From Heliomicrobium sp. (GTDB taxonomy: Bacteria > Acidobacteriota > Blastocatellia > RBC074): a stretch of DNA of 64,000 nt. The notes below the pieces were generated by a model, which saw nothing but the letters and a program-made list of their open reading frames with translations, did not search any database and had not been told where the DNA came from. The translations under genes were made by a program, and so were the position numbers. Numbering within the stretch: the stretch's first letter is position 1; every line of letters starts with the position of its first letter. Positions 1 to 64,000 of the stretch are shown in pieces. The DNA lies in assembly GCA_021155085.1 (NCBI GenBank), contig JAJNQA010000048.1, positions 4,023-68,022 of the forward strand, given 5' to 3'.

Positions 1-1329
1 CCTGTGCCGAAGCGCGACACCAACAATCTGCAACCGCGAATCGGTTTCAACTGGAGCCCGCGATTTGAAGGCGGCGCGCTGGGCTGGCTGACGGGCGGCG
101 ACAAACTGGTCATCCGAGGCGGGTATTCGCGAACGCATGATTACGGGTTTATCAACATCAACCTGAACATCGCCAGCGCCTTCCCGTTCCTGTTCGCATT
201 GAATCCATCGCTGACCGGCGCCTACGCCAACCTGCTGAACGCGCCAGCGCCCAGTTCCGCGGATATTCCCTTCATTACCCGCACGACGGTGGCGGCGGAT
301 TTTCGCTCGCCCTATGCCGATCAATACAGCTTCGAGATGCAACGCGAACTGGCCAAAGACTGGGCGCTGCGCATTGGTTACGTGGCCACGAAAGGCACAG
401 GCTTGTTCCAGACGGTGGATGGCAATCCGGTGGTCGCCAATCGAACCAACCGGACGGACGCGAGTTTCCTCTATTCGCCCGCGCCGAGTTTTCAGAACGT
501 GCCTCGACGCGTGGATTTGACGCGCGGCGCCATTCGCGAACGCTCCAATTCAGCCTCTTCGATCTACCATTCACTGCAAACCAGTCTGGAAAAACGGTTG
601 AGCCGGAATTTCAGCATGGGCATGCACTACACCTGGAGCACGTTCATTGACGATGCTTCCGAAGTCTTCAACCCGCAACCGGCGGGCGAAATCGCGACGC
701 CGCAAGATCCGTACAACCGGCGCGGAGACCGCGGGCGGTCCAGTTACGACCGGCCGCACCGTTTCACGGGAAATGCGGTTTACGAATTCCCGTTCTTCCG
801 CGAACAGCAAGGGCTGGCGGGGCACGTTCTGGGAGGCTGGCAGGCCAATGCCTTCTTCACGCTGCAAAGCGGAACGCCCTTTACGGTGCTCAACGGCGCT
901 GATCCGGCAGGCGTTCTGCAAGGCATAGACTCGTTGGTGGGCAATGCGATTCGCCCGAATCAGATCACCACCGAAGACCTCTCCAGCCTGAACATCATCG
1001 AGTTGTGGAATCGGGTGACGGCGGCGCGGCTGGCCAATCAGGCCAATCCGTTTTTCGCGGCGCTGACGGCGGGACAGCGCACGGGGAACATCGGGCGCAA
1101 CACTCTGCGCGCCGACGGCATCGCCAACCTGGATTTCGGGATCATCAAAAACACCAAAGTTCGTGAAGGTCAGCAGCTTCAATTTCGCGCTGATATTTAC
1201 AACCTGACCAACACGCGCAACTTCGGCACGCCGAATTCGGCCATTAACTCCGGCGCCAACTTTCTGAATCAGTGGGCGACCAACGGCGGCAATCGCCGCA
1301 TTTTGCTCGGACTCCGCTACACCTTCTAA
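1..1329 (+). CDS. TonB-dependent receptor, C-terminal beta-barrel part (5' end lies outside the window)
   Basis: The ORF is open to the window edge. It ends in ...ILLGLRYTF, with the terminal aromatic residue typical of outer-membrane beta-barrels. By eye it is about three-quarters identical to the last 440 aa of the 1810..5022 product. Confidence 0.85.
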   Translation, partial: PVPKRDTNNLQPRIGFNWSPRFEGGALGWLTGGDKLVIRGGYSRTHDYGFININLNIASAFPFLFALNPSLTGAYANLLNAPAPSSADIPFITRTTVAADFRSPYADQYSFEMQRELAKDWALRIGYVATKGTGLFQTVDGNPVVANRTNRTDASFLYSPAPSFQNVPRRVDLTRGAIRERSNSASSIYHSLQTSLEKRLSRNFSMGMHYTWSTFIDDASEVFNPQPAGEIATPQDPYNRRGDRGRSSYDRPHRFTGNAVYEFPFFREQQGLAGHVLGGWQANAFFTLQSGTPFTVLNGADPAGVLQGIDSLVGNAIRPNQITTEDLSSLNIIELWNRVTAARLANQANPFFAALTAGQRTGNIGRNTLRADGIANLDFGIIKNTKVREGQQLQFRADIYNLTNTRNFGTPNSAINSGANFLNQWATNGGNRRILLGLRYTF

Positions 1330-1360
1330 TCGGAAGGCCGGTTGAGTTCACTAAAAAAAT

Positions 1361-1396
1361 CGAGGGCTGAAATGCACGACTGCATTTCAGCCCTCG
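1361..1396 (+). terminator. Rho-independent terminator-like hairpin after the first receptor gene
   Basis: A perfect 16 bp stem (cgagggctgaaatgca / tgcatttcagccctcg) with a 4 nt loop lies 32 nt after the stop codon and is followed by a T-rich tract. Confidence 0.7.
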
Positions 1397-1809
1397 TAAC
1401 TTTCTTAATTTCTTGTCCTGGTCAATTCCTCCCACCAATTTCCTGATTCTCCATCATCAGACCCTGATCCACTTTTTCCTGACCATTACGTTTTGGAATC
1501 CGAAAATCTGAAGAGATTATCCAAGTTTTTGCACTGCTGCATTTGTCATCTGGCTGATTTGTTAATGTAAATCCAGCATATTGCGGGAATTAGCGAAACT
1601 CGCCTGTTGTCGTCTTGATAGGAACATGACTTGCCAATAACAAGATTCACTTGAGTTACAAAATATCATTGTTGCTATAACTTGCTTTGATCCGTTGTTG
1701 CCAGGGGTGAAACCCAACCTTCCCCAAACAACTGCAAAGATGGGAGCCATTCCCAATTTTCGTTCAACTCCGCAGTTAGGAAAATCAATCACAAAATCAG
1801 GAGGGTAAT

Positions 1810-4800
1810 ATGAAAAATACAATGAAGTTGATGACGGCCCTGCTTGCGCTATTGATAGGCGTAACCTGGCACGTCAATGCTCAATCCACCGCCGGAGCGA
1901 TTTCCGGCATTGTGACGGATCAGCAGGGAGCGGTGGTCGCCAATGCCGCCGTGACTGCTCGAAACGTCGGCACCAATGAATCGCGTTCGGCGATGACCGA
2001 CGGAGAAGGCCGGTACCGGTTTCCGAGCCTGTCGGTTGGCAATTACGAAATTACGGTCCAGGCCAGAGGCTTCGCCAAATACATCCGCACGGGCGTCGAA
2101 TTGCTGCTGAATCAGGAAGCGGTGGTCAACGCTCCGCTCAAAACGAGCACGGTGGAGGAAGTCGTGACCATCAACGAAAATGCTTCGTTGCTGAACACGA
2201 CCAACGCCGAAGTCAGCACGCGCTTTGACAGCAAGCGCCTGTCGGAATTGCCGCTTGCGCCAAACCGCAATGTGCTGAACGTGGCGCTGTCGGCAGCGGG
2301 CGTCAGCCAACTGGGCAGCGGCCAGACCGGTTTCGCGCAAGGCTTGAATTTCTCGGTCAACGGCATGCGCCTGCGCTCGAACAACTTCATGCTCGACGGC
2401 CAGGACAGCAACGATCCCAGCGTCAGCGGTTCGCAGCAGCCGATCAACAATCCGGACGTGGTGCAGGAATTCCGGCTGGTGACCAATCAGTTCGCGCCCG
2501 AATATGGCCGTGCCGCGGGTTCGGTGGTCAACATCGTCAGCAAGTCCGGCTCCAACAATTTTCACGGCTCGGGTTTCTGGTTCAATAATAACGAAGTCTT
2601 CAACGCGCGCAGCAATCTGGACAAGGCCGCTGGCTTTACCGACGCGCCCCGCCGGAATGAAAACCAGTTCGGCGGAACGCTGGGCGGGCCGATTATCAAA
2701 GACAAGACCTTCTTCTTCGGTTCCTATCAGCGCTGGACGGATCGCCAGCTCGGCTCCGGCGCGACGATCAATGGAGTGCCGACCGAGGCCGGCCGCCAGA
2801 TTTTGCAGGCCCAGGCCGGCAGCCGCCCACAGGTCGCGGCGTTGCTGAAATTCCTGCCCGCGGCGACGACGGCAAACAACACTTCCGCCAACTTCACACT
2901 TAACAACCAGACCTTTACCGTGCCGCTGGGATCACTGACCAGCGCGAACTCGGTGGCCTTCAATAATCATCAATGGAGCGGTCGTGTTGATCACCGCTTC
3001 AACGACAAGCACCAGATCAATGGCCGCTTCTTCTTCAACGATGAAAACAGCGGCGGAACCGGACAAGCCACGCCGGTCGGACTGGCGAATCTGGTTACGA
3101 CGCGCAACCAGTCCGCCAACATTGGCTTTACCAGCATTCTGTCCAATTCAGTGGTCAATGAATTCCGCGTCGCTTATCAGCGGTTCGGTTCCGTCACCAA
3201 TGCGGCGGACCCGTCGTCGGAAACCATTCCGTCCATCGAAATCAACCAACTGGGTTTGATCGGTTTCAACGCCGCCGCCACGCGCACGGCGATTGGACTG
3301 GCCGTCAACCTGCCGCAATTCCGTTTCAACAACACCTACCAGATTCTGGACAACCTGTCGTGGACGCGCGGCAGCCACGCCATGAAATTCGGCTTTGATA
3401 TTCGCCGCGTGCAGGTCAAGAGCTTCTTTTTCCCGACCATCCGCGGCCGTCTGGCATATGCCACGTTGGACAGTTTCGTCAACGATGTGGCCATTGCCTC
3501 GGCAATCAACAAGCCCGTGCCAGGCGGGTCCGAGATCCAGTATTACAACTGGTATGACTATTTCTTCTACGCGCAGGACGAATGGAAGGTCAGACCGAAC
3601 TTCTCCCTGACCTATGGGTTGCGTTACGAGACGCCGGGCAATTCCGTAGGGTCGCTGCAACCATTCAACGATGCCATTCTGGCGGCCAACGGCAACAATC
3701 CGGTGTTCCGGTTCCGCAATCCGAACCGCGACACGAACAACCTGCAACCACGTTTCGGGTTCAACTGGCGTCCTGATTTCGGCAGCGACGGCGTTGCCGG
3801 AATGCTGTTTGGCGGAGACAAGACTGTCATTCGCGGCGGGTATTCGCGCACCAACGATTACGGATTCATCAACATCAACCTGAACGTTGCCAGCGCGTTT
3901 CCGTTCGTGTTCGCGCTGAATCCTTCCCTGAACAACGCCTATTCCAACCTGCTGAGCGCCGCCGCTCCGCCGGCGGCCAATCTGCCGTTCATCACCCAGA
4001 CAACGGTGGGCGCGGATTTCCGCTCGCCCTCCGCCGATCAGTTCAGCCTGGAAGTTTCGCGCGAACTGTCGAAGGACGTGGTGTTGCGTGTCGGTTACGT
4101 TGGCACGAAGGGCAACGGCTTGTTCCAGACGGTGGATGGCAATCCGGTGGTCAGGGAACGCACCAATCGTACCGACCCGGCGTTTCTTTACAACCCGACA
4201 CCGACATTGACCAATCAGCCGCGCCGTGTGGATTTGACGCGGGGCGTCGAACGTCTGCGCTGCAACTGCGCGCAATCCATTTACCATTCGTTGCAGGTCA
4301 GCGTGGACAAACGCCTGAGCAAGAATTTCAGCGCGGGCGTGCATTACACCTGGAGCACCTTCATTGACACAGCGTCGGAAATCTTCAACCCGCAACCGCA
4401 GGGCGAAGTCGCCACGCCGCAAGACCCTTACAATCTGAACGCCGACCGTGCGCGTTCCAGCTACGACCGTCCGCACCGCTTGACGGGCAATGTGGTGTAC
4501 GAATTCCCGTTCTTCCGCGATCAGGCGGGCGCGGCAGGACGCTTCCTGGGCGGCTGGCAGGCCAACGCCTTCTTCACGCTCCAAAGTGGCACGCCGTTCA
4601 CGATCCTGAACGGTGCTGACCCGGCGGGCACGCTGCAAGGCATTGATGCGCTGGTGGGCAATGCGATTCGTCCAAATCTCAACACCACGCTCGACCTGTC
4701 CAGCATGAATCTGATCGAGATTCGCGCGGCAGGGGGCGCCAGCCTGTTTTCGGCGCTGACCGCTGGACAGCGCACCGGAAACATTGGACGCAACACGATT

Positions 4801-5022
4801 CGTGGCGACGGAATTGCCAACATTGATTTCGGCATCTTCAAAAACACGAAGATTTTTGAAGGTCACAATCTGCAGTTCCGCGCCGAGTTCTTCAACCTGA
4901 CCAACACGCGCAACTTCGGCACGCCGAATACCGCGATCAACTCAGGGGCGAACTTCCTGAATCAATGGGCGACCAACGGCGGCAACCGCCGCATCCTGAT
5001 GGGCCTGCGCTACACCTTCTAA
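1810..5022 (+). CDS. TonB-dependent receptor with N-terminal CarboxypepD_reg-like domain (1070 aa)
   Basis: AGGAGG lies 5 nt upstream of the ATG. The signal peptide ends ...WHVNAQ. An N-terminal beta-sandwich module is present (ISGIVTDQQGAVVANAAVTARNVGT...GRYRFPSLSVGNYEITV). A plug-like region follows (NFSVNGMRLRSNNFMLDGQDSND), then a long barrel ending in RYTF. Confidence 0.9.
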   Translation: MKNTMKLMTALLALLIGVTWHVNAQSTAGAISGIVTDQQGAVVANAAVTARNVGTNESRSAMTDGEGRYRFPSLSVGNYEITVQARGFAKYIRTGVELLLNQEAVVNAPLKTSTVEEVVTINENASLLNTTNAEVSTRFDSKRLSELPLAPNRNVLNVALSAAGVSQLGSGQTGFAQGLNFSVNGMRLRSNNFMLDGQDSNDPSVSGSQQPINNPDVVQEFRLVTNQFAPEYGRAAGSVVNIVSKSGSNNFHGSGFWFNNNEVFNARSNLDKAAGFTDAPRRNENQFGGTLGGPIIKDKTFFFGSYQRWTDRQLGSGATINGVPTEAGRQILQAQAGSRPQVAALLKFLPAATTANNTSANFTLNNQTFTVPLGSLTSANSVAFNNHQWSGRVDHRFNDKHQINGRFFFNDENSGGTGQATPVGLANLVTTRNQSANIGFTSILSNSVVNEFRVAYQRFGSVTNAADPSSETIPSIEINQLGLIGFNAAATRTAIGLAVNLPQFRFNNTYQILDNLSWTRGSHAMKFGFDIRRVQVKSFFFPTIRGRLAYATLDSFVNDVAIASAINKPVPGGSEIQYYNWYDYFFYAQDEWKVRPNFSLTYGLRYETPGNSVGSLQPFNDAILAANGNNPVFRFRNPNRDTNNLQPRFGFNWRPDFGSDGVAGMLFGGDKTVIRGGYSRTNDYGFININLNVASAFPFVFALNPSLNNAYSNLLSAAAPPAANLPFITQTTVGADFRSPSADQFSLEVSRELSKDVVLRVGYVGTKGNGLFQTVDGNPVVRERTNRTDPAFLYNPTPTLTNQPRRVDLTRGVERLRCNCAQSIYHSLQVSVDKRLSKNFSAGVHYTWSTFIDTASEIFNPQPQGEVATPQDPYNLNADRARSSYDRPHRLTGNVVYEFPFFRDQAGAAGRFLGGWQANAFFTLQSGTPFTILNGADPAGTLQGIDALVGNAIRPNLNTTLDLSSMNLIEIRAAGGASLFSALTAGQRTGNIGRNTIRGDGIANIDFGIFKNTKIFEGHNLQFRAEFFNLTNTRNFGTPNTAINSGANFLNQWATNGGNRRILMGLRYTF

Positions 5023-5047
5023 CGAAAACCACCGGTTTTCCCCAAGC

Positions 5048-5088
5048 CAAAGAGGGCTGGAAAGCGAATCGCTTTCCAGCCCTCTTTG
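5048..5088 (+). terminator. Rho-independent terminator after the second receptor gene
   Basis: The stem is agagggctggaaagcg / cgctttccagccctct (16 bp, 3 nt loop), followed by ttgctgttt. The stem begins with the same GAGGGCTG motif as the terminator at 1361. Confidence 0.7.
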
Positions 5089-5128
5089 CTGTTTCCGTCA
5101 TACAGCGTCTGACTGCCGATGGCTGCCT

Positions 5129-5797
5129 TTACCGCCTTGCCGTCACGCAGGCGGTTTCATACCCGGCGCGCCGCCGGGTGATTTTCACATCGCGAAAGCC
5201 TACCCAGCGCACCAATCCGGCGGCTTCCGCGACTTCTTCCTGTGAAAAGCCGGGCGCGAACTGCAAAGATTTTCCCGGCTCCTTCATTCGCAGGCACAAC
5301 ACCAGCAAGCCATCCTGTCGCAGCACGCGCTGAATTTCGACCAGATTGAATTCGGCGTTGGGCCAGAACTGATAATTGTTCACGGCCAGCACTTTGTCGA
5401 AACGGGCGTATTCATAGGGGAGGTTGGCGACGCTGCCCTGACAGACTTCGACGCGGCCCGCCATGATCTTTTCGCGGTTGCGTCTGGCGGCCTGGCGAAC
5501 CATGACGCTGGAAAGATCAACGCCGGCCACCAATCCCTGATGCGCGCGTTCGGCCAGCCATTGCAGCGTACGGCCATGCCCGAAGCCGATTTCCAGAATT
5601 TGATCCGGCGGTTGTGGGGCGAGCGTTTCGACCGCGAAGCGATTCATTCCGGCATTTTTGAACGCCATCAGCCGTCCGACCAGACCGCCCAGCCTGCCTT
5701 GCGGGCAGGCGAACTGCGATTTCAACCGGTTGGACGGACAAGAAGACGGGCGTGGCGATTCGAGAAAGGGGTGCGTAAGATTGATCCGTGAGTGCAT
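5129..5797 (-). CDS. Class I SAM-dependent methyltransferase
   Basis: It carries the motif I ILEIGFGHG and Methyltransf_11-like downstream motifs. I place the start at the ATG at 5797, preceded by AAGGAG. The ORF-track start at 5812 is a TTG that overlaps that RBS. Confidence 0.8.
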   Translation of the reverse strand: MHSRINLTHPFLESPRPSSCPSNRLKSQFACPQGRLGGLVGRLMAFKNAGMNRFAVETLAPQPPDQILEIGFGHGRTLQWLAERAHQGLVAGVDLSSVMVRQAARRNREKIMAGRVEVCQGSVANLPYEYARFDKVLAVNNYQFWPNAEFNLVEIQRVLRQDGLLVLCLRMKEPGKSLQFAPGFSQEEVAEAAGLVRWVGFRDVKITRRRAGYETACVTARR

Positions 5798-5894
5798 CTG
5801 TCGCTCCTTCAAAAAAGCGTTCGTAGTTCCGCGTTACGCGGCGGGACTTGGCGGTCAAGACTTTTCGCTGGAAGACGGGACTACAAACTTTGTT

Positions 5895-6407
5895 TTACTT
5901 GAGGGATTTCAGCAGCCGCTGCCATTCCTTGTTCTCGAAGAACGCGCGCACGGCGCGCAAAGTTTCCGCGGCTTCGTGCATTTTTCTGTCCGGCACGCCA
6001 ACGCCGGATTTTGAAAGCAGCTTGTGTTCGCGGCGATTCATTCTGTCCACCGTTTTTTTGCCCAGCGGCGTCAGGCGCGCGAACGCGGAACGTTTGTGCG
6101 CGGGATTTTCGATGAATTCCACGTAACCGGCTTCCGCCAGTTGATTGATCAACGTTTGCACATGCTGCCGCGACACGGAACGATCCCGCGCCATTTGCGG
6201 CACGGTCTGTTCGCCGTGCTTGTCCAGATTCCGCAGAATGCTCCGCAATCCGCCGGACATTTCGCCCTGCTGATGGACTTCGTCGGCGACGATCTTCAGC
6301 CGGTGAAACAACAGCGAGGTTTCATTGATCAGCACATTGAACGCCGAATCCGCCGGTTCAGGCGCTTTCGCTTTTCGCGTGAGGGCAGTCTTTTTTTCTT
6401 CAGTCAT
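5895..6407 (-). CDS. MarR-family transcriptional regulator
   Basis: A winged-helix region typical of MarR is present (TVPQMARDRSVSRQHVQTLINQLAEAGYVEFIENPAHKRSAFARLTPLGKK). The size is 170 aa. Confidence 0.85.
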   Translation of the reverse strand: MTEEKKTALTRKAKAPEPADSAFNVLINETSLLFHRLKIVADEVHQQGEMSGGLRSILRNLDKHGEQTVPQMARDRSVSRQHVQTLINQLAEAGYVEFIENPAHKRSAFARLTPLGKKTVDRMNRREHKLLSKSGVGVPDRKMHEAAETLRAVRAFFENKEWQRLLKSLK

Positions 6408-6425
6408 TCTTGAGTTACCGTGAAC

Positions 6426-6460
6426 GACAAGCAGTTTGTCATTATGACAATCTGCTTGTC
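6426..6460. promoter_or_regulatory. 35 bp near-perfect palindrome, candidate MarR operator
   Basis: In gacaagcagtttgtcattatgacaatctgcttgtc, 16 of 17 positions pair across the centre. It lies 19 nt upstream of the marR-like ATG. Confidence 0.6.
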
Positions 6461-6563
6461 AATTTTTGTTTTGCCAAACAGACGCGGAAAAACGCTTTTC
6501 CGCGCAGGTTCCGGGCTTTCATCAAAAAGCGGGGAATGATTCCAGGATTCGGTCAGGCCGCAA

Positions 6564-6600
6564 GACAAAAAAAGGGCAAGCTGATTGCGCCTGCCCTTTC
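6564..6600 (-). terminator. Rho-independent terminator after the 170 aa secreted-protein gene
   Basis: On the minus strand the stem AAAGGGCA/TGCCCTTT is followed by a T-run (the A7 run at about 6564-6573 on the plus strand). It lies about 25 nt after the stop codon at 6624. Confidence 0.6.
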
Positions 6601-6623
6601 TAAACGATTCTTTTCCGGCTCGG

Positions 6624-7136
6624 TTACTGTTTATCGAAATAAAGCCTGAAAGTTTGCGTGCCCTGTGGCGACTGGCGAGTGCGCGTGATTTTCAAGGCAT
6701 CGCCGATCAATTGCCATTGTTCTTTGGTGGTAATGCTGGCGGGGGTGCCTCCGGCATCGCCCTTGATGGTGGAAATCAGTTCGAGCGTTTTGCTGCTTTC
6801 AATCCATCTGGCTTTCAGCTTCATGGTTCCGGCCAGCGGGCGGACGACTTCGGCTTCGGTTTCGCTGCCGTCCAGATGGTAATTCAATTCCTGCGACGGC
6901 TGTTCGCGGCCACGCAGCACGACTTTCTGTTCGGCGGAAAGTGATTTGGCGTCCTGGGCGACGACCAATCGGATTTCCGCGTTGCCAAGCTGACCGGTCA
7001 ACCCGGCGCTCTTTTCGCGATTCAACACCCAGGTTCCGGCGAATCTGGGCACAGCGGTTTTCTTTTGTCCGAACGCCGCCGCGCAAGGCAACGCCAGCGC
7101 TAATAAAACCAAAAGGCAAATCTTTTTTGAAAACAT
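6624..7136 (-). CDS. Small secreted hypothetical protein (170 aa), last gene downstream of the cassette array
   Basis: It has a clear signal peptide, MFSKKICLLVLLALALPCAAAFGQ. I recognise no family motif. The composition is beta-rich. Confidence 0.7.
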   Translation of the reverse strand: MFSKKICLLVLLALALPCAAAFGQKKTAVPRFAGTWVLNREKSAGLTGQLGNAEIRLVVAQDAKSLSAEQKVVLRGREQPSQELNYHLDGSETEAEVVRPLAGTMKLKARWIESSKTLELISTIKGDAGGTPASITTKEQWQLIGDALKITRTRQSPQGTQTFRLYFDKQ

Positions 7137-7195
7137 CCTGATGAATTCCTTTCGAGATGAGAATTGCGGGGCGGGAATCGTGCCGCGATCTTACG

Positions 7196-8917
7196 CTATT
7201 TCAGCGCGCCCGTAAGCTTCAAAATCACATCCGTCATTTTTTGACAGGCTTTCAATTCAACCTCGACTTTGACAATGTTGGGGGCTGCAGCATCTTGGCG
7301 CAGACGTAGGAGCTGGGTGAGTTTTTCGTCGGGAAACTCTTGCCGACGATCCGCCGATTCGTCTACGTGGATGCCGGTCGGCACCAGAACGTATTTGCCG
7401 GGCGCGAGATTGGTGAAGGCGAATGTTCCATCCTGGCGCACCTTCGCTTCAGCGTAACGCAGCATGTCTTCGGCGGCGTCCGCTTCGGCTGGCAGCGCCA
7501 GAATATGGACCGCAGGCGGTAGGGGTGTTTCCGGCGGGTTGATTTGCACCTTGCCGCGCACACTGGCCGCGCCTTCGGCCAGTGTGACGGTGACGCCGGT
7601 CAGTTTCTCGCCTTGTTTTAAGGTCACGCCGTTGCGCGCCAGGTCTCCGGCGGCGGGTGTTGCTGCTTTGACCGCAATGGATTTCACGTACAGGTTTTCG
7701 TTCGGCAAATTCACGGATAGCCGGTGACGCAACGGCTGCAAACGGTTCAGTGTGAATTCGCCTTTTTCGTTAACCGGGCTTTCGCTGGGGTTGGGTTTGA
7801 AAATCGGTTGGGCTCCGCCTTTCGGTTTTTCTTGCGGGCGGGCGAATAGGACGATTTCTTCGATCCTGGTTTTTGGCGCTTGATCGCAGGTAGCGGGCGA
7901 CGCTTCGATGACGACACGCCCGGCGAGGGAGCCCAAGGGGAGCATTCGCAATTCCAGGCCGGTCACGTCCGCGCCCCGAACAGTGACGCGGCGAGGTTGC
8001 GACATTAATTGGTCGGCAGCTTCGGGATCGTTCGTGGCGGCCAGTTCGTATTCGCCGTCCGGCACGCCGTAAAAATCAAAGCCTGCATCCTCGCCACCAC
8101 GATAGACCAGGCTGGTGGCGACCAGCGCGCCTGTGTTGACTTGCAGCAAAGACACATTGGCTTGCGCCGCGCCGCCGGTCACCTTGCCGCTGATGGCGTT
8201 GCCGCGTTCACCGCGAAAGCGTATGTCAATGCCGGTGATTTCCGCGCCGCTCGCGACCTGGACTTCGGCGGCGGTATCGCGCGTCGAAGACGGGTAATAG
8301 GTCGGCGCGTCGTTGTCGTACAGCGAAGCTTGCGAGCCGAAATACGGATTGCCTGTGTTGGCCAGGATGACGTAGCTTCCCGGCGTCAGTCCGTAAAAAC
8401 GATAAATCCCCCGGTCGTCGGTAAAGGCGCGCACGGCGGGCGAAGCGCTTTGTCCGGCGATTGGATTGCCTTCGGCATCGCGCACCTGAATTGCGCCCAG
8501 CGGCAGCGCGATCACCGGTTGGTTGTCGGGGTTGGTGACGCGGCCCGTAATGACGCCGCCCCGGATCATTGTCAGCGTGACGTTGTCGCCGATGTGCAGA
8601 TAACGCGGCTGGGCGCGTTCGGCGGTGGATGGCGGCGCGGAAACGTAAGCGCGTCCGCCTTCCGCGCGAATCGAATAAGCGCGCGGCGGCAAATCCGTAA
8701 AGCGGAAATTACCTTCGTCGTCCGTGGTGGTTGTTCGTGTCAGGGCGAAGCGGGTCACTCCGGCAGGCGTTAAACGGACAGTGAGACCGGGCAAGTTGCC
8801 GCCGTCTTCGGTGACGACGCGACCGCTGATGACGCCTTTGTTTGGCGATTGCGCCAGCGCCAGCGAAGAAATCGAAAGCAGTAAACACGCGACCGGCAGA
8901 ATTCGACCGAGCTTCAT
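7196..8917 (-). CDS. Secreted multi-CarboxypepD_reg-like repeat protein, type A, copy 1 (573 aa)
   Basis: It has a signal peptide ending ...SLALAQ and five beta-sandwich-like modules (GVISGRVV..., GGVITGRVT...DDRGIYRFYGLTPGSYVI, NAISGKVT..., GSLAGRVV..., AASVRGKVQ...). Two conserved Cys are present (ATCDQ and ELKACQ). Its ATG abuts the stop of the upstream gene (TAAATG). Confidence 0.85.
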   Translation of the reverse strand: MKLGRILPVACLLLSISSLALAQSPNKGVISGRVVTEDGGNLPGLTVRLTPAGVTRFALTRTTTTDDEGNFRFTDLPPRAYSIRAEGGRAYVSAPPSTAERAQPRYLHIGDNVTLTMIRGGVITGRVTNPDNQPVIALPLGAIQVRDAEGNPIAGQSASPAVRAFTDDRGIYRFYGLTPGSYVILANTGNPYFGSQASLYDNDAPTYYPSSTRDTAAEVQVASGAEITGIDIRFRGERGNAISGKVTGGAAQANVSLLQVNTGALVATSLVYRGGEDAGFDFYGVPDGEYELAATNDPEAADQLMSQPRRVTVRGADVTGLELRMLPLGSLAGRVVIEASPATCDQAPKTRIEEIVLFARPQEKPKGGAQPIFKPNPSESPVNEKGEFTLNRLQPLRHRLSVNLPNENLYVKSIAVKAATPAAGDLARNGVTLKQGEKLTGVTVTLAEGAASVRGKVQINPPETPLPPAVHILALPAEADAAEDMLRYAEAKVRQDGTFAFTNLAPGKYVLVPTGIHVDESADRRQEFPDEKLTQLLRLRQDAAAPNIVKVEVELKACQKMTDVILKLTGALK

Positions 8918-10627
8918 TTAATTGCCCTCCCTGCGGCTCAAATCGAGCGGCAAAATAACCGTCGCTTCGGCGTCGTTGGTGACGGTGACGCGCTGTTTGG
9001 TGTTGGCGATCAGTTTGGCGAGTTCGTCGTAACCGGGGAGCGTCTCATCGCCGCGCACGTAGGAACTCAGCACAATTTCGTATTCGCCGGGCGCGAGTTT
9101 TTCGATTCGGAACACGCCGGTCGGTTCAACCGGAACGGAATTACCCGACGCCAGACTGCTGTCCACGCGCCGTGCGCGCGCCATCAGTTGAACAAGGGCG
9201 GGCAAACTTCCACCGGCAGGTTTCACCTGCCCGCGCACCACGCCCGTTCCGAACCCCAGAATCACGCGCACGCCGGTGACGTTTTCGCCCGCGCCGACTT
9301 CGATTCCATCGCCAGCCAGCGCGCCTGCGTGTTCAATTCGCAGCAGCGAAAATCCGCGTCCTCGCGATTCCGAACCGAGCGTGATCGCCGCTTTGCCCGC
9401 TTGCAGGCCGTCAAACCGGAAGCTTCCATTGGCTGCGGGCCTGGTGTTATTGCGCGAATTGGGCGCAATCAATTGCGGTGACGTGATCGAAACAAAAAGT
9501 TGCAATTGCGTCAGCCGCGCCAGCAAGGCCGGATCGGAAATGCCTTCCAGCAGGGCGACGCCGCTGAGGGAGGCTCCACGGTGCAGCTTGATTTTCACGC
9601 CGGTCACGTCGCCATCGCCGATTTCAAACGCCACGGGCTCGCTGTAGGAAGGATCGGTTTTCTCCGGTTGGGCAAAGGCCAGATATTGGCCGGGCAGAAT
9701 GTTTTGAATCCTGAATTCGCCCTGGGAATTCGTGCGTTCTCCGGTCAGGGCGGAAGCTCCCATGGTTTGGCCGTTGTTGGTTTTGACGCCGTAGGAAACC
9801 GCGACATTTGCCGCCGGTTGGCCGTTTTCGGCGTAAACGACGCGGCCCGCCACATCGAAATTTTTCTTCAGTCCGCCGACGGTGATGTCCACGCCGGTGG
9901 TTTCGCGGCCTTCGGTCACTTCGACGATTTTGGCCTGGGCTTCGCTGGTGGCGTCCGGGTGATAAGTCTTGGGATAAAACGTTCGTTGCGTGGTCATCGC
10001 AATCGAGTTCGGACGCTGCTCGAATCCAACGCTGACCAGATAACGTCCCGCCGGCAAACCATACACGCGGTAAATGCCACGATCATCCGCGCTGTACAAG
10101 TTTCCGTTCGGTCCCAGAAAGACGCGCTCCGGTTTGCCCTGTTCGTTCAGGCGCCCCAGTTCCACGCCGTTGCCGACCAGCGGATTGCCGTTGGCGTCGC
10201 TCAAACGGCCCGTGATCACGCCGCCGAATTTCAGCGGGATTTCGTAGTTTTCGATGTTTTCGCCGTCAGCAATGTTGATGGCTTTGCCTTGCGGGCCGAA
10301 GCGGTTTTCGTTCGGCGAGACGTAACCGGGCGTAATCGCGCCCAGGTAATACAGCCCGGCTTTGACCTTTTCGATACGAAAGCGCCCGGCGTCATCGGTC
10401 TTCACGCGCAGGACGTTTTTCAACTCGAATCTGTTCGTGCGGCTGTCGGGCGACAGCGCGACAGTTGCGCCGCGCACGGGTTCGCCTTTCAGCGTGACCA
10501 CGCCGGAAACGGTGGCGGTGCCTTCTTTGATTGGCGTTTGGGCCAAGAGTGGAAAAGAAAGCGTTGCAAGCAGCAGGAATATAGCCGTGATGGGTTGGCA
10601 GGTTTGCATCATCAGTTTCCTCTTCAT
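8918..10627 (-). CDS. Secreted multi-CarboxypepD_reg-like repeat protein, type B, copy 1 (569 aa)
   Basis: It has a signal peptide ending ...FPLLAQ and five modules (TATVSGVVTLKGEPV..., GGVITGRLSDANGNPL...DDRGIYRVYGLPAGRYLV, FDVAGRVVYAENGQP..., GASLSGVALLEG..., TGVVRGQVKPAGG...). The mature chain has no Cys. Confidence 0.85.
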   Translation of the reverse strand: MKRKLMMQTCQPITAIFLLLATLSFPLLAQTPIKEGTATVSGVVTLKGEPVRGATVALSPDSRTNRFELKNVLRVKTDDAGRFRIEKVKAGLYYLGAITPGYVSPNENRFGPQGKAINIADGENIENYEIPLKFGGVITGRLSDANGNPLVGNGVELGRLNEQGKPERVFLGPNGNLYSADDRGIYRVYGLPAGRYLVSVGFEQRPNSIAMTTQRTFYPKTYHPDATSEAQAKIVEVTEGRETTGVDITVGGLKKNFDVAGRVVYAENGQPAANVAVSYGVKTNNGQTMGASALTGERTNSQGEFRIQNILPGQYLAFAQPEKTDPSYSEPVAFEIGDGDVTGVKIKLHRGASLSGVALLEGISDPALLARLTQLQLFVSITSPQLIAPNSRNNTRPAANGSFRFDGLQAGKAAITLGSESRGRGFSLLRIEHAGALAGDGIEVGAGENVTGVRVILGFGTGVVRGQVKPAGGSLPALVQLMARARRVDSSLASGNSVPVEPTGVFRIEKLAPGEYEIVLSSYVRGDETLPGYDELAKLIANTKQRVTVTNDAEATVILPLDLSRREGN

Positions 10628-10631
10628 GTGT

Positions 10632-10679
10632 GACAGGCTTGCGACCTGTCTACAGTGTGGACAGGCCGCAAGCCTGTCC
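10632..10679. repeat. Cassette-boundary double-hairpin element (GACAGGC..GCCTGTC x2)
   Basis: In gacaggcttgcgacctgtc-tacagtgtg-gacaggccgcaagcctgtc the outer 12-mers are exact reverse complements. The element lies between the type-A stop (10685) and the type-B start (10627). Confidence 0.7.
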
Positions 10680-10684
10680 TACAT

Positions 10685-12430
10685 TCATTTTGTCAGCACG
10701 TAATCCTTCAGGTGCTGGCAGGCTTTCAACTCGATTTCGTTTTTGTCGGCGTCCTTGCGCAGCCGGGCGCGGCCAGCAGTATCCCAGGCGGCGGGAACCG
10801 GCAGGCGGTTCGCGGGTTCATCGTCGGGAACAGCGCGCACCAGCAAGCGGTATTTGCCCGGCGCGAGATTTGTAAACGTGAATGCGCCGTCGTCGCCAAT
10901 CAAGGTTTCCGCGTAGCGCAGCACTTCGTCCGTTGCGGCCGGTTCCGCCGGAACCAGGTGAACGCGCAATCGGGAAGGCAGCTTTGCGCCCGCTTTGGCG
11001 GCGACTTTGCCGCGCAAACTGGCTGCGCCTTCGGCGATGGTGATGGCGACGCCGGAAAGTTTCTCGCCGGATTTCAGGGCTACGCCGGAGCGCGCCAGAT
11101 CGTTGGCGGCGGATTTGCCCGGCGCGCCAGTTCCCGTGCCGGAACCGGCGATGGATTTCACGAACCAGTTTTCGGTCGGCAGATTCGGACTCAGATGAAA
11201 CCTGCCTGGCGGCAGCGCGGTGATTTTGAACTCGCCTTTTTCATTGACCGAAAAAAAGGCCGGAAAAGAGCGCAGTGAGGAGAGCATGTCGGTGGGCTGC
11301 TCTTCGCGACGGGACCACAGCAGAACTTCCTGAATCGTGCTTTTGTCTTTTGGACATGGTGTGGGCGCTGTTTCCAGCGTCACGCGACCGGCAATCGAAC
11401 CCATCGGCAGCAATCGAAGCTCCAGGCCCGTCACGTCGCTGCCACGAACCGTGACGCGGCGCGGTTCAGTAAAAGAACTGCTTTCACCGTCGGCGCTGCC
11501 GCGATTCGCCTGCAGTTCATATTCGCCGTCGGGAACGCCCAGAAATGAAAAGCCGTTTTCGCCTTCGCCCGCGCGGGTGGACGTGCTGCCGGCAAGTATG
11601 CCGGAAGGCGAACTCAGCAGCATGACGCTCGACAGATAGGAAACCATCTCTGTGGAAGAGTCGCTGCCGCCGATGACTTTGCCGCTGACGATGTGGCCAC
11701 GGTCGCCGCGATGGCGGATGTCTATGCCGGAAATTTCGGCGCTTCCGGCGACCTGGACTTCGACGGCGGTGTCTCGCGTTGCTGAGGGATGGTAGGTCGG
11801 CGCGTCGCCATCGAAAGGCAATTGCGTGTTGGCGAACATCGAACCCCCGTAGTTGTTGGCAACCAGATACGTTCCGGGCGTCAACCCGTACAGCCTGTAA
11901 ATGCCGCGATCATCTGTCAGGCGCGTGCGGGAAGGCCCTGCCAATTGAACCGGACGGCCTTCAGCGTCGCGGACGCGAATCGCCGTGACAGAAACGCCGA
12001 TCATCGGGTCGCCGTTGGCATAAATCACCCTCCCGGTGATGACGCCGCCGCGAATCATCCGAAGTGCGATTTGGTCGCCCGGACGGTAGAGCGTCGCTGG
12101 CGTGTTGGCTGGGCGCTGTGGCGGCGAGTAAGCGCCGGATTCCATCACCGCCACGGAATAGGTGCGCGTCGGCAAATTGGTGAACTGAAAGTTTCCGTCG
12201 GCGTCGGTCACCACAATTTGCGGCGAACTGCCGCCGCTGCCGGCGGGCGCGGCAAACAGGCGAACGCTGACGCCGGACATTGGCGCGCCGTCGTCAGTGA
12301 CGACCTGGCCGGTAATGCTGCCGCGCTTTTGTTGGGCATTGACGGAGGCAAACAGGGAAAGAGCCAGAATCAACGCAAAAGGACAACGGTTCAAAAGATG
12401 ATGCAAATTGAATGTTAACGCGCGCTTCAT
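10685..12430 (-). CDS. Secreted multi-CarboxypepD_reg-like repeat protein, type A, copy 2 (581 aa)
   Basis: It is co-linear with 7196..8917 and shares the module-2 signature DDRGIYRLYGLTPGTYLV and the conserved Cys pair (PTPCPKD and ELKACQ). Its start overlaps the upstream stop (ATGA). Confidence 0.85.
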   Translation of the reverse strand: MKRALTFNLHHLLNRCPFALILALSLFASVNAQQKRGSITGQVVTDDGAPMSGVSVRLFAAPAGSGGSSPQIVVTDADGNFQFTNLPTRTYSVAVMESGAYSPPQRPANTPATLYRPGDQIALRMIRGGVITGRVIYANGDPMIGVSVTAIRVRDAEGRPVQLAGPSRTRLTDDRGIYRLYGLTPGTYLVANNYGGSMFANTQLPFDGDAPTYHPSATRDTAVEVQVAGSAEISGIDIRHRGDRGHIVSGKVIGGSDSSTEMVSYLSSVMLLSSPSGILAGSTSTRAGEGENGFSFLGVPDGEYELQANRGSADGESSSFTEPRRVTVRGSDVTGLELRLLPMGSIAGRVTLETAPTPCPKDKSTIQEVLLWSRREEQPTDMLSSLRSFPAFFSVNEKGEFKITALPPGRFHLSPNLPTENWFVKSIAGSGTGTGAPGKSAANDLARSGVALKSGEKLSGVAITIAEGAASLRGKVAAKAGAKLPSRLRVHLVPAEPAATDEVLRYAETLIGDDGAFTFTNLAPGKYRLLVRAVPDDEPANRLPVPAAWDTAGRARLRKDADKNEIELKACQHLKDYVLTK

Positions 12431-14097
12431 TTGTCATTCTCCTTTTGGCTGAGATCAACGACGAATTCGGTTTGCGTTTCGCCGCTGCTGACCGTGACGC
12501 GGTGAGAGGCTTTGGCGATTGACTCGAACAGCTTCACCATTTCGGGCGTCCGGTTGGCGGAGTAGCCAAAGAGTAGCAATTCGTATTCGCCTGCCACCAG
12601 ATTCTGCAAAACGAACTGATTGCGCGCGTCTACCGAGTTTGCGAATTCGCCGCCAGTTCCCGCGCCGGATCGTTTGGCGATGAGGGTCAGGTTCACGCCT
12701 TCCGGCAAAACTCCGCCGACGAATTTCACCTGCCCGCGAACCGTCGCCGTGCCGTGGCCGAAAATAACGCGAACGTTGGTGAGTTGTTCGCCCGCCTGAA
12801 GCTCCAATCCGTCGGTGACCGGCGCGCCATTATGTTCCACGCGCAGCAGTTTCAACCCGCCGGACGGCGAAAACGCCCGGATGTCCATTTTGCCGGGTTT
12901 TACGGCGGTGAAACGAAACGCGCCGTTGGCGCCGGGTCTGGCGCTGCGGCCACCGATCGCCGTGTCTCTTGAACGCGGATTCAGGTTCAGGTTGAGTTTC
13001 GACAACAGCCCGATGATCGCCGGGTCGCTGGAACCTTCGATCACGGCAAGTCCGCTGATGGAACCGCCGCGATGCGCCCTGATCTCGACGCCGCTGACAT
13101 CGTCACTGTTGATTTCGAAAGGAGCCGGGTCGCTGTAAAACTCGCTTTGCGGATTCGTGCGCGAATCGGCGAACGCGGCATATTTACCGGGCATTACGCC
13201 TTGCAGCACGTATTCGCCCTGCGCATCGGTCATGGCCATTCCCGATCCCCAATTGGTCATGTTGCCGGAAGCGTCCATCAGCCCGTAGCCGATGCGAATG
13301 CCCGCGACCGGTTTTCCGGTGGCGCTTTCCGTGACGCGGCCCGCGACATCGAAGGTTTTTTGGGCTTCACCGAGTTTGATGTCCACCTCCGCCGCTTCCG
13401 AGCCTTCGCTCAGTTCGATGATTTTGGCGCGGGCTTCATCGGTGGTGTCCGGGTGAAACGTCAGCGGGTAAACAATTCGGACTGGCCCGGTCATGGCGGC
13501 TTCATTGGCCAGATTTCCGGAACTGACTTTGTATTTTCCGGCGGGCAGGCTGTGAATCCGGTAAATGCCACGATCATCCGTGCGAAGCATTTCCCAACTG
13601 CCGCCGACGCTGTATCTGGCGAATGTGCCGCGCGCGTCCTGCTTCATCAGCCGGATTTCTTTTTCGACCAGCGGATTGCCCGTTGCATCTGTCAGCCGTC
13701 CGGTGATGACCGCGCCGCGCTTGAGCGCGAGTTCAATGCGTTCGATGGTTTCGCCGTCAGCCAGATTCAGCACCTTGCCGGGCGTGAACTGGGAATCACC
13801 GGCGGAGAGCAATCCGGGGGCGAGCGCCAGAATTCTGTATTGCCCGGCGTTCAACCGCGTGAATTGAAACCGGCCTTCGCTGTCGGTCTGCGCGCGCAAG
13901 TATTTGCTGCGGTCCGGGACGAATGGGCCGCTCGCCTGCTGCTGCGGCTGCAATCCGACGAAGACGCCGGCCGCCGGTTCGCCGTTCAGCAAAACTCGTC
14001 CGGTAATGTTCGCCGTGCCTTCTTTCGTTGGCGTTTGGGCGAGCAGGGAAAGGGAAAGCGCGAAAAACAGAATTGCAAACAGCTTGAGATTTGGCAT
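12427..14097 (-). CDS. Secreted multi-CarboxypepD_reg-like repeat protein, type B, copy 2 (556 aa)
   Basis: It is co-linear with 8918..10627. The signal peptide ends ...LSLLAQ. AGGAGG lies 4 nt upstream of the ATG. The product is Cys-free. Confidence 0.85.
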   Translation of the reverse strand: MPNLKLFAILFFALSLSLLAQTPTKEGTANITGRVLLNGEPAAGVFVGLQPQQQASGPFVPDRSKYLRAQTDSEGRFQFTRLNAGQYRILALAPGLLSAGDSQFTPGKVLNLADGETIERIELALKRGAVITGRLTDATGNPLVEKEIRLMKQDARGTFARYSVGGSWEMLRTDDRGIYRIHSLPAGKYKVSSGNLANEAAMTGPVRIVYPLTFHPDTTDEARAKIIELSEGSEAAEVDIKLGEAQKTFDVAGRVTESATGKPVAGIRIGYGLMDASGNMTNWGSGMAMTDAQGEYVLQGVMPGKYAAFADSRTNPQSEFYSDPAPFEINSDDVSGVEIRAHRGGSISGLAVIEGSSDPAIIGLLSKLNLNLNPRSRDTAIGGRSARPGANGAFRFTAVKPGKMDIRAFSPSGGLKLLRVEHNGAPVTDGLELQAGEQLTNVRVIFGHGTATVRGQVKFVGGVLPEGVNLTLIAKRSGAGTGGEFANSVDARNQFVLQNLVAGEYELLLFGYSANRTPEMVKLFESIAKASHRVTVSSGETQTEFVVDLSQKENDK

Positions 14098-14150
14098 TGG
14101 CTGACCTCCTGAAAAAGTTATAAGTGGTTTTTGACGCGCTGGAAAACGTG

Positions 14151-14188
14151 GGACAGGCTTGCGGCCTGTCTACACTGTGGACAGGCCC
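14151..14188. repeat. Cassette-boundary element, second (partly truncated) copy
   Basis: The sequence ggacaggcttgcggcctgtc-tacactgtg-gacaggcc has the same core and the same position (type-A stop to type-B start) as 10632..10679. Its right arm is shortened. Confidence 0.65.
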
Positions 14189-14192
14189 CGTC

Positions 14193-15980
14193 CTACATTT
14201 GGTTTGGCAGCGCGAGATCTTTGATGCGCTGGCAGGCTTTCAATTCGATTTCGTGTTTGGCGGCTTCGGCGTCTTTGCGCAGTTGAGCGCGGCTGGCTGC
14301 GTCCCAAGCCAGCGGATTCGCTTGCCGTTCGATTTCGTCGCTGTCGGGAAGCGCGCGCGTCAGCAGAAAATATTTCCCCGGCGGGATATTCCGGAAGCCG
14401 AATTCGCCGGTTTTGCTGGCGCGGCTTTCAGCGTAACGCAGCAGCTCATTCGCCGCCGCCGGTTCCGCCGGAATCAGATGAACCTGTAATCGCGATGGCA
14501 GCGGCGCGCCTTCTTTGGCCGCGACTTTTCCCTGTAACGTCGCGCCGCCGTCGCTGACGGCGACGGTCACATCGGAATATCGTTCCGCCGCCTTCAACGC
14601 CAGGCCGCTGCGGCTCAATTCGGCGGTCACGCCGGAACGCACCGGAACGCCTCGGCTGGATAGAGAGATGACCGGGCCGCTGATGGATTTCACAAACCCG
14701 GTTTCGTTTCGCAAACCAGCGGTCAGGCGGTAACGGCCCGGCGTCAACCGCGTGATTTTGAATTCGCCTTGTTCATTCGGCGAACCGCTTCCGTAGGGAA
14801 CCTGCCGGCGGGAAAGCGGTTTGGCGTTGGCGCGTTCGTCGTAAGTTGCAAAGAGGGACATTTCCCCGACGCTGATTTTCCGCTTCGGATCGCAAACCGA
14901 GGCCGATTTTTCAAGCGAGACACGCCCATAAACGATGGCCAGGGAAATCATTGGCAAATCCAGGCCGCTGACATCCGCGCCTTTGACCGTGATGCGGCGG
15001 GGTTCGGACGCGAACATTTCATCGGATTCGGAATTGCCGTAACGCGCCTCCAATTCATATTCGCCATCGGGAACGCCTTGCAGCGCGAAGGTGGATTCGC
15101 CAAGGCCTTTCTGAACGAAGGTGTTGGCGGCAGTGATGCCGGTGGTTGCATCCCGCAGCGTAACGCTCGCGCTGGTATTCAGTAGCGCGAGTTCAGCGCC
15201 GGAGATTTTGCCGCTGACAGTGCGTCCGCTTTCGCCGCGGTGGCGAATGTCCACGCCGGAGGTTTCGCTGCCGCCGCTGACTTTGACTTCGGCGGCGGTG
15301 TCGCGCGTGGATGACGGATGATAGGTCGGCGTTTCGCCATGAAAAGGGGACAACCCAGGCACGACAATAGACTGCCCGCCATTGGCGACGACAATGTAGG
15401 TTCCCGGTTGCAAGCCATACAAACGGTAAATGCCCCGGTCATCCGTGGCGCGCGGAAAGCTGTTGTTGGAGGCGTTGATCTTTTTGTCTTCTTCGTTGCG
15501 GATGCGAATGGCGGAAACCGAAATACCGACGATGGGGTCGCCGTTCGGATCGCTGACGCGGCCCGTGATGACGCCGCCTTTGCGCATGGTGATGGTGACG
15601 GTTTCGCCCGGACGCAAATTGCCCAGTTTGACGGGACCGGCCAGGATGTAGCCTTTCTGAATGCTGAGCGAAATGTTGTAGCTCCGATCCGAAAGATTGT
15701 TGAACTGGAAATTGCCATCCGCGTCCGTGGTCGTTGAGCGGGACGTGCTTTGCGCACTGCCTGATGACAAATGAACGCCGTAATCAGCCAGCGGTTTGCC
15801 GCCATCGGCGACGATGCGGCCACGGATGGAACCGCTTTCCTGGCCGTAAGCCGCTCCCGATGCCAGCAGCCATACGAATAGCCATAGAATTCCGAGAGGT
15901 GTCAGCCGCCGGGTAGAAACAGTCCGGTATGGCCATTTCCCATGATTCTTTTTGCACTCGAAACTTGTCTTGCTTGGCAT
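14193..15980 (-). CDS. Secreted multi-CarboxypepD_reg-like repeat protein, type A, copy 3 (595 aa)
   Basis: It is co-linear with the other type-A genes (DDRGIYRLYGLQPGTYIV; Cys pair ASVCDPK and ELKACQ). The N-terminus before the hydrophobic signal segment is longer. Its ATG lies 2 nt after the upstream stop. Confidence 0.8.
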   Translation of the reverse strand: MPSKTSFECKKNHGKWPYRTVSTRRLTPLGILWLFVWLLASGAAYGQESGSIRGRIVADGGKPLADYGVHLSSGSAQSTSRSTTTDADGNFQFNNLSDRSYNISLSIQKGYILAGPVKLGNLRPGETVTITMRKGGVITGRVSDPNGDPIVGISVSAIRIRNEEDKKINASNNSFPRATDDRGIYRLYGLQPGTYIVVANGGQSIVVPGLSPFHGETPTYHPSSTRDTAAEVKVSGGSETSGVDIRHRGESGRTVSGKISGAELALLNTSASVTLRDATTGITAANTFVQKGLGESTFALQGVPDGEYELEARYGNSESDEMFASEPRRITVKGADVSGLDLPMISLAIVYGRVSLEKSASVCDPKRKISVGEMSLFATYDERANAKPLSRRQVPYGSGSPNEQGEFKITRLTPGRYRLTAGLRNETGFVKSISGPVISLSSRGVPVRSGVTAELSRSGLALKAAERYSDVTVAVSDGGATLQGKVAAKEGAPLPSRLQVHLIPAEPAAANELLRYAESRASKTGEFGFRNIPPGKYFLLTRALPDSDEIERQANPLAWDAASRAQLRKDAEAAKHEIELKACQRIKDLALPNQM

Positions 15981-15982
15981 GG

Positions 15983-17680
15983 CTATTTCTCCTGGCTGAG
16001 GTCAACCGTCAACGATGTTTGGGTTTCGATGCCATCGCTGACCGTCACAAGCTGTTTGACGGCGGCCAGCCGGGGGAAAATCTTCGTCACCATCTCATTG
16101 GTCGGTTTGCCGGTGACGCCATACTGGAGCCGAACTTCGTATTGGCCGGGAACCAAATCCTTAATGATGAAATGTCTGCGTTCGTCGAGCAAAGCGGGAA
16201 CAAGACCGAAGGTATGGTTTTCCGTGCGCCTCAGGTTGACAGATAACCGAATGCCTTCGGGAAGCTCCGCGCCGATGATTTTTACCTGTCCGCGCACGAT
16301 TCCTTCGCCGTAGCCGTAAACAATGCGAATGTCTTTGACCTGTTCGCCGGGGCGAATCTCGAACTCCCTGGTTTTCAATGGCACGCCGTTTCTTTCGACG
16401 CGGAGCAGGGAAGCTTTGAATAATTGGGAATAGCCGGACAACCTGACCTTGCCCGGTGGCAAGCCGACGACGCGGAAACTGCCGTCCGCTCCGACCTTGC
16501 CGGTGCGCGCTCCGGTGAAGGCCGCAGTTGATGAAAATGAGGCTTCGAGTGAAATCTGCGAGCGTCTGGCCAGCACTGCCGGATCGTTTGTGCCTTCGAT
16601 GACGACCGTGCCGCTGATCGAAACCCCGTGCCGTGCTCGGACTTCGACTCCGGCAACGTCGCTGTCAATGATTTCGACAGCCGCCGGCTCGCTGTAGAAA
16701 TCGGTTTTGCCTTCGCGATTTTCAATGAAAATGCCGTGCCTGCCCGGACGCGCACCCAGAATTTGAAACTCGCCCTTGGCGTCGGTGCGCGCGCCGCTTG
16801 TATAACCCATCATTCGCCCGTCCTGATTGAACGTGCCGAACGCCAGACTCGTCCCGGCGACCGGCTGTCCGGTTTCGGCATCCACCACGCGCCCGGAAAT
16901 TTCATAGGCTTTCACCGCTTCCGCGGTTTTGATGTCCACGTCGGAGGCTTCCTGGCCTTCTTCCAGTTCGATAACTTTGGCCAGGGCTTCGTCGTTGGTG
17001 TCGGGGTGAAAGGTTTCCGGAATGTAGGTGCGGGAGGTACGCATCGTGAAGGCATTCGCTCGGACAGGTACTCCCACGCTGACTTTGTATTTGCCTGGGG
17101 GTAAACCGTAGATACGGTACACGCCGCGATCATCGGTTCGATACATCATTGAGCTGGACACCGTATTCATCGGCGGACGCCAGGGCGTGGACTGTCCGGC
17201 GGAATTGATCTGGCTCAATTGAATAGTGGTTTCGATCAGCGGTTCGCCGCTGGCGCCGGTGACGCGGCCCGTAATGACGCAGCCGCGTTTGAGCGTCAGT
17301 TCCAGATTTTCAATGGTTTCGCCGTTCGCGACGCTGATCGTCTTGCCCTGGATTCCGAAGCCTGACTGATTGAGTTGATTGCCTTCCGTCACAAATGCGG
17401 ACGCCAGCGCGCCGATGGTGTATTGTCCGGCGGCGATGCCCGCGATGCGAAATCGCCCGTTGGCGTCGGTTTTCGCGCGCGGCGGAACGGGCTGGCTGGA
17501 ACCGTAGGAATTGATCGCTTGCACGGTGACGACGACATTGCGCATCGGTTCGCCGTTCAAGGTGACGACGCCCGCGATGGTCGCCGCGCCTTCTTTGGGC
17601 GGCGTTTGCGCAAGCAGATTGAATGACAATGCGGAAACGAAAAGCAGGAAAACCCGGCTGAATCTGAGTGCTGGCATCAT
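15983..17680 (-). CDS. Secreted multi-CarboxypepD_reg-like repeat protein, type B, copy 3
   Basis: It is co-linear with the other type-B genes. I place the start at the ATG at 17680, with GGAGG 6 nt upstream, giving MMPALRFSRVFLLFVSALSFNLLAQ. The ORF-track start at 17698 is a TTG lying on the RBS. Confidence 0.8.
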   Translation of the reverse strand: MMPALRFSRVFLLFVSALSFNLLAQTPPKEGAATIAGVVTLNGEPMRNVVVTVQAINSYGSSQPVPPRAKTDANGRFRIAGIAAGQYTIGALASAFVTEGNQLNQSGFGIQGKTISVANGETIENLELTLKRGCVITGRVTGASGEPLIETTIQLSQINSAGQSTPWRPPMNTVSSSMMYRTDDRGVYRIYGLPPGKYKVSVGVPVRANAFTMRTSRTYIPETFHPDTNDEALAKVIELEEGQEASDVDIKTAEAVKAYEISGRVVDAETGQPVAGTSLAFGTFNQDGRMMGYTSGARTDAKGEFQILGARPGRHGIFIENREGKTDFYSEPAAVEIIDSDVAGVEVRARHGVSISGTVVIEGTNDPAVLARRSQISLEASFSSTAAFTGARTGKVGADGSFRVVGLPPGKVRLSGYSQLFKASLLRVERNGVPLKTREFEIRPGEQVKDIRIVYGYGEGIVRGQVKIIGAELPEGIRLSVNLRRTENHTFGLVPALLDERRHFIIKDLVPGQYEVRLQYGVTGKPTNEMVTKIFPRLAAVKQLVTVSDGIETQTSLTVDLSQEK

Positions 17681-17841
17681 TGGAATTCCTCCGATCAATT
17701 GCTGATGGATCAGGTTGTAAAACTTGCGAGAGGGCTTGGTGAAATTTTGACAGGCGGATTGTATTCAGCTTGTAGCGGCGAGGCCAGCTTTTTCATAGTA
17801 TTCTCCGCGTCCAAAACATTTTTTCAGGGAAACATCCAACA

Positions 17842-19035
17842 ATGCTGACAGCGGATTTAGCGATAGCTTTTCAACGCGGCGACCGCATTCAGCCGCGCCG
17901 TCTGGAGCCGGACGACGCGCATTTGAGCGTTGCCGAAGACCTCATCCGCATTTTCGCGGAGCATCTCACTTTGCGCCGCGCCGAACTGAATCGGTCATTG
18001 GACGAATACGTCGGCACGGGGACCGATTACAGAATCCTGCGCGGGATGATCAAGCTGCTGATGGATGTGTGCGAGTTCCAGACCGGCGCCGACATCGTAC
18101 CGGAGCAGCTTCGCCAAAAGCTGTTTCTGAAAGCCAAAGCGCATCACCCGGTGACGCCCGCGCTTCGCCGGCAGCTTCTAGCCGAAGTTGCCGAAGAATT
18201 GGGGGCGGAGGCGGAAACCATCGCGGCCAGCCTCTACGCCGACTTGACGGACAATCAACGCCTGATTGCGTTTGACGCGCCAGAGGCGGCGGGCTTGATT
18301 GACTGTTATAACCTGGCGCAGGCGCAGGCGCTGCTGTATCGCTGCGTCGAGATGCGGTTGACGGTTCAGCCGCAGGAGGTGGCCGGGTATCGCCAGTTGT
18401 TTGCGGCAATCAAACGCTACGATCTGATTCACACGATCAAAGGGCGGGCTGACCGGGGCTATGAAGTTGTTTTGAGCGGGCCAGTTTCGCTTTTTCACCG
18501 CTCGCAAAAGTACGGCATTCGGATGGCGGTGTTTCTGCCCGCGCTGTTGGAATGTTCGGGCTGGCGAATGCGCGCGGAGATTGAAACCAAACGCGGCAAT
18601 GCGTTTTTTGAACTCAGCAGCGAGCAGAAAAATTTGCCGATGTTGCCGGAAGCGGCCTGGATGGGCGGCGGGGAATTACTGGAAAAGTTTTTAACGGCGT
18701 GGACGAAGCTTCAAAGCCAGTGGCGGGCTGAAACCTGCCGGGAAGTGATTGATCTGGGCGGCACGGCGTTCGTGCCCGACGCGGTGCTGGAAGATGCAAC
18801 AGGCCGGAAAGTCTACGTCGAATTGTTTGGCTTCTGGACGCCGCGTTATCTGAAAGACCGGCTGGAAGAGTTCGCGCGCGGCGGTTTTACAAACTTTGTG
18901 CTGCTGGTGTCGGAGGAATTGCGCGGCAGCCGCGAAGCGCCCGCCAATCTGCCGCCGAACGTCGTCAGTTATAAAACTTCGCCGGATGCGCGCACGGTGC
19001 TGGCGGCGGTGGAACACATTCAGCAACTCATCTGA
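17842..19035 (+). CDS. DUF790 / Bax1-like nuclease family protein (397 aa)
   Basis: The N-terminal pattern MLTADL...RIQPRRLEPDD...AEDLIRIF...RRAELNRSLDEYVGTGTDYRILRGMIKLLMD.CEF matches my memory of DUF790. The C-terminal part looks like a restriction-endonuclease fold (FVPDAVLED...KVYVELFGFWTPRYLKDRLEEF). Confidence 0.75.
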   Translation: MLTADLAIAFQRGDRIQPRRLEPDDAHLSVAEDLIRIFAEHLTLRRAELNRSLDEYVGTGTDYRILRGMIKLLMDVCEFQTGADIVPEQLRQKLFLKAKAHHPVTPALRRQLLAEVAEELGAEAETIAASLYADLTDNQRLIAFDAPEAAGLIDCYNLAQAQALLYRCVEMRLTVQPQEVAGYRQLFAAIKRYDLIHTIKGRADRGYEVVLSGPVSLFHRSQKYGIRMAVFLPALLECSGWRMRAEIETKRGNAFFELSSEQKNLPMLPEAAWMGGGELLEKFLTAWTKLQSQWRAETCREVIDLGGTAFVPDAVLEDATGRKVYVELFGFWTPRYLKDRLEEFARGGFTNFVLLVSEELRGSREAPANLPPNVVSYKTSPDARTVLAAVEHIQQLI

Positions 19036-19052
19036 ACGAATTGAAGCCGAGG

Positions 19053-19823
19053 CTACTTCGTCACTCCGCGCTGGGACCTTTCGATGAATTCGATCAGGTA
19101 ATCAATTTCGGGAGAGCCAGCCATTTCGGTTTTGAGCTGTTCGAGCGCCTGTGACGTGTTCAGTTTGGAGGTCAGCAGAATATGGAACGCATGCTGGATG
19201 CGGCGGATCGCTTCGTTGGAAAAACCTTTGCGGCGCAGCCCGACGGCATTCGCGCCGTAACACTTCGCCTCCGTGCCGTCTGTGCGGGCGTAGGGCAGGG
19301 CGTCCTTGACGATTTTCGACATGCCGCCGATGAAAGCGTGCGAGCCGATGCGGCAGAACTGATGCACGCCGACAAATGCGCCGAGAATGATGTCGTCTTC
19401 AATGGTCACATGCCCGGCCAGCGACGCCAGATTGGCAAAGACGTTGCGCGAACCGACGATGGAATCGTGTGCGACGTGGGCCTGGGCCATAAACAGATTG
19501 TCGTCGCCAACGGAGGTCAGTCCGCCGCCGCCGACGGTGCCGCGATTCATGGTGACGGATTCGCGTATGACATTGCGCTGGCCGATGATCAGGCGGGTTT
19601 CCTCGCCCTTGTACTTCAAATCCTGCGGCGGCTGCCCCAATGAAGCGAACGGATAAATCTGCGTACCCTGGCCAATTTCGCAAGGGCCGGCGATGACGAC
19701 ATGGCTGGCGATTTCCACCTGATCGTGAATGACGACCTGTTCACCAATGATCGAATAGGGGCCGACGCTGACCTCTGCGCCAAGCTCGGCTTTGGAACTG
19801 ATAATTGCGGTTGGATGAATCAT
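19053..19823 (-). CDS. lpxA: Acyl-ACP--UDP-N-acetylglucosamine O-acyltransferase
   Basis: It has left-handed beta-helix hexapeptide repeats, an MIHPTAIIS... N-terminus, and lpxD-fabZ-lpxA synteny. The start is set at the ATG at 19823. The upstream extension to 19856 runs through a palindromic repeat. Confidence 0.9.
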   Translation of the reverse strand: MIHPTAIISSKAELGAEVSVGPYSIIGEQVVIHDQVEIASHVVIAGPCEIGQGTQIYPFASLGQPPQDLKYKGEETRLIIGQRNVIRESVTMNRGTVGGGGLTSVGDDNLFMAQAHVAHDSIVGSRNVFANLASLAGHVTIEDDIILGAFVGVHQFCRIGSHAFIGGMSKIVKDALPYARTDGTEAKCYGANAVGLRRKGFSNEAIRRIQHAFHILLTSKLNTSQALEQLKTEMAGSPEIDYLIEFIERSQRGVTK

Positions 19824-19827
19824 AAAG

Positions 19828-19892
19828 TTTGTAGTCCCGCCCTGAGGCGGAAGCATCGCTAACCAGAAATGCCGGCTGAAGCCGGTACTACG
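19828..19892. repeat. REP-like palindromic element (GTAGTCCCGCC-CTGA-GGCGG ... GCCGGCTGAAGCCGGTACTAC)
   Basis: Two short GC hairpins sit between fabZ and lpxA, and the second overlaps the fabZ stop codon. The element shares the 16-mer CGGGACTACAAACTTT, in reverse orientation, with 5874..5892. Confidence 0.6.
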
Positions 19893-20334
19893 AACTTACT
19901 TTTTTGTGTTTGTCTGCAATTGCGGAGGAAATGACGGCTTCGGCTGCTAACTGGCCCTCAACATAAGCTTCGGCGCGCAGCTTGGCGTATCCCATTTTGT
20001 ATTTCAGCACGGTGACTTCCAGCCGCAGTTGATCCCCTGGAACCACCGGGCGGCGGAATTTGGCTTCTTCGATGCCGGTGAAAAACAGCAGCTTGCTTTC
20101 GCGGTCGGGAACTTCGCGAAAGAGCAACACGGCTCCGGCCTGGGCCATGGCTTCGATGATGTAAACGCCGGGATAAACCGGCGCGCCGGGAAAATGGCCT
20201 TGAAAGACCTGTTCGTTCATGGTGACGTTCTTGATCGCCACGATCTTTTTCAGGGGTTCAAGTTCGATGACACGGTCAATCAGCAGCATTGGATAACGAT
20301 GCGGGATGATTTGTTGAATTTCGTTGATGTCCAT
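19888..20334 (-). CDS. fabZ: 3-hydroxyacyl-ACP dehydratase
   Basis: It has FabZ hot-dog motifs (IPHRYPMLLIDRV, FQGHFPGAPVYPGV), a size of 148 aa, and the expected synteny. Confidence 0.92.
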   Translation of the reverse strand: MDINEIQQIIPHRYPMLLIDRVIELEPLKKIVAIKNVTMNEQVFQGHFPGAPVYPGVYIIEAMAQAGAVLLFREVPDRESKLLFFTGIEEAKFRRPVVPGDQLRLEVTVLKYKMGYAKLRAEAYVEGQLAAEAVISSAIADKHKKVSS

Positions 20335-20374
20335 AAGTCAGTCTTCGTGGGTGGTGACTGGCAACCGGATCAGT

Positions 20375-21421
20375 TTACCGGTCACTCTTCACATCCACGC
20401 TTTTTTCCAGTTTCTTTAGTCGGTCGAAAATTTCGGGTAAACGTGTGTAAAGCACATGGGCTTTGCGCCATTGTTGATAATCCATGGCAGCCATCATGCC
20501 GCCGATCAGTTTGCCAGCTTCGACGCTTTTCGTCACGCCGGTGCGGGCGGTGATGATCACGCCGTCGCCGACCGTGATGTGCTGATTGGTCCCGATCTGG
20601 CCGGCGATGATGCAGCGCTTGCCAATTTTGGTTCCGCCGGAAAAGCCAGCCAGCGCCGCCACAACGGTGTCTTCGCCGATTTCGACGTTGTGGCCGATCT
20701 GAATCAGGTTGTCGAATTTGGCTCCCCGGTGAATTCTGGTTTCGCCGAAACCGGCGCGGTCCACGCAGCAGTTTGCGCCGATTTCGACATCGTCTTCGAT
20801 CACGACGCGACCGGTTTGCAGCAGTTTGAACTGTCGGCCCTGTTCGTCAGGCGTGAAGCTGAAGCCGTCCGCGCCGATGACCGTCCCGCTGTGGATGCGG
20901 CAGCGCGCGCCGATTTCGGTGGCTTCGTAAACCGCAACGTTGGGGAAGAGAATCGTGTCATCCCCGACGTGGCAATCGTCGCCGATGACCACGCCCGGAT
21001 GAAGCGTGACGCGGTCGCCGATCACCGAATGGCGGCCAATCGTGACGCGCGGGTGAATGGAGCAATCCGCGCCGATTTGCGAACCTTCGCCGATGGCCAA
21101 ATCCTTGCTGATGCCGCGCGCCTGATACGGTCTGGCGTGGAACGCCTGGATGGCGCGGGCGAAGGCAAGTTTGGCGTCTTTGGCCAGGAGCAGGTTTCGG
21201 CCTGCCAGTTTGTCGCTGTCAGCCAGCCTGGCGGGAATAATAAATGCCGCTGCCGGGGATTCCTGCGCCTGTGACAAACGGGCCGCGTCTGAAATGAAGG
21301 TGATTTCGCCGGATTGCGCTGAACCGAGCGAGTTGACGCCGGTGACGTTGCTTTCGCCGGCGGCGGGCGATCCGGCTTTTAGTTCGGCCTGGATGGATTG
21401 AGCGAGTTCGGCAAGTGTCAT
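20375..21421 (-). CDS. lpxD: UDP-3-O-acylglucosamine N-acyltransferase
   Basis: It has an LpxD-type N-terminus (MTLAELAQSIQAELKAG) and a long hexapeptide-repeat region. The start is set at the ATG at 21421. The ORF-track start at 21451 is a TTG. Confidence 0.9.
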   Translation of the reverse strand: MTLAELAQSIQAELKAGSPAAGESNVTGVNSLGSAQSGEITFISDAARLSQAQESPAAAFIIPARLADSDKLAGRNLLLAKDAKLAFARAIQAFHARPYQARGISKDLAIGEGSQIGADCSIHPRVTIGRHSVIGDRVTLHPGVVIGDDCHVGDDTILFPNVAVYEATEIGARCRIHSGTVIGADGFSFTPDEQGRQFKLLQTGRVVIEDDVEIGANCCVDRAGFGETRIHRGAKFDNLIQIGHNVEIGEDTVVAALAGFSGGTKIGKRCIIAGQIGTNQHITVGDGVIITARTGVTKSVEAGKLIGGMMAAMDYQQWRKAHVLYTRLPEIFDRLKKLEKSVDVKSDR

Positions 21422-21523
21422 AACAAATGCAGAACGCTGAACAACGGGCAATGCGCATTCGCGGTTATCACTCGCCGTTCAGCGTTCGACTTTCAACGCC
21501 AGAGATGTGGGATGGATTGGCGG

Positions 21524-22150
21524 TTACTTCTTCGGAGCCGCGGTTCCGCCGGTGTTGATTTTGTTGAACTCCTTCATGAAGTCTTCCGTGATGTCGGTCG
21601 CGGTCGAAGCCCACAGCAGGACGCCGGCTTGTTGAACCGCGCCGCCTTCCATCACCATCACGATGCCGCGTTGCTGGCAATAGGAATCGAGGAACTTCAT
21701 GATTTTGTCGGAGACGGGTTGATAGGCTTCCGCCAGGCGTTTTTGACCGAGGGCTTCATAATCTTCGGCCAGGCGCTTGAGTTTTTTCTCTTTTTCCGTG
21801 CCTTCGTCCACCCATTGGGCGCGAACTTGAGCGCTGACGGTCGGACCTTGCGTCTGGATCTTGTTCTTCAGATTGTTGACTTCTTCTTCCAGAGACTGGA
21901 CTTCCTTTTTCTTCGGCTCGAATTCCTTGTTGAGCGCATCAATTCTTTCTTTCAGCTCGAAGATGCCATCGCGAAAGCGAGAACTGTTGAGGTAGGCCAG
22001 TTTCCCCTCGGCCCCTGTGCCGCCGGCCGCGGATGCGGCTGCCGGCGCCGCGTTGCTGGCTGCCGGGCGGGCGGGCGGCGTCGGCGTTTGCGCGAATGCC
22101 ACCGCTGAGAGCGCGGCGGTGACGGCGAATGCAAAAATCAATCTCTTCAT
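21524..22150 (-). CDS. skp: OmpH/Skp-family periplasmic chaperone
   Basis: It has the signal peptide MKRLIFAFAVTAALSAVAFAQ and a coiled-coil-rich, lysine-rich body. It lies between bamA and lpxD. AGGAG precedes the ATG at 22150. Confidence 0.8.
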   Translation of the reverse strand: MKRLIFAFAVTAALSAVAFAQTPTPPARPAASNAAPAAASAAGGTGAEGKLAYLNSSRFRDGIFELKERIDALNKEFEPKKKEVQSLEEEVNNLKNKIQTQGPTVSAQVRAQWVDEGTEKEKKLKRLAEDYEALGQKRLAEAYQPVSDKIMKFLDSYCQQRGIVMVMEGGAVQQAGVLLWASTATDITEDFMKEFNKINTGGTAAPKK

Positions 22151-22257
22151 TTTCTTCACACTCCTAACAAAAATATCTGACAAACCTGCGGTTTGTCGCG
22201 AGTTGCTAATCGGAAAACCTGCCGGAGACAATCCGTCTGCCGGATGCTGGCCTGCCG

Positions 22258-22833
22258 CTACTTGGCGCTGGCCGCTCCCGCCGGAGCCGGATAAGCCTTG
22301 TTATATTCCTTGACGAAATCTTCGGTGATATTGGCAGCCGGGGAAGCATAGATGACGATTCCTGTTTCCTGCAGTGCGCGGCCATCAAAGACGTAGGTGA
22401 TGCCGTGTTTCGTGCAGTACTGTTCCAGGAATTTCCCCAGCTTTTCCTTGATGGGCCCGGTTTCATCATCCTCACGCTTGCGAACCTGCACTTGGAAATC
22501 TTCAACCGTGCGGGTGTATTCTTTTTTGCCCGCCTCGAACTCATCGGTAAGCTTGGCGGCCTGCTGCGGAGTCAGGTTTGTATTTTCCTTCAACACTTTT
22601 TCCTGCGACGCCAATTTGGTCTGCATCGCCTGGATTTCACGGTCGCGAGGAGCGAATTCGGCTTGCAGCTTGTCATATTTGGCCTTGAGTTCGCCGATGG
22701 CGTCGCGGAAGGCCAGCACGTCAACAATGCCGATTTTGGGTTTGCCCGCCTGTGCCTGCGCCCGCGCCTCGCCGCCGGCAACCAATAGCAGCAGAAGCAT
22801 CAACGCAAGGGTGGTTATAAGCTTGGTTTTCAT
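22258..22833 (-). CDS. skp: OmpH/Skp-family periplasmic chaperone (second tandem copy)
   Basis: It has a signal peptide and coiled-coil, and the C-terminal pattern is shared with the other copy (...YC..HGI..V.DG.A....G....A.....ITEDF.KE.NK). The ATG at 22833 has GGAG upstream. Confidence 0.8.
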   Translation of the reverse strand: MKTKLITTLALMLLLLLVAGGEARAQAQAGKPKIGIVDVLAFRDAIGELKAKYDKLQAEFAPRDREIQAMQTKLASQEKVLKENTNLTPQQAAKLTDEFEAGKKEYTRTVEDFQVQVRKREDDETGPIKEKLGKFLEQYCTKHGITYVFDGRALQETGIVIYASPAANITEDFVKEYNKAYPAPAGAASAK

Positions 22834-22943
22834 TCTCAAGAAGTCTCCAGTCTGTTCGATGGTTGGTAGTTGGTGGCCGGTGGTTGGTGATCGGTTGAAG
22901 ATCGGTCTTCATACCGACCACCAGCCACCAGCGCCAGCCGCCC

Positions 22944-25910
22944 TTAAAACGTTCGTCCGACGCTGAAGCGCATCACCGTGCGGCGCTCGATGAACAGCAC
23001 GGTCGGATCGGTAATATCTGTTTTCGCCTGGGGGTTGTAGGCGAAGATCAAACGGAACGGCACGTTGATGACAGGCAACTGCACGCGAAACTCCAGGCCC
23101 ATTGAAGAGCGGAGGTCGGAAAGGAACTTCACGTTCTGTTCCGAAGTGCGGACAATGCTGTAATCGCGCGAATCCCCCTGCAGAAAGATTGTCCGGTAGC
23201 CAATCGCATTGCCCAACACATCGCGCGGCGCGCTGGCCAGTTCTTCGGGCGTCGCCACACGGCCAGCCGGGTTGAGCGTGACGCCGCTGGGCGTGATGGT
23301 TTGATTGATGAAGTTGGTCGTGGACAACTGATCCTGGTACTTGCGCGCGTTGAAGGAGGAGCCGACGTCCGCGAATGCCGCAATCGAAAGCACGCTGAAC
23401 ACCGGGATGCGGTATTCCAGGTTGTAGATAAACTGGGTATCGCCGCCGATCGGCGTAAAGAACCGGCGCGCCCGCAGCACATTGCAGGCCGCCGAACCTG
23501 CCTCCGGGCAATTGCCTTCCGGCGCTTCAAAGGTGTAATTGCGGATCACGCTTTGGGCGACGGTGCCCGCCGGAGCGTCAATTAGCTTGGTCGAATCCGC
23601 CGGGTCAACCACTTTCGCCGAAACGTTTCTTGTGGACAGGAACGAATCGGCGGGCACGACCGGCGAGATCGAACGGAAATTGTATCCGCGAATATCGAAT
23701 TCTCCGCCCAGATAGTAACGTTCAAAGAGCGGGATTCCGCCGACGAACGACAGTGTCTGAGTCGTGAACGGCGTGCCGAAGGACCGGATATGATCGGCGC
23801 GCAAGCGCATGGCCACGACGTGTGGTTTCTCCGTCCGGCGCCGAAATACGGGTTTGAAGAACTGATACTCCAGCGATGGCGCAAAGGTGTTCACGTCGCC
23901 GCCGAGAATGCCGCCCGAAAGCGAGAAGCCCAAAAACAGGCTTTGTCCATTGGTCGGATCCAGCGTGCCGTTCTTCGTGTTGTAGTAGATATTCGGCGTG
24001 ATGCGGCTGGTCAGAATGCGCGGTTGCGAGAACGTTACTGGAATGTCGTTCGTCGGGTCGCCATCGGTATTGACATTCGGATCTTGAATGCTGTTGGTCG
24101 CCAGCGAATACGACAATCCAAAGCGTGTCGAGCGCGCGAAGGTCGGAAACTTCTTGGTGAACAATGCCAGCGGAGAGGAAATGTTGATCGAACCGCCGGT
24201 TGTCCGCTGCGTGAAGAGCGTGTCGGCATCAACCGAAGACAGGCCGAAGAAGCTGGCCTGCAAAATCTGATCCGCCTGCGCGAAGTTGAATCCCTGGCCG
24301 ATGTATTGGTACCGGGAAGTGAAAAGCTGGAAACCCAATTGAATCGGTTTGCCGAACAGATACGGTTCGGTAAATCCAAATTGCGCCGAAAGCTGACGAT
24401 TGCCGCCTGACAGCGCCAGGCTCAGGGATTCACCATAACCGAGCAGGTTATTGGTTGAATACGTGATGCCGAAGAAACTGCCGGCAAAGCCCGAAACGCC
24501 GCCGTTCAACTGAATTTCCTGACGCCCGCGCTCTTTGACTTGCAGGTCAATGTCCACGGTCTGATCGCGGTCGTTGGTGCGGGTGATCGCGTCCTTTTCC
24601 TTGACCTCTTCAAACAAGCCGAGTTGATTGAGGCGATTCAGGGAAAAGTCCCAGTATCGTTTGTTGTACGGATCGCCTTCGTTCAGCAACACCTCGCGGC
24701 GCAACACCACGTCGCGCGTGTTGGTGTTGCCAATGAACTCCAGGCGGCGCAGGCTGAATTGACGGCCTTCGTCAACTTCCAGCGTCACTTCAACCTCGCC
24801 CTCTTCGGCGGTTTTGTCAGTGAATTTGGGAATGAAATCCACGCTGGCCTGAATGTACCCCTGGGTGCCGTAAACGTCCTTGATTCCCTTGTAGACGTTT
24901 TCCTGAATCTTTTTGGCGTCAACGTAATCGCCTTCCCGCAGACCGGACACGGCTTTGACAATCCCCGGCTGGAAGATGGTCACGCCTTTTTCTTCGACTT
25001 TGGTGATTTTGTAACGGCGACCGACTTCGATGGGAATACTGATTTTCTTGCCGGGGCCGGTCTTGCGCAGTCCTGGAATCGGCAGCGGGAATCCGCCGGA
25101 AACCGTTCCGGCATCTTCCACCACAGGCTCGCCAATTTTGGCCTGGAGATAACCTTTCGTGCCCAGGAAGAACCGCACACGCTCAAGATCATCCAGCAGC
25201 TTCTCTTTGAAGTAGATGTCCTTGGAGGTAAAGGTCGAAATCAGGCCGGCTTCCTTGACCAGCTTCATTGCGCCGCGCAAGCGCCGTTGCGAAAAGCCGT
25301 CGCGGTCGCCGGTGAATTCAATATCCTTGACACGGACGCGCGGACCTTCTTCCACATTGAAGATGAGGGCGACCGTCGTGGCGGAAATGTCTTCGACTTC
25401 GATCTGGACGACGGCGTTCGGATGGCCTTTTTCGGCCAGCAACTCTTTCAGCACCAGCCGCGCGCCGTTGGCCTTGGCCGGATCGAATTGCGATTCCTTG
25501 CTGATTTGTGAGCGGCGCTCCTTGAATCGGGTCAGCACTTCGCTTTCGGTCGCTGATTTCATGCCCCGGTACTGAAGGTCGCGGATAATCGGATATTCCT
25601 TCACCTGAAAGATGATGATCTTGCCGCCGCGCGGCCCATCTTCAACGTAAAGTTTGGTTCCGAGTGGATCGAACAGTCCCATTTGCAGAATCGCCTGTAA
25701 GTCACGATTGGCCAAACTCTGGTCAAAACGATCCTGCGGTTTACTCTGGACGTAATAAAGGATTGATTCTTTGGGAATTCGGCGGTTGCCGCGAATTTCC
25801 ACGTCTTCAACGAAGACGTCCTGATTTTGCGAAAATGCCGGACGAACTGAGACAAGGGTAACAAATACTAGAATCAGTGCGCTTGCCACAAAGGTAATGC
25901 GCTTGGTCAT
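22944..25910 (-). CDS. bamA: Outer membrane protein assembly factor BamA (988 aa)
   Basis: An N-terminal signal is followed by repeated POTRA-like modules (VEDVEIRGNRRIPKESILYYV..., IKDIEFTGDRDGFSQRRLRGAM..., LRRLEFIGNTNTRDVVLRREV...). The C-terminal barrel ends in ...RFSVGRTF. It shows synteny with skp and lpxD. Confidence 0.92.
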   Translation of the reverse strand: MTKRITFVASALILVFVTLVSVRPAFSQNQDVFVEDVEIRGNRRIPKESILYYVQSKPQDRFDQSLANRDLQAILQMGLFDPLGTKLYVEDGPRGGKIIIFQVKEYPIIRDLQYRGMKSATESEVLTRFKERRSQISKESQFDPAKANGARLVLKELLAEKGHPNAVVQIEVEDISATTVALIFNVEEGPRVRVKDIEFTGDRDGFSQRRLRGAMKLVKEAGLISTFTSKDIYFKEKLLDDLERVRFFLGTKGYLQAKIGEPVVEDAGTVSGGFPLPIPGLRKTGPGKKISIPIEVGRRYKITKVEEKGVTIFQPGIVKAVSGLREGDYVDAKKIQENVYKGIKDVYGTQGYIQASVDFIPKFTDKTAEEGEVEVTLEVDEGRQFSLRRLEFIGNTNTRDVVLRREVLLNEGDPYNKRYWDFSLNRLNQLGLFEEVKEKDAITRTNDRDQTVDIDLQVKERGRQEIQLNGGVSGFAGSFFGITYSTNNLLGYGESLSLALSGGNRQLSAQFGFTEPYLFGKPIQLGFQLFTSRYQYIGQGFNFAQADQILQASFFGLSSVDADTLFTQRTTGGSINISSPLALFTKKFPTFARSTRFGLSYSLATNSIQDPNVNTDGDPTNDIPVTFSQPRILTSRITPNIYYNTKNGTLDPTNGQSLFLGFSLSGGILGGDVNTFAPSLEYQFFKPVFRRRTEKPHVVAMRLRADHIRSFGTPFTTQTLSFVGGIPLFERYYLGGEFDIRGYNFRSISPVVPADSFLSTRNVSAKVVDPADSTKLIDAPAGTVAQSVIRNYTFEAPEGNCPEAGSAACNVLRARRFFTPIGGDTQFIYNLEYRIPVFSVLSIAAFADVGSSFNARKYQDQLSTTNFINQTITPSGVTLNPAGRVATPEELASAPRDVLGNAIGYRTIFLQGDSRDYSIVRTSEQNVKFLSDLRSSMGLEFRVQLPVINVPFRLIFAYNPQAKTDITDPTVLFIERRTVMRFSVGRTF

Positions 25911-26167
25911 GAAGCTTCTCCCACCTATGTTGATCGTTCTAGGATCGGCCAGGAGTTGGCGCTGTCCGTGAATGCTTGCAAATTAAGCCGCGCGCTCACA
26001 GTTCAGCGCGACTTTCAGACATGGCCCAGCAACATTGTTGCTGAAAGGCACGCCCGCTGAACGATCTACATTGCCAAGATTGCAGTGATAAATTTAAGGT
26101 TACGTATTATACGCAAAGAGCCTGTGATTGAAATAGTCAGCCGAAACTTTCCCGCTGAACGCAGAAA

Positions 26168-26232
26168 GGCCACGAACTGACGCGAACTGAAAAAGTGATA
26201 ACTCTTTTCGCGATTCGCGCGAATTCGTGGCC
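26168..26232. repeat. Palindromic element downstream of the clpC-like gene (possible terminator)
   Basis: The arms ggccacgaa ... ttcgtggcc (9 bp) flank internal cgcgaa/ttcgcg repeats and a direct cgaactga x2. The element begins 8 nt after the stop codon. Confidence 0.4.
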
Positions 26233-26239
26233 GTAAATC

Positions 26240-28708
26240 TTAATGCACCAGCACCTCGCCCGCTTCCAGCGGTTCCGATGCCTCGGACAATTCTTCGTCC
26301 AGTAAAGGCAGGGGACGAATGCCCAGCTTGTCGCCATCCAGAACGATTTCGATGACCGACACGCCAGAGAGCTGTCCTTGAATTAATGCTTCCGACAAAG
26401 GGTCCTCGACATGCCTTTGCAGGGCACGGCGCAGCGGACGTGCGCCGTAACTGCGGTCAGTGCAGGTCTGTTCGACGATCCAGCGTTTGGCGCCTTCGGT
26501 CAATTGAATCTCCAGACCGCGATGCCGCAGCGTTTGATTCATCTGGTTCGCCAGCAAGCCGACGATGTTCAGCAGATTGTCATCGGTCAGCGGTTCGAAG
26601 ACGATAATCTCGTCCAGCCGGTTGATGAATTCGGGATTGAAGGTTTCGCGAACGGCGGCCATCACGCGGTCTTCGGTCTTCGTCTGCGCGTCCTGCCGCG
26701 ATGAATTGAAACCAAAATAACCGCCTTTGTTGACGAACCGTGCGCCCAGATTCGAGGTCATCACCACGATGACGTGTTTGAAATCCACCGTGTTGCCCAG
26801 CGCATCGGTCAGCATGCCGTCTTCAAAAACCTGCAACAGGATGTTGAAAATATCCGGGTGCGCCTTTTCGATTTCGTCCAGCAGCAGCACAGAGTATGGA
26901 TTGCGCCGAACCCGCTCGGTCAACTGCCCGCCCTCTTCGTAGCCGACATAACCTGGCGGCGATCCGATCAGCTTCGAGATCGAATGTTTCTCCATAAATT
27001 CCGACATGTCGAAACGGATCATCGCTCGTTCGGAACCAAACAGAAAATCCGCCAGTGACCGCGCGACTTCCGTCTTGCCCACGCCGGTCGGCCCCAGAAA
27101 CAGAAACGATCCCACCGGACGATTCGGACTTTTCAGTCCCGCGCGCGAACGGCGAATGGCGCGCGCCAGCGCCGAAATGGCCGATTCCTGGCCAACGATT
27201 CGCTTGTGCAGTTCGTCGCCGATTCGCAGCAGCTTGGTGGCCTCGCCTTCCTGCAGGGAAGAAACAGGGATTCCCGTCCAGCGTGAAATTACATCTTCAA
27301 TATCCTGTTTGACGACCAGCGCGGCGATGTTTTCGAAATCGGGCGGCTCGTAGTATTGCGGAGTGCGGCGCACGCTGGAATAGATTCGGTCGCGGTCGCG
27401 CAGATCATTGCGGAAATCGCCGCGCGTTTCGCCGCGCATTTCGCGCGAGTCGCGTGAATCGCGCTGCCAGCGCGGCGGCGGCGGGACGTAGCCGCTTTCG
27501 CGCTGCACGCGGAGTTTCACGCGCGCTCCGGCTTCGTCAATTACGTCAATCGCCTTGTCGGGCTGAAATCTTTCGGGCAGGTAGCGGCTGGACTGGTAAA
27601 CGGCGGCCTCGATGGCATCTTCCGTGTAACGAACGTTGTGATAAGACTCGTACCGATCCTTGATGCCTTCGACGATGACGATGGTATCTTCTTCGTTGGG
27701 AACGGGGACTTTGACGGCCTGGAAGCGGCGTTCCAGCGAGCGGTCGCGTTCGATGGATTTGCGGAACTCCGCTGGAGTCGTCGCCCCGATGCACTGGATT
27801 TCTCCGCGCGACAGGGCCGGTTTCAGGATGTTTGCGGCGTCGAGACTTCCTTCGGCGGAGCCGGCGCCGATCAATGTGTGAATTTCATCAATGAAAACGA
27901 TGTACTGCGGATTTTCGATCAGTTCGCGCATGATCGTCTTCATCCGCTCTTCAAACTGGCCGCGGTATTTGGTTCCTGCGACCACCAGGCTCAAATCGAG
28001 CGCCAGAATCCGCTTATCCACCAGGAAAGACGGAACTTCGCAGTTGACGATACGCTGCGCCAACCCTTCGACAATCGCCGTTTTGCCGACGCCCGGTTCG
28101 CCGATCAGGACCGGATTATTCTTGGTCCGGCGGCAAAGGATTTGTGTCACGCGGTCAATCTCTTCGTCGCGCCCGACCAGCGGGTCCAGCTTGCCTTCCA
28201 GCGCATCGGCGGTCAGGTCGCGGCAGAACTCGAACAGATGCGGCGTGTCTTTGCGGTGGTGCGCATTGCGTTCCATGTTCGCCTGCCGCATCAAATCCTG
28301 GCGGATGTCCGATAGCCGCAAGCCGCGCTCGTATAAAATTTCGGCGGCGATGGAATTCTCTTCGCGCAGCAGACCCAGCAGCAGATGTTCCGTGCCGATG
28401 TGCCGATTGCCCAGCCGTTCGGACTCTTCCGCCGCGAAAGCCAGCACGCGCTTGGCTTCGCCGGCCAGCGGCAGATCAATGTTGTTCGGAATGCGGTCGC
28501 GCAGCACTGTGCGCCCTTCGATCTCGCGGCGAATGGATTCAACTGTGGCGTGGGAGCGGTGGAAGAAACGATAGGTCAAATTTTTATCTTCGCGGATCAG
28601 CCCCAACAGGATATGCTCGGCCTCAATTTGAATGGCGCCGAACTGGCTGGCTTCGTAACGCGCGAAGAAAATTACGCGGCGCGCTTTCTCTGTGTAACGT
28701 TCGAACAT
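26240..28708 (-). CDS. clpC: ClpC/ClpA-type AAA+ chaperone-protease ATPase (822 aa)
   Basis: It has an N-terminal double Clp_N repeat ([20 protein letters not shown]..., [12 protein letters not shown]). It has two AAA+ modules with Walker A motifs GEPGVGKT and GPTGVGKT and a ClpB_D2-small-like C-terminus. Confidence 0.88.
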
Positions 28709-28765
28709 CCAAATCCTACAGCAAAAGTTCTGAGTTACAGGTTCTGGGTTCCGAGGTCTTGTCTG

Positions 28766-29485
28766 TCAAACCTGGAACTCAATGAGTTTTCCATTTTCCA
28801 ATCGCAATACACGGTCGCAAGTTGCCGCCATCCGTTCGTTGTGAGTAACGATGATTGCAGTCATCCGTTCTTCGAGCTGCAACTGGCGGATCAGCGAGTG
28901 AACGGCTTCGCCGGTTCGCTCATCCAGATTGCCGGTTGGTTCGTCCGCCAGCAACAATTTTGGCGCGCAGGCCAACGCTCTTGCTAACGCCACCCGCTGC
29001 CGTTCTCCCCCGGAAAGTTCGCCAGGACGATGTTCGGCGCGCGCTTGAAGCTCGACTCGGTGTAAAAGTCCACGAGCACGAGTCAGAGCCTCGCGCTTTG
29101 CCATGCCGTTGATTAACAAGGGCATCATCACGTTCTCGGTTGCGGAGAACTCAGGAAGCAAGTGGTGAAATTGAAAGACGAATCCGATCTGTCGGTTGCG
29201 AAAGCGGGCCAAGTCTAGCTCAGCGCTTTTTGCCAAGTCAAACTCGGCAATTTTAATGCTTCCGGAGGTGGGCCGGTCCAGCCCGCCCAGCAGATGAAGC
29301 AACGTGGATTTGCCCGCGCCCGACGCGCCGACGATGGCCACCATCTCGCCCCGCCCAACTTCCAGATTCAGATCGCGGAAAATGGCAATCTCTTCGGCGC
29401 GGCCACTGTAGATTTTGGTGAGCCTGACGGCGCGCAGCAAGGGATCGTGATTCTGGGCTGAGTTCTTACCGGTTGGTTGATCCAT
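28766..29485 (-). CDS. ABC transporter ATP-binding protein, LolD/MacB/FtsE-like subfamily
   Basis: It has Walker [10 protein letters not shown], the signature LSGGERQR and Walker [13 protein letters not shown]. The ATG at 29485 overlaps the upstream gene by 20 nt. Confidence 0.85.
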
Positions 29486-31196
29486 CAAATAAAGAGACGA
29501 AAAACGGAAAATTGCCAAAGGGGGAGTGCGATTCAATCGCCAGCCCCTGATCGTTGAGCGAAGTTGCGCTGACCGCCAGCGGCAGTTGATTCAGGATGCC
29601 AGCGTCCGCCGGAGCCGCATTCTGCCCGAAGGCGCGAGCCAGCGCCGCCATCATCTCGCCGCTTTCTTCTTTCACCGACGAAACGCTTAACAGCGGTGCG
29701 GATGCGGACGCTCTGCCTGCCGAGACAAACAGCGGCGCGGATTTCAAACTTTGTCCATGGCGATACGCCTCGATCAGTCGAATCAATTGCGCCCGTCTGC
29801 CAAATGCCAGAAACTCACCCAGAAAGATGGCCGACCCGCGCGACGGTTCGCCCGAATTCAGAATCTCAACGCCTTCGATATTTTCGCGGTGAATGCTTGT
29901 GACGCGTTTGTTTTGAAACTGCGTCAGAACGGTTTCCGCCAATCGCGTCATCATGATGCGGTCGCGCACTGCCACCAGCCACACCCTGTCTTGCGGTTCC
30001 CCGGTCAGGTTGAAGCTGGCGATTTCATCGCCGATGGCCGCGCCGGTCAACTCGCCTGACTTTGCGCCGAAAGCCGCCTCGCGCATCCCGATGGCGAATT
30101 GATGAAGCAAAAAGCTCTGCGCCACATCCACGCGGGAAGAAATCACCGTTTCGATCCCGTCGAGCGTTTTGCTCGGGTTGGCGACTTTGATCAAGGTTAC
30201 TTCGCTTGCCGCCGCGGGAATGAGGCCCAGTGCCTGAGCTTCCCCTGTACCGGCTGTAATGATGGTTTTCAACTTTTCCGTCAGGTCTGGTTTGAACAGC
30301 ACCGCGTAGCGGTCAACGACCTGACCCTCTTCAAAACTCCAGCCGTAGGCGATTCCATCGCAGGTTTTCCCTGAAAAATCGGTGAAGACTTCGCCGACTG
30401 CACCCGCCAGGACTGCTTTGCCGACGACACCGCCAGCCGCCAGATAGGTGCCAAGCCGCAACAATCGTTTGACGCCTTCGCTGTTGACGAAGCCAAAAAC
30501 GCTGGCGCCTGCGCCGACCGCCGGACGTGCCTGAAACAAATGTGGATTGTTGACAAGGGAAGGCTTGCGGCCAAGCCGCGCGTCAATGCAGGCGTGCAGC
30601 GGTTCTTCGTGATTGGCCAGAATCAATTCGCTTTCGATCTGCGCGGCCAGCAATTTCCGCTCGGTATTCGGGGCGGCGAAACTGATGACCTGCACCCCGC
30701 TGTATTCGCCGGCCTGTCTGCTGGACTGGCCGAAGAGTTTTTCCGCCATTTCCGGTAAACGTTTTTCAACCAGACTGCGCAGCGTTCCCGCGCGGCCATG
30801 CGTTTCAGCCACCAGCGCCATCCGGGGTTTGATCGCCTCATTGCGCGCTTCCAGACTGGTGATGACGACCGCAATCTGTGCCTCGGACAGCAGCGCCAGC
30901 TCGTCACTGCCAGCCAAATCCGCCAGCCAGCCGAACCGGCTGGCCTGCCCGATAAAACCAAGCGTGTCCGAAATCCCATACGCCGGCGCAAGCTGTTGCC
31001 AGGCTTTCGTGGAAGTCATCTGACTGAGCAGTTGCGGAAGGTTCTGAATTTCCAGATAGCCGATGGCTGATTCCGGAACATAAGTGGCCATTTCAATGCG
31101 TTCAGTCCGGCGCATGAACAGCCAGCCGCCAGCCGCCAGCAACAGAACCACCAGCAACCCCAAACCAATCTGTTTTCGATAATTCATCAGCATCAA
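29466..31196 (-). CDS. Membrane-anchored hypothetical protein (576 aa; possibly DUF3352-like)
   Basis: It has a single N-terminal TM segment (IGLGLLVVLLLAAGGWLF) followed by a large soluble domain. The family assignment is only a recollection of the overall architecture. Confidence 0.65.
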   Translation of the reverse strand: MMLMNYRKQIGLGLLVVLLLAAGGWLFMRRTERIEMATYVPESAIGYLEIQNLPQLLSQMTSTKAWQQLAPAYGISDTLGFIGQASRFGWLADLAGSDELALLSEAQIAVVITSLEARNEAIKPRMALVAETHGRAGTLRSLVEKRLPEMAEKLFGQSSRQAGEYSGVQVISFAAPNTERKLLAAQIESELILANHEEPLHACIDARLGRKPSLVNNPHLFQARPAVGAGASVFGFVNSEGVKRLLRLGTYLAAGGVVGKAVLAGAVGEVFTDFSGKTCDGIAYGWSFEEGQVVDRYAVLFKPDLTEKLKTIITAGTGEAQALGLIPAAASEVTLIKVANPSKTLDGIETVISSRVDVAQSFLLHQFAIGMREAAFGAKSGELTGAAIGDEIASFNLTGEPQDRVWLVAVRDRIMMTRLAETVLTQFQNKRVTSIHRENIEGVEILNSGEPSRGSAIFLGEFLAFGRRAQLIRLIEAYRHGQSLKSAPLFVSAGRASASAPLLSVSSVKEESGEMMAALARAFGQNAAPADAGILNQLPLAVSATSLNDQGLAIESHSPFGNFPFFVSLFDGSTNR

Positions 31197-31383
31197 TTCC
31201 GCCGATCAAACCTTGCCTGAAAAGAAATTGATATTACTCGCCCGCCGCTCCGCCGCCAAATGCGGTGGCAGAAGGAATCTTTTCAAGAAATTCCGGCCAA
31301 TGCGCAACTGCCTTCGTCTTATGCGGCGAACGAAGCCTGGCGGATCCCCTCGCCGGGCGGATGGCGAAGCGCCTGGCTGTTTT

Positions 31384-31434
31384 CGCGTGTAGCTGCTTTT
31401 CGCGTGTAGTTGCTTTTGGCACGTAGTTGCTTTT
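31384..31434. repeat. 3 x 17 bp tandem direct repeat in a divergent promoter region
   Basis: The units are cgcgtgtagctgctttt / cgcgtgtagttgctttt / ggcacgtagttgctttt. The array ends 65 nt upstream of the ATG at 31500. Confidence 0.8.
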
Positions 31435-31499
31435 GAAAGATGTTTGCCGCGTCTATCGCCAGGGATTAACAGCAGTCTTGACTGTTGAAGGAGAAGCTT

Positions 31500-31958
31500 A
31501 TGAAGAAGATGACAGCAATGATTTTTGGGCTATTTGTTTTGGCATTGATGTTGACTACGCCGAGTTTGGCGCAGGGCAGGTATCGCGGCAGGGTTTACAG
31601 CAAAGCCGATGTTGACCGCATCATCAAACGCGTCGAGGACCGCAGCGACGCGTTTCAAAAAATGGTGGACCGCAATCTCGACCGCAGCCGGCTGAATGGT
31701 TCCAAACGCGAAGACAATATCAACGATCAGGTGAAGGATTTGGAAAAGGCGCTGGACGATCTGCGCCGCGAATTCGACCGGAAAGACAGTTTCCGCGAAA
31801 CCCGCCGCGAAGTCGAACGGGTGATGAGCGAAGCGGATGAAGTCAATGCGCTGATGAAACGCCTCCGGTTCGATGCCAGTGTCGAACGCGAATGGCAACT
31901 GGTCAAAGCCGACCTGAACAAGCTGGCAGGCGTTTATGAACTAAGATTGCTTCGGTAG
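31500..31958 (+). CDS. Small secreted, charged coiled-coil-like hypothetical protein
   Basis: AAGGAG lies 6 nt upstream of the ATG at 31500. The signal peptide is MKKMTAMIFGLFVLALMLTTPSLAQ. The body is rich in R, D, E and K. Confidence 0.7.
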   Translation: MKKMTAMIFGLFVLALMLTTPSLAQGRYRGRVYSKADVDRIIKRVEDRSDAFQKMVDRNLDRSRLNGSKREDNINDQVKDLEKALDDLRREFDRKDSFRETRREVERVMSEADEVNALMKRLRFDASVEREWQLVKADLNKLAGVYELRLLR

Positions 31959-32147
31959 CAGGGCCGCCTTCTGACAACGCGCGAAAGGCACAACTTTATA
32001 TCCGCACACTTTTCAATGAATTGTATTTTTGTGTGTTGGGCGTTTTCTTAAATCTTTTGGCGCAGTTTGGCGGGGGGGGCGACCCACGGTAAGGTGGAAG
32101 TGGAAATCTGACACGACCAGACGTGATCGAGCCTGATCGTTAATTGC

Positions 32148-32180
32148 CGCGGGCCAGAGCAGAAGAAGCTCCGGCCCGCG
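32148..32180. terminator. Bidirectional terminator-like hairpin between convergent genes
   Basis: The stem is cgcgggccagagc / gctccggcccgcg (13 bp with one mismatch, 7 nt loop), followed by tgtttta on the plus strand. It lies 14 nt after the stop of the minus-strand gene. Confidence 0.55.
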
Positions 32181-32193
32181 TGTTTTAGCCGGG

Positions 32194-33207
32194 TTAGCAA
32201 CTCGGCGGGAAGACGGGCATGACCAGTGTGGAACTGGTCATTTCCAGGTGGTGCAGATTGCTGCCGCCATTGAAGGCATTGACGGCGGTGGCAGCCTGCG
32301 CGTTGAAGTTGATTGCGGCGCCGGTCAGGCCCAGATCGCGTGAGGCCATCACAAAGAGCCAGCCTGAACGTGTGGTTGGGAGCACTTGCGAAAACAAGGG
32401 CGACGTGCGCGGAAAATCATCCGCCAGTGGCCGCAGCAACTGGCACGCGGCGGGGCTGGCGAAACTGAAGGCGTTTTCCGCATCATCGTAAAGCACACCA
32501 AAAACCTGATTGAGCTTGGTGATTCCGGTGGCGAGATTGCCATTCAGGCTGTTGACGATGAGCAGCGTCGAGTTGCCGTCCGCCGGGCTGGGAATGTTGT
32601 CCAGCGCCAGGCGGCGCGGCGCTGCTTCGTAATCCCGCCCGTCGAAATTCAGCGTCGCCATCGAGGTGTCCCGATTGCAACCGGGCAGCGTGTTTCGGTA
32701 CAGCGCGGAGAAGCCGACCGCGTTGAGCTTGGCCGCATGCCCGCTTGCCAGTTTGACCATCTCGCTGCCCACCAAATAGTTGAAGTTGATCGGACAGCCA
32801 GTCACTGAGTCCGTCGCTACCATGATGAGATAACCCGTTGTGCCCGGATCAATGTCCGAAGCCAGAAAGCTGGCGGTTTGATTCGGCGTCAGGCACAGGT
32901 ACGCATCCGCTGTCGCGCAGGTTGTCCCGTCAATCACGAACAGGTGGATGATGGCCTGCGCCTCGCGATTGGTGTTGGTAATGGTGAGTTTCGTGTTTTT
33001 CTGGGCCTGGCCGCCGCCGGTGGCGCTTGAGGTAAAAAGATTGAAAACCAGCACCGACGCTGGCAGTTGATCGTTGGCGTTGCCGCCGCGGTTGTCATTT
33101 GTACGGCGAACTGGCACGCGCGGATCATCGGCCCAAACGACGCCAGCCAAAGCGAGGAGCGTGATGACCGCCCCGAAAAAGCGAGTAAGAGAATGTGTTT
33201 TTTGCAT
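32194..33207 (-). CDS. Secreted hypothetical protein (about 338 aa)
   Basis: The start is placed at the ATG at 33207, giving the signal peptide MQKTHSLTRFFGAVITLLALAGVVWA. The body has paired Cys residues (DGTTCATADAYLCLTPNQ, TGCPINFNY) and ends in ...FPPSC. I recognise no family. Confidence 0.7.
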   Translation of the reverse strand: MQKTHSLTRFFGAVITLLALAGVVWADDPRVPVRRTNDNRGGNANDQLPASVLVFNLFTSSATGGGQAQKNTKLTITNTNREAQAIIHLFVIDGTTCATADAYLCLTPNQTASFLASDIDPGTTGYLIMVATDSVTGCPINFNYLVGSEMVKLASGHAAKLNAVGFSALYRNTLPGCNRDTSMATLNFDGRDYEAAPRRLALDNIPSPADGNSTLLIVNSLNGNLATGITKLNQVFGVLYDDAENAFSFASPAACQLLRPLADDFPRTSPLFSQVLPTTRSGWLFVMASRDLGLTGAAINFNAQAATAVNAFNGGSNLHHLEMTSSTLVMPVFPPSC

Positions 33208-34156
33208 ACTGTGTCTAATCCTTTCCATAACAAGCCCCGAAGGGCAATTGATGAGTGCAGCGGACGAATCGCCGCCCTTCGCTGGGAGCGCCATCGCACT
33301 GCGCATTTTCAAAGTCAACAATGGAAAAGGGGCATGACAGGACTCGCGGGCTTACGAGTAGCTGGGCAGGCACTGAAGCGGCGGGCTTCAGCCAGCACGA
33401 ACGAAAGGACGCAAACCGGCAGGACGAAAATCCCACAGCGGCGTCCTTGTTCGCTGTGGGAGCAACTATACGGACTTACTGATTCAAAGTTGTTAGCAGG
33501 GCGTGAGTCAGATATGAAATTTTGTAAAAAGTTGATTAGACAGCCCATCCTCCGTGGACCGGGTCATTTCGTGGAAATCTATTTGAACCTCGCCGTGCTT
33601 GAAAATCAGAGCGGTGAAGGTTGGTCGCTGATCCCGTGCGGAATTCTAAAGCGGAAGCCGCAATCGGGGAAACTGTCCAGATTGGTGAAACAGGCGGTTC
33701 AACTATCGGCAAAGCGGAAGAATTTCGAGTAACCAGACCTACACGCAAGTAACCAAGTAACATCGAAGATCCGTTCCGGGTAATCAGATCGCAGGAATGT
33801 TGAGTAGCAGTGAAAAATAATAGGAATTTTGAGTAACAGCCCCTTGACAACTCTGCGCAAAAAAAAAATACACTCCGCGCGTCCAACTAACTCAACTCAC
33901 GCAAATAACGATAAACAGCTTACAAATCAGCAACTGACAATAACGATCTTCGGCAAACTGAAAAGTGATGAAATTTCAATTCGGATGCTCTGCCGGATTT
34001 CTCTCATTTGATTGACTGAACGGCCTTCAGTCGCATTTGTGCATAGCTCGATAGCTTAACCTTTGCCTACAATCTGTGAGCAGGGCGTCCGTTTCCACTT
34101 CGGATAGGTTTGTAACCGGTTGCTTTGATTGCCGCCTTACACCAGGGAAATCTTTA

Positions 34157-35104
34157 ATGTGAATCAGGGGTTGAAATCGCAGGCAAGCAGGTTAAACGAG
34201 TAGAATTGTTGTGTGAAAACGATACTCCAACTCATTGAACTCTATACACTTGCCTGCGAACTGCACAATAAAGGGCGTGCCGCTTGTTTTCAACGCACGA
34301 GTAACAATGCGCAACCGGGTGGCATTACGGATCAGGAACTCATTGCGATTTATTGGTTTTGTCATTTGCACCAGCGGTTCGACAAAAAGGCGATGCACGA
34401 ATTTATCCGCGATTATTGGCGGGAGTACTTCCCTCAGCTACCGGCTTACCAAACCTTTGTGGTGCGGTTGAATCAATTGGAGCCGACCTTTCAATCCCTC
34501 GGCGCGCAATTACAGGCGCGGTTAAATGCCCGGCAAATGGCGGCCTTAGACCAACTGATTGACTCCATGCCGATTGCGTTGGCACGCGGCGGGCACGCTT
34601 ATACGGCGAAAGTTGCGCGCGAAACGGCTGACGTAGGTTATTGCGCCAGCAAGAAGCTCTTCTTTCACGGCGTCAAATTGCACGCCGTCGCGACGCGGCG
34701 CAGCGGCCAGTTACCGCAACCGCAGGAACTGTGGTTACGCGAGGCATCGTGCAACGATTTGCGCAGTTTCAAAGAGCAGGAACTGGACGTACCGCTGACA
34801 ACTTTGTTTGGCGATAAAGCCTATTGCGACCGTGCCCTGGCAGCGGAACTGGCGGAGCAAGGCATCACGTTGCGTACGCCACAGAAACAACTCAAAGGCA
34901 CCGAATTAAACGAGTGGGAAAAATACTACAATCGCTGCGTGAGCCGCTTGCGCCAACCCATCGAAGGCTTCTTCAACTGGCTGCAAAAGAAAACCCAGAT
35001 TCACCACGCCAGCGCGGTACGCTCCGACGATGCACTGAAAATCCATTGCTGGGGCAAGCTGACCGTTGCTTACTTGATTTTAGTTTTTAACCCCTGATTC
35101 ACAT
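34157..35104 (+). mobile_element. IS982-family insertion sequence, apparently intact (948 bp)
   Basis: The terminal inverted repeats are atgtgaatcaggggtt (34157-34172) and aacccctgattcacat (35089-35104), a 16 bp perfect match with imperfect extensions. It has a single transposase ORF whose stop codon lies inside the right IR. Confidence 0.85.
34213..35097 (+). CDS. IS982-family DDE transposase (294 aa, GTG start)
   Basis: It is co-linear with the IS982 transposase pattern as I recall it (ITDQELIAIYWFCHL...FPQLPAYQTFVVRLNQL...IDSMPIAL...FFHGVKLH...LFGDKAYCD...RQPIEGFFNWLQ...HHASAVRS). Confidence 0.85.
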   Translation: MKTILQLIELYTLACELHNKGRAACFQRTSNNAQPGGITDQELIAIYWFCHLHQRFDKKAMHEFIRDYWREYFPQLPAYQTFVVRLNQLEPTFQSLGAQLQARLNARQMAALDQLIDSMPIALARGGHAYTAKVARETADVGYCASKKLFFHGVKLHAVATRRSGQLPQPQELWLREASCNDLRSFKEQELDVPLTTLFGDKAYCDRALAAELAEQGITLRTPQKQLKGTELNEWEKYYNRCVSRLRQPIEGFFNWLQKKTQIHHASAVRSDDALKIHCWGKLTVAYLILVFNP

Positions 35105-35127
35105 AAATGGTTAGGAACCGGCAAGAC

Positions 35128-36786
35128 TCAAGATGATTGTTCTGATTTATCCGGCAAATCAAAATCTGAGACTTCATTGCTCAGCCCAAGCAGTTCCCAC
35201 CGTTGCAGCGAAATCGGCACATTCCCATTTTTCCAGACAAAATCATGAAAGGCGCGCAGGCTGAATTCCTTGTCCTGCGCCTGCCGCGCTTCGGCCAGGA
35301 ATTTGATGATTTGCAGTTTGCCGATCTGGTAGGTGATGGCCTGTCCGGGCGTTGAAGCAAAGAAAACCGCTTCGTGGCGCGCGGTTTCCGCATCCATCGG
35401 CGTGCGGGTGCGGAGGTATTCGGCGGCGTCTTCAATCGAGAACAAGCCGAGCGCGAGTTTCACATCCACTTCCACGCGCAGGGTGCGCAGGCGCTGAAAG
35501 CTGTACATGATTTCGCGGGTGCGCGGGCTGTCGTCGAACAGACCGGCTTGCAGCAACAGTTCTTCGCCGTAAAAGCCAATGCCTTCCATCGGGCCGGAAT
35601 CGTAATAATGCCGGCGAATCGGGTTTTCGTGCGCCCAGGAAAGCGCCATTTGGAAGTAATGGCCGGGCACGCCTTCGTGGACGATGATCGGGCGCGGATC
35701 GCGTGCGGAGGCGAGCGGGAAGTAGCTCAGCGTTGGCGACGGCGGAAAGATGTAGCTGATTCCGTTTTCATCCAGCCGGTTGGGCGAAGTCAGGTCATCG
35801 GCCACGCCCAGGTCGGAGAGCGGTTCCAGGTAAGCGGGCAGCGGCAGATTGTGGTAATGCCCGACCCCGTCGGGAACCGTCAGCAGATTCTTTTCTTCCA
35901 AAAACTGTCGAATCTTCAATTCGTCTTTGGCTTCCTGTTCGATCTGCGCCGCCTGATTTGGAAACAGCGGAAGTTCCGGCAAACCTTTGGCGCGTTCCTG
36001 TGCGATGGCTTCAAACATCAGCGAGCGTTCCCATTCCTGCTCGCCCATTGCCAGCAGTTGTTCCGGCGAGTAAGGCATCAGCGCAACGTGTTTCAGGAAA
36101 TATTCGTAGCCTTCGCGACCGACGGCGGAATCTTCGGACATTGCGGGCAGGCGCTGTTCCATCCAATCGTGAAAGGATTCCATCGCGGTGATGGCGGTTT
36201 CCGCGGCCGCGTCAAGCTCGGCGGCGCTTTCGGCGGCGAGCAGCGGTTTGAGTTCCCGGGTGACTGCGGTCAGGCGCGCGCGAATGCCGGTTGAGGTAGC
36301 CAGCGCCGCCAGCGCGAAGGGCTTGACAGCGGTCTTTTCCAGATTCGCCTTTCCGTCGGTCAGCGTCTGTGGGAAGCTTTGCAGCAGGCGAATGACGACG
36401 GCGCTGCGCTGTTGATCGAACGGGGCGTTTCGGAGCAGTTCTTCAAACAGCGCGACCAGCGATTGATCAACGTAAAACTTCGGATTGCGCTCCCAGCCGC
36501 GCGTCACGTCCAGTTCCCAATGCACGCGCGCCAGCGCAGAGCCGAGCAGCCGGTAATCCACTTGCTGCGGAATCGGCCAGGGCGAAGGATCAATCTGTTT
36601 CCAGCGCAGTTCAAAGGCCGCAAGTTGCGCGCGCTGTTGTTCAACGGAAGCCAGCGACCAATCCGGCGTCCAATCCGCCGGACGTTCCAACCTTGCCAGA
36701 TCGTCGCTGGAAACCGGTTGATAGCGGGCGCGCCATTCCCAGAAATCGCGCGCGAGTTCAGTCAGTTGTTCATACATGGTGTTCAT
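35128..36786 (-). CDS. DUF885-family protein (predicted metallopeptidase-like)
   Basis: It has the family hallmark HEGVPGHYFQ and the typical length of 552 aa. There is no signal peptide. Confidence 0.8.
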   Translation of the reverse strand: MNTMYEQLTELARDFWEWRARYQPVSSDDLARLERPADWTPDWSLASVEQQRAQLAAFELRWKQIDPSPWPIPQQVDYRLLGSALARVHWELDVTRGWERNPKFYVDQSLVALFEELLRNAPFDQQRSAVVIRLLQSFPQTLTDGKANLEKTAVKPFALAALATSTGIRARLTAVTRELKPLLAAESAAELDAAAETAITAMESFHDWMEQRLPAMSEDSAVGREGYEYFLKHVALMPYSPEQLLAMGEQEWERSLMFEAIAQERAKGLPELPLFPNQAAQIEQEAKDELKIRQFLEEKNLLTVPDGVGHYHNLPLPAYLEPLSDLGVADDLTSPNRLDENGISYIFPPSPTLSYFPLASARDPRPIIVHEGVPGHYFQMALSWAHENPIRRHYYDSGPMEGIGFYGEELLLQAGLFDDSPRTREIMYSFQRLRTLRVEVDVKLALGLFSIEDAAEYLRTRTPMDAETARHEAVFFASTPGQAITYQIGKLQIIKFLAEARQAQDKEFSLRAFHDFVWKNGNVPISLQRWELLGLSNEVSDFDLPDKSEQSS

Positions 36787-37078
36787 CAGGATTTATTTTC
36801 AACAAGGCATTTCGCCACAACGGAAACGAACAAGGGAAACAAGCAAGTAAACCATCCGGCAAATCAACGGGCTTGTAAAATTCAAAGCCGCGTTGAACTC
36901 AATTAAGATGTCCGCCGAATTGTAGCGGCGGTTTGAGTTTTACCATAAATCCGCAACTGAGTGCGCGGAAACAGAGTCTTTAGCAACGGCGTGAAAGCTT
37001 CCGGCGCCATATTCCCGAACATTCCAAAAGGAGTCATTCAGGTCGTGCATGACTCCCGAAAACAATGAAGGGGGAGGA

Positions 37079-37135
37079 CAGGTTCTCAACCTGTTCGGCC
37101 CGCAATATGTATCAATAGGGCAGGTTGAGAACCTT
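37079..37135. repeat. Inverted repeat caggttctcaacctg / caggttgagaacctt
   Basis: The 15 bp arms match at 14 of 15 positions and are separated by 27 nt. The element lies about 30 nt upstream of the ATG at 37165 in a divergent promoter region. Confidence 0.6.
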
Positions 37136-37164
37136 GCCTATTCTTTAAGAGGAGATAACCCGCA

Positions 37165-39144
37165 ATGATTCCCAGCAGGTATCGTTTGGCGTCAAAAATC
37201 ACACTGACGCTGATTTTGATGGGCAGTCTGATTTTTTCTTCAACCACCAGCATTTTTTTGACGGCGGCGGCAAAGGCTTCCGATTCGCCATTTGTCAAAG
37301 AAGATGTCAAAGACCTGGATTCTTCGTTCAGCGAATTGCGCCCGGCAATTGAGCGTTTTGTCGCCGACCGGGGCAGTTTGACGCGGTCTTATCCGGTGGA
37401 AATCTCGCCGGCGCGGCAAACACGTTTCAAACAGTTTTACTCCGACTGGCTGGCCACGCTGGGCAAGCTTAACTTCGATTCGATGAGTCTGGACGGCAAG
37501 GTGGATTACGTGTTGTTCCGCTTGCACCTTGAACACGAGTTGCAGCAGTTGGAAATTCAAAACAAGGCGCTGGCCGAAGTCGCGCCGCTGCTGCCCTTCG
37601 CGCAAACGATCACCACGCTGGCAGAAGCCCGCCGCCGGATGGAAAAGATCGAACCTGCCAAAATCGCCGTTCAACTCAACGATTTGAGCAAACAGATTGA
37701 TGCCGCACGGAAAGCGACGGAAAGCAGTTTGCGCGGCGAGCCGGGAAAGCTGAAACGGTCGGTCGCCAATCGCGCGGCAATGACGCTGGGGAGTCTGCGC
37801 AATACGCTGCGAACCTGGTTCGGGTATTACAACGGCTACGATCCGTTGTTCACCTGGTGGGCGGATGAACCGTACAAGGCCGTGGATGCGTCGCTGGGCA
37901 ATTACGCGACCTTTCTGACCGAACGTGGCGCCGGTTTGCGAAGCGGCGGCGCGGCAGCGGGGCCAACAATGGCTGGCGGTCCGGGTGGTGGAGGCGCTGG
38001 ACGTGGCGGTAGAGCAGGCGCAGGTGGCGGAGGATTTGGCGGCGGCGGCGGACGCGGCGCCGGCGGTGGATTCGGCGGCGGTGGCGGTGCGGTCAATGCC
38101 AGAGCGGGCGATTCCAGCGACATCATTGGCGACCCGATTGGCCGTGAAGCCTTGATGGTCGAACTGGCCGCCGAAATGATTCCCTACACGCCGGAAGAAC
38201 TGATCGCCATCGCCAACAAGGAACTGGCCTGGTGCGAGACCGAAATGAAAAAAGCCGCGCGCGAACTGGGGTTCGGCGACGATTCGATGAAGGCGCTGGA
38301 ACACGTCAAAAATCTGTACGTGGAGCCGGGCAAACAAACCGAAGTCATCAAGGATCTGGCGCTGGAAGCGATTGAATACCTTGAAAAGAACGATCTGGTG
38401 ACGGTTCCGCCGCTGGCGCGTGAAAGCTGGCGGATGGAAATGATGTCGCCAGAACGCCAACTGGTCAGCCCGTTTTTTCTGGGTGGCGAAACGATTCTGG
38501 TTTCCTATCCCACCAACACGATGGCGCACGAACAAAAGATGATGAGCATGCGCGGCAACAATCCGCATTTTTCGCGGGCCACAGTGCATCACGAACTGAT
38601 TCCCGGCCATCACCTGCAAGGCTTCATGACGCAGCGGTACAAAAGCTATCGCGGGCTTTTCGGCACGCCTTTCTGGACGGAAGGCTGGGCGTTGTATTGG
38701 GAATTGCTGCTGTGGGACCGCGGCTTCGCCAAAAAGCCGGAAGACAAAATCGGCATGCTGTTCTGGCGGATGCATCGCTGCGCACGAATCATTTTTTCGC
38801 TCAGTTTTCACCTGGAAAAAATGACGCCGCAGGAGTGTATTGATTTGCTGGTCAAACGCGTCGGCCACGAGGTGGACAATGCCACGGCGGAAGTCCGGCG
38901 CTCCTTCGCGGGCAGTTACGGGCCGTTGTATCAGGCGGCTTATTTGCTTGGCGGAATGCAGATTCACTCGCTGTACAAGGAACTGGTGGCATCGGGCAAG
39001 ATGACCAATCGCGCTTTTCACGACCAGATTCTGCGGGAAAATCGCATTCCCATCGAAATGGTGCGCGCCACGCTGACCAAACAGAAGCTGACGCGCGATT
39101 ACAAAACGACCTGGAAGTTTTATGGCGAGAATCCCGGCAACTGA
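37165..39144 (+). CDS. DUF885-family protein, secreted, with an internal Gly/Arg-rich insert (659 aa)
   Basis: GAGGAG lies upstream of the ATG and an N-terminal hydrophobic signal is present. It has the hallmark HHELIPGHHLQ. A low-complexity segment (GGPGGGGAGRGGRAGAGGGGFGGGGGRGAGGGFGGGGG) occupies about 37927-38109. Confidence 0.85.
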   Translation: MIPSRYRLASKITLTLILMGSLIFSSTTSIFLTAAAKASDSPFVKEDVKDLDSSFSELRPAIERFVADRGSLTRSYPVEISPARQTRFKQFYSDWLATLGKLNFDSMSLDGKVDYVLFRLHLEHELQQLEIQNKALAEVAPLLPFAQTITTLAEARRRMEKIEPAKIAVQLNDLSKQIDAARKATESSLRGEPGKLKRSVANRAAMTLGSLRNTLRTWFGYYNGYDPLFTWWADEPYKAVDASLGNYATFLTERGAGLRSGGAAAGPTMAGGPGGGGAGRGGRAGAGGGGFGGGGGRGAGGGFGGGGGAVNARAGDSSDIIGDPIGREALMVELAAEMIPYTPEELIAIANKELAWCETEMKKAARELGFGDDSMKALEHVKNLYVEPGKQTEVIKDLALEAIEYLEKNDLVTVPPLARESWRMEMMSPERQLVSPFFLGGETILVSYPTNTMAHEQKMMSMRGNNPHFSRATVHHELIPGHHLQGFMTQRYKSYRGLFGTPFWTEGWALYWELLLWDRGFAKKPEDKIGMLFWRMHRCARIIFSLSFHLEKMTPQECIDLLVKRVGHEVDNATAEVRRSFAGSYGPLYQAAYLLGGMQIHSLYKELVASGKMTNRAFHDQILRENRIPIEMVRATLTKQKLTRDYKTTWKFYGENPGN

Positions 39145-39238
39145 TTGCACGACTGGCCTGATTGATCGCCCAGGGAGCGAAATGCGCACTCCCATATTGA
39201 ATATGTTCCGGCCAGCCGCCTTGCCGTGGGTTTAGGCT

Positions 39239-39946
<708 letters not shown>

Positions 39947-40073
39947 GATATTTCATCCTTTTCAGCCACGGAGTTCACGAGGATACAGAGGTAAACTTGA
40001 AAACTTCTCTTCTTCCTCTGTGGTCTCCGCCGCGGGGTTATTTCCGAGTCGTGCCTTATTTGCCCTATTTGCC

Positions 40074-41465
40074 CTATTTGGTTGCAGTTTTTGGGCGAAC
40101 TTTCTGCCCGTCTTTCAATTCCGCCGGCGGATTGACGATTAAATCCTCTCCGCCGATCAAGCCGCTGGAAACGGTTGCGCCCTGCGGCGAAGTGCCCGCC
40201 ACCTTCACCGGGCGGCGGACGGCTTTTCCGTCCAGCATCACGAACACCGCGCCGTCGCGAACCGCCGAAGCGGGAATGGTAATGAACGGCTTTGCTTCCG
40301 CCTCACCGCTGATGGCAGTGCGTTTGACAGCCTGAAACGCCACGCTGGCGTTCATTTCCGGGCGCAGAAATTCATCCGGGTTGACGACTTTGACCTTCAC
40401 CTGAACGGTCGCTTTCTGGCGATTGGCTTCGGGCGAAATCTCGTCAATCTCGCCCTGGTACTTGCGATCCGGATAGGCGTCGGTGGTCACGGTTGCAGGC
40501 TGACTTGCGCCGAGTTTGGCGAAATCGTTTTGATTGATGTCGAGTTCTACTTGCAGGTCGTTCAAATCGGCCAGCGAGACAACATAACCTTTCGCGCCCC
40601 GGTCGCTGGCAAAGCCCGTGGTGACGAATTCGCCGCGTTCGACATTGCGTTCCAGAATGACGCCGGAAATCGGCGCGCTGATGACTGTGTTTTCCTGCTG
40701 CGACCGCGCGAAAGCGAGCGAACCTTCAGCCTGTTTGACCTGAGCGCGCGCGGCGTCAATGTCTTCGCGGCGCGGACCAGTGCGAACCAGCGCCAGGCTT
40801 TTTTCAAAAGAAGCGAATCGCGCCGCCTGTGCGTCGTAGCGGGCCTGCGCATCGTCCAGCGTTTGTTTGGCCTGAATGCCTTGTTCCACCAGTGTGCGCG
40901 TGCGATTCAAACTGGTGCGGGCATTTACCAGATCGGCGCGAACCTGTTCCAGTTCCGCCTGACTGCGCGCGGTTTCCTCCGGGCGCGAACCGTTTTCCAG
41001 CGCCGCCAGCCGCGCTTTCAACGAAAGCAATTGCCCCTCGGCTTCCATCACACGGGCGCGAAATTCTTCGTCCTCCAGCCGGACCAGCACCTGGCCTTGT
41101 TTGACGCGGTCGCCTTTTTCCGCGCCGATCCAGGCGACGCGGCCTGAAACCTTGGAAGCCAGCGCGATCTTGTGCGCGGCGATGATATAGCCGGTGGCGT
41201 TGAGAATCGTTGTGTCGCCCGGAGCCGAGGACGAAGCCGAGCGCACGCGCACCGTCTCGACTTCGGTCGCGGCGTTCAATCTGGCATAGACCATCCAGCC
41301 GCCTGACAGCGCTGCCAGCAGAACCACGACGAACAGCACCCAGCGCCAGGTCTTTCGTGCGGATTTGGTTGCCTGTTTTGCGGAACGATCGATCCGCAGG
41401 CTTTTCAATCCCGCGTCCATTGTCTGCGGGCGTTCTTCACCCATTGGTGTTTGAGAATTGTGCAT
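40074..41465 (-). CDS. Efflux periplasmic adaptor (HlyD/MacA/DevB-type membrane fusion protein)
   Basis: It has an N-terminal TM segment ([21 protein letters not shown]), a long alpha-hairpin region rich in A, R, Q and E, and beta-barrel-like ends. Confidence 0.85.
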
Positions 41466-41488
41466 AAATAAAGTGAGTCAGATTTCGA

Positions 41489-42655
41489 TCAACCCTGCCG
41501 CAACGCGGTCAGAATCTCTTTTCGCGCCGCCGAATTGGCGGGAAAGAATCCGCCGAGCGTGCCCATCACCAGCGCAAACACAATGCCTGTCAGCATGATT
41601 TCCGGCGTGACGCGCAATCCGAAACTGAATTCGCTGAAGGTGACGAAGCTGCCAATGCCTGTCGTGAAGTTGTTGAGAGGTAAAACCAGCAGGCAGCCGA
41701 TGATTCCGCCAAGCAGGCTCAGCAGCAGCGATTCGATCATGAAGCTGGTCAGGATGCCCAGCTTGGAAAACCCCAGCACGCGCAATGTGCCGATTTCCGC
41801 CGACCGGCGCGCAACCGCCGCATACATCGTATTCATTGCGGCGAAGCTGGAACCGATGGCCATGATGATGGCAACGAAAATCCCCAGAAACTGGATCGGC
41901 GCGGCGGAACTGGTTTGTGATTCGTAGTAAGAGCGTTCGGAAACCGCGTCGAAGTTCAACCGGCGGTCGCTGGTCAAATCGTTGATCAATGCCTGCATCG
42001 AAACCGCATCGGCGGCGCGAATCAGCGCTGAACTCAATCCCGCCTCGCGGTTTTGATCCGAAGCCAGTTGCGCCAGATCGCAGAAGATTTCGCTGTTTGC
42101 CGCCGACCGCCCGGCGTCCATGATTCCAACGACTTCCCAATCGCCGCGCCCGAAATCGAGTTTGGAACCGATGGAAGCTTTCGGATAACGCTTGGCCAGG
42201 CCCTTGCCCATGACAATTTCGCGGCGCCCGGACTGGAACATTCGCCCTTCGGTAATTTTGATGTCTTCGCGCATTGCGAAACCGCTTGTGGTCAGCCCGC
42301 GCAGACTGATATTGACGCCAGCGGGGTTTTCCGGGCTTTCCAGCAAAATGACCGTCACCAGTTCCAGCGAAGCCATCGGCTCTCCGTTCGCCGCGCGGGC
42401 GATTCCCGGTTTGGATTTGATGATCTGGAACTGCTCCGGCGTCATCGAAGAACCGAGTTCGGAACCCGCGCCTTTTCGCGTGGCCAGAATATTTAGCGGA
42501 TGTCCCGTCCCGCTCAGCGAGGTTCGCAAGCCTTCCACCAGAGCCAAAACAGCGAGCAGCACCGCGACGGTCAAACCAATGCCGAGCGCGGTCATGATCG
42601 TTGTCGTTCGCCGCGTAATCAGATTGCGCAAGTTGTAAGAAATGGGAATTTTCAT
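41489..42655 (-). CDS. ABC transporter permease, FtsX/MacB-type (388 aa)
   Basis: It opens with N-terminal [28 protein letters not shown] and has a large periplasmic loop. The C-terminal FtsX four-helix region contains the [15 protein letters not shown] motif. Confidence 0.88.
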
Positions 42656-42673
42656 AAGCTTTTAGCCGAAGGA

Positions 42674-43846
42674 TCAATCAGTTACCTTCAATGCCTCTAC
42701 GATGGGCCGACTGGATGCGCCCCAGGCGGGGATGATCGAACTGACAAAGCCGATCAGCATTGCCACCAGCAAACAAATGACGACCACCGAAGGCGGCAAC
42801 GTCATCTGGCTCAGATTGGCGAAGGTCGAAGGAAGTCCGCGAATCAACAGGCATAATCCGCCGGCCAGCGCCAATCCGATGACGCCGCCGATCAGCGAAA
42901 TCAGGACCGATTCGCCAATCATCATTCCCAGCACATGGCCTTTGGTGAAGCCCAGCGTTTTCAGCACGCCGACTTCGCGCACGCGTTCGCGCACGGCCAT
43001 CGCCATCGTGTTTCCCGAAACCAGCAGGATGGTGAAGGTCACCGCCGCGCAAATCGAAAGCAGCATCAGTTTCACGTTGCCCAGGAAAGACAGGAAACTG
43101 AGTTGAAAGGCCAGCTCGGTTTCGGTTCGGGTCTGCGCAGGGGAATTGCGGAAAGTGTCGTCAACGGTTTTGGCGATGGCATTGGCATCTTCGGCGCGCT
43201 CCATGCGAATGGTGAAGGTGCTGACGATGTCCCGAAAGTTTGCCGTCGCGGCCACACTCTCGTTCAGGTATTTGTAGCTGAAAAACATGCTTTCGCTGTC
43301 GAGCGGATTATCGAAAATGCCGCGCAGTGTGAAATCGAGCGTGACGGGAAAGAAATCGCCAACCAGCGTTACGCGGTCGCCCAGTTTCAGGTTATGGCGT
43401 TGGGCGGTTTTGCGTCCGAGGATGCAGCCGGTTTGGTCAGCGACGAATGCTTTCAGTTCCTCTTCCGGCAGCTTGTATTCCGGATTGATGGTGCTGAACT
43501 TTTCCGGCTCCACGGCGAACCTCGCGAAAAAGTTCGCCGGGTCGCGCGCGTCCTTGTACACGCCGCCGAACCATTGCGTGATCATCACTTCCTTCACGCC
43601 CGGCGCTTGTTTGATCTGTTGCTGATAGGAAAGAGGCAGGGAATTGGCCAGCGAAACGCGATGGCGCGTGATCAGACGCAGCGCCTGGTCGGCGGTCGCT
43701 TCGGTGAAGAAAAACGAGTGATACAACGCCAGCATCAGCCCCAGCAAACACAGCGATGCCGCAATGCTGGCGATGGTCAGAAAACAGCGGCGGCGATTGC
43801 GGAAACTGTTTTTCGCAATCATCGGCAGGTAACCGGCGACATTCAT
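42674..43846 (-). CDS. ABC transporter permease, FtsX/MacB-type (390 aa), first gene of the operon
   Basis: It has the same architecture (IAKNSFRNRRRCFLTIASIAAS..., RERVREVGVLKTLGFT). AAGGTGA precedes the ATG at 43846. Confidence 0.88.
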   Translation of the reverse strand: MNVAGYLPMIAKNSFRNRRRCFLTIASIAASLCLLGLMLALYHSFFFTEATADQALRLITRHRVSLANSLPLSYQQQIKQAPGVKEVMITQWFGGVYKDARDPANFFARFAVEPEKFSTINPEYKLPEEELKAFVADQTGCILGRKTAQRHNLKLGDRVTLVGDFFPVTLDFTLRGIFDNPLDSESMFFSYKYLNESVAATANFRDIVSTFTIRMERAEDANAIAKTVDDTFRNSPAQTRTETELAFQLSFLSFLGNVKLMLLSICAAVTFTILLVSGNTMAMAVRERVREVGVLKTLGFTKGHVLGMMIGESVLISLIGGVIGLALAGGLCLLIRGLPSTFANLSQMTLPPSVVVICLLVAMLIGFVSSIIPAWGASSRPIVEALKVTD

Positions 43847-44223
43847 ACGTTCACCTTTGCGCTATGGTTAGGCGGGCAGTACGGCTTCTCTGTCCGCAAA
43901 ACAATTTCGAATGTGTGGAAAACAAAAACTTTTTGGCAACTCAAATCAACCTGAGATTGATGCCGCATAAACTAGCATAAGCCGCGAAGAATGTAATTCC
44001 TCCAAGTGACACCCCTATGTCAGCAGCGAAAAACACTGCTGATTTTTTTTCGCCGGCCTGCCGGTCAGGTTCGCGGTTTGTGGAAACCCAAATGCGAAAA
44101 TCAACCTGGCGGGAAATGGTGAAGTTTTTGAGAATGTCATCGGCGAATAGACGCAAGTTCATGGGATGCAATATAGTTCGCCGCGTTCATCCAAAATCAA
44201 CAGGCATATTTTCACTCGTGAAT

Positions 44224-45708
44224 ATGATTCAACTCACTTACGGCACAACGCATGATCTGCCTGATGCGGCGGACTTCGTCAACACTTTGAATTCATTGGG
44301 GCGTCACCCGCTGAAGGAGGCGCGCGAGCTTTTTACGCCGGGCGCGGAATTGATTGTCGCGCGAGCGCCGGGACGGTTGGACGTGATGGGCGGCATCGCG
44401 GATTACTCCGGTTCGCTGGTGCTGGAAATGCCCATTCGCGAAGCGACCTTTGCCGCCTTGCAGCGTGATCCGGCCCGCAATCTGAAGATGGTCAGTCTGC
44501 CCCAGGATGGCGAGCAAGCGTTGACGTTTGAAATGCCGCTCTCTGAATTGGAAGGGTTGGATTATGACACTGCTCGCGCTCGTTTCCGGCAGGATCCAAC
44601 GCAGCATTGGGCGGCGTATGTCGCCGGGGTGTTTCTTGTCCTGATGCGGGAACGCGGAGCCGATTTTCGCGCAGGTGCGAAATTGCTGATCTCTTCCACC
44701 GTTCCGCAGGGAAAAGGGGTCAGTTCTTCCGCCGCGCTGGAAGTCGCGACCATGCAGGCCGTGGCAGCGGCGTTCGACATTTCCCTGGACGGACGCGAGA
44801 CCGCCATTCTTTGTCAGAAAGTCGAAAATCTGGTGGCGGGCGCGCCCTGCGGCGTGATGGATCAAATGACCGCAGCCTGCGGCGAAGCGAATCAGTTGCT
44901 GGCCTTGCTTTGCCAGCCGGCGGAACTTCGCGGCCTGGTTACGATTCCGCCTGGGATTGCCTTCTGGGGACTGGATTCCGGTGTGCGTCATGCCGTAACT
45001 GGCGCGGACTATGGTTCGGTGCGCATCGGCGCATTTATGGGGTATCGCATTTTGGCGGAGTTGGCAGGATTGGCGGTTGGCAAAGCCGTGGCGGGCGAGA
45101 CGGTTCAAATTGACGATTCACGGTGGCGCGGTTATCTGGCCAATCTCACGCCGTCTGAATTTGCAGGGGGTTATGCCACGCAATTGCCGGAGCGAATGGG
45201 CGGTGCGGAATTCCTGCAACGATACGGAGGAACGACCGACGCGGTAACCCACGTGGATCCCGAAAAAACTTATGCCGTCCGCATCCCGGCGGCGCACGCC
45301 ATTTACGAACATCATCGCGTTCGCCTGTTTGCGGAATTGCTTGGCGCCAGGCTGAGCGAGCGGAATTTGGAACTGCTGGGCGAACTGATGTACCAATCAC
45401 ACGCCAGTTATTCCGCTTGCGGACTGGGTTCTTCAGGCACGGATCGGCTGGTGCAGTTGGTGCGCGAGGCGGGGCCGGAGCAGGGGCTTTTCGGAGCCAA
45501 AATTACCGGCGGCGGCAGCGGCGGGACGGTCGCCGTGCTGAGCCGGAGCGAAGCCGCCAATTCGATTGCGCGGATCGCGGAAAAATACCAGCGGGAAACC
45601 GGCCATCAACCTTACATTTTTTCAGGCTCGTCGCCCGGCAGCGCGGCGTTCGGGCATTTCAAATTACGTGGTGACTTCCCAGGCCTGACGGTCACGCAGC
45701 AAGGTTGA
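44224..45708 (+). CDS. GHMP-family sugar kinase (galactokinase / L-arabinokinase-like)
   Basis: It has a galactokinase-type motif ([18 protein letters not shown]) and the GHMP ATP-binding motif ([15 protein letters not shown]). The start is uncertain. The ORF is open from 44017, but that extension contains a hairpin followed by a T8 run. Confidence 0.75.
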
Positions 45709-46512
45709 AAGCAGCATCGTATGCAAACCATGGCCGGAGCGTGAGGCGTGAACATGGCCCAGAATCGGCATCCCGCACAACGCCAGATCTCCGATGATGT
45801 CCAGAATCTTGTGGCGGACGAATTCGTCCGCAAAGCGTAACGGCGTTGGATTCAAAATACCGTCCGGCGTCAGCGCGATGGCATTGTCAAGCGAACCTCC
45901 CCGCGCCAGGCCATTTTGTTTCAGCAACTCCAACTCTTCGACAAAGCCGAAAGTGCGCGCCGGGGCGATTTCTTTCAGGTAACTGCCGTTTTGAAAACTG
46001 ACTTCGTACTGCTGAAGTCCGATCATCGGATGATTGAAATCAATTTCGCAGGTGATGCGGAATTCTTCGGCGGGCTCGATGCTCATCGTACGATTCTTTT
46101 CGCTGACGGAAATCTTCTTCAAGACGCGCAGGTAGGCTCGCCTGGCAGGCAACTCGACGATGCCAGCTTCTTCGATTAACCTGGCCCAGGGTTGGCTGCT
46201 ACCGTCGAGAATGGGTACTTCCAGCGAATTGACCTCAATGATGGCGTTGTCCACGCCGCAACCCAGTAATGCCGACAACAGGTGTTCAACCGTGGAAATC
46301 ATGACGCCGGATTTCATCAGCGTCGTCGCGTAACTGACATGCGTCACATATTGCGGGGCGGCGGGAATTTCGAAGTCATTGAGATCCGTGCGGCGAAACA
46401 AATAGCTGGTGTAAGGCGGCGCAGGTTTGACCGTGACATGGACCGGCGAGGCTGAATGAAGGCCGATCCCCGTTGCACTGAAGCTTTTTCCAATCGTTGT
46501 TTGCTGACTCAA
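45664..46512 (-). CDS. lpxC: UDP-3-O-acyl-N-acetylglucosamine deacetylase
   Basis: It has LpxC N-terminal motifs (ATGIGLHSASPVHVTVKPAP...FRRTDL) and the conserved HxxxD-type C-terminal region (LGHVHASRSGHGLH). The TTG at 46512 gives a canonical N-terminal length. The ORF-track start at 46530 is also a TTG. Confidence 0.88.
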   Translation of the reverse strand: MSQQTTIGKSFSATGIGLHSASPVHVTVKPAPPYTSYLFRRTDLNDFEIPAAPQYVTHVSYATTLMKSGVMISTVEHLLSALLGCGVDNAIIEVNSLEVPILDGSSQPWARLIEEAGIVELPARRAYLRVLKKISVSEKNRTMSIEPAEEFRITCEIDFNHPMIGLQQYEVSFQNGSYLKEIAPARTFGFVEELELLKQNGLARGGSLDNAIALTPDGILNPTPLRFADEFVRHKILDIIGDLALCGMPILGHVHASRSGHGLHTMLLSTLLRDRQAWEVTT

Positions 46513-46755
46513 ATCTGATTTTCCTCTCAAAAGCGGGACAGTACCGGAAGCGTTGGCGACCGGGAGCTTTCTTTGTTAGCAAGCTTCAAGCCAGAACGGA
46601 GCCTGCAAAAAATCTGCTCGTAACTGCTTTGTTGGCATTGGGGGCAGGGGCGCAAAACACTGCGTTGAAAAAGGCACTGTCGCCGTAGAGCAACGCTCTG
46701 CGGTTGATGATGTGGTGACCAGGCGAAATTGTGAGGGGCGTTCCCACCAAAAGCG

Positions 46756-46785
46756 AAAGCTGCGGATGGCGACTTCCGCAGCTTT
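46756..46785 (-). terminator. Rho-independent terminator of rpsU
   Basis: The stem is aaagctgcgga / tccgcagcttt (11 bp, 8 nt loop). On the minus strand it is followed by CGCTTTTG. It lies 28 nt after the stop codon. Confidence 0.7.
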
Positions 46786-46813
46786 GCTTGATTTGAATTG
46801 GCCGACGAGAAAC

Positions 46814-47017
46814 CTACTCGGTAGGAATCGGGCGGCGGTATTTTTTGCGATTGCGCTTGCGAGCCAGCGCCGATTTCAGGCGGCGCTTTTCTCCGGGAGG
46901 AACGTAGAAGGCATGGCGTTTAACTTCACGAATGATGTCTTCCTGCTGTACCTTGCGTTTGAAGCGGCGGAGCGCGCTTTCCAGCGTCTCGTTATCGCCG
47001 AGCTTTACTTCTGCCAA
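46814..47017 (-). CDS. rpsU: 30S ribosomal protein S21
   Basis: The product MAEVKLGDNETLESALRRFKRKVQQEDIIREVKRHAFYVPPGEKRR... is the classic S21 sequence. It uses a TTG start with GGTGA upstream. Confidence 0.92.
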   Translation of the reverse strand: MAEVKLGDNETLESALRRFKRKVQQEDIIREVKRHAFYVPPGEKRRLKSALARKRNRKKYRRPIPTE

Positions 47018-47347
47018 ACTATTTCACCTGCCTTTCAATCATGGCAATTTTTGGATTTGACCTTCGCTGCCCGCGGCTCACATTTGATTCTGACGCCATC
47101 AGTGAGGAAACCGGCTGTTGAAGGAAGCGCGAAGGATAGTCTTTGGCTTCCGGCCCGTCAAGCGGTCCGCGCTTTGAAGTTTTTTCGATCAAGGGTAAAG
47201 TGCGTCCTTCTTTCCCATCTTCAACATCGGCGCTGGTCCGGGGAAGTGAGTACGTGATGTTGGATCGCGGACGGAACGTCCGCGATCCAATGACACCGCC
47301 TGCTTGCTCCCAGCCAATTGCCACAAATCAACCCGGATTGAAAAAAA

Positions 47348-48616
47348 ATGAAAGTTTTCGTGATTGGTTCAGGAGGGCGCGAACACGCGTTGACGTGGGC
47401 GCTGAAGCAAAGCCCGCAGGTGACACAGCTTTTCTCTGCGACGAGCAACGCGGGCATTTCCAGGTTGACGGCTGGCGCGGAGGTGACTGCCGGCGATGTC
47501 AATTCAATCGCCGATTTCGCCGCGCGCGAAAAGATTGACCTGGTCGTGATCGGCCCGGAACAGCCTCTGGTGGAGGGATTGGCGGATGCGCTGGCTTTGC
47601 GCGGCGTCGCCGCTTTCGGCCCAACGCAGGCGGCGGCGCGGCTGGAAGGCAGCAAGGTTTTTTCCAAGGAATTCATGGCGCGCCATGGTGTGCCAACCGC
47701 GCGGTACGTGGTGGTGGAAACCGCTGAAGAGGCTTTCCAGGCCGTCAGCGACGGTTCCTTCGGCTTTCCGGTCGTCATCAAAGCCGACGGTCTGGCCGCC
47801 GGCAAAGGCGTGATCATTGCCGGAGACGAGGCTGAAGCGAGGCAGGGAATCCAGAACTTGATGGTTGAGCGCAAGCTGGGCGAAGCGGGCGCGCGGCTGC
47901 TGATCGAAGAAGCCTTGATTGGCCGCGAAGTTTCCTATCTGGTTTTCAGCGACGGCAAAGATTACGCGGCAATGCCCGTGGCCCAGGATCACAAACGCGC
48001 CTTCGATGGCGACCGCGGGCCGAATACCGGCGGAATGGGCGCATTTTCCACACCCGGTTTGCTGGATGCCGCGCTCGAAACACGAATTGTCCGCGAGATT
48101 GTCGAGCCTTCGCTGGCAGGCGCGCGGGCCGATGGGTTTCCATTTCGCGGCGTGCTGTATTGCGGTTTGATGCTGACGCCGGATGGCCCGCAGGCGCTGG
48201 AATACAACGTCCGTTTCGGCGACCCCGAAACGCAGGCGATTTTGCGGCGGCTGGACAGCGATTTTGCGGAGCTGGCCTTTGCCGTGGCGCGCGGCGAACT
48301 TGGCAAAACCAAACCCAGATGGAGCGAAGACGTGACGACTTGCGTGGTGCTGGCTTCGGCGGGCTATCCCGGCAATTACGCCACAGGCAAAACGATCCAC
48401 GGCCTGGAGGAAGCCGCGCAGGTCGAAAGCGTCGTCGTCTTCCACGCCGGGACGAGATTCAATGCTTCCGGCGAAGTCGAAACCGCCGGAGGCCGCGTGC
48501 TGGGCGTGACGGCGCGCGCGGCAAACCTGAACGAAGCCACGGCGAAAGCGTACGAAGCCGTCGGCAAAATTCAGTTTGAAGGAATGCAGCACCGGCGCGA
48601 CATCGGCGTAAAGTAA
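47348..48616 (+). CDS. purD: Phosphoribosylamine--glycine ligase
   Basis: It opens MKVFVIGSGGREHAL and has an ATP-grasp core (VVIKADGLAAGKGV). The size of 422 aa is typical of PurD. Confidence 0.93.
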   Translation: MKVFVIGSGGREHALTWALKQSPQVTQLFSATSNAGISRLTAGAEVTAGDVNSIADFAAREKIDLVVIGPEQPLVEGLADALALRGVAAFGPTQAAARLEGSKVFSKEFMARHGVPTARYVVVETAEEAFQAVSDGSFGFPVVIKADGLAAGKGVIIAGDEAEARQGIQNLMVERKLGEAGARLLIEEALIGREVSYLVFSDGKDYAAMPVAQDHKRAFDGDRGPNTGGMGAFSTPGLLDAALETRIVREIVEPSLAGARADGFPFRGVLYCGLMLTPDGPQALEYNVRFGDPETQAILRRLDSDFAELAFAVARGELGKTKPRWSEDVTTCVVLASAGYPGNYATGKTIHGLEEAAQVESVVVFHAGTRFNASGEVETAGGRVLGVTARAANLNEATAKAYEAVGKIQFEGMQHRRDIGVK

Positions 48617-48785
48617 AGCGCCCATTCCGCTGCTGATTCGTTTGGGACGCTGGACGGACGCCGAACAGCCTTTGTCCGAATTCATGGCCTCGCAGTTGGG
48701 CGATTTGGACGAACACCTCAATGCTTTGCTCGGCGAACGCCTAAAAGATTGTGTTGAGAGCAAGGTGAACTCCTGAAATAGCAGG

Positions 48786-48833
48786 AAAGCCGCACGCCTC
48801 CGCCAGTGAAAACTGGCGGAGGCGTGCGGCTTT
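48786..48833. terminator. Strong bidirectional terminator between purD and the convergent secreted-protein gene
   Basis: The perfect stem is aaagccgcacgcctccgccag / ctggcggaggcgtgcggcttt, about 21 bp including the A/T flanks, with a 6 nt loop. Confidence 0.75.
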
Positions 48834-48861
48834 GCCGGAAAGTTCATTCACCGTTTGTTTA

Positions 48862-50940
48862 CTATCCGCAGCGTCCGTTGAGCAGCTTCCAGATGTCGGC
48901 CAGCGTGCCCATGTCATTCAGACGGTTTTCCTTGATCGCCAGAGTGGTTTGCATGACCAGCGTGTCGAGCAGGGAATTGGGGGCCAGCGTCACACCGTTG
49001 CTGAGGGTCACTGGCGCGAAGGCGATGCCGGAGCAGGACAGTGGACTCCAGAACGTGTTGAAGACGACCGGAGAGCCGCCGCCGCCGGAGTAGGCGAGGC
49101 TCAATTGTGCGGTGACGAACTCCTTGTTCAGTTTTTGCATCTGGCCGGAGCCGCCCTGCAACGCAATGCGAATGGCGTTGGTGCTTTGCTGAATTCCGAC
49201 TGGATTATTGGCATTGACGCCGGAGATGAGCACCGTGCCGCCTGGCAGGTAGCGGCTGTTGGTGATGAAGAACTGTGTCGAGCGCCAGCAGATGGTGTCG
49301 CATTTCGTAGTCGTCCCGCAGGCTTCACCAAAGTTGTAGTTGGCGCATTCCACACCGTTGGTGACCGTGATGTTGGAGATGAGATCGTTGCCGACAATCC
49401 CGCCGCAATTTCCTGCCGCGTCTTTGCCGTCGCCCGTTACCGAGCTGCCCGTCGGCTGGACTTCCATCACGGAGTAGGTGCCCGGCTGAGCGATGTTGAA
49501 TTTGTAGAGTCCGCTGCTGTCTGTCTGGGTGGTGTCAACCACCTGGCCGCCTGAATTGAGCAGCCTGATTTCAACATTGGCAATGCCGGCTTCGCCCGAA
49601 TCCTTCACGCCGTCGTTATCGCTGTCGCAATAGACGAAGCCGGAGAGCCAGCTTCCCTGTTTCTGCTGGCAGGGCCAGCAGATGAAATCGCAGACTTTGC
49701 CGGACGGATACCAGCCAATGGTGCCCGTCTGCAAGCCGAGTCCGATATTGGTCTGGCGGTCGTTTGGGCGCTCCATGCGTTTGACCACGATGTTTTCAAT
49801 CACGACGGTCGTTGTTCCGATATTGTTTCCGCGCTTGACCTCGACCGAAAGCTGGTAGCAGCCCATAAATGCCGGCGAGGAAGTGGAAAACACAAGTGTC
49901 AGCGGGAAGGTGCGTGTGCCGCTGGCGCCAGCGGGGATAAGAAACTGCGCCGCCTGGCCGACTCCCTTTGAGTTCATTCCATTGACCAGTAATTTCACAT
50001 CGGGATGAAGTTTGGTGACTTCCGCGCTGCCATTCTGGATTGTGAACATGGCGACTTGCTGCGCGACGCTTTTGTTGGAATCGAGCAGATTCAGCGTCAC
50101 CATATCTCCGTCGGTGACGCCACTGCTGGCAATTTCCATGACGATGTCCCAAAAGCTTTCGGTGCAGGAGAGCGCTTGCAGGGTGGAGTTCGGCGTGGAG
50201 TAGGAAAAACCCTGAACTTTGGGACTTTCCGCTGTCACGTTCCTGCCAAAGGTGTACGGGCCGGCATCAAAGACGGAAGCCTGATCAGAATTGAGTGTCA
50301 GGATGGTCGGGTCAGACAGAGTAAATGTATCGTCCTGGGAATTCGTGCCAAATGTTTTGCCATGGACGATTGAGGGGATACGCACTTGTTTGTGCGACGG
50401 GCTTTGGATGAAGTAACTGTTGGGACCGGCCAGATCGCCCGCCGCATCGGGAATGAGACAGGTGTTGGAACCGGGCGAAACCTGATCCTGCCCGGCCAGA
50501 TAGGTGCCCGGCGCAAGGCGGACCGTGGCGCCGCCAATGTTGACCGAACCCGCCAATCCCGCAATCGGTTTGGAAAAACTGGTGACAATGCCGCAAACCA
50601 GTGAAATGTTATAGCCGGAAAACCCCTCCCCGCCGGTGATTTGTCCCTCTCCGTTAAAACAGAAGCTGAAACAGCGGTCCTGCCCGACGGAGACGGCGGG
50701 AATTGTCGCGCCACGCGCAATGACATAGGTAAGGCCGGCGATTTTTATTACGCCGGTGGCGTTGCTGTTTGCAGGCGTGTAGGCAGAGACCGTGCCACAG
50801 ATGCCCGCTCCTGCCGGCAACGCCGCGCCGGAGGCTGCGACCGTCAGGTTGAAGAGCGCGCCGATTTTTGAAAATGACAGGCCCAGCAACATCAATCCAA
50901 TTGTGAGAGCAAGCATGCTGAGTGTAGTTCGTTTTTTCAT
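48862..50940 (-). CDS. Large secreted repeat protein, paralog 1 (692 aa): 2 Cys-bracketed repeats, conserved middle region, SdrD-B-like module, 147 aa Cys-containing C-terminal domain
   Basis: It has a signal peptide and repeats bracketed by Cys48/Cys90 and Cys116/Cys161. An SdrD-B/Cna-B-like segment is present (GFVYCDSDNDGVKDSGEAGIANVEIRLLNSGGQVVDTTQTDSSGLYKF). The C-terminal domain runs KCDTICWRS...LLNGRCG. Confidence 0.8.
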   Translation of the reverse strand: MKKRTTLSMLALTIGLMLLGLSFSKIGALFNLTVAASGAALPAGAGICGTVSAYTPANSNATGVIKIAGLTYVIARGATIPAVSVGQDRCFSFCFNGEGQITGGEGFSGYNISLVCGIVTSFSKPIAGLAGSVNIGGATVRLAPGTYLAGQDQVSPGSNTCLIPDAAGDLAGPNSYFIQSPSHKQVRIPSIVHGKTFGTNSQDDTFTLSDPTILTLNSDQASVFDAGPYTFGRNVTAESPKVQGFSYSTPNSTLQALSCTESFWDIVMEIASSGVTDGDMVTLNLLDSNKSVAQQVAMFTIQNGSAEVTKLHPDVKLLVNGMNSKGVGQAAQFLIPAGASGTRTFPLTLVFSTSSPAFMGCYQLSVEVKRGNNIGTTTVVIENIVVKRMERPNDRQTNIGLGLQTGTIGWYPSGKVCDFICWPCQQKQGSWLSGFVYCDSDNDGVKDSGEAGIANVEIRLLNSGGQVVDTTQTDSSGLYKFNIAQPGTYSVMEVQPTGSSVTGDGKDAAGNCGGIVGNDLISNITVTNGVECANYNFGEACGTTTKCDTICWRSTQFFITNSRYLPGGTVLISGVNANNPVGIQQSTNAIRIALQGGSGQMQKLNKEFVTAQLSLAYSGGGGSPVVFNTFWSPLSCSGIAFAPVTLSNGVTLAPNSLLDTLVMQTTLAIKENRLNDMGTLADIWKLLNGRCG

Positions 50941-51234
50941 GTTTCATTTCTCCAAAGGGAAAATCCCAAGCCTTTGGCTCAGGGGGGTAATGCTGAAGCG
51001 GAATTGATCTTCAGTAATAGACGGGGCAACCGGCTGATGGCATCAAGCCAAGTTGTCGGACAGACCGCAAAATTCCCAGTGAAACGAATCGAAGAAAAGG
51101 GGGAATGTAAGAAGATGAGATTTTAGTCTTCCTGATACATTCGCCATTGGCTGATGCCTGCTGACAAGAACCTGAGTCTGAATCCGGCGTGGCGGAAGTG
51201 AGGTCTGCCACGCCGGACGATAGTGTTTGTGGAA

Positions 51235-53520
51235 TCAGCAACGTCCGTTGAGCAGCGCAATGATATTCGCCAGGGAGACCATATCCTGCGTGCGATTTTC
51301 ACGGATTGCCAGTTGAGCCTGCATAAACAGCGTATCAAGCAGGGAGTCACGCGAGAGCGAAACGCCATTGCTTAACGTGACAGGGGTAAAGGTGATGCCG
51401 GAACACCGGATCGGGCTCCAGAAGGTGTTAAAGACCACGGGAGACCCCGTACCGCCGGCCGATGCCAGACTTAACTGCATGGCCACAAATTGCTTGTTGA
51501 GCATTTGCAGCGGGCCCGTGCCGCCTTGCAGCACCTGCATGATCAACTCCTTGTTGCGCTGAATGCTGACCGGGTTATTGAAATTCACTCCGCCAATCAG
51601 GATTGCGCCGTTGGGAAGACGGTTCATTCCGTTTGTCAGGTAATACTGGATCGAACGGTAGCAGACCGTGTCGCATTTCACCGGCATCGGCGGCATGGTC
51701 GGCGTCGGTGTCGGAGTTGGAGTCGGCGTCGGAGTTGGTGTCGGCGTCGGTGTCGGTGTTGGAGTCGGAGTCGGCGTCGGCGTTGGCGTCGGCGTCGGCG
51801 TTCCATTCGGCGTTGGAGTTGGCGTTGGCGTCGGCGTCGGTTGCAGGAAACAACCATTGCAAACTACGCCGCAGGCCAGGCCCGTCGGATAAAGACCATT
51901 TCCGCTGGTTTGGATGCCCTGACCTTCCTGTTCGTCACCTTTGCGGATGACGACTACATAATCAACCACCACGGTGGTCATTCCTACGCCGCCGGTGCGT
52001 TTGATATCAATGCCGAGTTGCAGGCAGTTCATCAGCGTGGATGCCATATCCATCGAGAAGATGAGGGCGATGGGCGGTGTGCGTGCGCCCCCGCTGCTGC
52101 CGGCGGGAATCATCAGTGGAATAAAGTGGCCCACGCCATAGGGACCATTGCCATTGACGGTGATGCTGATGTTTTGATGCAGTTGATTGAGGACAACGCC
52201 GCCATTCTGCACAGTGAACATGGCGATCACCTGAACCCCGGAGCCATTCGGGTTTTGAGCGAAGACGGTGATCATATCGCCTTCCGTCGCGCCCTTGGAC
52301 GAGATTTCAAAGACGAGATCCCAGAACAGGTCCGTGCAGGAGATTGCCCGAACAGTCATGTTCGGATTCATGGCCATAATGCCCTGCGGATTGGTTCCCT
52401 GAATCGCCGGGAATAGTCCGAACGTGGACGGATTGGCAGAGAAAGTGCTGACTCCGGCGGAGTTTGACGATGATACCAGGAAGTTAAATGGACGCGGCAA
52501 CAGGAAGGTATCGTCTTCGCTGCCGTTGACCAGACCATGCACAACCATCGGAGCGGAAAATTGTGCGCAAGCCGAATCGCCTGCCGCCAGTCCAGTGCCC
52601 GCCGAAACGAATCCGTTGCTAAGCACCAAGGGCGCCAGGCAGACATTGCCGCCGACAGCTATTGAGTTCTGGCCGGCGATAAAGGTTCCGGGCGCAATTG
52701 GCAATGTGATTCCGCCCAGTGTGATTGATCCCTGCATGCCGGCGGGAGAAGACTTGTAGTCCGTGACAACGCCGCAGACTTTGGTTTCGTTGCCGCCGTT
52801 GGCGCCCACTGAAGTCGGCGCAACAAGCTGGCCGTTGATGTCCAAAACCCCGGCCATGCAATAGCTGGCGCCGACAGTGATATTGCCGATGTCAACTCCC
52901 TGGGCAATGGTGAAACTCAGTCCGCCAATCGTAATGCCACCGGTTGAATTCGCAGTTGCGGCTTTGTAATTTGAAACTGCGCCGCAGGTGAAAACTGATG
53001 AAGTAATATTCACAACCGCCGCACTGGGATTGGAAACTTGTCCTCCCCCGTTCAGCGTCGCCGTCAAACACATGTTCGATCCGACGTTAATCAGGCTCTG
53101 GCCTTTGATGGTCGTGTTCGCCGCGATGACATAATTTGCCGAGCCGATCGAAATGTTTCCCGGCTGATTCGGCGTGGCGGCTTTGAAGCTGTTAACGCCG
53201 CCACAGGCTGTGACCACGCTGCCCCCGACCGTGCTGGGCGGGACGATTTGATTGGAATTGTTGAAGACCGCGTCAAGACAGACGCCCGTGCCGACCGAAA
53301 TGATTGCCTGCCCCCCGATGGTCGTGCCTGGGGCAATTGTATAATTCGTGCCGTTAATATTGATCGAGCCGGCAGTCGTGGCTGTGGCCGGATTGTAGGC
53401 CAGCACGGAGCCACAGATCACCGCTGCGGTTTCCGCGGAAACGGAGGATGGTTTCCACTTGGCGGCCAGGGCCAGACACAGCGTCAAGCAGAGTGTGAGA
53501 ATCGTTGTTTTCATTCGCAT
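51235..53520 (-). CDS. Large secreted repeat protein, paralog 2 (761 aa): 4 Cys-bracketed repeats, conserved middle region, (TP)n linker, 147 aa Cys-containing C-terminal domain
   Basis: It has a signal peptide. Repeats have a period of about 70 aa and are bracketed by Cys36/81, Cys106/151, Cys179/221 and Cys249/294. The middle region and the C-terminal domain (KCDTVCYRS...LLNGRC) are co-linear with paralog 1. Confidence 0.8.
51697..51840 (-). repeat. Coding microsatellite-like tract encoding a 48 aa Thr-Pro linker
   Basis: The tract consists of ggYgtY hexamers (ggcgtcggtgtcggagttgg...) and translates to [13 protein letters not shown](TP)17T. Confidence 0.9.
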
Positions 53521-54551
53521 GGAACTGTCTCCTTGAAGCCGATCAGGAGGCAGGCTTGGAAGTCGAAGGCGCGAGTTTCGCGCCTCGTGAGGCCTGTCTT
53601 CACCTGTTCCTGATCCTGTCTTCAGATTAAACGCAATTTGGATTCAGAGTTTTGAAATAACGGGTGTTGTCTGCCGCAATTTTGCCGCCAACTGTTAAGT
53701 TGGCTATTTGCGGTTCATTGGTTAAATAAGGGACAAGGGGCGTTGCCTGTATTGAACACACCGGGATCGCAGGAACCCAGGTTTGGCACCGAGCCTTTTA
53801 CCGATTTACTCGAATTGTCAATGAAATGAAGGCGAGGCAATAGCAGGGAATTCCCGCAATTGTGGCAAAGAACACCCTGAAAACTGCCGGGGAGTTTTTA
53901 TTGATTACCGCCCAGTGAGTGCGTCAGTGAATACTTGTGCGATTTCTTCGGAGAATACGTCCGCAAATTATGAACCGCTCAGACGCAGCAAACCCTGTCG
54001 AGGTTGGCCGGATAATTTCACGTAATTTCGATGCCGGTTCGAGTTGATACCTGTTCGGTCGTTTCCCCGATCACGCGATGCTTCACGGCATCAATGATCG
54101 GCAGTTTCAATTGGGGCATTGGAAAGAGGGCTTCTCAGGACTAATTGCTGTCTTGAATCGGCCCGTTCGCGGCAAGTCCTTCACAACAACAGATGAAATA
54201 GCAGCGCCAAAGCCCGACCCAAAACTTGATTTCGATGAGTTACCTTGAAGATTTGAGGCGATTTGTGAGGAACTCATCTGGCTGATGAGTGTACGCATTT
54301 TAGCCTCACCCGTCTATAGCTTTTCGGCTGCAGGGGTAAATTTAATCTTTGCCTATCAGGCACTTGGCTGTTTTTGAGGAGTCTTGAGCGGGTGCGCATC
54401 GAATCGTTTTAGATCGAATTCGGACCGGATAAATTCCTTTACTTTTTCTCTTTCAGCTTGCCTCACCCGTGAGCCCGCTGGGCCTCGCAGCAACCCGATC
54501 CAGCCTGGCCAGCGGAAGAGCGTTCATTGGCCCGAAAGTGGCTGACAAAAT

Positions 54552-54596
54552 AAAAAGTCAGGTCTGCCCCATTGGAAATGGCAGACCTGATTTTTT
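54552..54596. terminator. Bidirectional rho-independent terminator after tal
   Basis: The stem is tcaggtctgcc / ggcagacctga (11 bp), flanked by an A5 run upstream and a T6 run downstream. It lies 9 nt after the tal stop codon. Confidence 0.75.
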
Positions 54597-54604
54597 GAAG
54601 TTAT

Positions 54605-55771
54605 CTATGCATTTCCCTGACTCATTTCCAGCTTGCCTGTCATTCCGGTTTTTATCTCGGCCTGTTTGGCATTAATGGTCTTCATCAAGCTGTCGAATGA
54701 ATCGGCGAAGGATTTGACGCCGTCATCCTGCAGCTTTTGGCAAATTGCCCCCAGATCAATTCCAGCTTCGGCGAGTGCGTCGAGCGAGGCTTTTGCTTCG
54801 GCAAGGCCGGATTCGAGGGTGAGCGCGGGGGTCCCGTGATCGCGGAATGCGTCATAGGTGGCGGGCGGAACCGTGTCAACGGTATCCGGTCCGATCAGAC
54901 TGTCAACGTAAAGCACGTCGCTATACTTGGGATTCTTTGTCCCGGTGCTGGCCCAGAGCGGACGTTGCACCTGCGCGCCCAGCGCTTTGAGTTTGGCGAA
55001 GCGCTCGCTGGCAAAGATTTCCTTGAACCGCTGATATTGCAGTTTCGCGTTGGCGATGGCGATTTTTCCGAGCAGCGAAGAAAGTCTGGCTTTCTCTGCT
55101 TCATCACTGGATTTGCTGATGCGAGATTCAAGTTCGGCGTCCACAATCGCATCAATGCGCGAAACGAAAACGCTGGCGACCGATGCGATATGGTCAACCG
55201 GCTGCCCGGCGGCGGCGCGATCTTCCAGTCCGCTGATGAACGCGTCGGCGACCTGCTCGTAATTTTCGAGCGCGAAAATCATTGTCACATTGACGTTAAT
55301 TCCGGCGGCAATGGTCTGGCGAATGGCGGGAAGTCCGGCAGGCGTCGCCGGAATCTTGATGCAGACGTTCGGACGACCCAGTGCCGTCCACAGCCGCTTG
55401 GCATCGGCAACCGTGCCCGCGGTGTCATGCGCCAGCAGCGGCGAAACTTCCAGGCTGACGTATCCGTCAATCTTGTTCGTCCGTTCATAAACCGGCGTGA
55501 ACAGATCGGCGGCGCGCTGGATGTCTTCGATGGCCAGCGTTTCGTAAATCTCCTCGGTGCCTTTCTTTTGGGTAATCAATTGCTGGATGGCATCGGTGTA
55601 ATCGGTGCTGCCGGCGATGGCTTTTTCGAAGATGGTCGGGTTGGAGGTGATGCCGCGCAGGTCGTCATTGGCGATCTTCCCGGCAATGTCGCCGTTGTCT
55701 ATCAACAAACGGCGGATGTTGTCATACCAGATGCTTTGGCCAAGCTTTTCGACTTCTACTAATGGATTCAT
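54605..55771 (-). CDS. tal: Transaldolase (long form, 388 aa)
   Basis: The N-terminus GQSIWYDNIRR...LRGITSNPTIFEKAI and the IKIPAT active-site region are typical of transaldolase. Confidence 0.9.
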   Translation of the reverse strand: MNPLVEVEKLGQSIWYDNIRRLLIDNGDIAGKIANDDLRGITSNPTIFEKAIAGSTDYTDAIQQLITQKKGTEEIYETLAIEDIQRAADLFTPVYERTNKIDGYVSLEVSPLLAHDTAGTVADAKRLWTALGRPNVCIKIPATPAGLPAIRQTIAAGINVNVTMIFALENYEQVADAFISGLEDRAAAGQPVDHIASVASVFVSRIDAIVDAELESRISKSSDEAEKARLSSLLGKIAIANAKLQYQRFKEIFASERFAKLKALGAQVQRPLWASTGTKNPKYSDVLYVDSLIGPDTVDTVPPATYDAFRDHGTPALTLESGLAEAKASLDALAEAGIDLGAICQKLQDDGVKSFADSFDSLMKTINAKQAEIKTGMTGKLEMSQGNA

Positions 55772-55943
55772 TGTTTTCTCCCTTGCGCTGTTAATAGGTG
55801 GTTGAACGTTCAGCGGTCAACTGCGACGACTAAACTTATCACGATCAACGTCAGTCTGCTAAGACTTCTGACGTTCACCTTGAAATAACTTTGAGAGGTT
55901 GCAGGCGACGCTCTGCCTGTCATGGGTTGACCTGGGCAAAGGC

Positions 55944-57452
55944 TCAGGCCTGTTCAATTAAAAGGTCGTAAAATTTTTCCTGTCTTTGCCGTCCCAGCAG
56001 ATATTTCTCATGATTGCCGGCATTTGGTTCGAAAACTTCTCCCAGCGGCGTCGGCAGTTCGCTGAACTGCTTGATGAACCCGAACGCTTCCAGCGCCAGC
56101 ATCGCGCCGCCCCGGCTGGATGCTTCCGGAACTGCTGAAGCGACCACCGGAACGCCGATCACATCGGCCATCATTTGCGTCCAGACTTTGGACGCCAGAA
56201 TCCCGCCGCCTGAAGCGATGATCCGCGTTTCGCCGGATAATTCGGCTTGCAGGCGTTCGTGAATGGCCGCGAACCGGTAACAGACTGCTTCCAGCGAAGC
56301 GCGCAGAATTTCAATCGGATCGGTGCTCAGATTTATTCCCAAAAACGAAGCGCGTGCCGCATCGTGCCAGCCGGTGCTGCGCTCGCCGGAGAAAAAGGGA
56401 AGTACGGTTAAGCCATGCCCATCGGATTCCAGCGAACCCAATCGGGCTTCAATTTCATCGCCGTCAAGCACCAGGGTTCTTTTGCACCAGGCATAAACGT
56501 CACCAGCGTTCGACAGCGCGCCGCCAATCAGCCCGTACCGGCGATTGGCGCGGTAAAACCACAGCCCGTTCGGAATTTTCACCTGTTCCACCGGCCAGCA
56601 AACCCGCATTGCGCCGGAAGTCCCAACGTTGATCGCAATCGAACTGTGATTGAAACAGCCGGACCCGATATTGCTGCAAGCGCCGTCGCCGACTGACGGC
56701 ATCCATTTGGCCTTTTTGAGCGCAGGCCAGCGGCTGGCGAACTCCGAGCGCATTTCGGTCAAGGCTTCGTGCTCTTCGGCCAGCGGAGAAAGCCGCTCGC
56801 GGCTAAGGCCAATCGCGGCGAGCATTTCATCGTCCCAATCGTTCTTGTTCGGATTGAACAACCCGGTTCCGGTCGCCATGCCGACACCGCAAACAAACCG
56901 GCCAAAGACTTTGGAATAAAAATACTCGCCAATCGAAACGAACCGCGCCACCTGTGCAAACAGCGCTGAATCGGTCCGTTTCAGCCACAACATTTTAGCC
57001 GGATAATAGCTGGCGTGCGGCACAACTCCGGTTCGCTGATGAATCCATTCCGCGCCCAATTCTTCAGCCAGCGTTTTGGCGTCCGCCGCGCTGCGCGTAT
57101 CGCTCCAGTTATAAAGCGGCGTGACGGCGTTTCCGTCTTTATCCACGCCGAGCATCGCGTGCCAGAAATTACTGTAGCCGACACAGGCAATCGCTTCGGC
57201 CAGGTCGGGGACAATGGCTTTGGCCTGCTGCAAACATTCGTCAATGGTTTCGCCGATGATCGCCAGCAACCGGTCGGCTTCGATTTCGATGCCGCCGTCT
57301 TGCGTGGCAGTCATTTGGTAATGCGTGCGGCCTTCGATGTTTTCAATGGTGCGGCCTTGCACATCGTACAGCACGGCGCGAACGGACGACGTGCCGACAT
57401 CCAGCGCCAAAACAAAGGGCCGTGTTGCTTCAACCGGAGAAACTGTGGACAT
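55944..57452 (-). CDS. FGGY-family carbohydrate kinase (gluconokinase/xylulokinase-like)
   Basis: It has the N-terminal ATPase motif LALDVGTSSVRAVLYD and C-terminal FGGY motifs (IIASGGGILASKVWTQMMADVIG). The size is 502 aa. Confidence 0.85.
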   Translation of the reverse strand: MSTVSPVEATRPFVLALDVGTSSVRAVLYDVQGRTIENIEGRTHYQMTATQDGGIEIEADRLLAIIGETIDECLQQAKAIVPDLAEAIACVGYSNFWHAMLGVDKDGNAVTPLYNWSDTRSAADAKTLAEELGAEWIHQRTGVVPHASYYPAKMLWLKRTDSALFAQVARFVSIGEYFYSKVFGRFVCGVGMATGTGLFNPNKNDWDDEMLAAIGLSRERLSPLAEEHEALTEMRSEFASRWPALKKAKWMPSVGDGACSNIGSGCFNHSSIAINVGTSGAMRVCWPVEQVKIPNGLWFYRANRRYGLIGGALSNAGDVYAWCKRTLVLDGDEIEARLGSLESDGHGLTVLPFFSGERSTGWHDAARASFLGINLSTDPIEILRASLEAVCYRFAAIHERLQAELSGETRIIASGGGILASKVWTQMMADVIGVPVVASAVPEASSRGGAMLALEAFGFIKQFSELPTPLGEVFEPNAGNHEKYLLGRQRQEKFYDLLIEQA

Positions 57453-57660
57453 AGCGGAATTCCGTTGACGTAAATCAGTTGAATGATGCTCAGTTAAAAA
57501 TTGGATTCGAACCGGCGCGCATCTTAGCCCTGACTGCCAATGAGCGCAATTCTCGCCGACCCGGTTTTTCCAACGTTTTTCCCGTAAAGCTTGCGCTCTT
57601 CATCGTTCGGGCAATAATGGTCGCGACATTTCCATCGGCAAAACAAGGAGAGAAAACTCT

Positions 57661-58287
57661 ATGCGTCATCACCTGAAAATTCTGGCAATCGTGCTGGCCT
57701 GTGGCTTCCTGCTGGGCGCGTCGGCGCTGGCGCAATCAGGCCGCAAGCAGAAGAAAGCCGAAACGCAACCGCCTCCGCAAGGCGTCAATCAACCCGAAAC
57801 CCGCACCGTCGCCGAACCCGAAGTCGCCCCTGAAAAGCCCAAGGAGAAGGAAAAGGGCCCGGAGATTCTGGTTTCGACAGCCATGACCGATTTTGAAATT
57901 CCGAGCTTTTACGCCGACGCTGCGCGCGAAGGCTGCACCAACGAATTCCGGCGAGAGCTGAAAGTCATCGGACTGAATCAGGAACGCAACCAGCATCGCA
58001 GCGATGCGATGAAAGCGGCGAAAGACAACGAAACTTACGTGGTTTGGATTGAACTGACCTACAACCGGATGGGCGGCGGGGCAATGAACGGGCTGGATAT
58101 TCGCTACACGATTTTCGAGCCGAAGACGGCGCGGATTGCCGGTTCCGGGTATGGTTACCCGACGCAACCGTATGGAATGCCGGTTCCACCGCTGGGCGCT
58201 TCGCGCGATCAAGTCTATGTGGATTGGGCGGGACGCGACATTGCGCAGCAGGTGATCAAGAAATTGAATCTGCGAAGCCGGCCTTAA
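57661..58287 (+). CDS. Secreted hypothetical protein (208 aa) with Pro/Glu/Lys-rich linker
   Basis: The signal peptide is MRHHLKILAIVLACGFLLGASALAQ. I recognise no family. Confidence 0.65.
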   Translation: MRHHLKILAIVLACGFLLGASALAQSGRKQKKAETQPPPQGVNQPETRTVAEPEVAPEKPKEKEKGPEILVSTAMTDFEIPSFYADAAREGCTNEFRRELKVIGLNQERNQHRSDAMKAAKDNETYVVWIELTYNRMGGGAMNGLDIRYTIFEPKTARIAGSGYGYPTQPYGMPVPPLGASRDQVYVDWAGRDIAQQVIKKLNLRSRP

Positions 58288-58294
58288 CCTGGGT

Positions 58295-58385
58295 ACGCAT
58301 CGCTTCCAGCGTGCGGGCATTCTCAACACACCAAGTTCTTGCCAAAGGGTCTTTCGCGAACGCCCGCACGCTGGAAGCGATGCGT
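58295..58385. repeat. Perfect 24 bp inverted repeat with a 43 nt spacer between convergent genes
   Basis: acgcatcgcttccagcgtgcgggc (58295-58318) is the exact reverse complement of gcccgcacgctggaagcgatgcgt (58362-58385). Confidence 0.85.
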
Positions 58386-58393
58386 GCCAAGTT

Positions 58394-59149
58394 TCAAAGA
58401 GTGTGACAACTCGTACACGAACGCTGTCCGGAATGATTCTGGGGCAGCGTTTTCTTTTCCAGCCAGGCTTGAGCGCGAACTGCGTAGTCTGTCCCAGGAG
58501 CCTCTTTCACCAGCCGTTCAAAATAGCCTTTCGCTTTGATCAAATCGCCGCGACGATGCCAGCCTTCGGCCAAACCGATCAGCAATTCGCCGCGCGCGTG
58601 GGTTCCGATCTTGTCGAAATAGGGCTGCTGAATTTTGAGCACCTTTTCGTAATCGTTGACCGCCGTTTCCAGCAGGGATTTGGCATGCGCTTCCGGCTGG
58701 GCGTGTTTGGAAGCTTCCAGCAAGACCGCGCCGCGCGGAATCAGCACGGCGACATTTTCCGGCGCCAGCGCGACGGCGTCGCTCATTTCCTTCAATCCCC
58801 GCTGCCACAAGCCCATGCCGTTCGGAAAATCGTTTTTCTGAAACGCCTGCCCGCCTTGCGTGAGCAAGCCTGCGCCGTGCCAGACCAGGGCTTCGGCGTG
58901 CTTGGGCGTTTTGGCCAATGTTTCTTCGCAAAGCTTCATCGCTTTGGCAAAGCGTTCCTGATTGCCGTCGAATCCGGCGAAGAAATCCGCGCGCACCAGA
59001 TGATCGAAGCGTTGTGGTTCCTGCGCGGTTTTGGCGGCGTCCTGTTCAACGGCTTGCGTCGAAGTCGCGAATTGCGCCGTCAGCACTGTCGCGGCGAACA
59101 GCGCCAGCGCCACGATGCGGCGAAAATGACGAGAAACGTGTGGTTCCAT
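58394..59149 (-). CDS. Secreted helical-repeat (TPR-like) protein ending in a CxxCH motif
   Basis: It has a signal-like N-terminus (RRIVALALFAATVLTAQFATSTQA) and a helical-repeat body. The last 12 residues are SGQRSCTSCHTL, which contain a CxxCH motif. It is the last gene of the LytS/LytTR operon. Confidence 0.75.
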   Translation of the reverse strand: MEPHVSRHFRRIVALALFAATVLTAQFATSTQAVEQDAAKTAQEPQRFDHLVRADFFAGFDGNQERFAKAMKLCEETLAKTPKHAEALVWHGAGLLTQGGQAFQKNDFPNGMGLWQRGLKEMSDAVALAPENVAVLIPRGAVLLEASKHAQPEAHAKSLLETAVNDYEKVLKIQQPYFDKIGTHARGELLIGLAEGWHRRGDLIKAKGYFERLVKEAPGTDYAVRAQAWLEKKTLPQNHSGQRSCTSCHTL

Positions 59150-59180
59150 TTTGTCCTCTCCTTGCTTCTGACGGGAAGCT

Positions 59181-59945
59181 TCACCACTGCAAAACTTCCC
59201 GAAGTTCTTTGATGTGGCTGCGGCTGACTTGCACCTGCGCTCCGCCGGTCAACGTCAGCCGCGCCGTGTTGTTGTCGAAGGTCGTGATTTCGCGAACGTG
59301 ATTGAGGTTGACGATCACTTGCCGATGAATGCGGTGAAAGACTTTCGGATCGAGCGAATCTTCGACTTCGGTCAGCGCCGTGTATTTTGTCCAGAACTCG
59401 CCTTCCGCCGTGGTCACGCAGACCAAGCCGCGATCCACTTTCAGCGACGTCACCTGGTCAATATTCAAAATCAGAATCCGGTTGCTCGCGCGCACAGGCA
59501 GCCGCTGCCAATAGCCCGCGGCGGGTTTGCGCTGCGTTTGCAGGAACTGCGACAACTGTTTGCCCGCCTGTTCCCGCGAAGCCATCCGTTCGCGCGCTTT
59601 GGCCACGGCCATTTCCAGCCGCTGCCGGGGAACCGGTTTGAGCAGGTAATCAATTGCGCTGACCTCAAACGCATTGACCGCGTATTGATCGTACGCCGTG
59701 ACGAAAATGACCAGAGGCAGGGAATCGCTTTCCACCAGCTTTAACACTTCAAAACCGTCCAGGTCCGGCATCTGCACGTCCAGGAAGATCAGGTCCGGGC
59801 GCTCGGCTTCAATCAAGGCCACCGCCGCCGCGCCGTTCTCGGCTTCGCCAGCGATTTCCAGATCGTCAAAGCCGGTGAGCATCCGCCGCATGCGGCTGCG
59901 CGCCAATTCTTCGTCGTCAATGATCAGTGTGCGAATGGTTTTCAT
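59181..59945 (-). CDS. LytTR-family response regulator
   Basis: It has a receiver domain (TLIIDDEELARSRMRRML...DLIFLDVQMPDLDGFEV) and a C-terminal LytTR DNA-binding domain (FHRIHRQVIVNLNHV). Confidence 0.9.
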   Translation of the reverse strand: MKTIRTLIIDDEELARSRMRRMLTGFDDLEIAGEAENGAAAVALIEAERPDLIFLDVQMPDLDGFEVLKLVESDSLPLVIFVTAYDQYAVNAFEVSAIDYLLKPVPRQRLEMAVAKARERMASREQAGKQLSQFLQTQRKPAAGYWQRLPVRASNRILILNIDQVTSLKVDRGLVCVTTAEGEFWTKYTALTEVEDSLDPKVFHRIHRQVIVNLNHVREITTFDNNTARLTLTGGAQVQVSRSHIKELREVLQW

Positions 59946-62326
59946 CTTGAAACAGCATGGAGTTCAGGCTTCAGCCTACCGGTTTCCGTAAGGGGAACTG
60001 CAAACGAAACCGTCGCGCCCTGTCCCGGCGCACTGTCAATTTTCAGCTTCGCCGCGTCGCCATAAAGTTTGGTCAATCGGTTGTTGACGTTCGACAAGCC
60101 GACGCCGCGCGTCAGCAACTCACGCATTTCGCCGCTGGCGATGCCGACGCCGGTGTCGGCAACAGAAATACTCAATCGCCCGTCGCGCACCGTTGCGGAG
60201 AGCGTAATCGCGCCGCCTTCGTTGCGCCGCCCGATGCCGTGTTTGATGGCGTTTTCGATCAGCGGTTGAATGGTCAATGCCGGAATCTTCACTGGCAGCG
60301 CTTCCGGCACGACAAACTGGCGAAACTGCAACTTGTCGCCGAGCCGGACTTTTTCCACCGCGACGTAGGTTTCGATCAATTCCAATTCCTGCGCCAGAGG
60401 AATGATTTCCGAGTTTGGTTTGAAGGCGTGGCGGAACAGTTCCGCCAGGTTTTCGATCAACTGTTCGGCGCGCGGCGGGTCTTCGCCAATCAGGGACGCG
60501 ACCGAATTCAACGCGTTGAAGAAAAAGTGCGGATTGATTTGCGCGCGCAGCGCCATCAATTCGGATTGCGCGACCAGCTTTCGCAACTCTTCTTCCGCAA
60601 TGGATTGCCGCCGCCGCGCTTCGTGCAGCCGCAGGTTTTCCAGCGCGCGGCTCAGTTCCGTTGAAATGGTTCGCAGCAAGCGCAGCTCTTCGCTCAAGTA
60701 CGCCTGTTTGAAAGCGCGCGGGCCGATCATCATCAACCCGGCAACTTCTGTGTTGACGCGAACTGCTAACGCCAATTCGGCGCGATTCTTTTTCAGCTCG
60801 TTTTCCAGCACTTCTTCCAGCGCTTCGGGGCCGGGCCAATGCCGGATCAGCGCTCCCGTGTTTCGTTCGTTCAAGCTTTGCCGGAGGTTTTCGGGCAATT
60901 CCCCGGCGGAGACGAAACGTACGGGGTCGGCGGCAAAGGCTTCGCGCAAGGTGTCCGCCGCAACGGTCAGCAAACTGGCTTCGTCGGTCGTCAGCCGCAG
61001 CCGTTCGTTGAATTCGGCCATCAACTGCGCGTACTCGCGGCGGCGGAACAAATGGCGGTCAACCAGTTTGTAAATCCGATTCCGCAGCGGCAGATAAAGC
61101 AGAAAGATCGCCACCCACGGCGCGGCGAACAACACGGGCTGCAACGCGGAATTGGGCACGCGCAGGATTTGCAGCGCCAGCCGGCCTTCGATGAATTGCG
61201 TGTAGCCGAGCGCGAGCGCGATCAATGCCAGCAGCGCCGCGCCGCGTTTGAGCGCAATGTCCATGAACGCGGCTTGATAAAACCGGTACGCCGCCAGCAG
61301 GCCGAGCGGAATCGGCGAAAGCGCCAGCAACAATGCCCAATCGCGCGTCAACCACATGGGCTGCCCGGATGAAGCGATCAGCGCGCGACGGCCAACCATC
61401 CACAAATTCAATCCGTTCCAGCCCAGCCCCAGCAGCGCGACGGTGAGCGCTGCCAGCACTTCCTTTCGCGGTTGAGCCGCGCCGCGCACATCGCGCATCA
61501 GGCGCGCCGCCAGCAGGGAGAAGATGACCACGCCGATCAAAAAGCCGAACAGCGCAACCAATTCCTTGCCGTAGGCTGAAACGACGACGTTTTGATTTTC
61601 CAGATCCTTCAGCCTGGCTTCGGCGGCAGCGGCCAGTTCGGTATCGGGCGCGAGTTGAAGGACTCGCCGCCAGCTTTCGCGCGCACTGGCTTCGTCGCTG
61701 CGTTTGTTGTGCGTATCGCCCAGCACCAAATGCAGGCGCGCTTGATCAAGTTCGCTGTTCGGCTTGCTGGAAACGCTGGCCAGCACGCGCGAAAAATCTT
61801 CCACCGCCTGCAGGTCGCGCCCGAAAAGCGACGGCGAATAAAAATTGAAGTAGCCACGCAATTCGCGAACTTCGGCGTCGTCTGGCGAAAGGCTCACCGC
61901 GCGATCCAGTTCCCGCTGCGCCCGCTGGCTGAGTTCAAAAATCTGACTGGGCGCGGTCAGATTAAATCCCAGTTTCATGCCCAGCAGCGAACCGTGATAG
62001 GCCAGCGCCGTGGCGTTGTCCGGTTCGCGTTGCAACACCTGCTGGAAGGTTTTTTCAGCCTCGGCGCGCGCCCGGCTGTCGCCTTGCAGCGCCGAACTGA
62101 AATAGGCTCGCCCCAGGTCAACACGCAGACCGGCGTTGTCCGGCTCCTGTTCGATTTGCCGGTTCAGCCGTTCGATGTAACCGCGCTGAATCTGGCTCTG
62201 CACCTGCCGGGCGCGATTCCAAACTGAGATTCCGCCAGCCTTTTCATCTACTGACTGCGCGCGCACTTCGCCCACACATGCCAGCAACATCAACAACAGC
62301 CAGAGTTTGAACCGGTTCAATTTCAT
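59942..62326 (-). CDS. LytS/YehU-type sensor histidine kinase with a TPR-like periplasmic domain and multi-TM region
   Basis: It has a His_kinase (PF06580-type) motif (INPHFFFNALNSVASLI) and an HATPase_c domain (LIENAIKHG...DTGVGI). The start is set at the ATG at 62326, giving the signal MKLNRFKLWLLLMLLACVGEVRAQ. The ORF-track TTG at 62380 lies inside a palindromic repeat. Confidence 0.88.
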   Translation of the reverse strand: MKLNRFKLWLLLMLLACVGEVRAQSVDEKAGGISVWNRARQVQSQIQRGYIERLNRQIEQEPDNAGLRVDLGRAYFSSALQGDSRARAEAEKTFQQVLQREPDNATALAYHGSLLGMKLGFNLTAPSQIFELSQRAQRELDRAVSLSPDDAEVRELRGYFNFYSPSLFGRDLQAVEDFSRVLASVSSKPNSELDQARLHLVLGDTHNKRSDEASARESWRRVLQLAPDTELAAAAEARLKDLENQNVVVSAYGKELVALFGFLIGVVIFSLLAARLMRDVRGAAQPRKEVLAALTVALLGLGWNGLNLWMVGRRALIASSGQPMWLTRDWALLLALSPIPLGLLAAYRFYQAAFMDIALKRGAALLALIALALGYTQFIEGRLALQILRVPNSALQPVLFAAPWVAIFLLYLPLRNRIYKLVDRHLFRRREYAQLMAEFNERLRLTTDEASLLTVAADTLREAFAADPVRFVSAGELPENLRQSLNERNTGALIRHWPGPEALEEVLENELKKNRAELALAVRVNTEVAGLMMIGPRAFKQAYLSEELRLLRTISTELSRALENLRLHEARRRQSIAEEELRKLVAQSELMALRAQINPHFFFNALNSVASLIGEDPPRAEQLIENLAELFRHAFKPNSEIIPLAQELELIETYVAVEKVRLGDKLQFRQFVVPEALPVKIPALTIQPLIENAIKHGIGRRNEGGAITLSATVRDGRLSISVADTGVGIASGEMRELLTRGVGLSNVNNRLTKLYGDAAKLKIDSAPGQGATVSFAVPLTETGRLKPELHAVSR

Positions 62327-62353
62327 TCCTGTTATACCGAACACGGCTACAAC

Positions 62354-62464
62354 GTGAGCTTTTTCAACACAAAGGGGCAAAGGTTCAAAGGGACAAAGGA
62401 AGAGTCTTTGACCCCTTGTTCCTTTGATCCTTTGTGTTGAGATGTTTCCTCGTCAAAAGCTCAC
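62354..62464. repeat. About 110 bp imperfect palindrome with 8 bp-phased CAAAGG / CCTTTG units
   Basis: The outer arms are gtgagctttt / aaaagctcac. The inner left arm is cacaaagg-ggcaaagg-ttcaaagg-gacaaagg, mirrored by ctttgacc-ccttgttc-ctttgatc-ctttgtgt. Confidence 0.75.
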
Positions 62465-62494
62465 AGTTCCCGTGAAAAGTATATTTCGCGGTCT

Positions 62495-63319
62495 TCACTT
62501 CACCAGCAGTGCGGCGAAAGCGAATACCGCCACGACCGCGCCCGCCCAGGCTTTTTGTTTCAGCGGCATCGGCTCGCGCGATTCCCAGCGGAAGAGTTTC
62601 GCGGCGACAAAGATGGCGATGACAAAGGTGACGCCCAGCACCGCCAGCGCGGGTGCGATGGCGCGCAAGCCCTGACCTTCGATGATGACGCGGCGCAGGC
62701 TTTCGACCATATATCGCGAAGGCAGCAAACGCGAGATGCTGCGCACCGCCGGAGGCAGGAATTCCAGCGGAAACGCCGCGCCGCCCAGGAACATCAGTGG
62801 AAAGAAAAGAATGTTGCTCATCACCTGCGCCGATTTGGAGTTATCAGCGATGCTGGTGATGATGAAGCCGATGGCCAGGAAGGCCAGCGCGCCAATGCTG
62901 ACGGCGATCAGCAGCACCGCCGGATTGCCGTTGATTTTCATCCGGTAATAGGTCGCGGCGATCGCCAACTGCAAGCCGATGGTGGTCAGCAGCACGACAT
63001 AAGAAGCCGCCAGTTCGCTGCTGATGATCATCCAGGATTTAATCGGCGTCAGGCGGTAGCGCCGCAAAATGCCGCGCTCGCGCATCGTCACCAGGCCGAT
63101 ACTCAGTCCGAAAAAGCCCGCCGACATGGCGCTGATGCACAGCAGTCCGGCCATCAGCGGGGGCAGCCGTTCCGGTTTCCCGCCGCTGAAGACCGTCGCG
63201 AACAGAAACAGGAAAAAGAGCGGAAAGATATACGTCCAGAAAATTGCCTGCCGGTCGCGGAAGGTCAGTTTCAGATTCATGGTTGTGTTGCTCAGCCAGG
63301 CAGCCAGGGTGTGGGTCAT
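62495..63319 (-). CDS. ABC-2 type transporter permease
   Basis: It has six predicted hydrophobic segments and the ABC-2 size of 274 aa. It is translationally coupled to the upstream ATPase by an ATGA overlap. Confidence 0.8.
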   Translation of the reverse strand: MTHTLAAWLSNTTMNLKLTFRDRQAIFWTYIFPLFFLFLFATVFSGGKPERLPPLMAGLLCISAMSAGFFGLSIGLVTMRERGILRRYRLTPIKSWMIISSELAASYVVLLTTIGLQLAIAATYYRMKINGNPAVLLIAVSIGALAFLAIGFIITSIADNSKSAQVMSNILFFPLMFLGGAAFPLEFLPPAVRSISRLLPSRYMVESLRRVIIEGQGLRAIAPALAVLGVTFVIAIFVAAKLFRWESREPMPLKQKAWAGAVVAVFAFAALLVK

Positions 63320-64000
63320 TCGCGGATTCTCCTTCCCGTCAATTCGATGAAAACGTCTTCCAGCGTTGGCCTGGTGATGTGGAGGTCAATCAACTCGTGC
63401 TTTTCAGCTTCCAGCCATTTGATTAATTCGATGATTGAACGCGTTCCGTCGGCGCTGCGCAGTTCGTAGGTTCCCAGGCTTTCGGTCACGGCGGAAACGA
63501 AAGGCACCTGGCGGAGTTCGGCCAAAGCCACGGCTTCCGTCGTGCGGAATTCGATTTTGATTTGATCGCGTGAACGGCTGATCAATTCCTGCGGACTGCC
63601 GACCGCGATGATTTGGCCGTGATCAATAATCGCGACCCGGTCGCAGAGCTTTTCGGCCTCTTCGATGTAATGCGTTGTCAGAATGACGGTCTTGTTGGAC
63701 TGCCGCAGCGTGTCAATCACGTTGTGCAGTTCGCGGCGGGCTTGCGGATCCAGACCCGTCGTCGGTTCGTCCAGGATGATCACTTCGGGATCGTTGACCA
63801 GCGCCAGCGCAACGGCCAGGCGTTGCTGCTGTCCGCCCGAAAGCGTCTCGAAACGGCTGCCGGCTTTTTCTTCCAGTGAAACCAGTTTCAGCAATTGATC
63901 CACGTCGGCGCGCTGGCGATAAAAACTGCCGAACAGTTGCAGGGCTTCTCGAACGCCGATTTTGTCGGGCAGCGCGGTTGCCTGCATGGCCACGCCGATG
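63316..64000 (-). CDS. ABC transporter ATP-binding protein (N-terminus beyond the window end)
   Basis: It has the signature LSGGQQQRL and Walker B VIILDEPTTGLD. No Walker A is seen before the window edge, so the 5' end is truncated by the window. Confidence 0.85.
   Translation of the reverse strand, partial: IGVAMQATALPDKIGVREALQLFGSFYRQRADVDQLLKLVSLEEKAGSRFETLSGGQQQRLAVALALVNDPEVIILDEPTTGLDPQARRELHNVIDTLRQSNKTVILTTHYIEEAEKLCDRVAIIDHGQIIAVGSPQELISRSRDQIKIEFRTTEAVALAELRQVPFVSAVTESLGTYELRSADGTRSIIELIKWLEAEKHELIDLHITRPTLEDVFIELTGRRIRE

Follow-up and report, generated by a model that had tools for sequence, protein, structure and literature searches.

Adjacent paralogous genes whose products assemble into a heteromer are exemplified by PcaH/PcaG, the alpha/beta pair of protocatechuate 3,4-dioxygenase, whose core belongs to the same Pfam clan as the modules studied here. 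In the Oar subclass of TonB-dependent transporters, the CarboxypepD_reg domain forms a periplasmic N-terminal extension, and one Oar-type transporter mediates protein secretion (PMC6434023).

Here we analysed a 64,000-nt stretch of DNA (the window) carrying a tandem array of genes for exported proteins built from such modules. Envelope biology is almost uncharacterised in Blastocatellia, a class of Acidobacteria that abounds in soils and biocrusts. Homologues of the array proteins bear only generic or wrong public names: 'carboxypeptidase regulatory-like domain-containing protein', 'MSCRAMM family protein' (some homologues, at NCBI) and 'protocatechuate 3,4-dioxygenase beta subunit' (many homologues, at JGI). 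Literature and family searches found no describing paper or family-level annotation for the cassette, which is consistent with the first-pass annotation that knew of no system with such organisation. We moderately favour the explanation that Blastocatellia-wide two-gene cassettes encode a coupled pair of proteins forming a heteromeric component of the cell envelope.

The array consists of three B-A cassettes

Six minus-strand genes at 7196-17680 had been read as three cassettes, each with a B-type gene followed by an A-type gene, and the ORF calls gave the same arrangement (Table 1). The three junctions inside the cassettes read exactly as claimed. A near-identical strain has the same gene layout. 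For B1, the second ATG (10612) is the more likely start, because AAGAGGAAA lies 3 nt upstream and the same start is called in the near-identical strain. The A2-to-B1 gap would then be 72 nt instead of the 57 nt first read, and the fresh ribosome-binding site described earlier would fall within what had been counted as coding sequence; the 95 nt of the other gap stands. For B3, an alternative open start (TTG) occurs at 17698.

Table 1. Features of the array and its borders in the window
Feature	Coordinates	Strand	Description
B3, B-type subunit	15983-17680	minus	565 aa from ATG; signal peptide ...NLLA/QTPPKEG, then five CarboxypepD_reg-like modules
A3, A-type subunit	14193-15980	minus	595 aa; start 2 nt past B3 stop (TAGccATG); Cys363 and Cys583
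A3-to-B2 spacer	14098-14192	minus	95 nt; partial copy of palindromic element at 14145-14185; AGGAGG 7 nt ahead of B2 ATG
B2, B-type subunit	12427-14097	minus	556 aa; Cys-free
A2, A-type subunit	10685-12430	minus	581 aa; ATGA overlap with B2 stop; Cys359 and Cys571
A2-to-B1 spacer	10628-10684	minus	near-perfect hairpin of ~20 bp fills the spacer; -43.1 kcal/mol, z -8.2
B1, B-type subunit	8918-10627	minus	569 aa from first ATG; 564 aa from ATG at 10612
A1, A-type subunit	7196-8917	minus	573 aa; start abuts B1 stop (TAAATG); Cys344 and Cys558
Small secreted protein, seventh gene	6624-7136	minus	170 aa; predicted 10-stranded calycin-type barrel
Intrinsic terminator	6569-6601	minus	13-bp stem, then U tract; 23 nt past the small gene
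Divergent intergenic region upstream of B3	17681-17841	minus	161 nt; GGAGG ahead of ATG; presumed promoter region

An intrinsic terminator probably marks the end of the operon, and the transcription unit B3-A3-B2-A2-B1-A1 probably includes the seventh gene in front of it. The sigma-70 consensus had no match in the 161-nt region upstream of B3. The product of the seventh gene was without a sequence match in Pfam, NCBIfam and the PDB, and its modelled fold is predicted to be a FABP/nitrobindin-like calycin barrel.

All the flanking genes named earlier were found, that is, this small secreted protein, a MarR regulator and two TonB-dependent receptor genes, which are Oar-type. The receptor genes carry PF13620 at the N-terminus (for example, the gene at 1810-5022) and lie 2-7 kb from the array. 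They are on the opposite strand, past the MarR gene, a methyltransferase gene and the terminator. The other flank contains DUF790, lpxA, fabZ, lpxD, two ompH genes and bamA.

The array proteins are exported strings of beta-sandwich modules

In each of the six proteins, the top Pfam match was CarboxypepD_reg (PF13620), with E 4e-25 to 4e-29. The scores of 85-101 bits all exceeded the Pfam gathering threshold of 32.3 bits, with 2-3 separately significant stretches per protein. PF17210 and PF17802 also exceeded their Pfam cut-offs in array proteins, and several NOMO-domain models matched weakly. The AF2 model of A2 (pLDDT 80, pTM 0.74) contained five beta-sandwich modules followed by a C-terminal helix and two strands. 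The Pfam results for all six and the A2 model agree with the earlier reading of five CarboxypepD_reg/transthyretin-like modules per protein. The motif DDRG[IV]YR, proposed earlier as a signature, is indeed tightly conserved, but it is one version of the core motif found generally in the domain family rather than a separate signature.

The A and B paralogues are ~58-62 kDa each with near neutral to basic pI, and their profiles are collinear across ~475 columns. In an all-vs-all alignment, pairwise identity was 41-49% for A/A, 42-46% for B/B and 28-30% for A/B, which upholds the estimate that the copies are only about half identical and the triplication is old.

The cysteine pattern that had been described, exactly two in mature type A and none or nearly none in type B, was borne out in all six proteins. 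Among the B proteins, B2 is without Cys, the only one of B1 is in the signal peptide, and B3 carries C134. The two invariant A sites lie in module 4 and in the conserved C-terminal tail (ELKACQ). Of 346 distinct A proteins, 337 kept the pair and one had neither Cys; 62 of 102 B-type homologues were without any Cys. Type A is thus marked by the Cys pair and an ELKxCQ tail, and type B by an N-terminal Q and a DLSQKE-type C-terminal end which doubles as the Shine-Dalgarno (SD) sequence for A.

Sec signal peptides were confirmed on all six, with AxA/Q-type signal peptidase I sites. None of the six proteins contained a lipobox, or an LPxTG or LPx[TAS]G motif anywhere in the chain. Their Pfam and NCBIfam searches matched no enzyme, anchor, usher or transporter family, as expected from the earlier statement that the array lacks such genes.

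An architecture for translational coupling is conserved at the B-A junctions

A survey for B-A adjacency in related genomes, suggested by the first-pass annotation, showed that the adjacency is conserved. The B-A unit was kept in 81 related loci, almost all of which carry a Blastocatellia or Acidobacteriota label; there are one to at least five pairs per locus, and the order is B-to-A in essentially all loci. Some loci had B-B-A triplets or a lone trailing B, so strict 1:1 pairing is not universal. Family copy number per genome ranged from one to many. With E <= 1e-30, the A profile retrieved 6,163 clusters (50% identity), among them B-type proteins and possibly other relatives.

Across related loci, 118 B-A junctions were collected. 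Overlapping or abutting stop/start codons predominated (ATGA overlap in 65/118, TGATG overlap in 12/118), whereas the A-to-B gaps were broad. An SD-like tetramer lay within the 3' end of B at 85 of 95 tight junctions, compared with a background of 8%. The SD consensus for A is AGGAGGA at -13 to -7, within the last codons of B. Conserved order, stop/start overlap and an SD inside the first gene, the hallmarks of translational coupling, are all present in the B-A pair. With the A ribosome-binding site in the last B codons and the A start touching or overlapping the B stop, B would be translated first, and termination-reinitiation would then yield A at a constant ratio to B. In the 3' end of B, the codons for a conserved protein C-terminus also serve as a ribosome-binding site, a clean natural case of such double use.

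A and B are inherited as pairs

The A and B trees are strongly correlated (r=0.84; 0/999 permutations as high). Each window cassette has orthologues in other genomes that are closer to it than its in-window paralogues, and the A and B orthologues are conserved across genomes, not hypervariable. Such cassette-specific orthologues fit, at the level of sequence comparison, the three window cassettes being distinct, anciently diverged isoforms. Natural B-A fusions were discarded as Rosetta-stone evidence; among the top 150 representatives the candidates were only one A-then-B read-through (P0344) and one partial-B plus A protein (P0461), either of which may be an artefact.

The B-to-A order, the junctions, the SD within B, the co-divergence and the Cys pair together suggested that A and B are a stoichiometric, co-inherited pair, which is well supported, and that they probably form an A:B heteromer, the most economical reading of the sequences. 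After export, a disulfide would join the module-4 Cys of A with its C-terminal tail Cys, and A would pair with its cognate B to give a pseudo-symmetric heteromer. In the cell envelope, this heteromer may have a structural or binding role that involves no catalysis. We infer the disulfide, the complex, the envelope location and the role from sequences that do not tell periplasm from cell surface. For annotators, the fixed coupled B-A pair is a definable family pair; for experiments, it offers a concrete heteromer to test.

Another reading is that A and B are co-expressed yet independent binders (monomers or homo-oligomers, for example periplasmic or surface proteins with different ligands), with the coupling serving co-regulation only. 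We regard it as unlikely, though the most serious of the alternatives to pairing. Charge complementarity between cognate A and B was not found (rho +0.23), which would suit proteins that do not bind each other. The B-B-A and lone-B variants point the same way, and so do beta-sandwich repeat proteins matching the A2 fold, which are often monomeric stalks. However, co-regulation needs no fixed B-to-A order, no ATGA overlaps and no embedded SD, all of them kept at ~40% identity, and the cassettes are duplicated and inherited as units.

B could also be a periplasmic chaperone or assembly factor devoted to A and not its permanent partner. B always comes first in the translation order, and the conserved Cys of the predicted disulfide and the conserved C-terminal tail are found only in A. 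But B matches A in size and architecture and is about equally conserved. Chaperones are usually smaller and common to their clients, whereas each A has its own co-diverging B. We consider a chaperone role hardly probable, the least so of all the readings, and retain the A:B heteromer.

A hairpin element occupies the A-to-B spacers

The conserved hairpin reported for the gaps is common to both window gaps, but other genomes do not share its sequence. Only these two copies occur in the 64 kb window, and the short A2-to-B1 gap folds strongly (Table 1). A conserved regulatory RNA was rejected, there being no Rfam match and no sequence common to other genomes, and a genome-wide REP element was rejected with no further copies in the 64 kb window. 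The hairpin may act locally for RNA processing or stabilising.

Receptors are rare neighbours and an ABC-2 system recurs

The receptor genes in the window had led to the proposal that the pairs are accessory surface or envelope scaffolds for TonB-dependent uptake, like SusE/F beside SusC/D. The proximity of two Oar-type receptors and the use of PF13620 in A and B as well as in the receptor N-termini are consistent with it. The Oar subclass also offers a precedent, in which the periplasmic extension carries the domain and one transporter secretes a protein (PMC6434023). The wider survey spoke against this link: a receptor homologue was found within 10 kb in only 6/78 loci (MarR in 4/78), and TonB-receptor genes were rare among the nearest neighbours of arrays. 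Linkage to the TonB receptor, MarR, methyltransferase or lpx/bamA genes was in each case confined to few syntenic relatives and was dropped as a lead. The SusE/F analogy failed too, as A and B have no lipobox and no SusD-like gene is present in the window or among the neighbour genes of related loci. The strand and the intervening genes and terminator also separate the window receptors from the array. In our judgement this scaffold role is very unlikely.

The best recurring neighbours of arrays were a GldA/F/G-like ABC-2 system with DUF4340 and the small secreted calycin-fold protein. The ABC-2 operon, whose best NCBIfam matches are GldA, GldF and GldG, together with PF09822, adjoins arrays divergently in ~13 loci from several A clades. 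The calycin gene lies downstream of the last A in 11 other loci, and in distant contigs it is the last gene of the ABC-2 operon. The ABC-2/GldG/DUF4340 system is absent from the window and from most single-pair loci, so the association may partly be inherited synteny. Literature searches on DUF4340 found nothing relevant.

The best functional lead is this head-to-head operon together with the calycin gene ending arrays elsewhere, and it offers a route into the function of these uncharacterised components. One speculative model, to which we give only a small chance, is that the B-A rods and the calycin ligand-binding barrel work with the GldA/F/G-like ABC-2 and DUF4340 proteins, moving or displaying a hydrophobic envelope or surface component. 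It would be a previously unrecognised Blastocatellia system, with the calycin and three of its isoform cassettes retained in the window.

Comparison with known systems

Foldseek with the A2 model gave Cna-B-type repeats as the best matches (E 1e-13 to 1e-8). The matches (Cna-B, pilin, MG-domain) were single-domain only with whole-chain TM <0.2, and the whole-chain fold search gave no architecture-level relative. In PDB sequence searches, the sole match of A2 was NOMO2 (9c7v_B, E 0.008, marginal), and B2 had no match.

These folds raise the idea that A and B alternate along an extracellular polymer, be it a fibre, a surface layer of two components or an adhesin of the MSCRAMM type, with isoforms giving surface diversity. 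Cna-B repeats are found in adhesins and pilins of Gram-positive bacteria, and the A2 model also matched SlaB, from the two-component S-layer of Sulfolobus, at domain level. B3 alone matched NF052345, the Kustd1514 anammox S-layer family, weakly (19.7 bits versus a cut-off of 1400). Some homologues carry the MSCRAMM label, and surface structures typically have divergent paralogues in multiple copies. On the other hand, the single-domain nature of all fold matches argues against a polymer, as does the lack of a sortase motif, usher, chaperone, beta-barrel or known outer-membrane sorting signal; no usher or periplasmic chaperone was found in the array, the window flanks or the neighbours of ~55 loci. 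Furthermore, the orthologues are not hypervariable, and the pI values differ from the acidic ones common in S-layers. A polymer is therefore rather improbable, and the coupled heteromer is still the reading we prefer.

The MSCRAMM adhesins and sortase pilins (SdrD B repeats, Cna B1B2, SpaA, BcpA, TIE proteins) resemble A and B as small beta-sandwich strings. They differ in that A and B have no LPxTG or sortase signal, the six proteins matched no sortase or pilin-motif family, and the host is diderm (BamA, LpxA and LpxD adjoin). NOMO, a BOS complex subunit of the eukaryotic ER lumen, is likewise a non-enzymatic beads-on-a-string rod of transthyretin/Ig-like domains, but it is eukaryotic, membrane-anchored and a single chain of ~12 domains, and its similarity to A2 is domain-level only. 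An alpha-2-macroglobulin or thioester protein was rejected, with A2M TM <0.12, the C-terminal Cys in ELKACQ and not CxEQ, and a second invariant Cys.

SusE/SusF of Bacteroidota are also non-catalytic and multi-beta-sandwich, and in the window TonB-dependent receptor genes are nearby; A and B differ in not being lipoproteins and in having neither a SusC/D partner nor conserved receptor linkage. The Oar-type transporters share the PF13620 family with A, B and the receptor at 1810-5022. Unlike them, the mature A and B proteins consist entirely of the five modules, have no plug or barrel, and come as coupled paralogous pairs. GldA/GldF/GldG of Flavobacterium gliding are the best NCBIfam matches of the operon head-to-head with many arrays, but the scores are far below the equivalog cut-offs, a DUF4340 gene is added and the system is absent from the window.

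Module 2 of both B2 and B3 scored above the PF00775 cut-off. An intradiol dioxygenase, with its 2-Tyr/2-His iron site, was rejected, because the match is confined to profile positions 31-102 of 182 and the invariant columns include no His; the equivalog models TIGR02422/02438 gave the array proteins 15-25 bits against cut-offs of 296-404. A and B differ from PcaH/PcaG in being exported and five-domain and in having no conserved iron-site His. They resemble PcaH/PcaG in being two collinear paralogues encoded side by side.

Three B-A cassettes in a probable seven-gene unit

The minus strand of the window carries six long ORFs, arranged head-to-tail within 7196-17698, and the observation of three B-A cassettes in the first-pass annotation was borne out in every main respect. 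Re-reading of the sequence returned the B/A junctions as described: TAGccATG for B3/A3, an ATGA overlap for B2/A2 and TAAATG for B1/A1. The A-to-B spacers measure 95 and 57 nt as had been read, but the second is probably 72 nt, because B1 was called from its second ATG in a near-identical strain (locus L081, B2 98% identical) and AAGAGGAAA precedes this ATG by 3 nt; a Shine-Dalgarno (SD) sequence is lacking before the first. The fresh ribosome-binding site claimed for the second spacer does exist, but it lies just inside B1 as B1 was first drawn. A 170-codon gene begins 59 nt after A1 and is followed by a terminator, so the transcription unit probably comprises seven genes and ends there.

Coordinates of array features, flanking genes and related genes elsewhere (window positions unless another locus is named)
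Feature	Position	Strand	Description
B3	15983-17680	-	first in transcription order
A3	14193-15980	-	second in transcription order
B2	12427-14097	-	third in transcription order
A2	10685-12430	-	fourth in transcription order
B1	8918-10627	-	fifth in transcription order
A1	7196-8917	-	sixth in transcription order
Calycin gene	6624-7136	-	170 codons, 3' of A1
Terminator	6569-6601	-	13-bp stem and U-tract, 3' of calycin gene
Palindromic element, ~41 nt	10626-10684 and 14145-14185	-	GACAGGC/GCCTGTC arms, both A-to-B spacers
Calycin family member, L002	19091-19615		
Calycin family member, L082	5046-5558		
Calycin family member, L083	8001-8507		
Oar-type genes	4-1329 and 1810-5022	+	adjacent, TonB-dependent-transporter-like, PF25183 barrel
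Inverted repeat	5048-5088		perfect 20 nt, terminator-like, 3' of second Oar-type gene
DUF790 gene	17842-19035	+	divergent from B3
lpx/bamA block	19053-25910	-	after DUF790: lpxA, fabZ, lpxD, two ompH/skp genes, bamA
DUF885 gene	35128-36786	-	divergent from next; unrelated to cassettes
DUF885 gene	37165-39144	+	unrelated to cassettes
MacB-type efflux operon	39239-43846	-	adjoins DUF885 genes; ABC ATPase, HlyD-family adaptor, two MacB_PCD/FtsX permeases; unrelated to cassettes
B-B-A triplet, L020	1017-11716		two full-length B-like genes ahead of one A
B-B-A triplet, L053	6368-11773		two full-length B-like genes ahead of one A

Two collinear types of exported protein

All six proteins carry the proposed Sec signals: the n-region is positively charged, the core hydrophobic and the cleavage site of AxA↓Q type. 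Neither a lipobox nor an LPxTG motif was found in any of them. The predicted CarboxypepD_reg-like modules were also recovered: PF13620 was the best Pfam match in 6/6 proteins, and the remaining matches were overlapping ones to other beta-sandwich families, mostly of transthyretin-like type. NCBIfam gave no family-level match for the six. The AlphaFold2 model of A2 (28 homologues, pLDDT 80, pTM 0.74) contains five beta-sandwich modules; after them the chain ends in a short helix and two strands. Global identity among the window proteins is 41-49% for A/A, 42-46% for B/B and 28-30% for A/B. Profile-profile alignment of A with B was collinear across about 475 columns, and the C-terminal tails differ.

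The cysteine pattern agreed with the earlier reading of two in each A and few or none in B. There are exactly two in every mature A chain of the window, and 337 of 346 distinct A proteins have the pair (one has neither). B1 has one in its signal peptide only, B2 none and B3 one, and 62/102 B proteins are Cys-free. Module 2 is the most conserved part of both types; A also conserves module 5 and its C-terminal tail well. These results show that the array encodes six Sec-exported, non-catalytic, five-module beta-sandwich proteins of two collinear paralogous types, and that the invariant Cys pair is specific to A.

The B-then-A order and its coupling signals

The family is large. More than 2,000 proteins matched A2 at E <= 1e-10 among 8,000 candidates scored, and 759 matched B2. 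At E <= 1e-30 an A profile retrieved 6,163 clusters (50% identity), among which are B-type proteins and perhaps further relatives. The hosts are Blastocatellia, Pyrinomonadaceae, Chloracidobacterium and unclassified Acidobacteria; homologues occur in the cultured Blastocatellia Pyrinomonas, Blastocatella and Chloracidobacterium. Names given by the sources, where there are any, include 'carboxypeptidase regulatory-like domain-containing protein', 'MSCRAMM family protein', 'collagen binding domain-containing protein' and 'protocatechuate 3,4-dioxygenase beta subunit'. Ten MAG loci (L007, L009, L012, L013, L014, L019, L022, L023, L037, L070) are deposited as 'uncultured Heliomicrobium sp.', also Heliobacteriaceae or Clostridia, which would be Bacillota; these labels look wrong, since the loci are closest to Blastocatellia cassettes.

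When every ORF of 80 related loci was typed by A and B profile HMMs, B followed by A on a single strand was found in essentially all of them. Most have one pair, many have two to four, and L001 and L002 have five. A few loci depart from this order, with B-B-A triplets or a lone B trailing the array; the lower-scoring 'B' genes of the triplets may be a third paralogue class merged into B by the two-class HMM. Two rare proteins of the representative library join the types in one chain, P0344 (1121 aa, A then B in one reading frame) and P0461 (841 aa, a truncated B fused to A), and could be genuine fusions or frameshift/assembly artefacts.

Among 118 B-to-A junctions, 65 are ATGA overlaps and 12 are TGATG overlaps, with about 90 lying between -11 and +12 nt. 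The A-to-B gaps (n=54) spread widely: the median is about 30 nt, and the longest reaches several hundred. In 85/95 tight junctions the final B codons contain an SD-like tetramer 4-16 nt 5' of the A start, against a background of 8% inside B coding sequence; the consensus is AGGAGGA at positions -13 to -7. The conserved B C-terminus (...DLSQKE-type) thus doubles as the ribosome-binding site of A. Our results show that the B-then-A arrangement is evolutionarily fixed and bears the hallmarks of termination-reinitiation coupling.

Within the 64 kb window the palindromic element occurs only in the two A-to-B spacers. The copy in the short spacer pairs over about 20 bp to give a hairpin (-43.1 kcal/mol, z -8.2), and the one in the long spacer is partial. 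The element is kept in the near-identical strain with 2-3 substitutions, matched no Rfam family and was not found in the spacers of other genomes, some of which have unrelated hairpins 3' of the A stop.

Cassettes are inherited as units

Distances between A proteins and between their B partners were strongly correlated over 102 complete pairs (r=0.84; 0/999 permutations as high), and A and B assign to the same window cassette wherever assignment is unambiguous. Co-inheritance is thus cassette-wise. For every cassette of the window, orthologues in other loci are closer than the paralogues beside it: for B2-A2 the second pair of L001, L008, L009, L010 and L016 (54-59%), for B1-A1 L025 (A 77%, B 66%), and for B3-A3 L015 and L011 (52-56%). 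This upholds the view that the triplication is old and its isoforms maintained. The arrays themselves are fluid. In MAG DAOLKO01, relatives of the first and last window cassettes lie on separate contigs, each bearing one of the two window flanks.

Recurring neighbours

The first-pass annotation had suggested that the array might serve TonB-dependent uptake. Just 6/78 loci have a homologue of the Oar-type receptor of the window within 10 kb, and an accessory role in such uptake is not supported. The other flanking genes are rarer still (MarR 4/78, methyltransferase 4/78, lpx/bamA block 1/78), and Pfam counts over the two nearest genes per side of about 55 loci showed no dominant partner. The complete Oar-type gene of the window has an N-terminal PF13620 domain. 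L015 has the same DUF790/lpx/bamA flank beside a single orthologous B3-A3-type pair.

The 170-codon gene follows the last A in 11 loci besides the window. Its family is small (93 clusters) and is found on contigs also bearing A/B genes. The family had no match in Pfam, NCBIfam or PDB sequences. The window protein is modelled (pLDDT 87) as a barrel of ten strands, and the best fold matches, namely fatty-acid/bile-acid-binding proteins, tardigrade SAHS, nitrobindin and avidins, place it in the calycin group by predicted fold.

The second recurring neighbour is an operon of four genes, whose products are an ABC ATPase, an ABC-2 permease, a DUF7088+ABC_transp_aux protein and, last, a protein with DUF4340. 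In NCBIfam, genes 1-3 match GldA, GldF and GldG best, all far under equivalog cut-offs. It is immediately divergent from the first B in L008-L011, L044, L045, L054 and L075. L002 and L033 have an ABC ATPase gene in that position at the contig edge, and L072, L016 and L007 have ABC-system genes upstream and co-directional. The adjoining loci cover A clades just 41-45% identical to each other, and on two distant contigs the ABC operon is followed, directly or one gene later, by the calycin gene. The ancestral layout looks like DUF4340 <- GldG-like <- ABC-2 <- ATPase, divergent from B-A cassettes -> calycin. The ABC system is absent from the 64 kb window, as is the orthogroup of the ABC-adjoining first cassette, so the window array looks like a derived part of what was ancestrally a larger arrangement.

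Proposed working of the cassettes

We propose that A and B would be made in a fixed ratio, that A would be oxidised so that an intramolecular disulfide links module 4 with the C-terminal tail, and that A would then join B as a pseudo-symmetric heteromer with a structural or binding role in the envelope. Such a disulfide would imply an oxidising extracytoplasmic compartment. The genomic evidence for the heteromer and isoform reading is strong; from sequence, we regard an A:B heteromer as reasonably probable and give the complete proposal slightly better than even chances. Less probably, A and B might be independent co-expressed binders, or B might be a chaperone for A. No outer-membrane sorting signal was found, which makes the periplasm the default location. 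The proteins might also be secreted, by a type II system or an Oar-type transporter (PMC6434023), and an extracellular polymer or S-layer is a further alternative to the envelope heteromer.

Comparison with known systems

In structure, A/B-type proteins are similar to the Cna-B stalks found in adhesins and pilins of Gram-positive bacteria, and weakly so to NOMO. They failed the defining tests for MSCRAMMs or pilins, SusE/F-type proteins, intradiol dioxygenases and alpha-2-macroglobulins, and the array failed those for chaperone-usher fimbriae. In curated families and the literature we found no description of the coupled B-A cassette, of B-A arrays, or of their link to a GldAFG-like/DUF4340 operon and a calycin. 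Their domains make them ordinary members of the CarboxypepD_reg/transthyretin clan, and as a class they are secreted tandem beta-sandwich repeat proteins. The family is built of common domains, yet it is large, lineage-wide, well defined and mis-annotated; its coupling design is elegant, and the ABC and calycin neighbours provide a new functional lead.

Follow-up and report, generated by a model that had tools for sequence, protein, structure and literature searches.

A conserved tandem pair of modular exoproteins in Blastocatellia sharing an unannotated C-terminal domain

Organisation and conservation of the gene pair

The window, i.e. the whole stretch of 64,000 nucleotides analysed, comes from a soil acidobacterium of the class Blastocatellia and contains two neighbouring genes, called here A and B, which are clearly paralogs (Table 1). 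A first-pass annotation of the DNA had described them as encoding large secreted proteins with a common modular layout, and both ORFs were recovered with this layout: a signal peptide, Cys-bracketed repeats of about 70 aa, a co-linear middle region, a spacer and a C-terminal domain (CTD). Using BLASTP, the repeats and middle regions of A and B were found to be 39% identical over 392 aa (E 8e-73) and the CTDs 64% identical over 147 aa (E 9e-57), slightly above the 60% first estimated by eye. The proposed numbers of repeats, two in the shorter and four in the longer protein, agree with the Cys positions.

Table 1. Features of the A/B locus (positions in the window)
Feature	Positions	Strand	Description
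Perfect GC-rich hairpin, gene A/purD interval	48786-48833	.	Terminator scan; fold -52 kcal/mol, z -8.35
Gene A	48862-50940	minus	692 aa; signal peptide, 2 Cys-bracketed repeats, middle domain, SdrD_B spacer, CTD
CTD of A	48865-49308	minus	aa 545-692; four conserved Cys; unannotated module
SdrD_B (Cna-B-type) spacer domain of A	49312-49653	minus	aa 430-543; Pfam PF17210
Middle domain of A	49666-50445	minus	aa 166-425; all-beta, jelly-roll/CBM-like in model
Two Cys-bracketed small beta-barrel repeats of A	50446-50802	minus	aa 47-165; Cys positions, AlphaFold model
Predicted signal peptide region of A	50833-50940	minus	aa 1-36 approx., MKKRTTLSMLALTIGLMLLGLSFS...; read from sequence; predicted cleavage site
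Hairpin 19 nt past gene B stop, without U tract	51184-51216	minus	Fold -25.8 kcal/mol, z -4.45
Gene B	51235-53520	minus	761 aa; signal peptide, 4 Cys-bracketed repeats, middle domain, (TP)n linker, CTD
CTD of B	51238-51681	minus	aa 614-761; 64% identical to CTD of A
(TP)n linker of B	51682-51849	minus	aa 558-613; translation and tandem repeat
Middle domain of B	51850-52566	minus	aa 319-557; ends C-x3-C-x2-C; 39% identical to A
Four Cys-bracketed small beta-barrel repeats of B	52567-53418	minus	aa 35-318; Cys positions, unit-to-unit homology
Predicted Sec signal peptide of B	53434-53520	minus	aa 1-29 approx.; read from sequence; kept in orthologs; predicted cleavage site

The secreted and disulfide-rich character proposed for both proteins is supported at the level of prediction: their N-termini resemble Sec signals, in which a hydrophobic stretch comes after a start rich in K and R, and the number of Cys is even in each module of A and B. 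The start codon of gene B and its AAGGAG ribosome-binding site are kept in 30 orthologous loci, and in gene A a GGAG precedes the ATG by 9 nt. The host is a diderm, BamA being encoded within the window. The hairpin lying between gene A and the convergent purD is probably a bidirectional terminator.

Gene A corresponds to the NCBI entry 'SdrD B-like domain-containing protein [Blastocatellia bacterium]' (P0025), with 100% identity over the 427 N-terminal residues searched and the same length of 692 aa. Gene A has about 30 orthologs, at 50-81% identity; those of gene B are 722-762 aa long and are labelled 'hypothetical protein [Blastocatellia bacterium]'. The B-then-A tandem, convergent with purD, was detected in at least 25 species-level Blastocatellia MAGs, and no cultured isolate carrying the pair was found. 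A and B thus form an old tandem duplicate kept across Blastocatellia (Acidobacteriota).

N-terminal repeats and middle domain

The Cys brackets (C48-C90 and C116-C161 in A; C36-C81, C106-C151, C179-C221 and C249-C294 in B) span 43-46 aa within each repeat period. Off-register matches between units in the BLASTP comparison of A with B (E 5e-15 and 1e-7) show that the repeats are homologous. In the AlphaFold model, each repeat unit of A is a run of 4-5 strands with a pLDDT of 85-93. The resemblance to DUF5666 (PF18914) suspected at first sight proved real but faint: weak alignments of the units cover most of the profile's 60 positions, both in the window and in relatives, and none reaches the gathering threshold of 27 bits. 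The scores were 11.7 bits for the whole of B, 15.5 bits (E 0.022) for one of the six units taken in isolation, a unit of B, and 25.2, 24.7 and 22.3 bits for three relatives. DUF5666 was absent from the recurrent family matches of 34 family members, and the conserved Cys bracket sets the A/B repeats apart from it. A remote homology to DUF5666 is possible.

The middle regions of both proteins share the motif SCT[ED].FWD[IL]V.EI[AS]S.G.T[ED]GDM[IV]T, as originally noticed, and the Cys and FWD/GDM motifs are invariant in 34 sequences. Neither A, B nor the 34 relatives gave any Pfam or other sequence-family match for this domain. Its model in A (pLDDT 89.6) was submitted to Foldseek, which returned CBM44, CBM11, Stig cyclase, ConA-type lectin and tailspike C-domains. 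The model aligns over about 180-300 columns with jelly-roll CBMs and ConA-like lectins (CBM44 2c26, CBM11 6r3m), but these matches are weak, with E of only 2e-4 to 4e-3 and TM of at most 0.36, though with probabilities of 0.9-1.0. The middle domain may thus be a CBM/lectin-like jelly roll, as the weak Foldseek matches of the model suggest.

Spacers

The spacer of A contains a domain detected by PF17210 at aa 434-509 with 66.4 bits (E 3.2e-18), above the gathering threshold of 29.7. Consistently, a PDB profile search with a profile built from 34 relatives matched the B domains of SdrD, UafA and Cna (E 2.6e-18 for the SdrD B domain). In gene B the (TP)n linker appears as a tandem repeat of period 6 nt in 23.8 copies (51698-51840). 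The first-pass annotation, which spoke of a swap, was right that the spacers differ. The difference goes back a long way, each ortholog lineage having a fixed spacer type, and does not reflect a recent swap.

A resembles the staphylococcal Sdr MSCRAMMs (SdrC/SdrD), with their Cna-B stalk domains, in having one true SdrD_B domain between a presumed binding region and a terminal module. It differs from them by its single B domain, by the absence of an A-region, of SD repeats and of an LPXTG motif (the protein ends ...LLNGRCG), and by its diderm host. As a full SdrC/SdrD protein (NCBIfam NF000535 and NF012181) A was rejected, scoring 45.6 bits (cut-off 1700) and 44.8 bits (cut-off 2500), the B domain alone being matched. 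No enzyme domain was detected in A or B by Pfam, NCBIfam or PDB profile searches, in which only SdrD_B passed a curated cut-off.

The C-terminal domain

The Cys motifs read in the CTD from the start (KCDT.C, CSG and GRC) and its invariant block were all found again, and none of the four Cys varies among 21 close relatives. Co-loss of Cys supports two disulfide staples; the pairs would be C3-C92 and C7-C147. AlphaFold models the CTD of A confidently (pLDDT 93.2, pTM 0.88), with seven helices and short strands, and Foldseek gave no neighbour for this model in PDB or BFVD (best PDB match E 1.4, TM below 0.25). No match to Pfam, NCBIfam or PDB sequences was obtained either, nor did 40 diverse CTDs give any Pfam or NCBIfam profile match with E up to 10. 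The initial impression that the CTD fits no family is thus borne out: it is an unannotated domain family without a family or structure match in the databases searched. The same searches (Pfam at E up to 10, PDB with Foldseek) gave no match to SLH, dockerin, LysM or other known anchors.

The CTD is the most conserved structured domain of both proteins. Its conservation is 77% among A orthologs, against 55-58% for the other structured domains (n=17), and 72% among B orthologs, against 65-67% (n=29), the low-complexity (TP)n linker being at 75% in the latter comparison. Such high conservation suggests a conserved partner. Asn, Gln and Asp make up the near-invariant polar residues, which comprise no His/Ser/Glu set, and no conserved residues of catalytic type were seen. 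The pI of the CTD is 9.1 in A and 9.4 in B, against 4.0-6.0 for the remainder of each protein; over the family the median is 8.3 and a quarter of the members lie at or below 6.5, and the basic charge is mild.

These features bear on the possibility, raised by the first-pass annotation, that the CTD acts as a toxin-like effector; the N-terminal part would then serve to deliver it. Being an unfamiliar C-terminal domain on large secreted proteins, it invites this reading, which we nevertheless consider highly improbable. In polymorphic toxins the delivery region is conserved, the C-terminal toxin domain varies, and an immunity gene lies adjacent. Here the situation is the reverse: the CTD is constant and most conserved while the N-terminal regions vary. 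Conserved residues of catalytic type are lacking, ordinary exoenzymes are among the proteins that carry the CTD, and no immunity-like ORF was found downstream of A, which is followed by the probable terminator and then by the convergent purD.

Distribution and fusion partners of the C-terminal domain

The CTD family comprises about 212 clusters at 50% identity, and all named carriers are Acidobacteriota. The first-pass annotation had asked which architectures the CTD pairs with; it proved to be fused to many unrelated secreted proteins, including proteases, hydrolases and Ig/TIG/HYR/Kelch repeat proteins. The fusion partners are Peptidase_S8+P_proprotein, Reprolysin_4, serine hydrolase, VWA+HYR, TIGx14, Big_3_5+Kelch, BNR and SdrD_Bx5. 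The CTD is mostly located at the extreme C-terminus, followed by a tail of 0-10 aa, a position that would suit a sorting role as well as a tethering one. It also directly follows the signal peptide (P0127, P0129, P0130, P0136, P0158 and P0192), constitutes with the signal peptide the complete protein (P0168, P0115, P0141 and P0200), is found twice after the signal peptide in P0154, and is internal in P0079, ahead of a domain of about 125 aa (CARDB match). The CTD is therefore a promiscuous and autonomous module.

This distribution recalls the CTD of the T9SS of Bacteroidota, which is likewise restricted to a phylum, usually C-terminal, and common to many secreted or surface proteins that are not related to each other, such as proteases and Ig-repeat adhesins. 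A T9SS-like secretion or sorting signal, recognised by a dedicated machinery of the outer membrane and then cleaved or used for covalent attachment to the surface, would agree with the usual terminal position, with the fact that a single phylum has this domain on proteases, hydrolases and adhesin-like repeat proteins, and with its high conservation relative to the passenger domains. We regard it as unlikely because the CTD also occurs after the signal peptide, internally, alone or doubled. Moreover, the T9SS CTD (Por_Secre_tail) folds as a beta-sandwich of 70-100 aa, always lies at the C-terminus and is cleaved off, whereas the domain described here has 147 aa and is modelled as mostly helical, with four conserved Cys forming two putative staples. 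None of the 40 CTDs matched Por_Secre_tail or another sorting-signal model, and no recurrent neighbour gene, in particular no conserved processing gene, was found near CTD genes in three unrelated contexts. The tags of exosortases, archaeosortases and rhombosortases (PEP-CTERM, GlyGly-CTERM) combine a short motif near the C-terminus with a transmembrane helix and, after it, a basic tail; they were rejected on the basis of the ...LLNGRC(G) end, which has no hydrophobic helix, and of the absence of NCBIfam matches.

Tandem pairs of CTD genes recur: B+A, a pair encoding 1306 and 749 aa at three loci (L036, L039 and L041), and P0066+P0067 (L054). Together with the doubled CTD of P0154, this would be expected of an oligomerisation or partner-docking module, forming hetero-oligomers, for example of the A and B products, or binding a scaffold. 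Yet many CTD genes occur singly, the analysis turned up no protein resembling a scaffold with a repeated receptor domain, and the CTD shows no coiled-coil or other known oligomerisation signature, which makes this possibility distinctly improbable.

Proposed role of A, B and the C-terminal domain

The best explanation, which we hold tentatively, is that A and B are lectin- or adhesin-like, non-enzymatic exoproteins with a new autonomous tethering CTD. The signal peptide would bring them to the periplasm, where every module would be oxidised and fully disulfide-bonded. The small beta-barrel repeats and the jelly-roll, CBM/lectin-like middle domain would form the ligand-binding end, probably for a glycan, judging from the fold. 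Between this end and the CTD there would be a rigid stalk of the Cna-B/SdrD_B type in A and an extended (TP)n linker in B. In MSCRAMMs and cellulases, anchors and targeting modules sit beyond a stalk or linker, and by analogy the position of the CTD would fit a tethering role.

A target outside the cell has also to be weighed. The CTD could direct its carriers to an environmental polymer serving as food source (plant, fungal or microbial polysaccharide), like a CBM on a PT linker; the (TP)n layout resembles that of enzymes made of a catalytic domain, a linker and a CBM, stand-alone and tandem forms are also seen with lectins and CBMs, and Asn, Gln and Asp are prominent among the conserved polar residues. 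This remains rather unlikely, since the carriers (proteases, serine hydrolases, VWA/HYR and Kelch proteins) have no common substrate, conservation as high as this points to a target on the cell itself, known CBMs mostly have beta folds, and no structural match to the CTD was found.

Among the roles first suggested for the CTD, anchoring thus appears to fit best, strictly C-terminal sorting being disfavoured by the N-terminal, stand-alone and tandem forms, and a toxin being disfavoured as well. In our tethering hypothesis the CTD resembles SLH domains, dockerins and CBMs on PT linkers. Like these, it is an autonomous module that can lie at one end or the other of varied exoproteins, often preceded by a Pro/Thr linker, and exists in stand-alone and tandem forms; like these, it would direct its carriers to a shared polymer or scaffold. 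It differs from them in having no sequence or structural similarity to any, and its Cys-staple pattern and restriction to Acidobacteriota are its own. This basic alpha/beta domain of 147 aa, found in Acidobacteriota only, would be an extracellular binding module, acting as a targeting module of the SLH, dockerin or CBM type and not as a cleaved secretion tag. It would tether many unrelated exoproteins to one common target, most likely an anionic constituent of the envelope or exopolysaccharide matrix of the cell itself.

Organisation of the gene pair

Genes A and B, described in the first-pass annotation as a paralogous pair of large secreted proteins, were both recovered as minus-strand ORFs where it had placed them. 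Their paralogy was borne out by BLASTP, which aligned the repeats and middle regions of A and B with 39% identity over 392 aa (E 8e-73), and the shared C-terminal domain (hereafter CTD) with 64% identity over 147 aa (E 9e-57). The repeat units also matched each other off-register (E 5e-15 and 1e-7) and are therefore mutually homologous. Each unit is bracketed by a Cys pair 43-46 aa apart. The units recur every 70 aa or so, with 2 in A and 4 in B, as had been noted, and all the cited middle-region and CTD motifs were found in both proteins. The reported difference between the spacers was also recovered, an SdrD_B/Cna-B domain in A and a (TP)n linker in B. The former is a true member of its family (Pfam 66.4 bits for a cut-off of 29.7) and its profile matches the PDB SdrD B domain with an E value of 2.6e-18. 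The latter is encoded by a 6-nt repeat in 23.8 copies.

The N-termini of A and B read as predicted Sec signal peptides, and the start of B is kept together with its AAGGAG ribosome-binding site in 30 orthologous loci. The number of Cys is even in every module when those of the middle region are pooled, with 18 per mature protein, which would fit an oxidising, extracytoplasmic location. No enzyme domain was found in either protein by family scans; weak Pfam matches to DUF1263, Secretin and Trypan_PARP were set aside as sub-threshold or low-complexity. Two plus-strand ORFs overlapping A and B were rejected as shadow ORFs of GC-rich DNA, homologs backing only the minus-strand frames.

Features of the gene pair, its flanks and other genes in the window
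Feature	Position (nt)	Strand	Details
CarboxypepD_reg + large outer-membrane beta-barrel protein	1810-5022	+	
Six head-to-tail paralogous genes	7196-17698	-	556-595 aa
BamA	22944-25910	-	POTRA x4 + Omp85
ClpB/ClpC-type AAA+ chaperone	26240-28708	-	
Shadow ORF (rejected)	48832-49554	+	
Gene A	48862-50940	-	ORF, 692 aa
CTD first-strand Cys motif, A	49285-49305		aa 546-552
Middle-domain Cys motif, A	49669-49692		aa 417-424
Hairpin 19 nt past B stop	51184-51216	-	GC-rich, without U tract; -25.8 kcal/mol, z -4.45
Gene B	51235-53520	-	ORF, 761 aa
Shadow ORF (rejected)	51490-52416	+	
Repeat encoding (TP)n, B	51698-51840		
Middle-domain Cys motif, B	51850-51873		aa 550-557
Region upstream of B	53521-54604		1.08 kb, without ORF of at least 80 aa

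N-terminal repeats and middle domain

The model built for residues 40-430 of A contains only beta structure (pLDDT 89.6, pTM 0.82), with four or five strands in each N-terminal unit. The faint likeness to DUF5666 perceived in the repeats persists as a resemblance, while family membership does not follow, the scores in the window being 11.7-15.5 bits for a cut-off of 27; three relatives reach 22-25 bits, and the match is not recurrent among 34 members. Some proteins carry the repeat module but no CTD, among them one from a Chloroflexota MAG and a He_PIG Ig protein. Neither the Cys-bracketed barrels nor the middle domain carry a family annotation.

Searching with this model, Foldseek retrieved jelly-roll folds, namely CBM44+PKD (2c26), a mannanase CBM (1wky) and CBM11 (6r3m), as well as Stig cyclases, a legume lectin and phage tailspike C-domains. 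The matches are weak (E 2e-4 to 4e-3, probability up to 1.0, TM 0.36 or less). As they align about 180-300 columns of the 391-residue model, they would lie on the middle region, the Foldseek output carrying no query positions. They hint at a lectin- or CBM-like binding domain, at the level of the fold and not of family membership.

In both lineages, and in all 34 family members, the middle domain terminates in a conserved C-x3-C-x2-C motif. In A-type proteins this end, [VI]C[DE]F[VI]CW (VCDFICWPC), is nearly identical to KCDTICW, the strand with which the CTD opens, so that similar Cys staples stand on both sides of the SdrD_B spacer. This likeness may stem from duplication of the junction or point to an alternative strand for docking.

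The C-terminal domain as an undescribed family

The first-pass annotation could not place the CTD in any family, and we reached the same result with Pfam, NCBIfam, PDB sequences and Foldseek. Neither of the two window copies has a Pfam or NCBIfam match, nor has any of 40 diverse members scanned singly at E up to 10, and a profile search against PDB sequences returned nothing (best E 0.59). The AlphaFold2 model, computed from 21 sequences, consists of seven helices and short strands (pLDDT 93.2, pTM 0.88). Its Foldseek search, a check proposed with the annotation, found no neighbour in the PDB (best E 1.4, TM below 0.25) and nothing in the viral library BFVD. An exhaustive HMM search over 1.84 billion representative proteins gathered 212 clusters at E up to 1e-3, 176 of them at E up to 1e-10. 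Apart from a few MAG titles, all the members with a named source come from Acidobacteriota or Blastocatellia. The CTD is an undescribed family without detectable structural neighbour.

Among the A orthologs (n=17), conservation is 77% in the CTD, 55% in the repeats and 58% in both the middle region and the spacer; the corresponding values for the B orthologs (n=29) are 72%, 65%, 67% and 75%, the last one belonging to a linker of low complexity, (TP)n. In neither lineage is any other structured module as well conserved as the CTD. That it might be a toxin is extremely improbable, this pattern being the opposite of that of polymorphic toxins and no immunity gene being present. Across 40 diverse CTDs, the four Cys, several Gly, Pro and Leu and the polar residues N32, N34, N61, Q68, N104, D132 and N144 are invariant or near-invariant, and no conserved set of His, Ser, Glu or Lys hints at catalysis.

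All four Cys are present in 72 of the 115 full-length CTDs. C3 and C92 are jointly missing in 4 and C7 and the aligned C147 in 7, and from this co-loss we infer two disulfides, C3-C92 and C7-C147, that would fasten both termini of the domain to its core. The CTD is basic, with a pI of 9.1 in A, 9.4 in B and a family median of 8.3; outside this domain, both proteins are acidic (pI 4.0-6.0).

Carriers of the domain and its proposed role

In the representative set, Pfam assigned to the CTD carriers SdrD_B x5, HYR+SdrD_B, TIG x14, Big_3_5+Kelch, DUF7507, Peptidase_S8+P_proprotein, Reprolysin_4, VWA+HYR+CARDB, BNR/sortilin and a beta-lactamase-type serine hydrolase. The domain is usually C-terminal, followed by a tail of 0-10 residues and ending in ...LLNG[RND]..C. 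It can also directly follow the signal peptide (related proteins P0127, P0129, P0130, P0136, P0158 and P0192), precede a further domain of about 125 aa (P0079, which has a CARDB match, P0091 and related proteins), form the entire small protein with its signal peptide (P0168, P0115, P0141 and P0200), stand between a signal peptide and a Cys-rich tail, or occur as two tandem copies (P0154). No recurrent partner or processing gene was detected beside the CTD genes in three unrelated contexts. The domain is promiscuous, phylum-restricted, autonomous and without known relatives.

To be distinguished from these forms, the "stand-alone" homologs of 147-150 aa returned by the first search were rejected as contig-end fragments of B-type genes. 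Their contigs end within the (TP)n repeat, and gene callers begin at a conserved Met just before KCDT. At locus L001 the CTD ORF is open up to the contig start, and the related proteins P0011 and P0020 are incomplete and begin with PT-rich sequence.

A and B would be exported by Sec and form disulfides; their N-terminal part would bind a ligand, probably a glycan, and either a stalk (SdrD_B) or a flexible linker ((TP)n) would keep this part at a distance from the CTD. The CTD in turn would tether many unrelated exoproteins to a single shared target, which is most likely anionic and part of the producing cell's envelope or EPS. We favour this tether reading tentatively, at a little less than an even chance. 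It draws on the location of the CTD beyond the stalk or linker, on the presence of the same module on passengers without shared substrate, on its conservation, the highest of all modules, on its basic charge and on the existence of stand-alone and bivalent forms. A CBM-like substrate-targeting module would act by the same mechanism on a different target, and we consider it unlikely. A cleaved sorting signal is somewhat less likely still, being weakened by the N-terminal, stand-alone and doubled forms.

Tandem CTD genes recur: at locus L054 (2345-7729), P0066 (513 aa) adjoins P0067 (1220 aa), and at L036, L039 and L041 (about 200-6447), a protein of about 1306 aa adjoins one of about 749 aa. 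Such pairs speak for an oligomerisation or docking module, which we nevertheless regard as quite improbable. A more specific form of the tether would combine an unseen fold with an Acidobacteriota-specific targeting system, the CTD being a shared tag by which a whole set of exoenzymes and adhesin-like proteins is fixed to one particular receptor of the envelope or matrix. The recurrent pairing of CTD genes and the resemblance between the C-D-x-I-C-W staples flanking the spacer would then belong to its assembly logic. This proposal, which we hold as rather doubtful, likens the CTD in role to the SLH-SCWP, dockerin-cohesin and T9SS CTD systems, to each of which it is unrelated.

More generally, the T9SS CTD, SLH, dockerin and CBM targeting modules are the closest to the CTD by role, not by sequence or fold. 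A shares a genuine SdrD_B domain with the MSCRAMMs but differs from them in scoring 45 bits for cut-offs of 1700-2500 and in lacking an LPXTG motif. We rate A and B as modular exoproteins with a promiscuous, putative targeting domain that appears new as a family.

Orthologs and genomic context

A search with the 427 N-terminal residues of A retrieved an NCBI MAG protein of the same length (692 aa) at 100% identity, along with about 30 orthologs at 50-81%. Public names go no further than "SdrD B-like domain-containing protein" and "hypothetical protein", B orthologs being named "hypothetical protein [Blastocatellia bacterium]". The order B, A, then convergent purD recurs at loci L002-L005 and, in a GTDB scan, in at least 25 species-level MAGs, which indicates that the duplication is old and that each spacer type was fixed within its own lineage. 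The housekeeping neighbours of the pair are purD, lpxC, transaldolase and a sugar kinase. Variants include P0231 (833 aa), with four repeats and an SdrD_B domain, and the 1306-aa forms in L036, L039 and L041. The GTDB locus search was run with the alignment of 21 close CTD relatives, which makes the CTD count per genome incomplete; no cultured carrier was identified among its matches. Our literature search on Blastocatellia secreted C-terminal domains, DUF5666 and TIGR03437 found nothing relevant.

At L002 (8502-10594), on a low-coverage contig, the A ortholog is broken by a frameshift into ORFs of 499 and 197 aa, which is an assembly error or a pseudogene. Several MAG records with the gene pair bear the titles 'uncultured Heliomicrobium sp.', 'Heliobacteriaceae', 'Gammaproteobacteria' (one) or 'Verrucomicrobia' (one). 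These off-lineage titles, which occur among loci L006, L009, L012-L014, L018, L020, L026, L029 and L033 and for protein P0221, are probably taxonomic label or binning errors.

A perfect hairpin follows A (-52 kcal/mol, z -8.35). The weaker one between the paralogs, after B, may terminate transcription in part or stabilise the mRNA. No Rfam match was found by scanning 46-56 kb, and in the 330 nt closest to B the ribosome-binding site is the only part conserved among orthologous loci. A sigma-54-like motif, TGGCGGCAAAATTGCG, located 170 nt upstream of B, was missing from 30 orthologous upstream regions and was dismissed as a chance occurrence. Elsewhere in the window, the presence of BamA indicates a diderm host. 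The six head-to-tail paralogs each contain several CarboxypepD_reg, SdrD_B or SpaA-type transthyretin-like beta-sandwich domains, and form a second expanded family of repeat proteins that are probably secreted.

Significance for the acidobacterial exoproteome

Acidobacteriota rank among the most abundant soil bacteria and, to our knowledge, almost nothing is known of how they display or retain secreted enzymes and adhesins. The gene pair is conserved in Blastocatellia and would encode a surface component that probably binds glycans. Its CTD is compact, confidently modelled, unannotated, without PDB neighbour and present on more than 200 clusters of extracellular proteins within the phylum. Should it tether proteins to the surface or matrix, it would provide an "address label" for part of the acidobacterial exoproteome, could offer a handle for predicting cell-associated proteins and, as a new fold, would enlarge the small repertoire of protein-targeting modules in bacteria.
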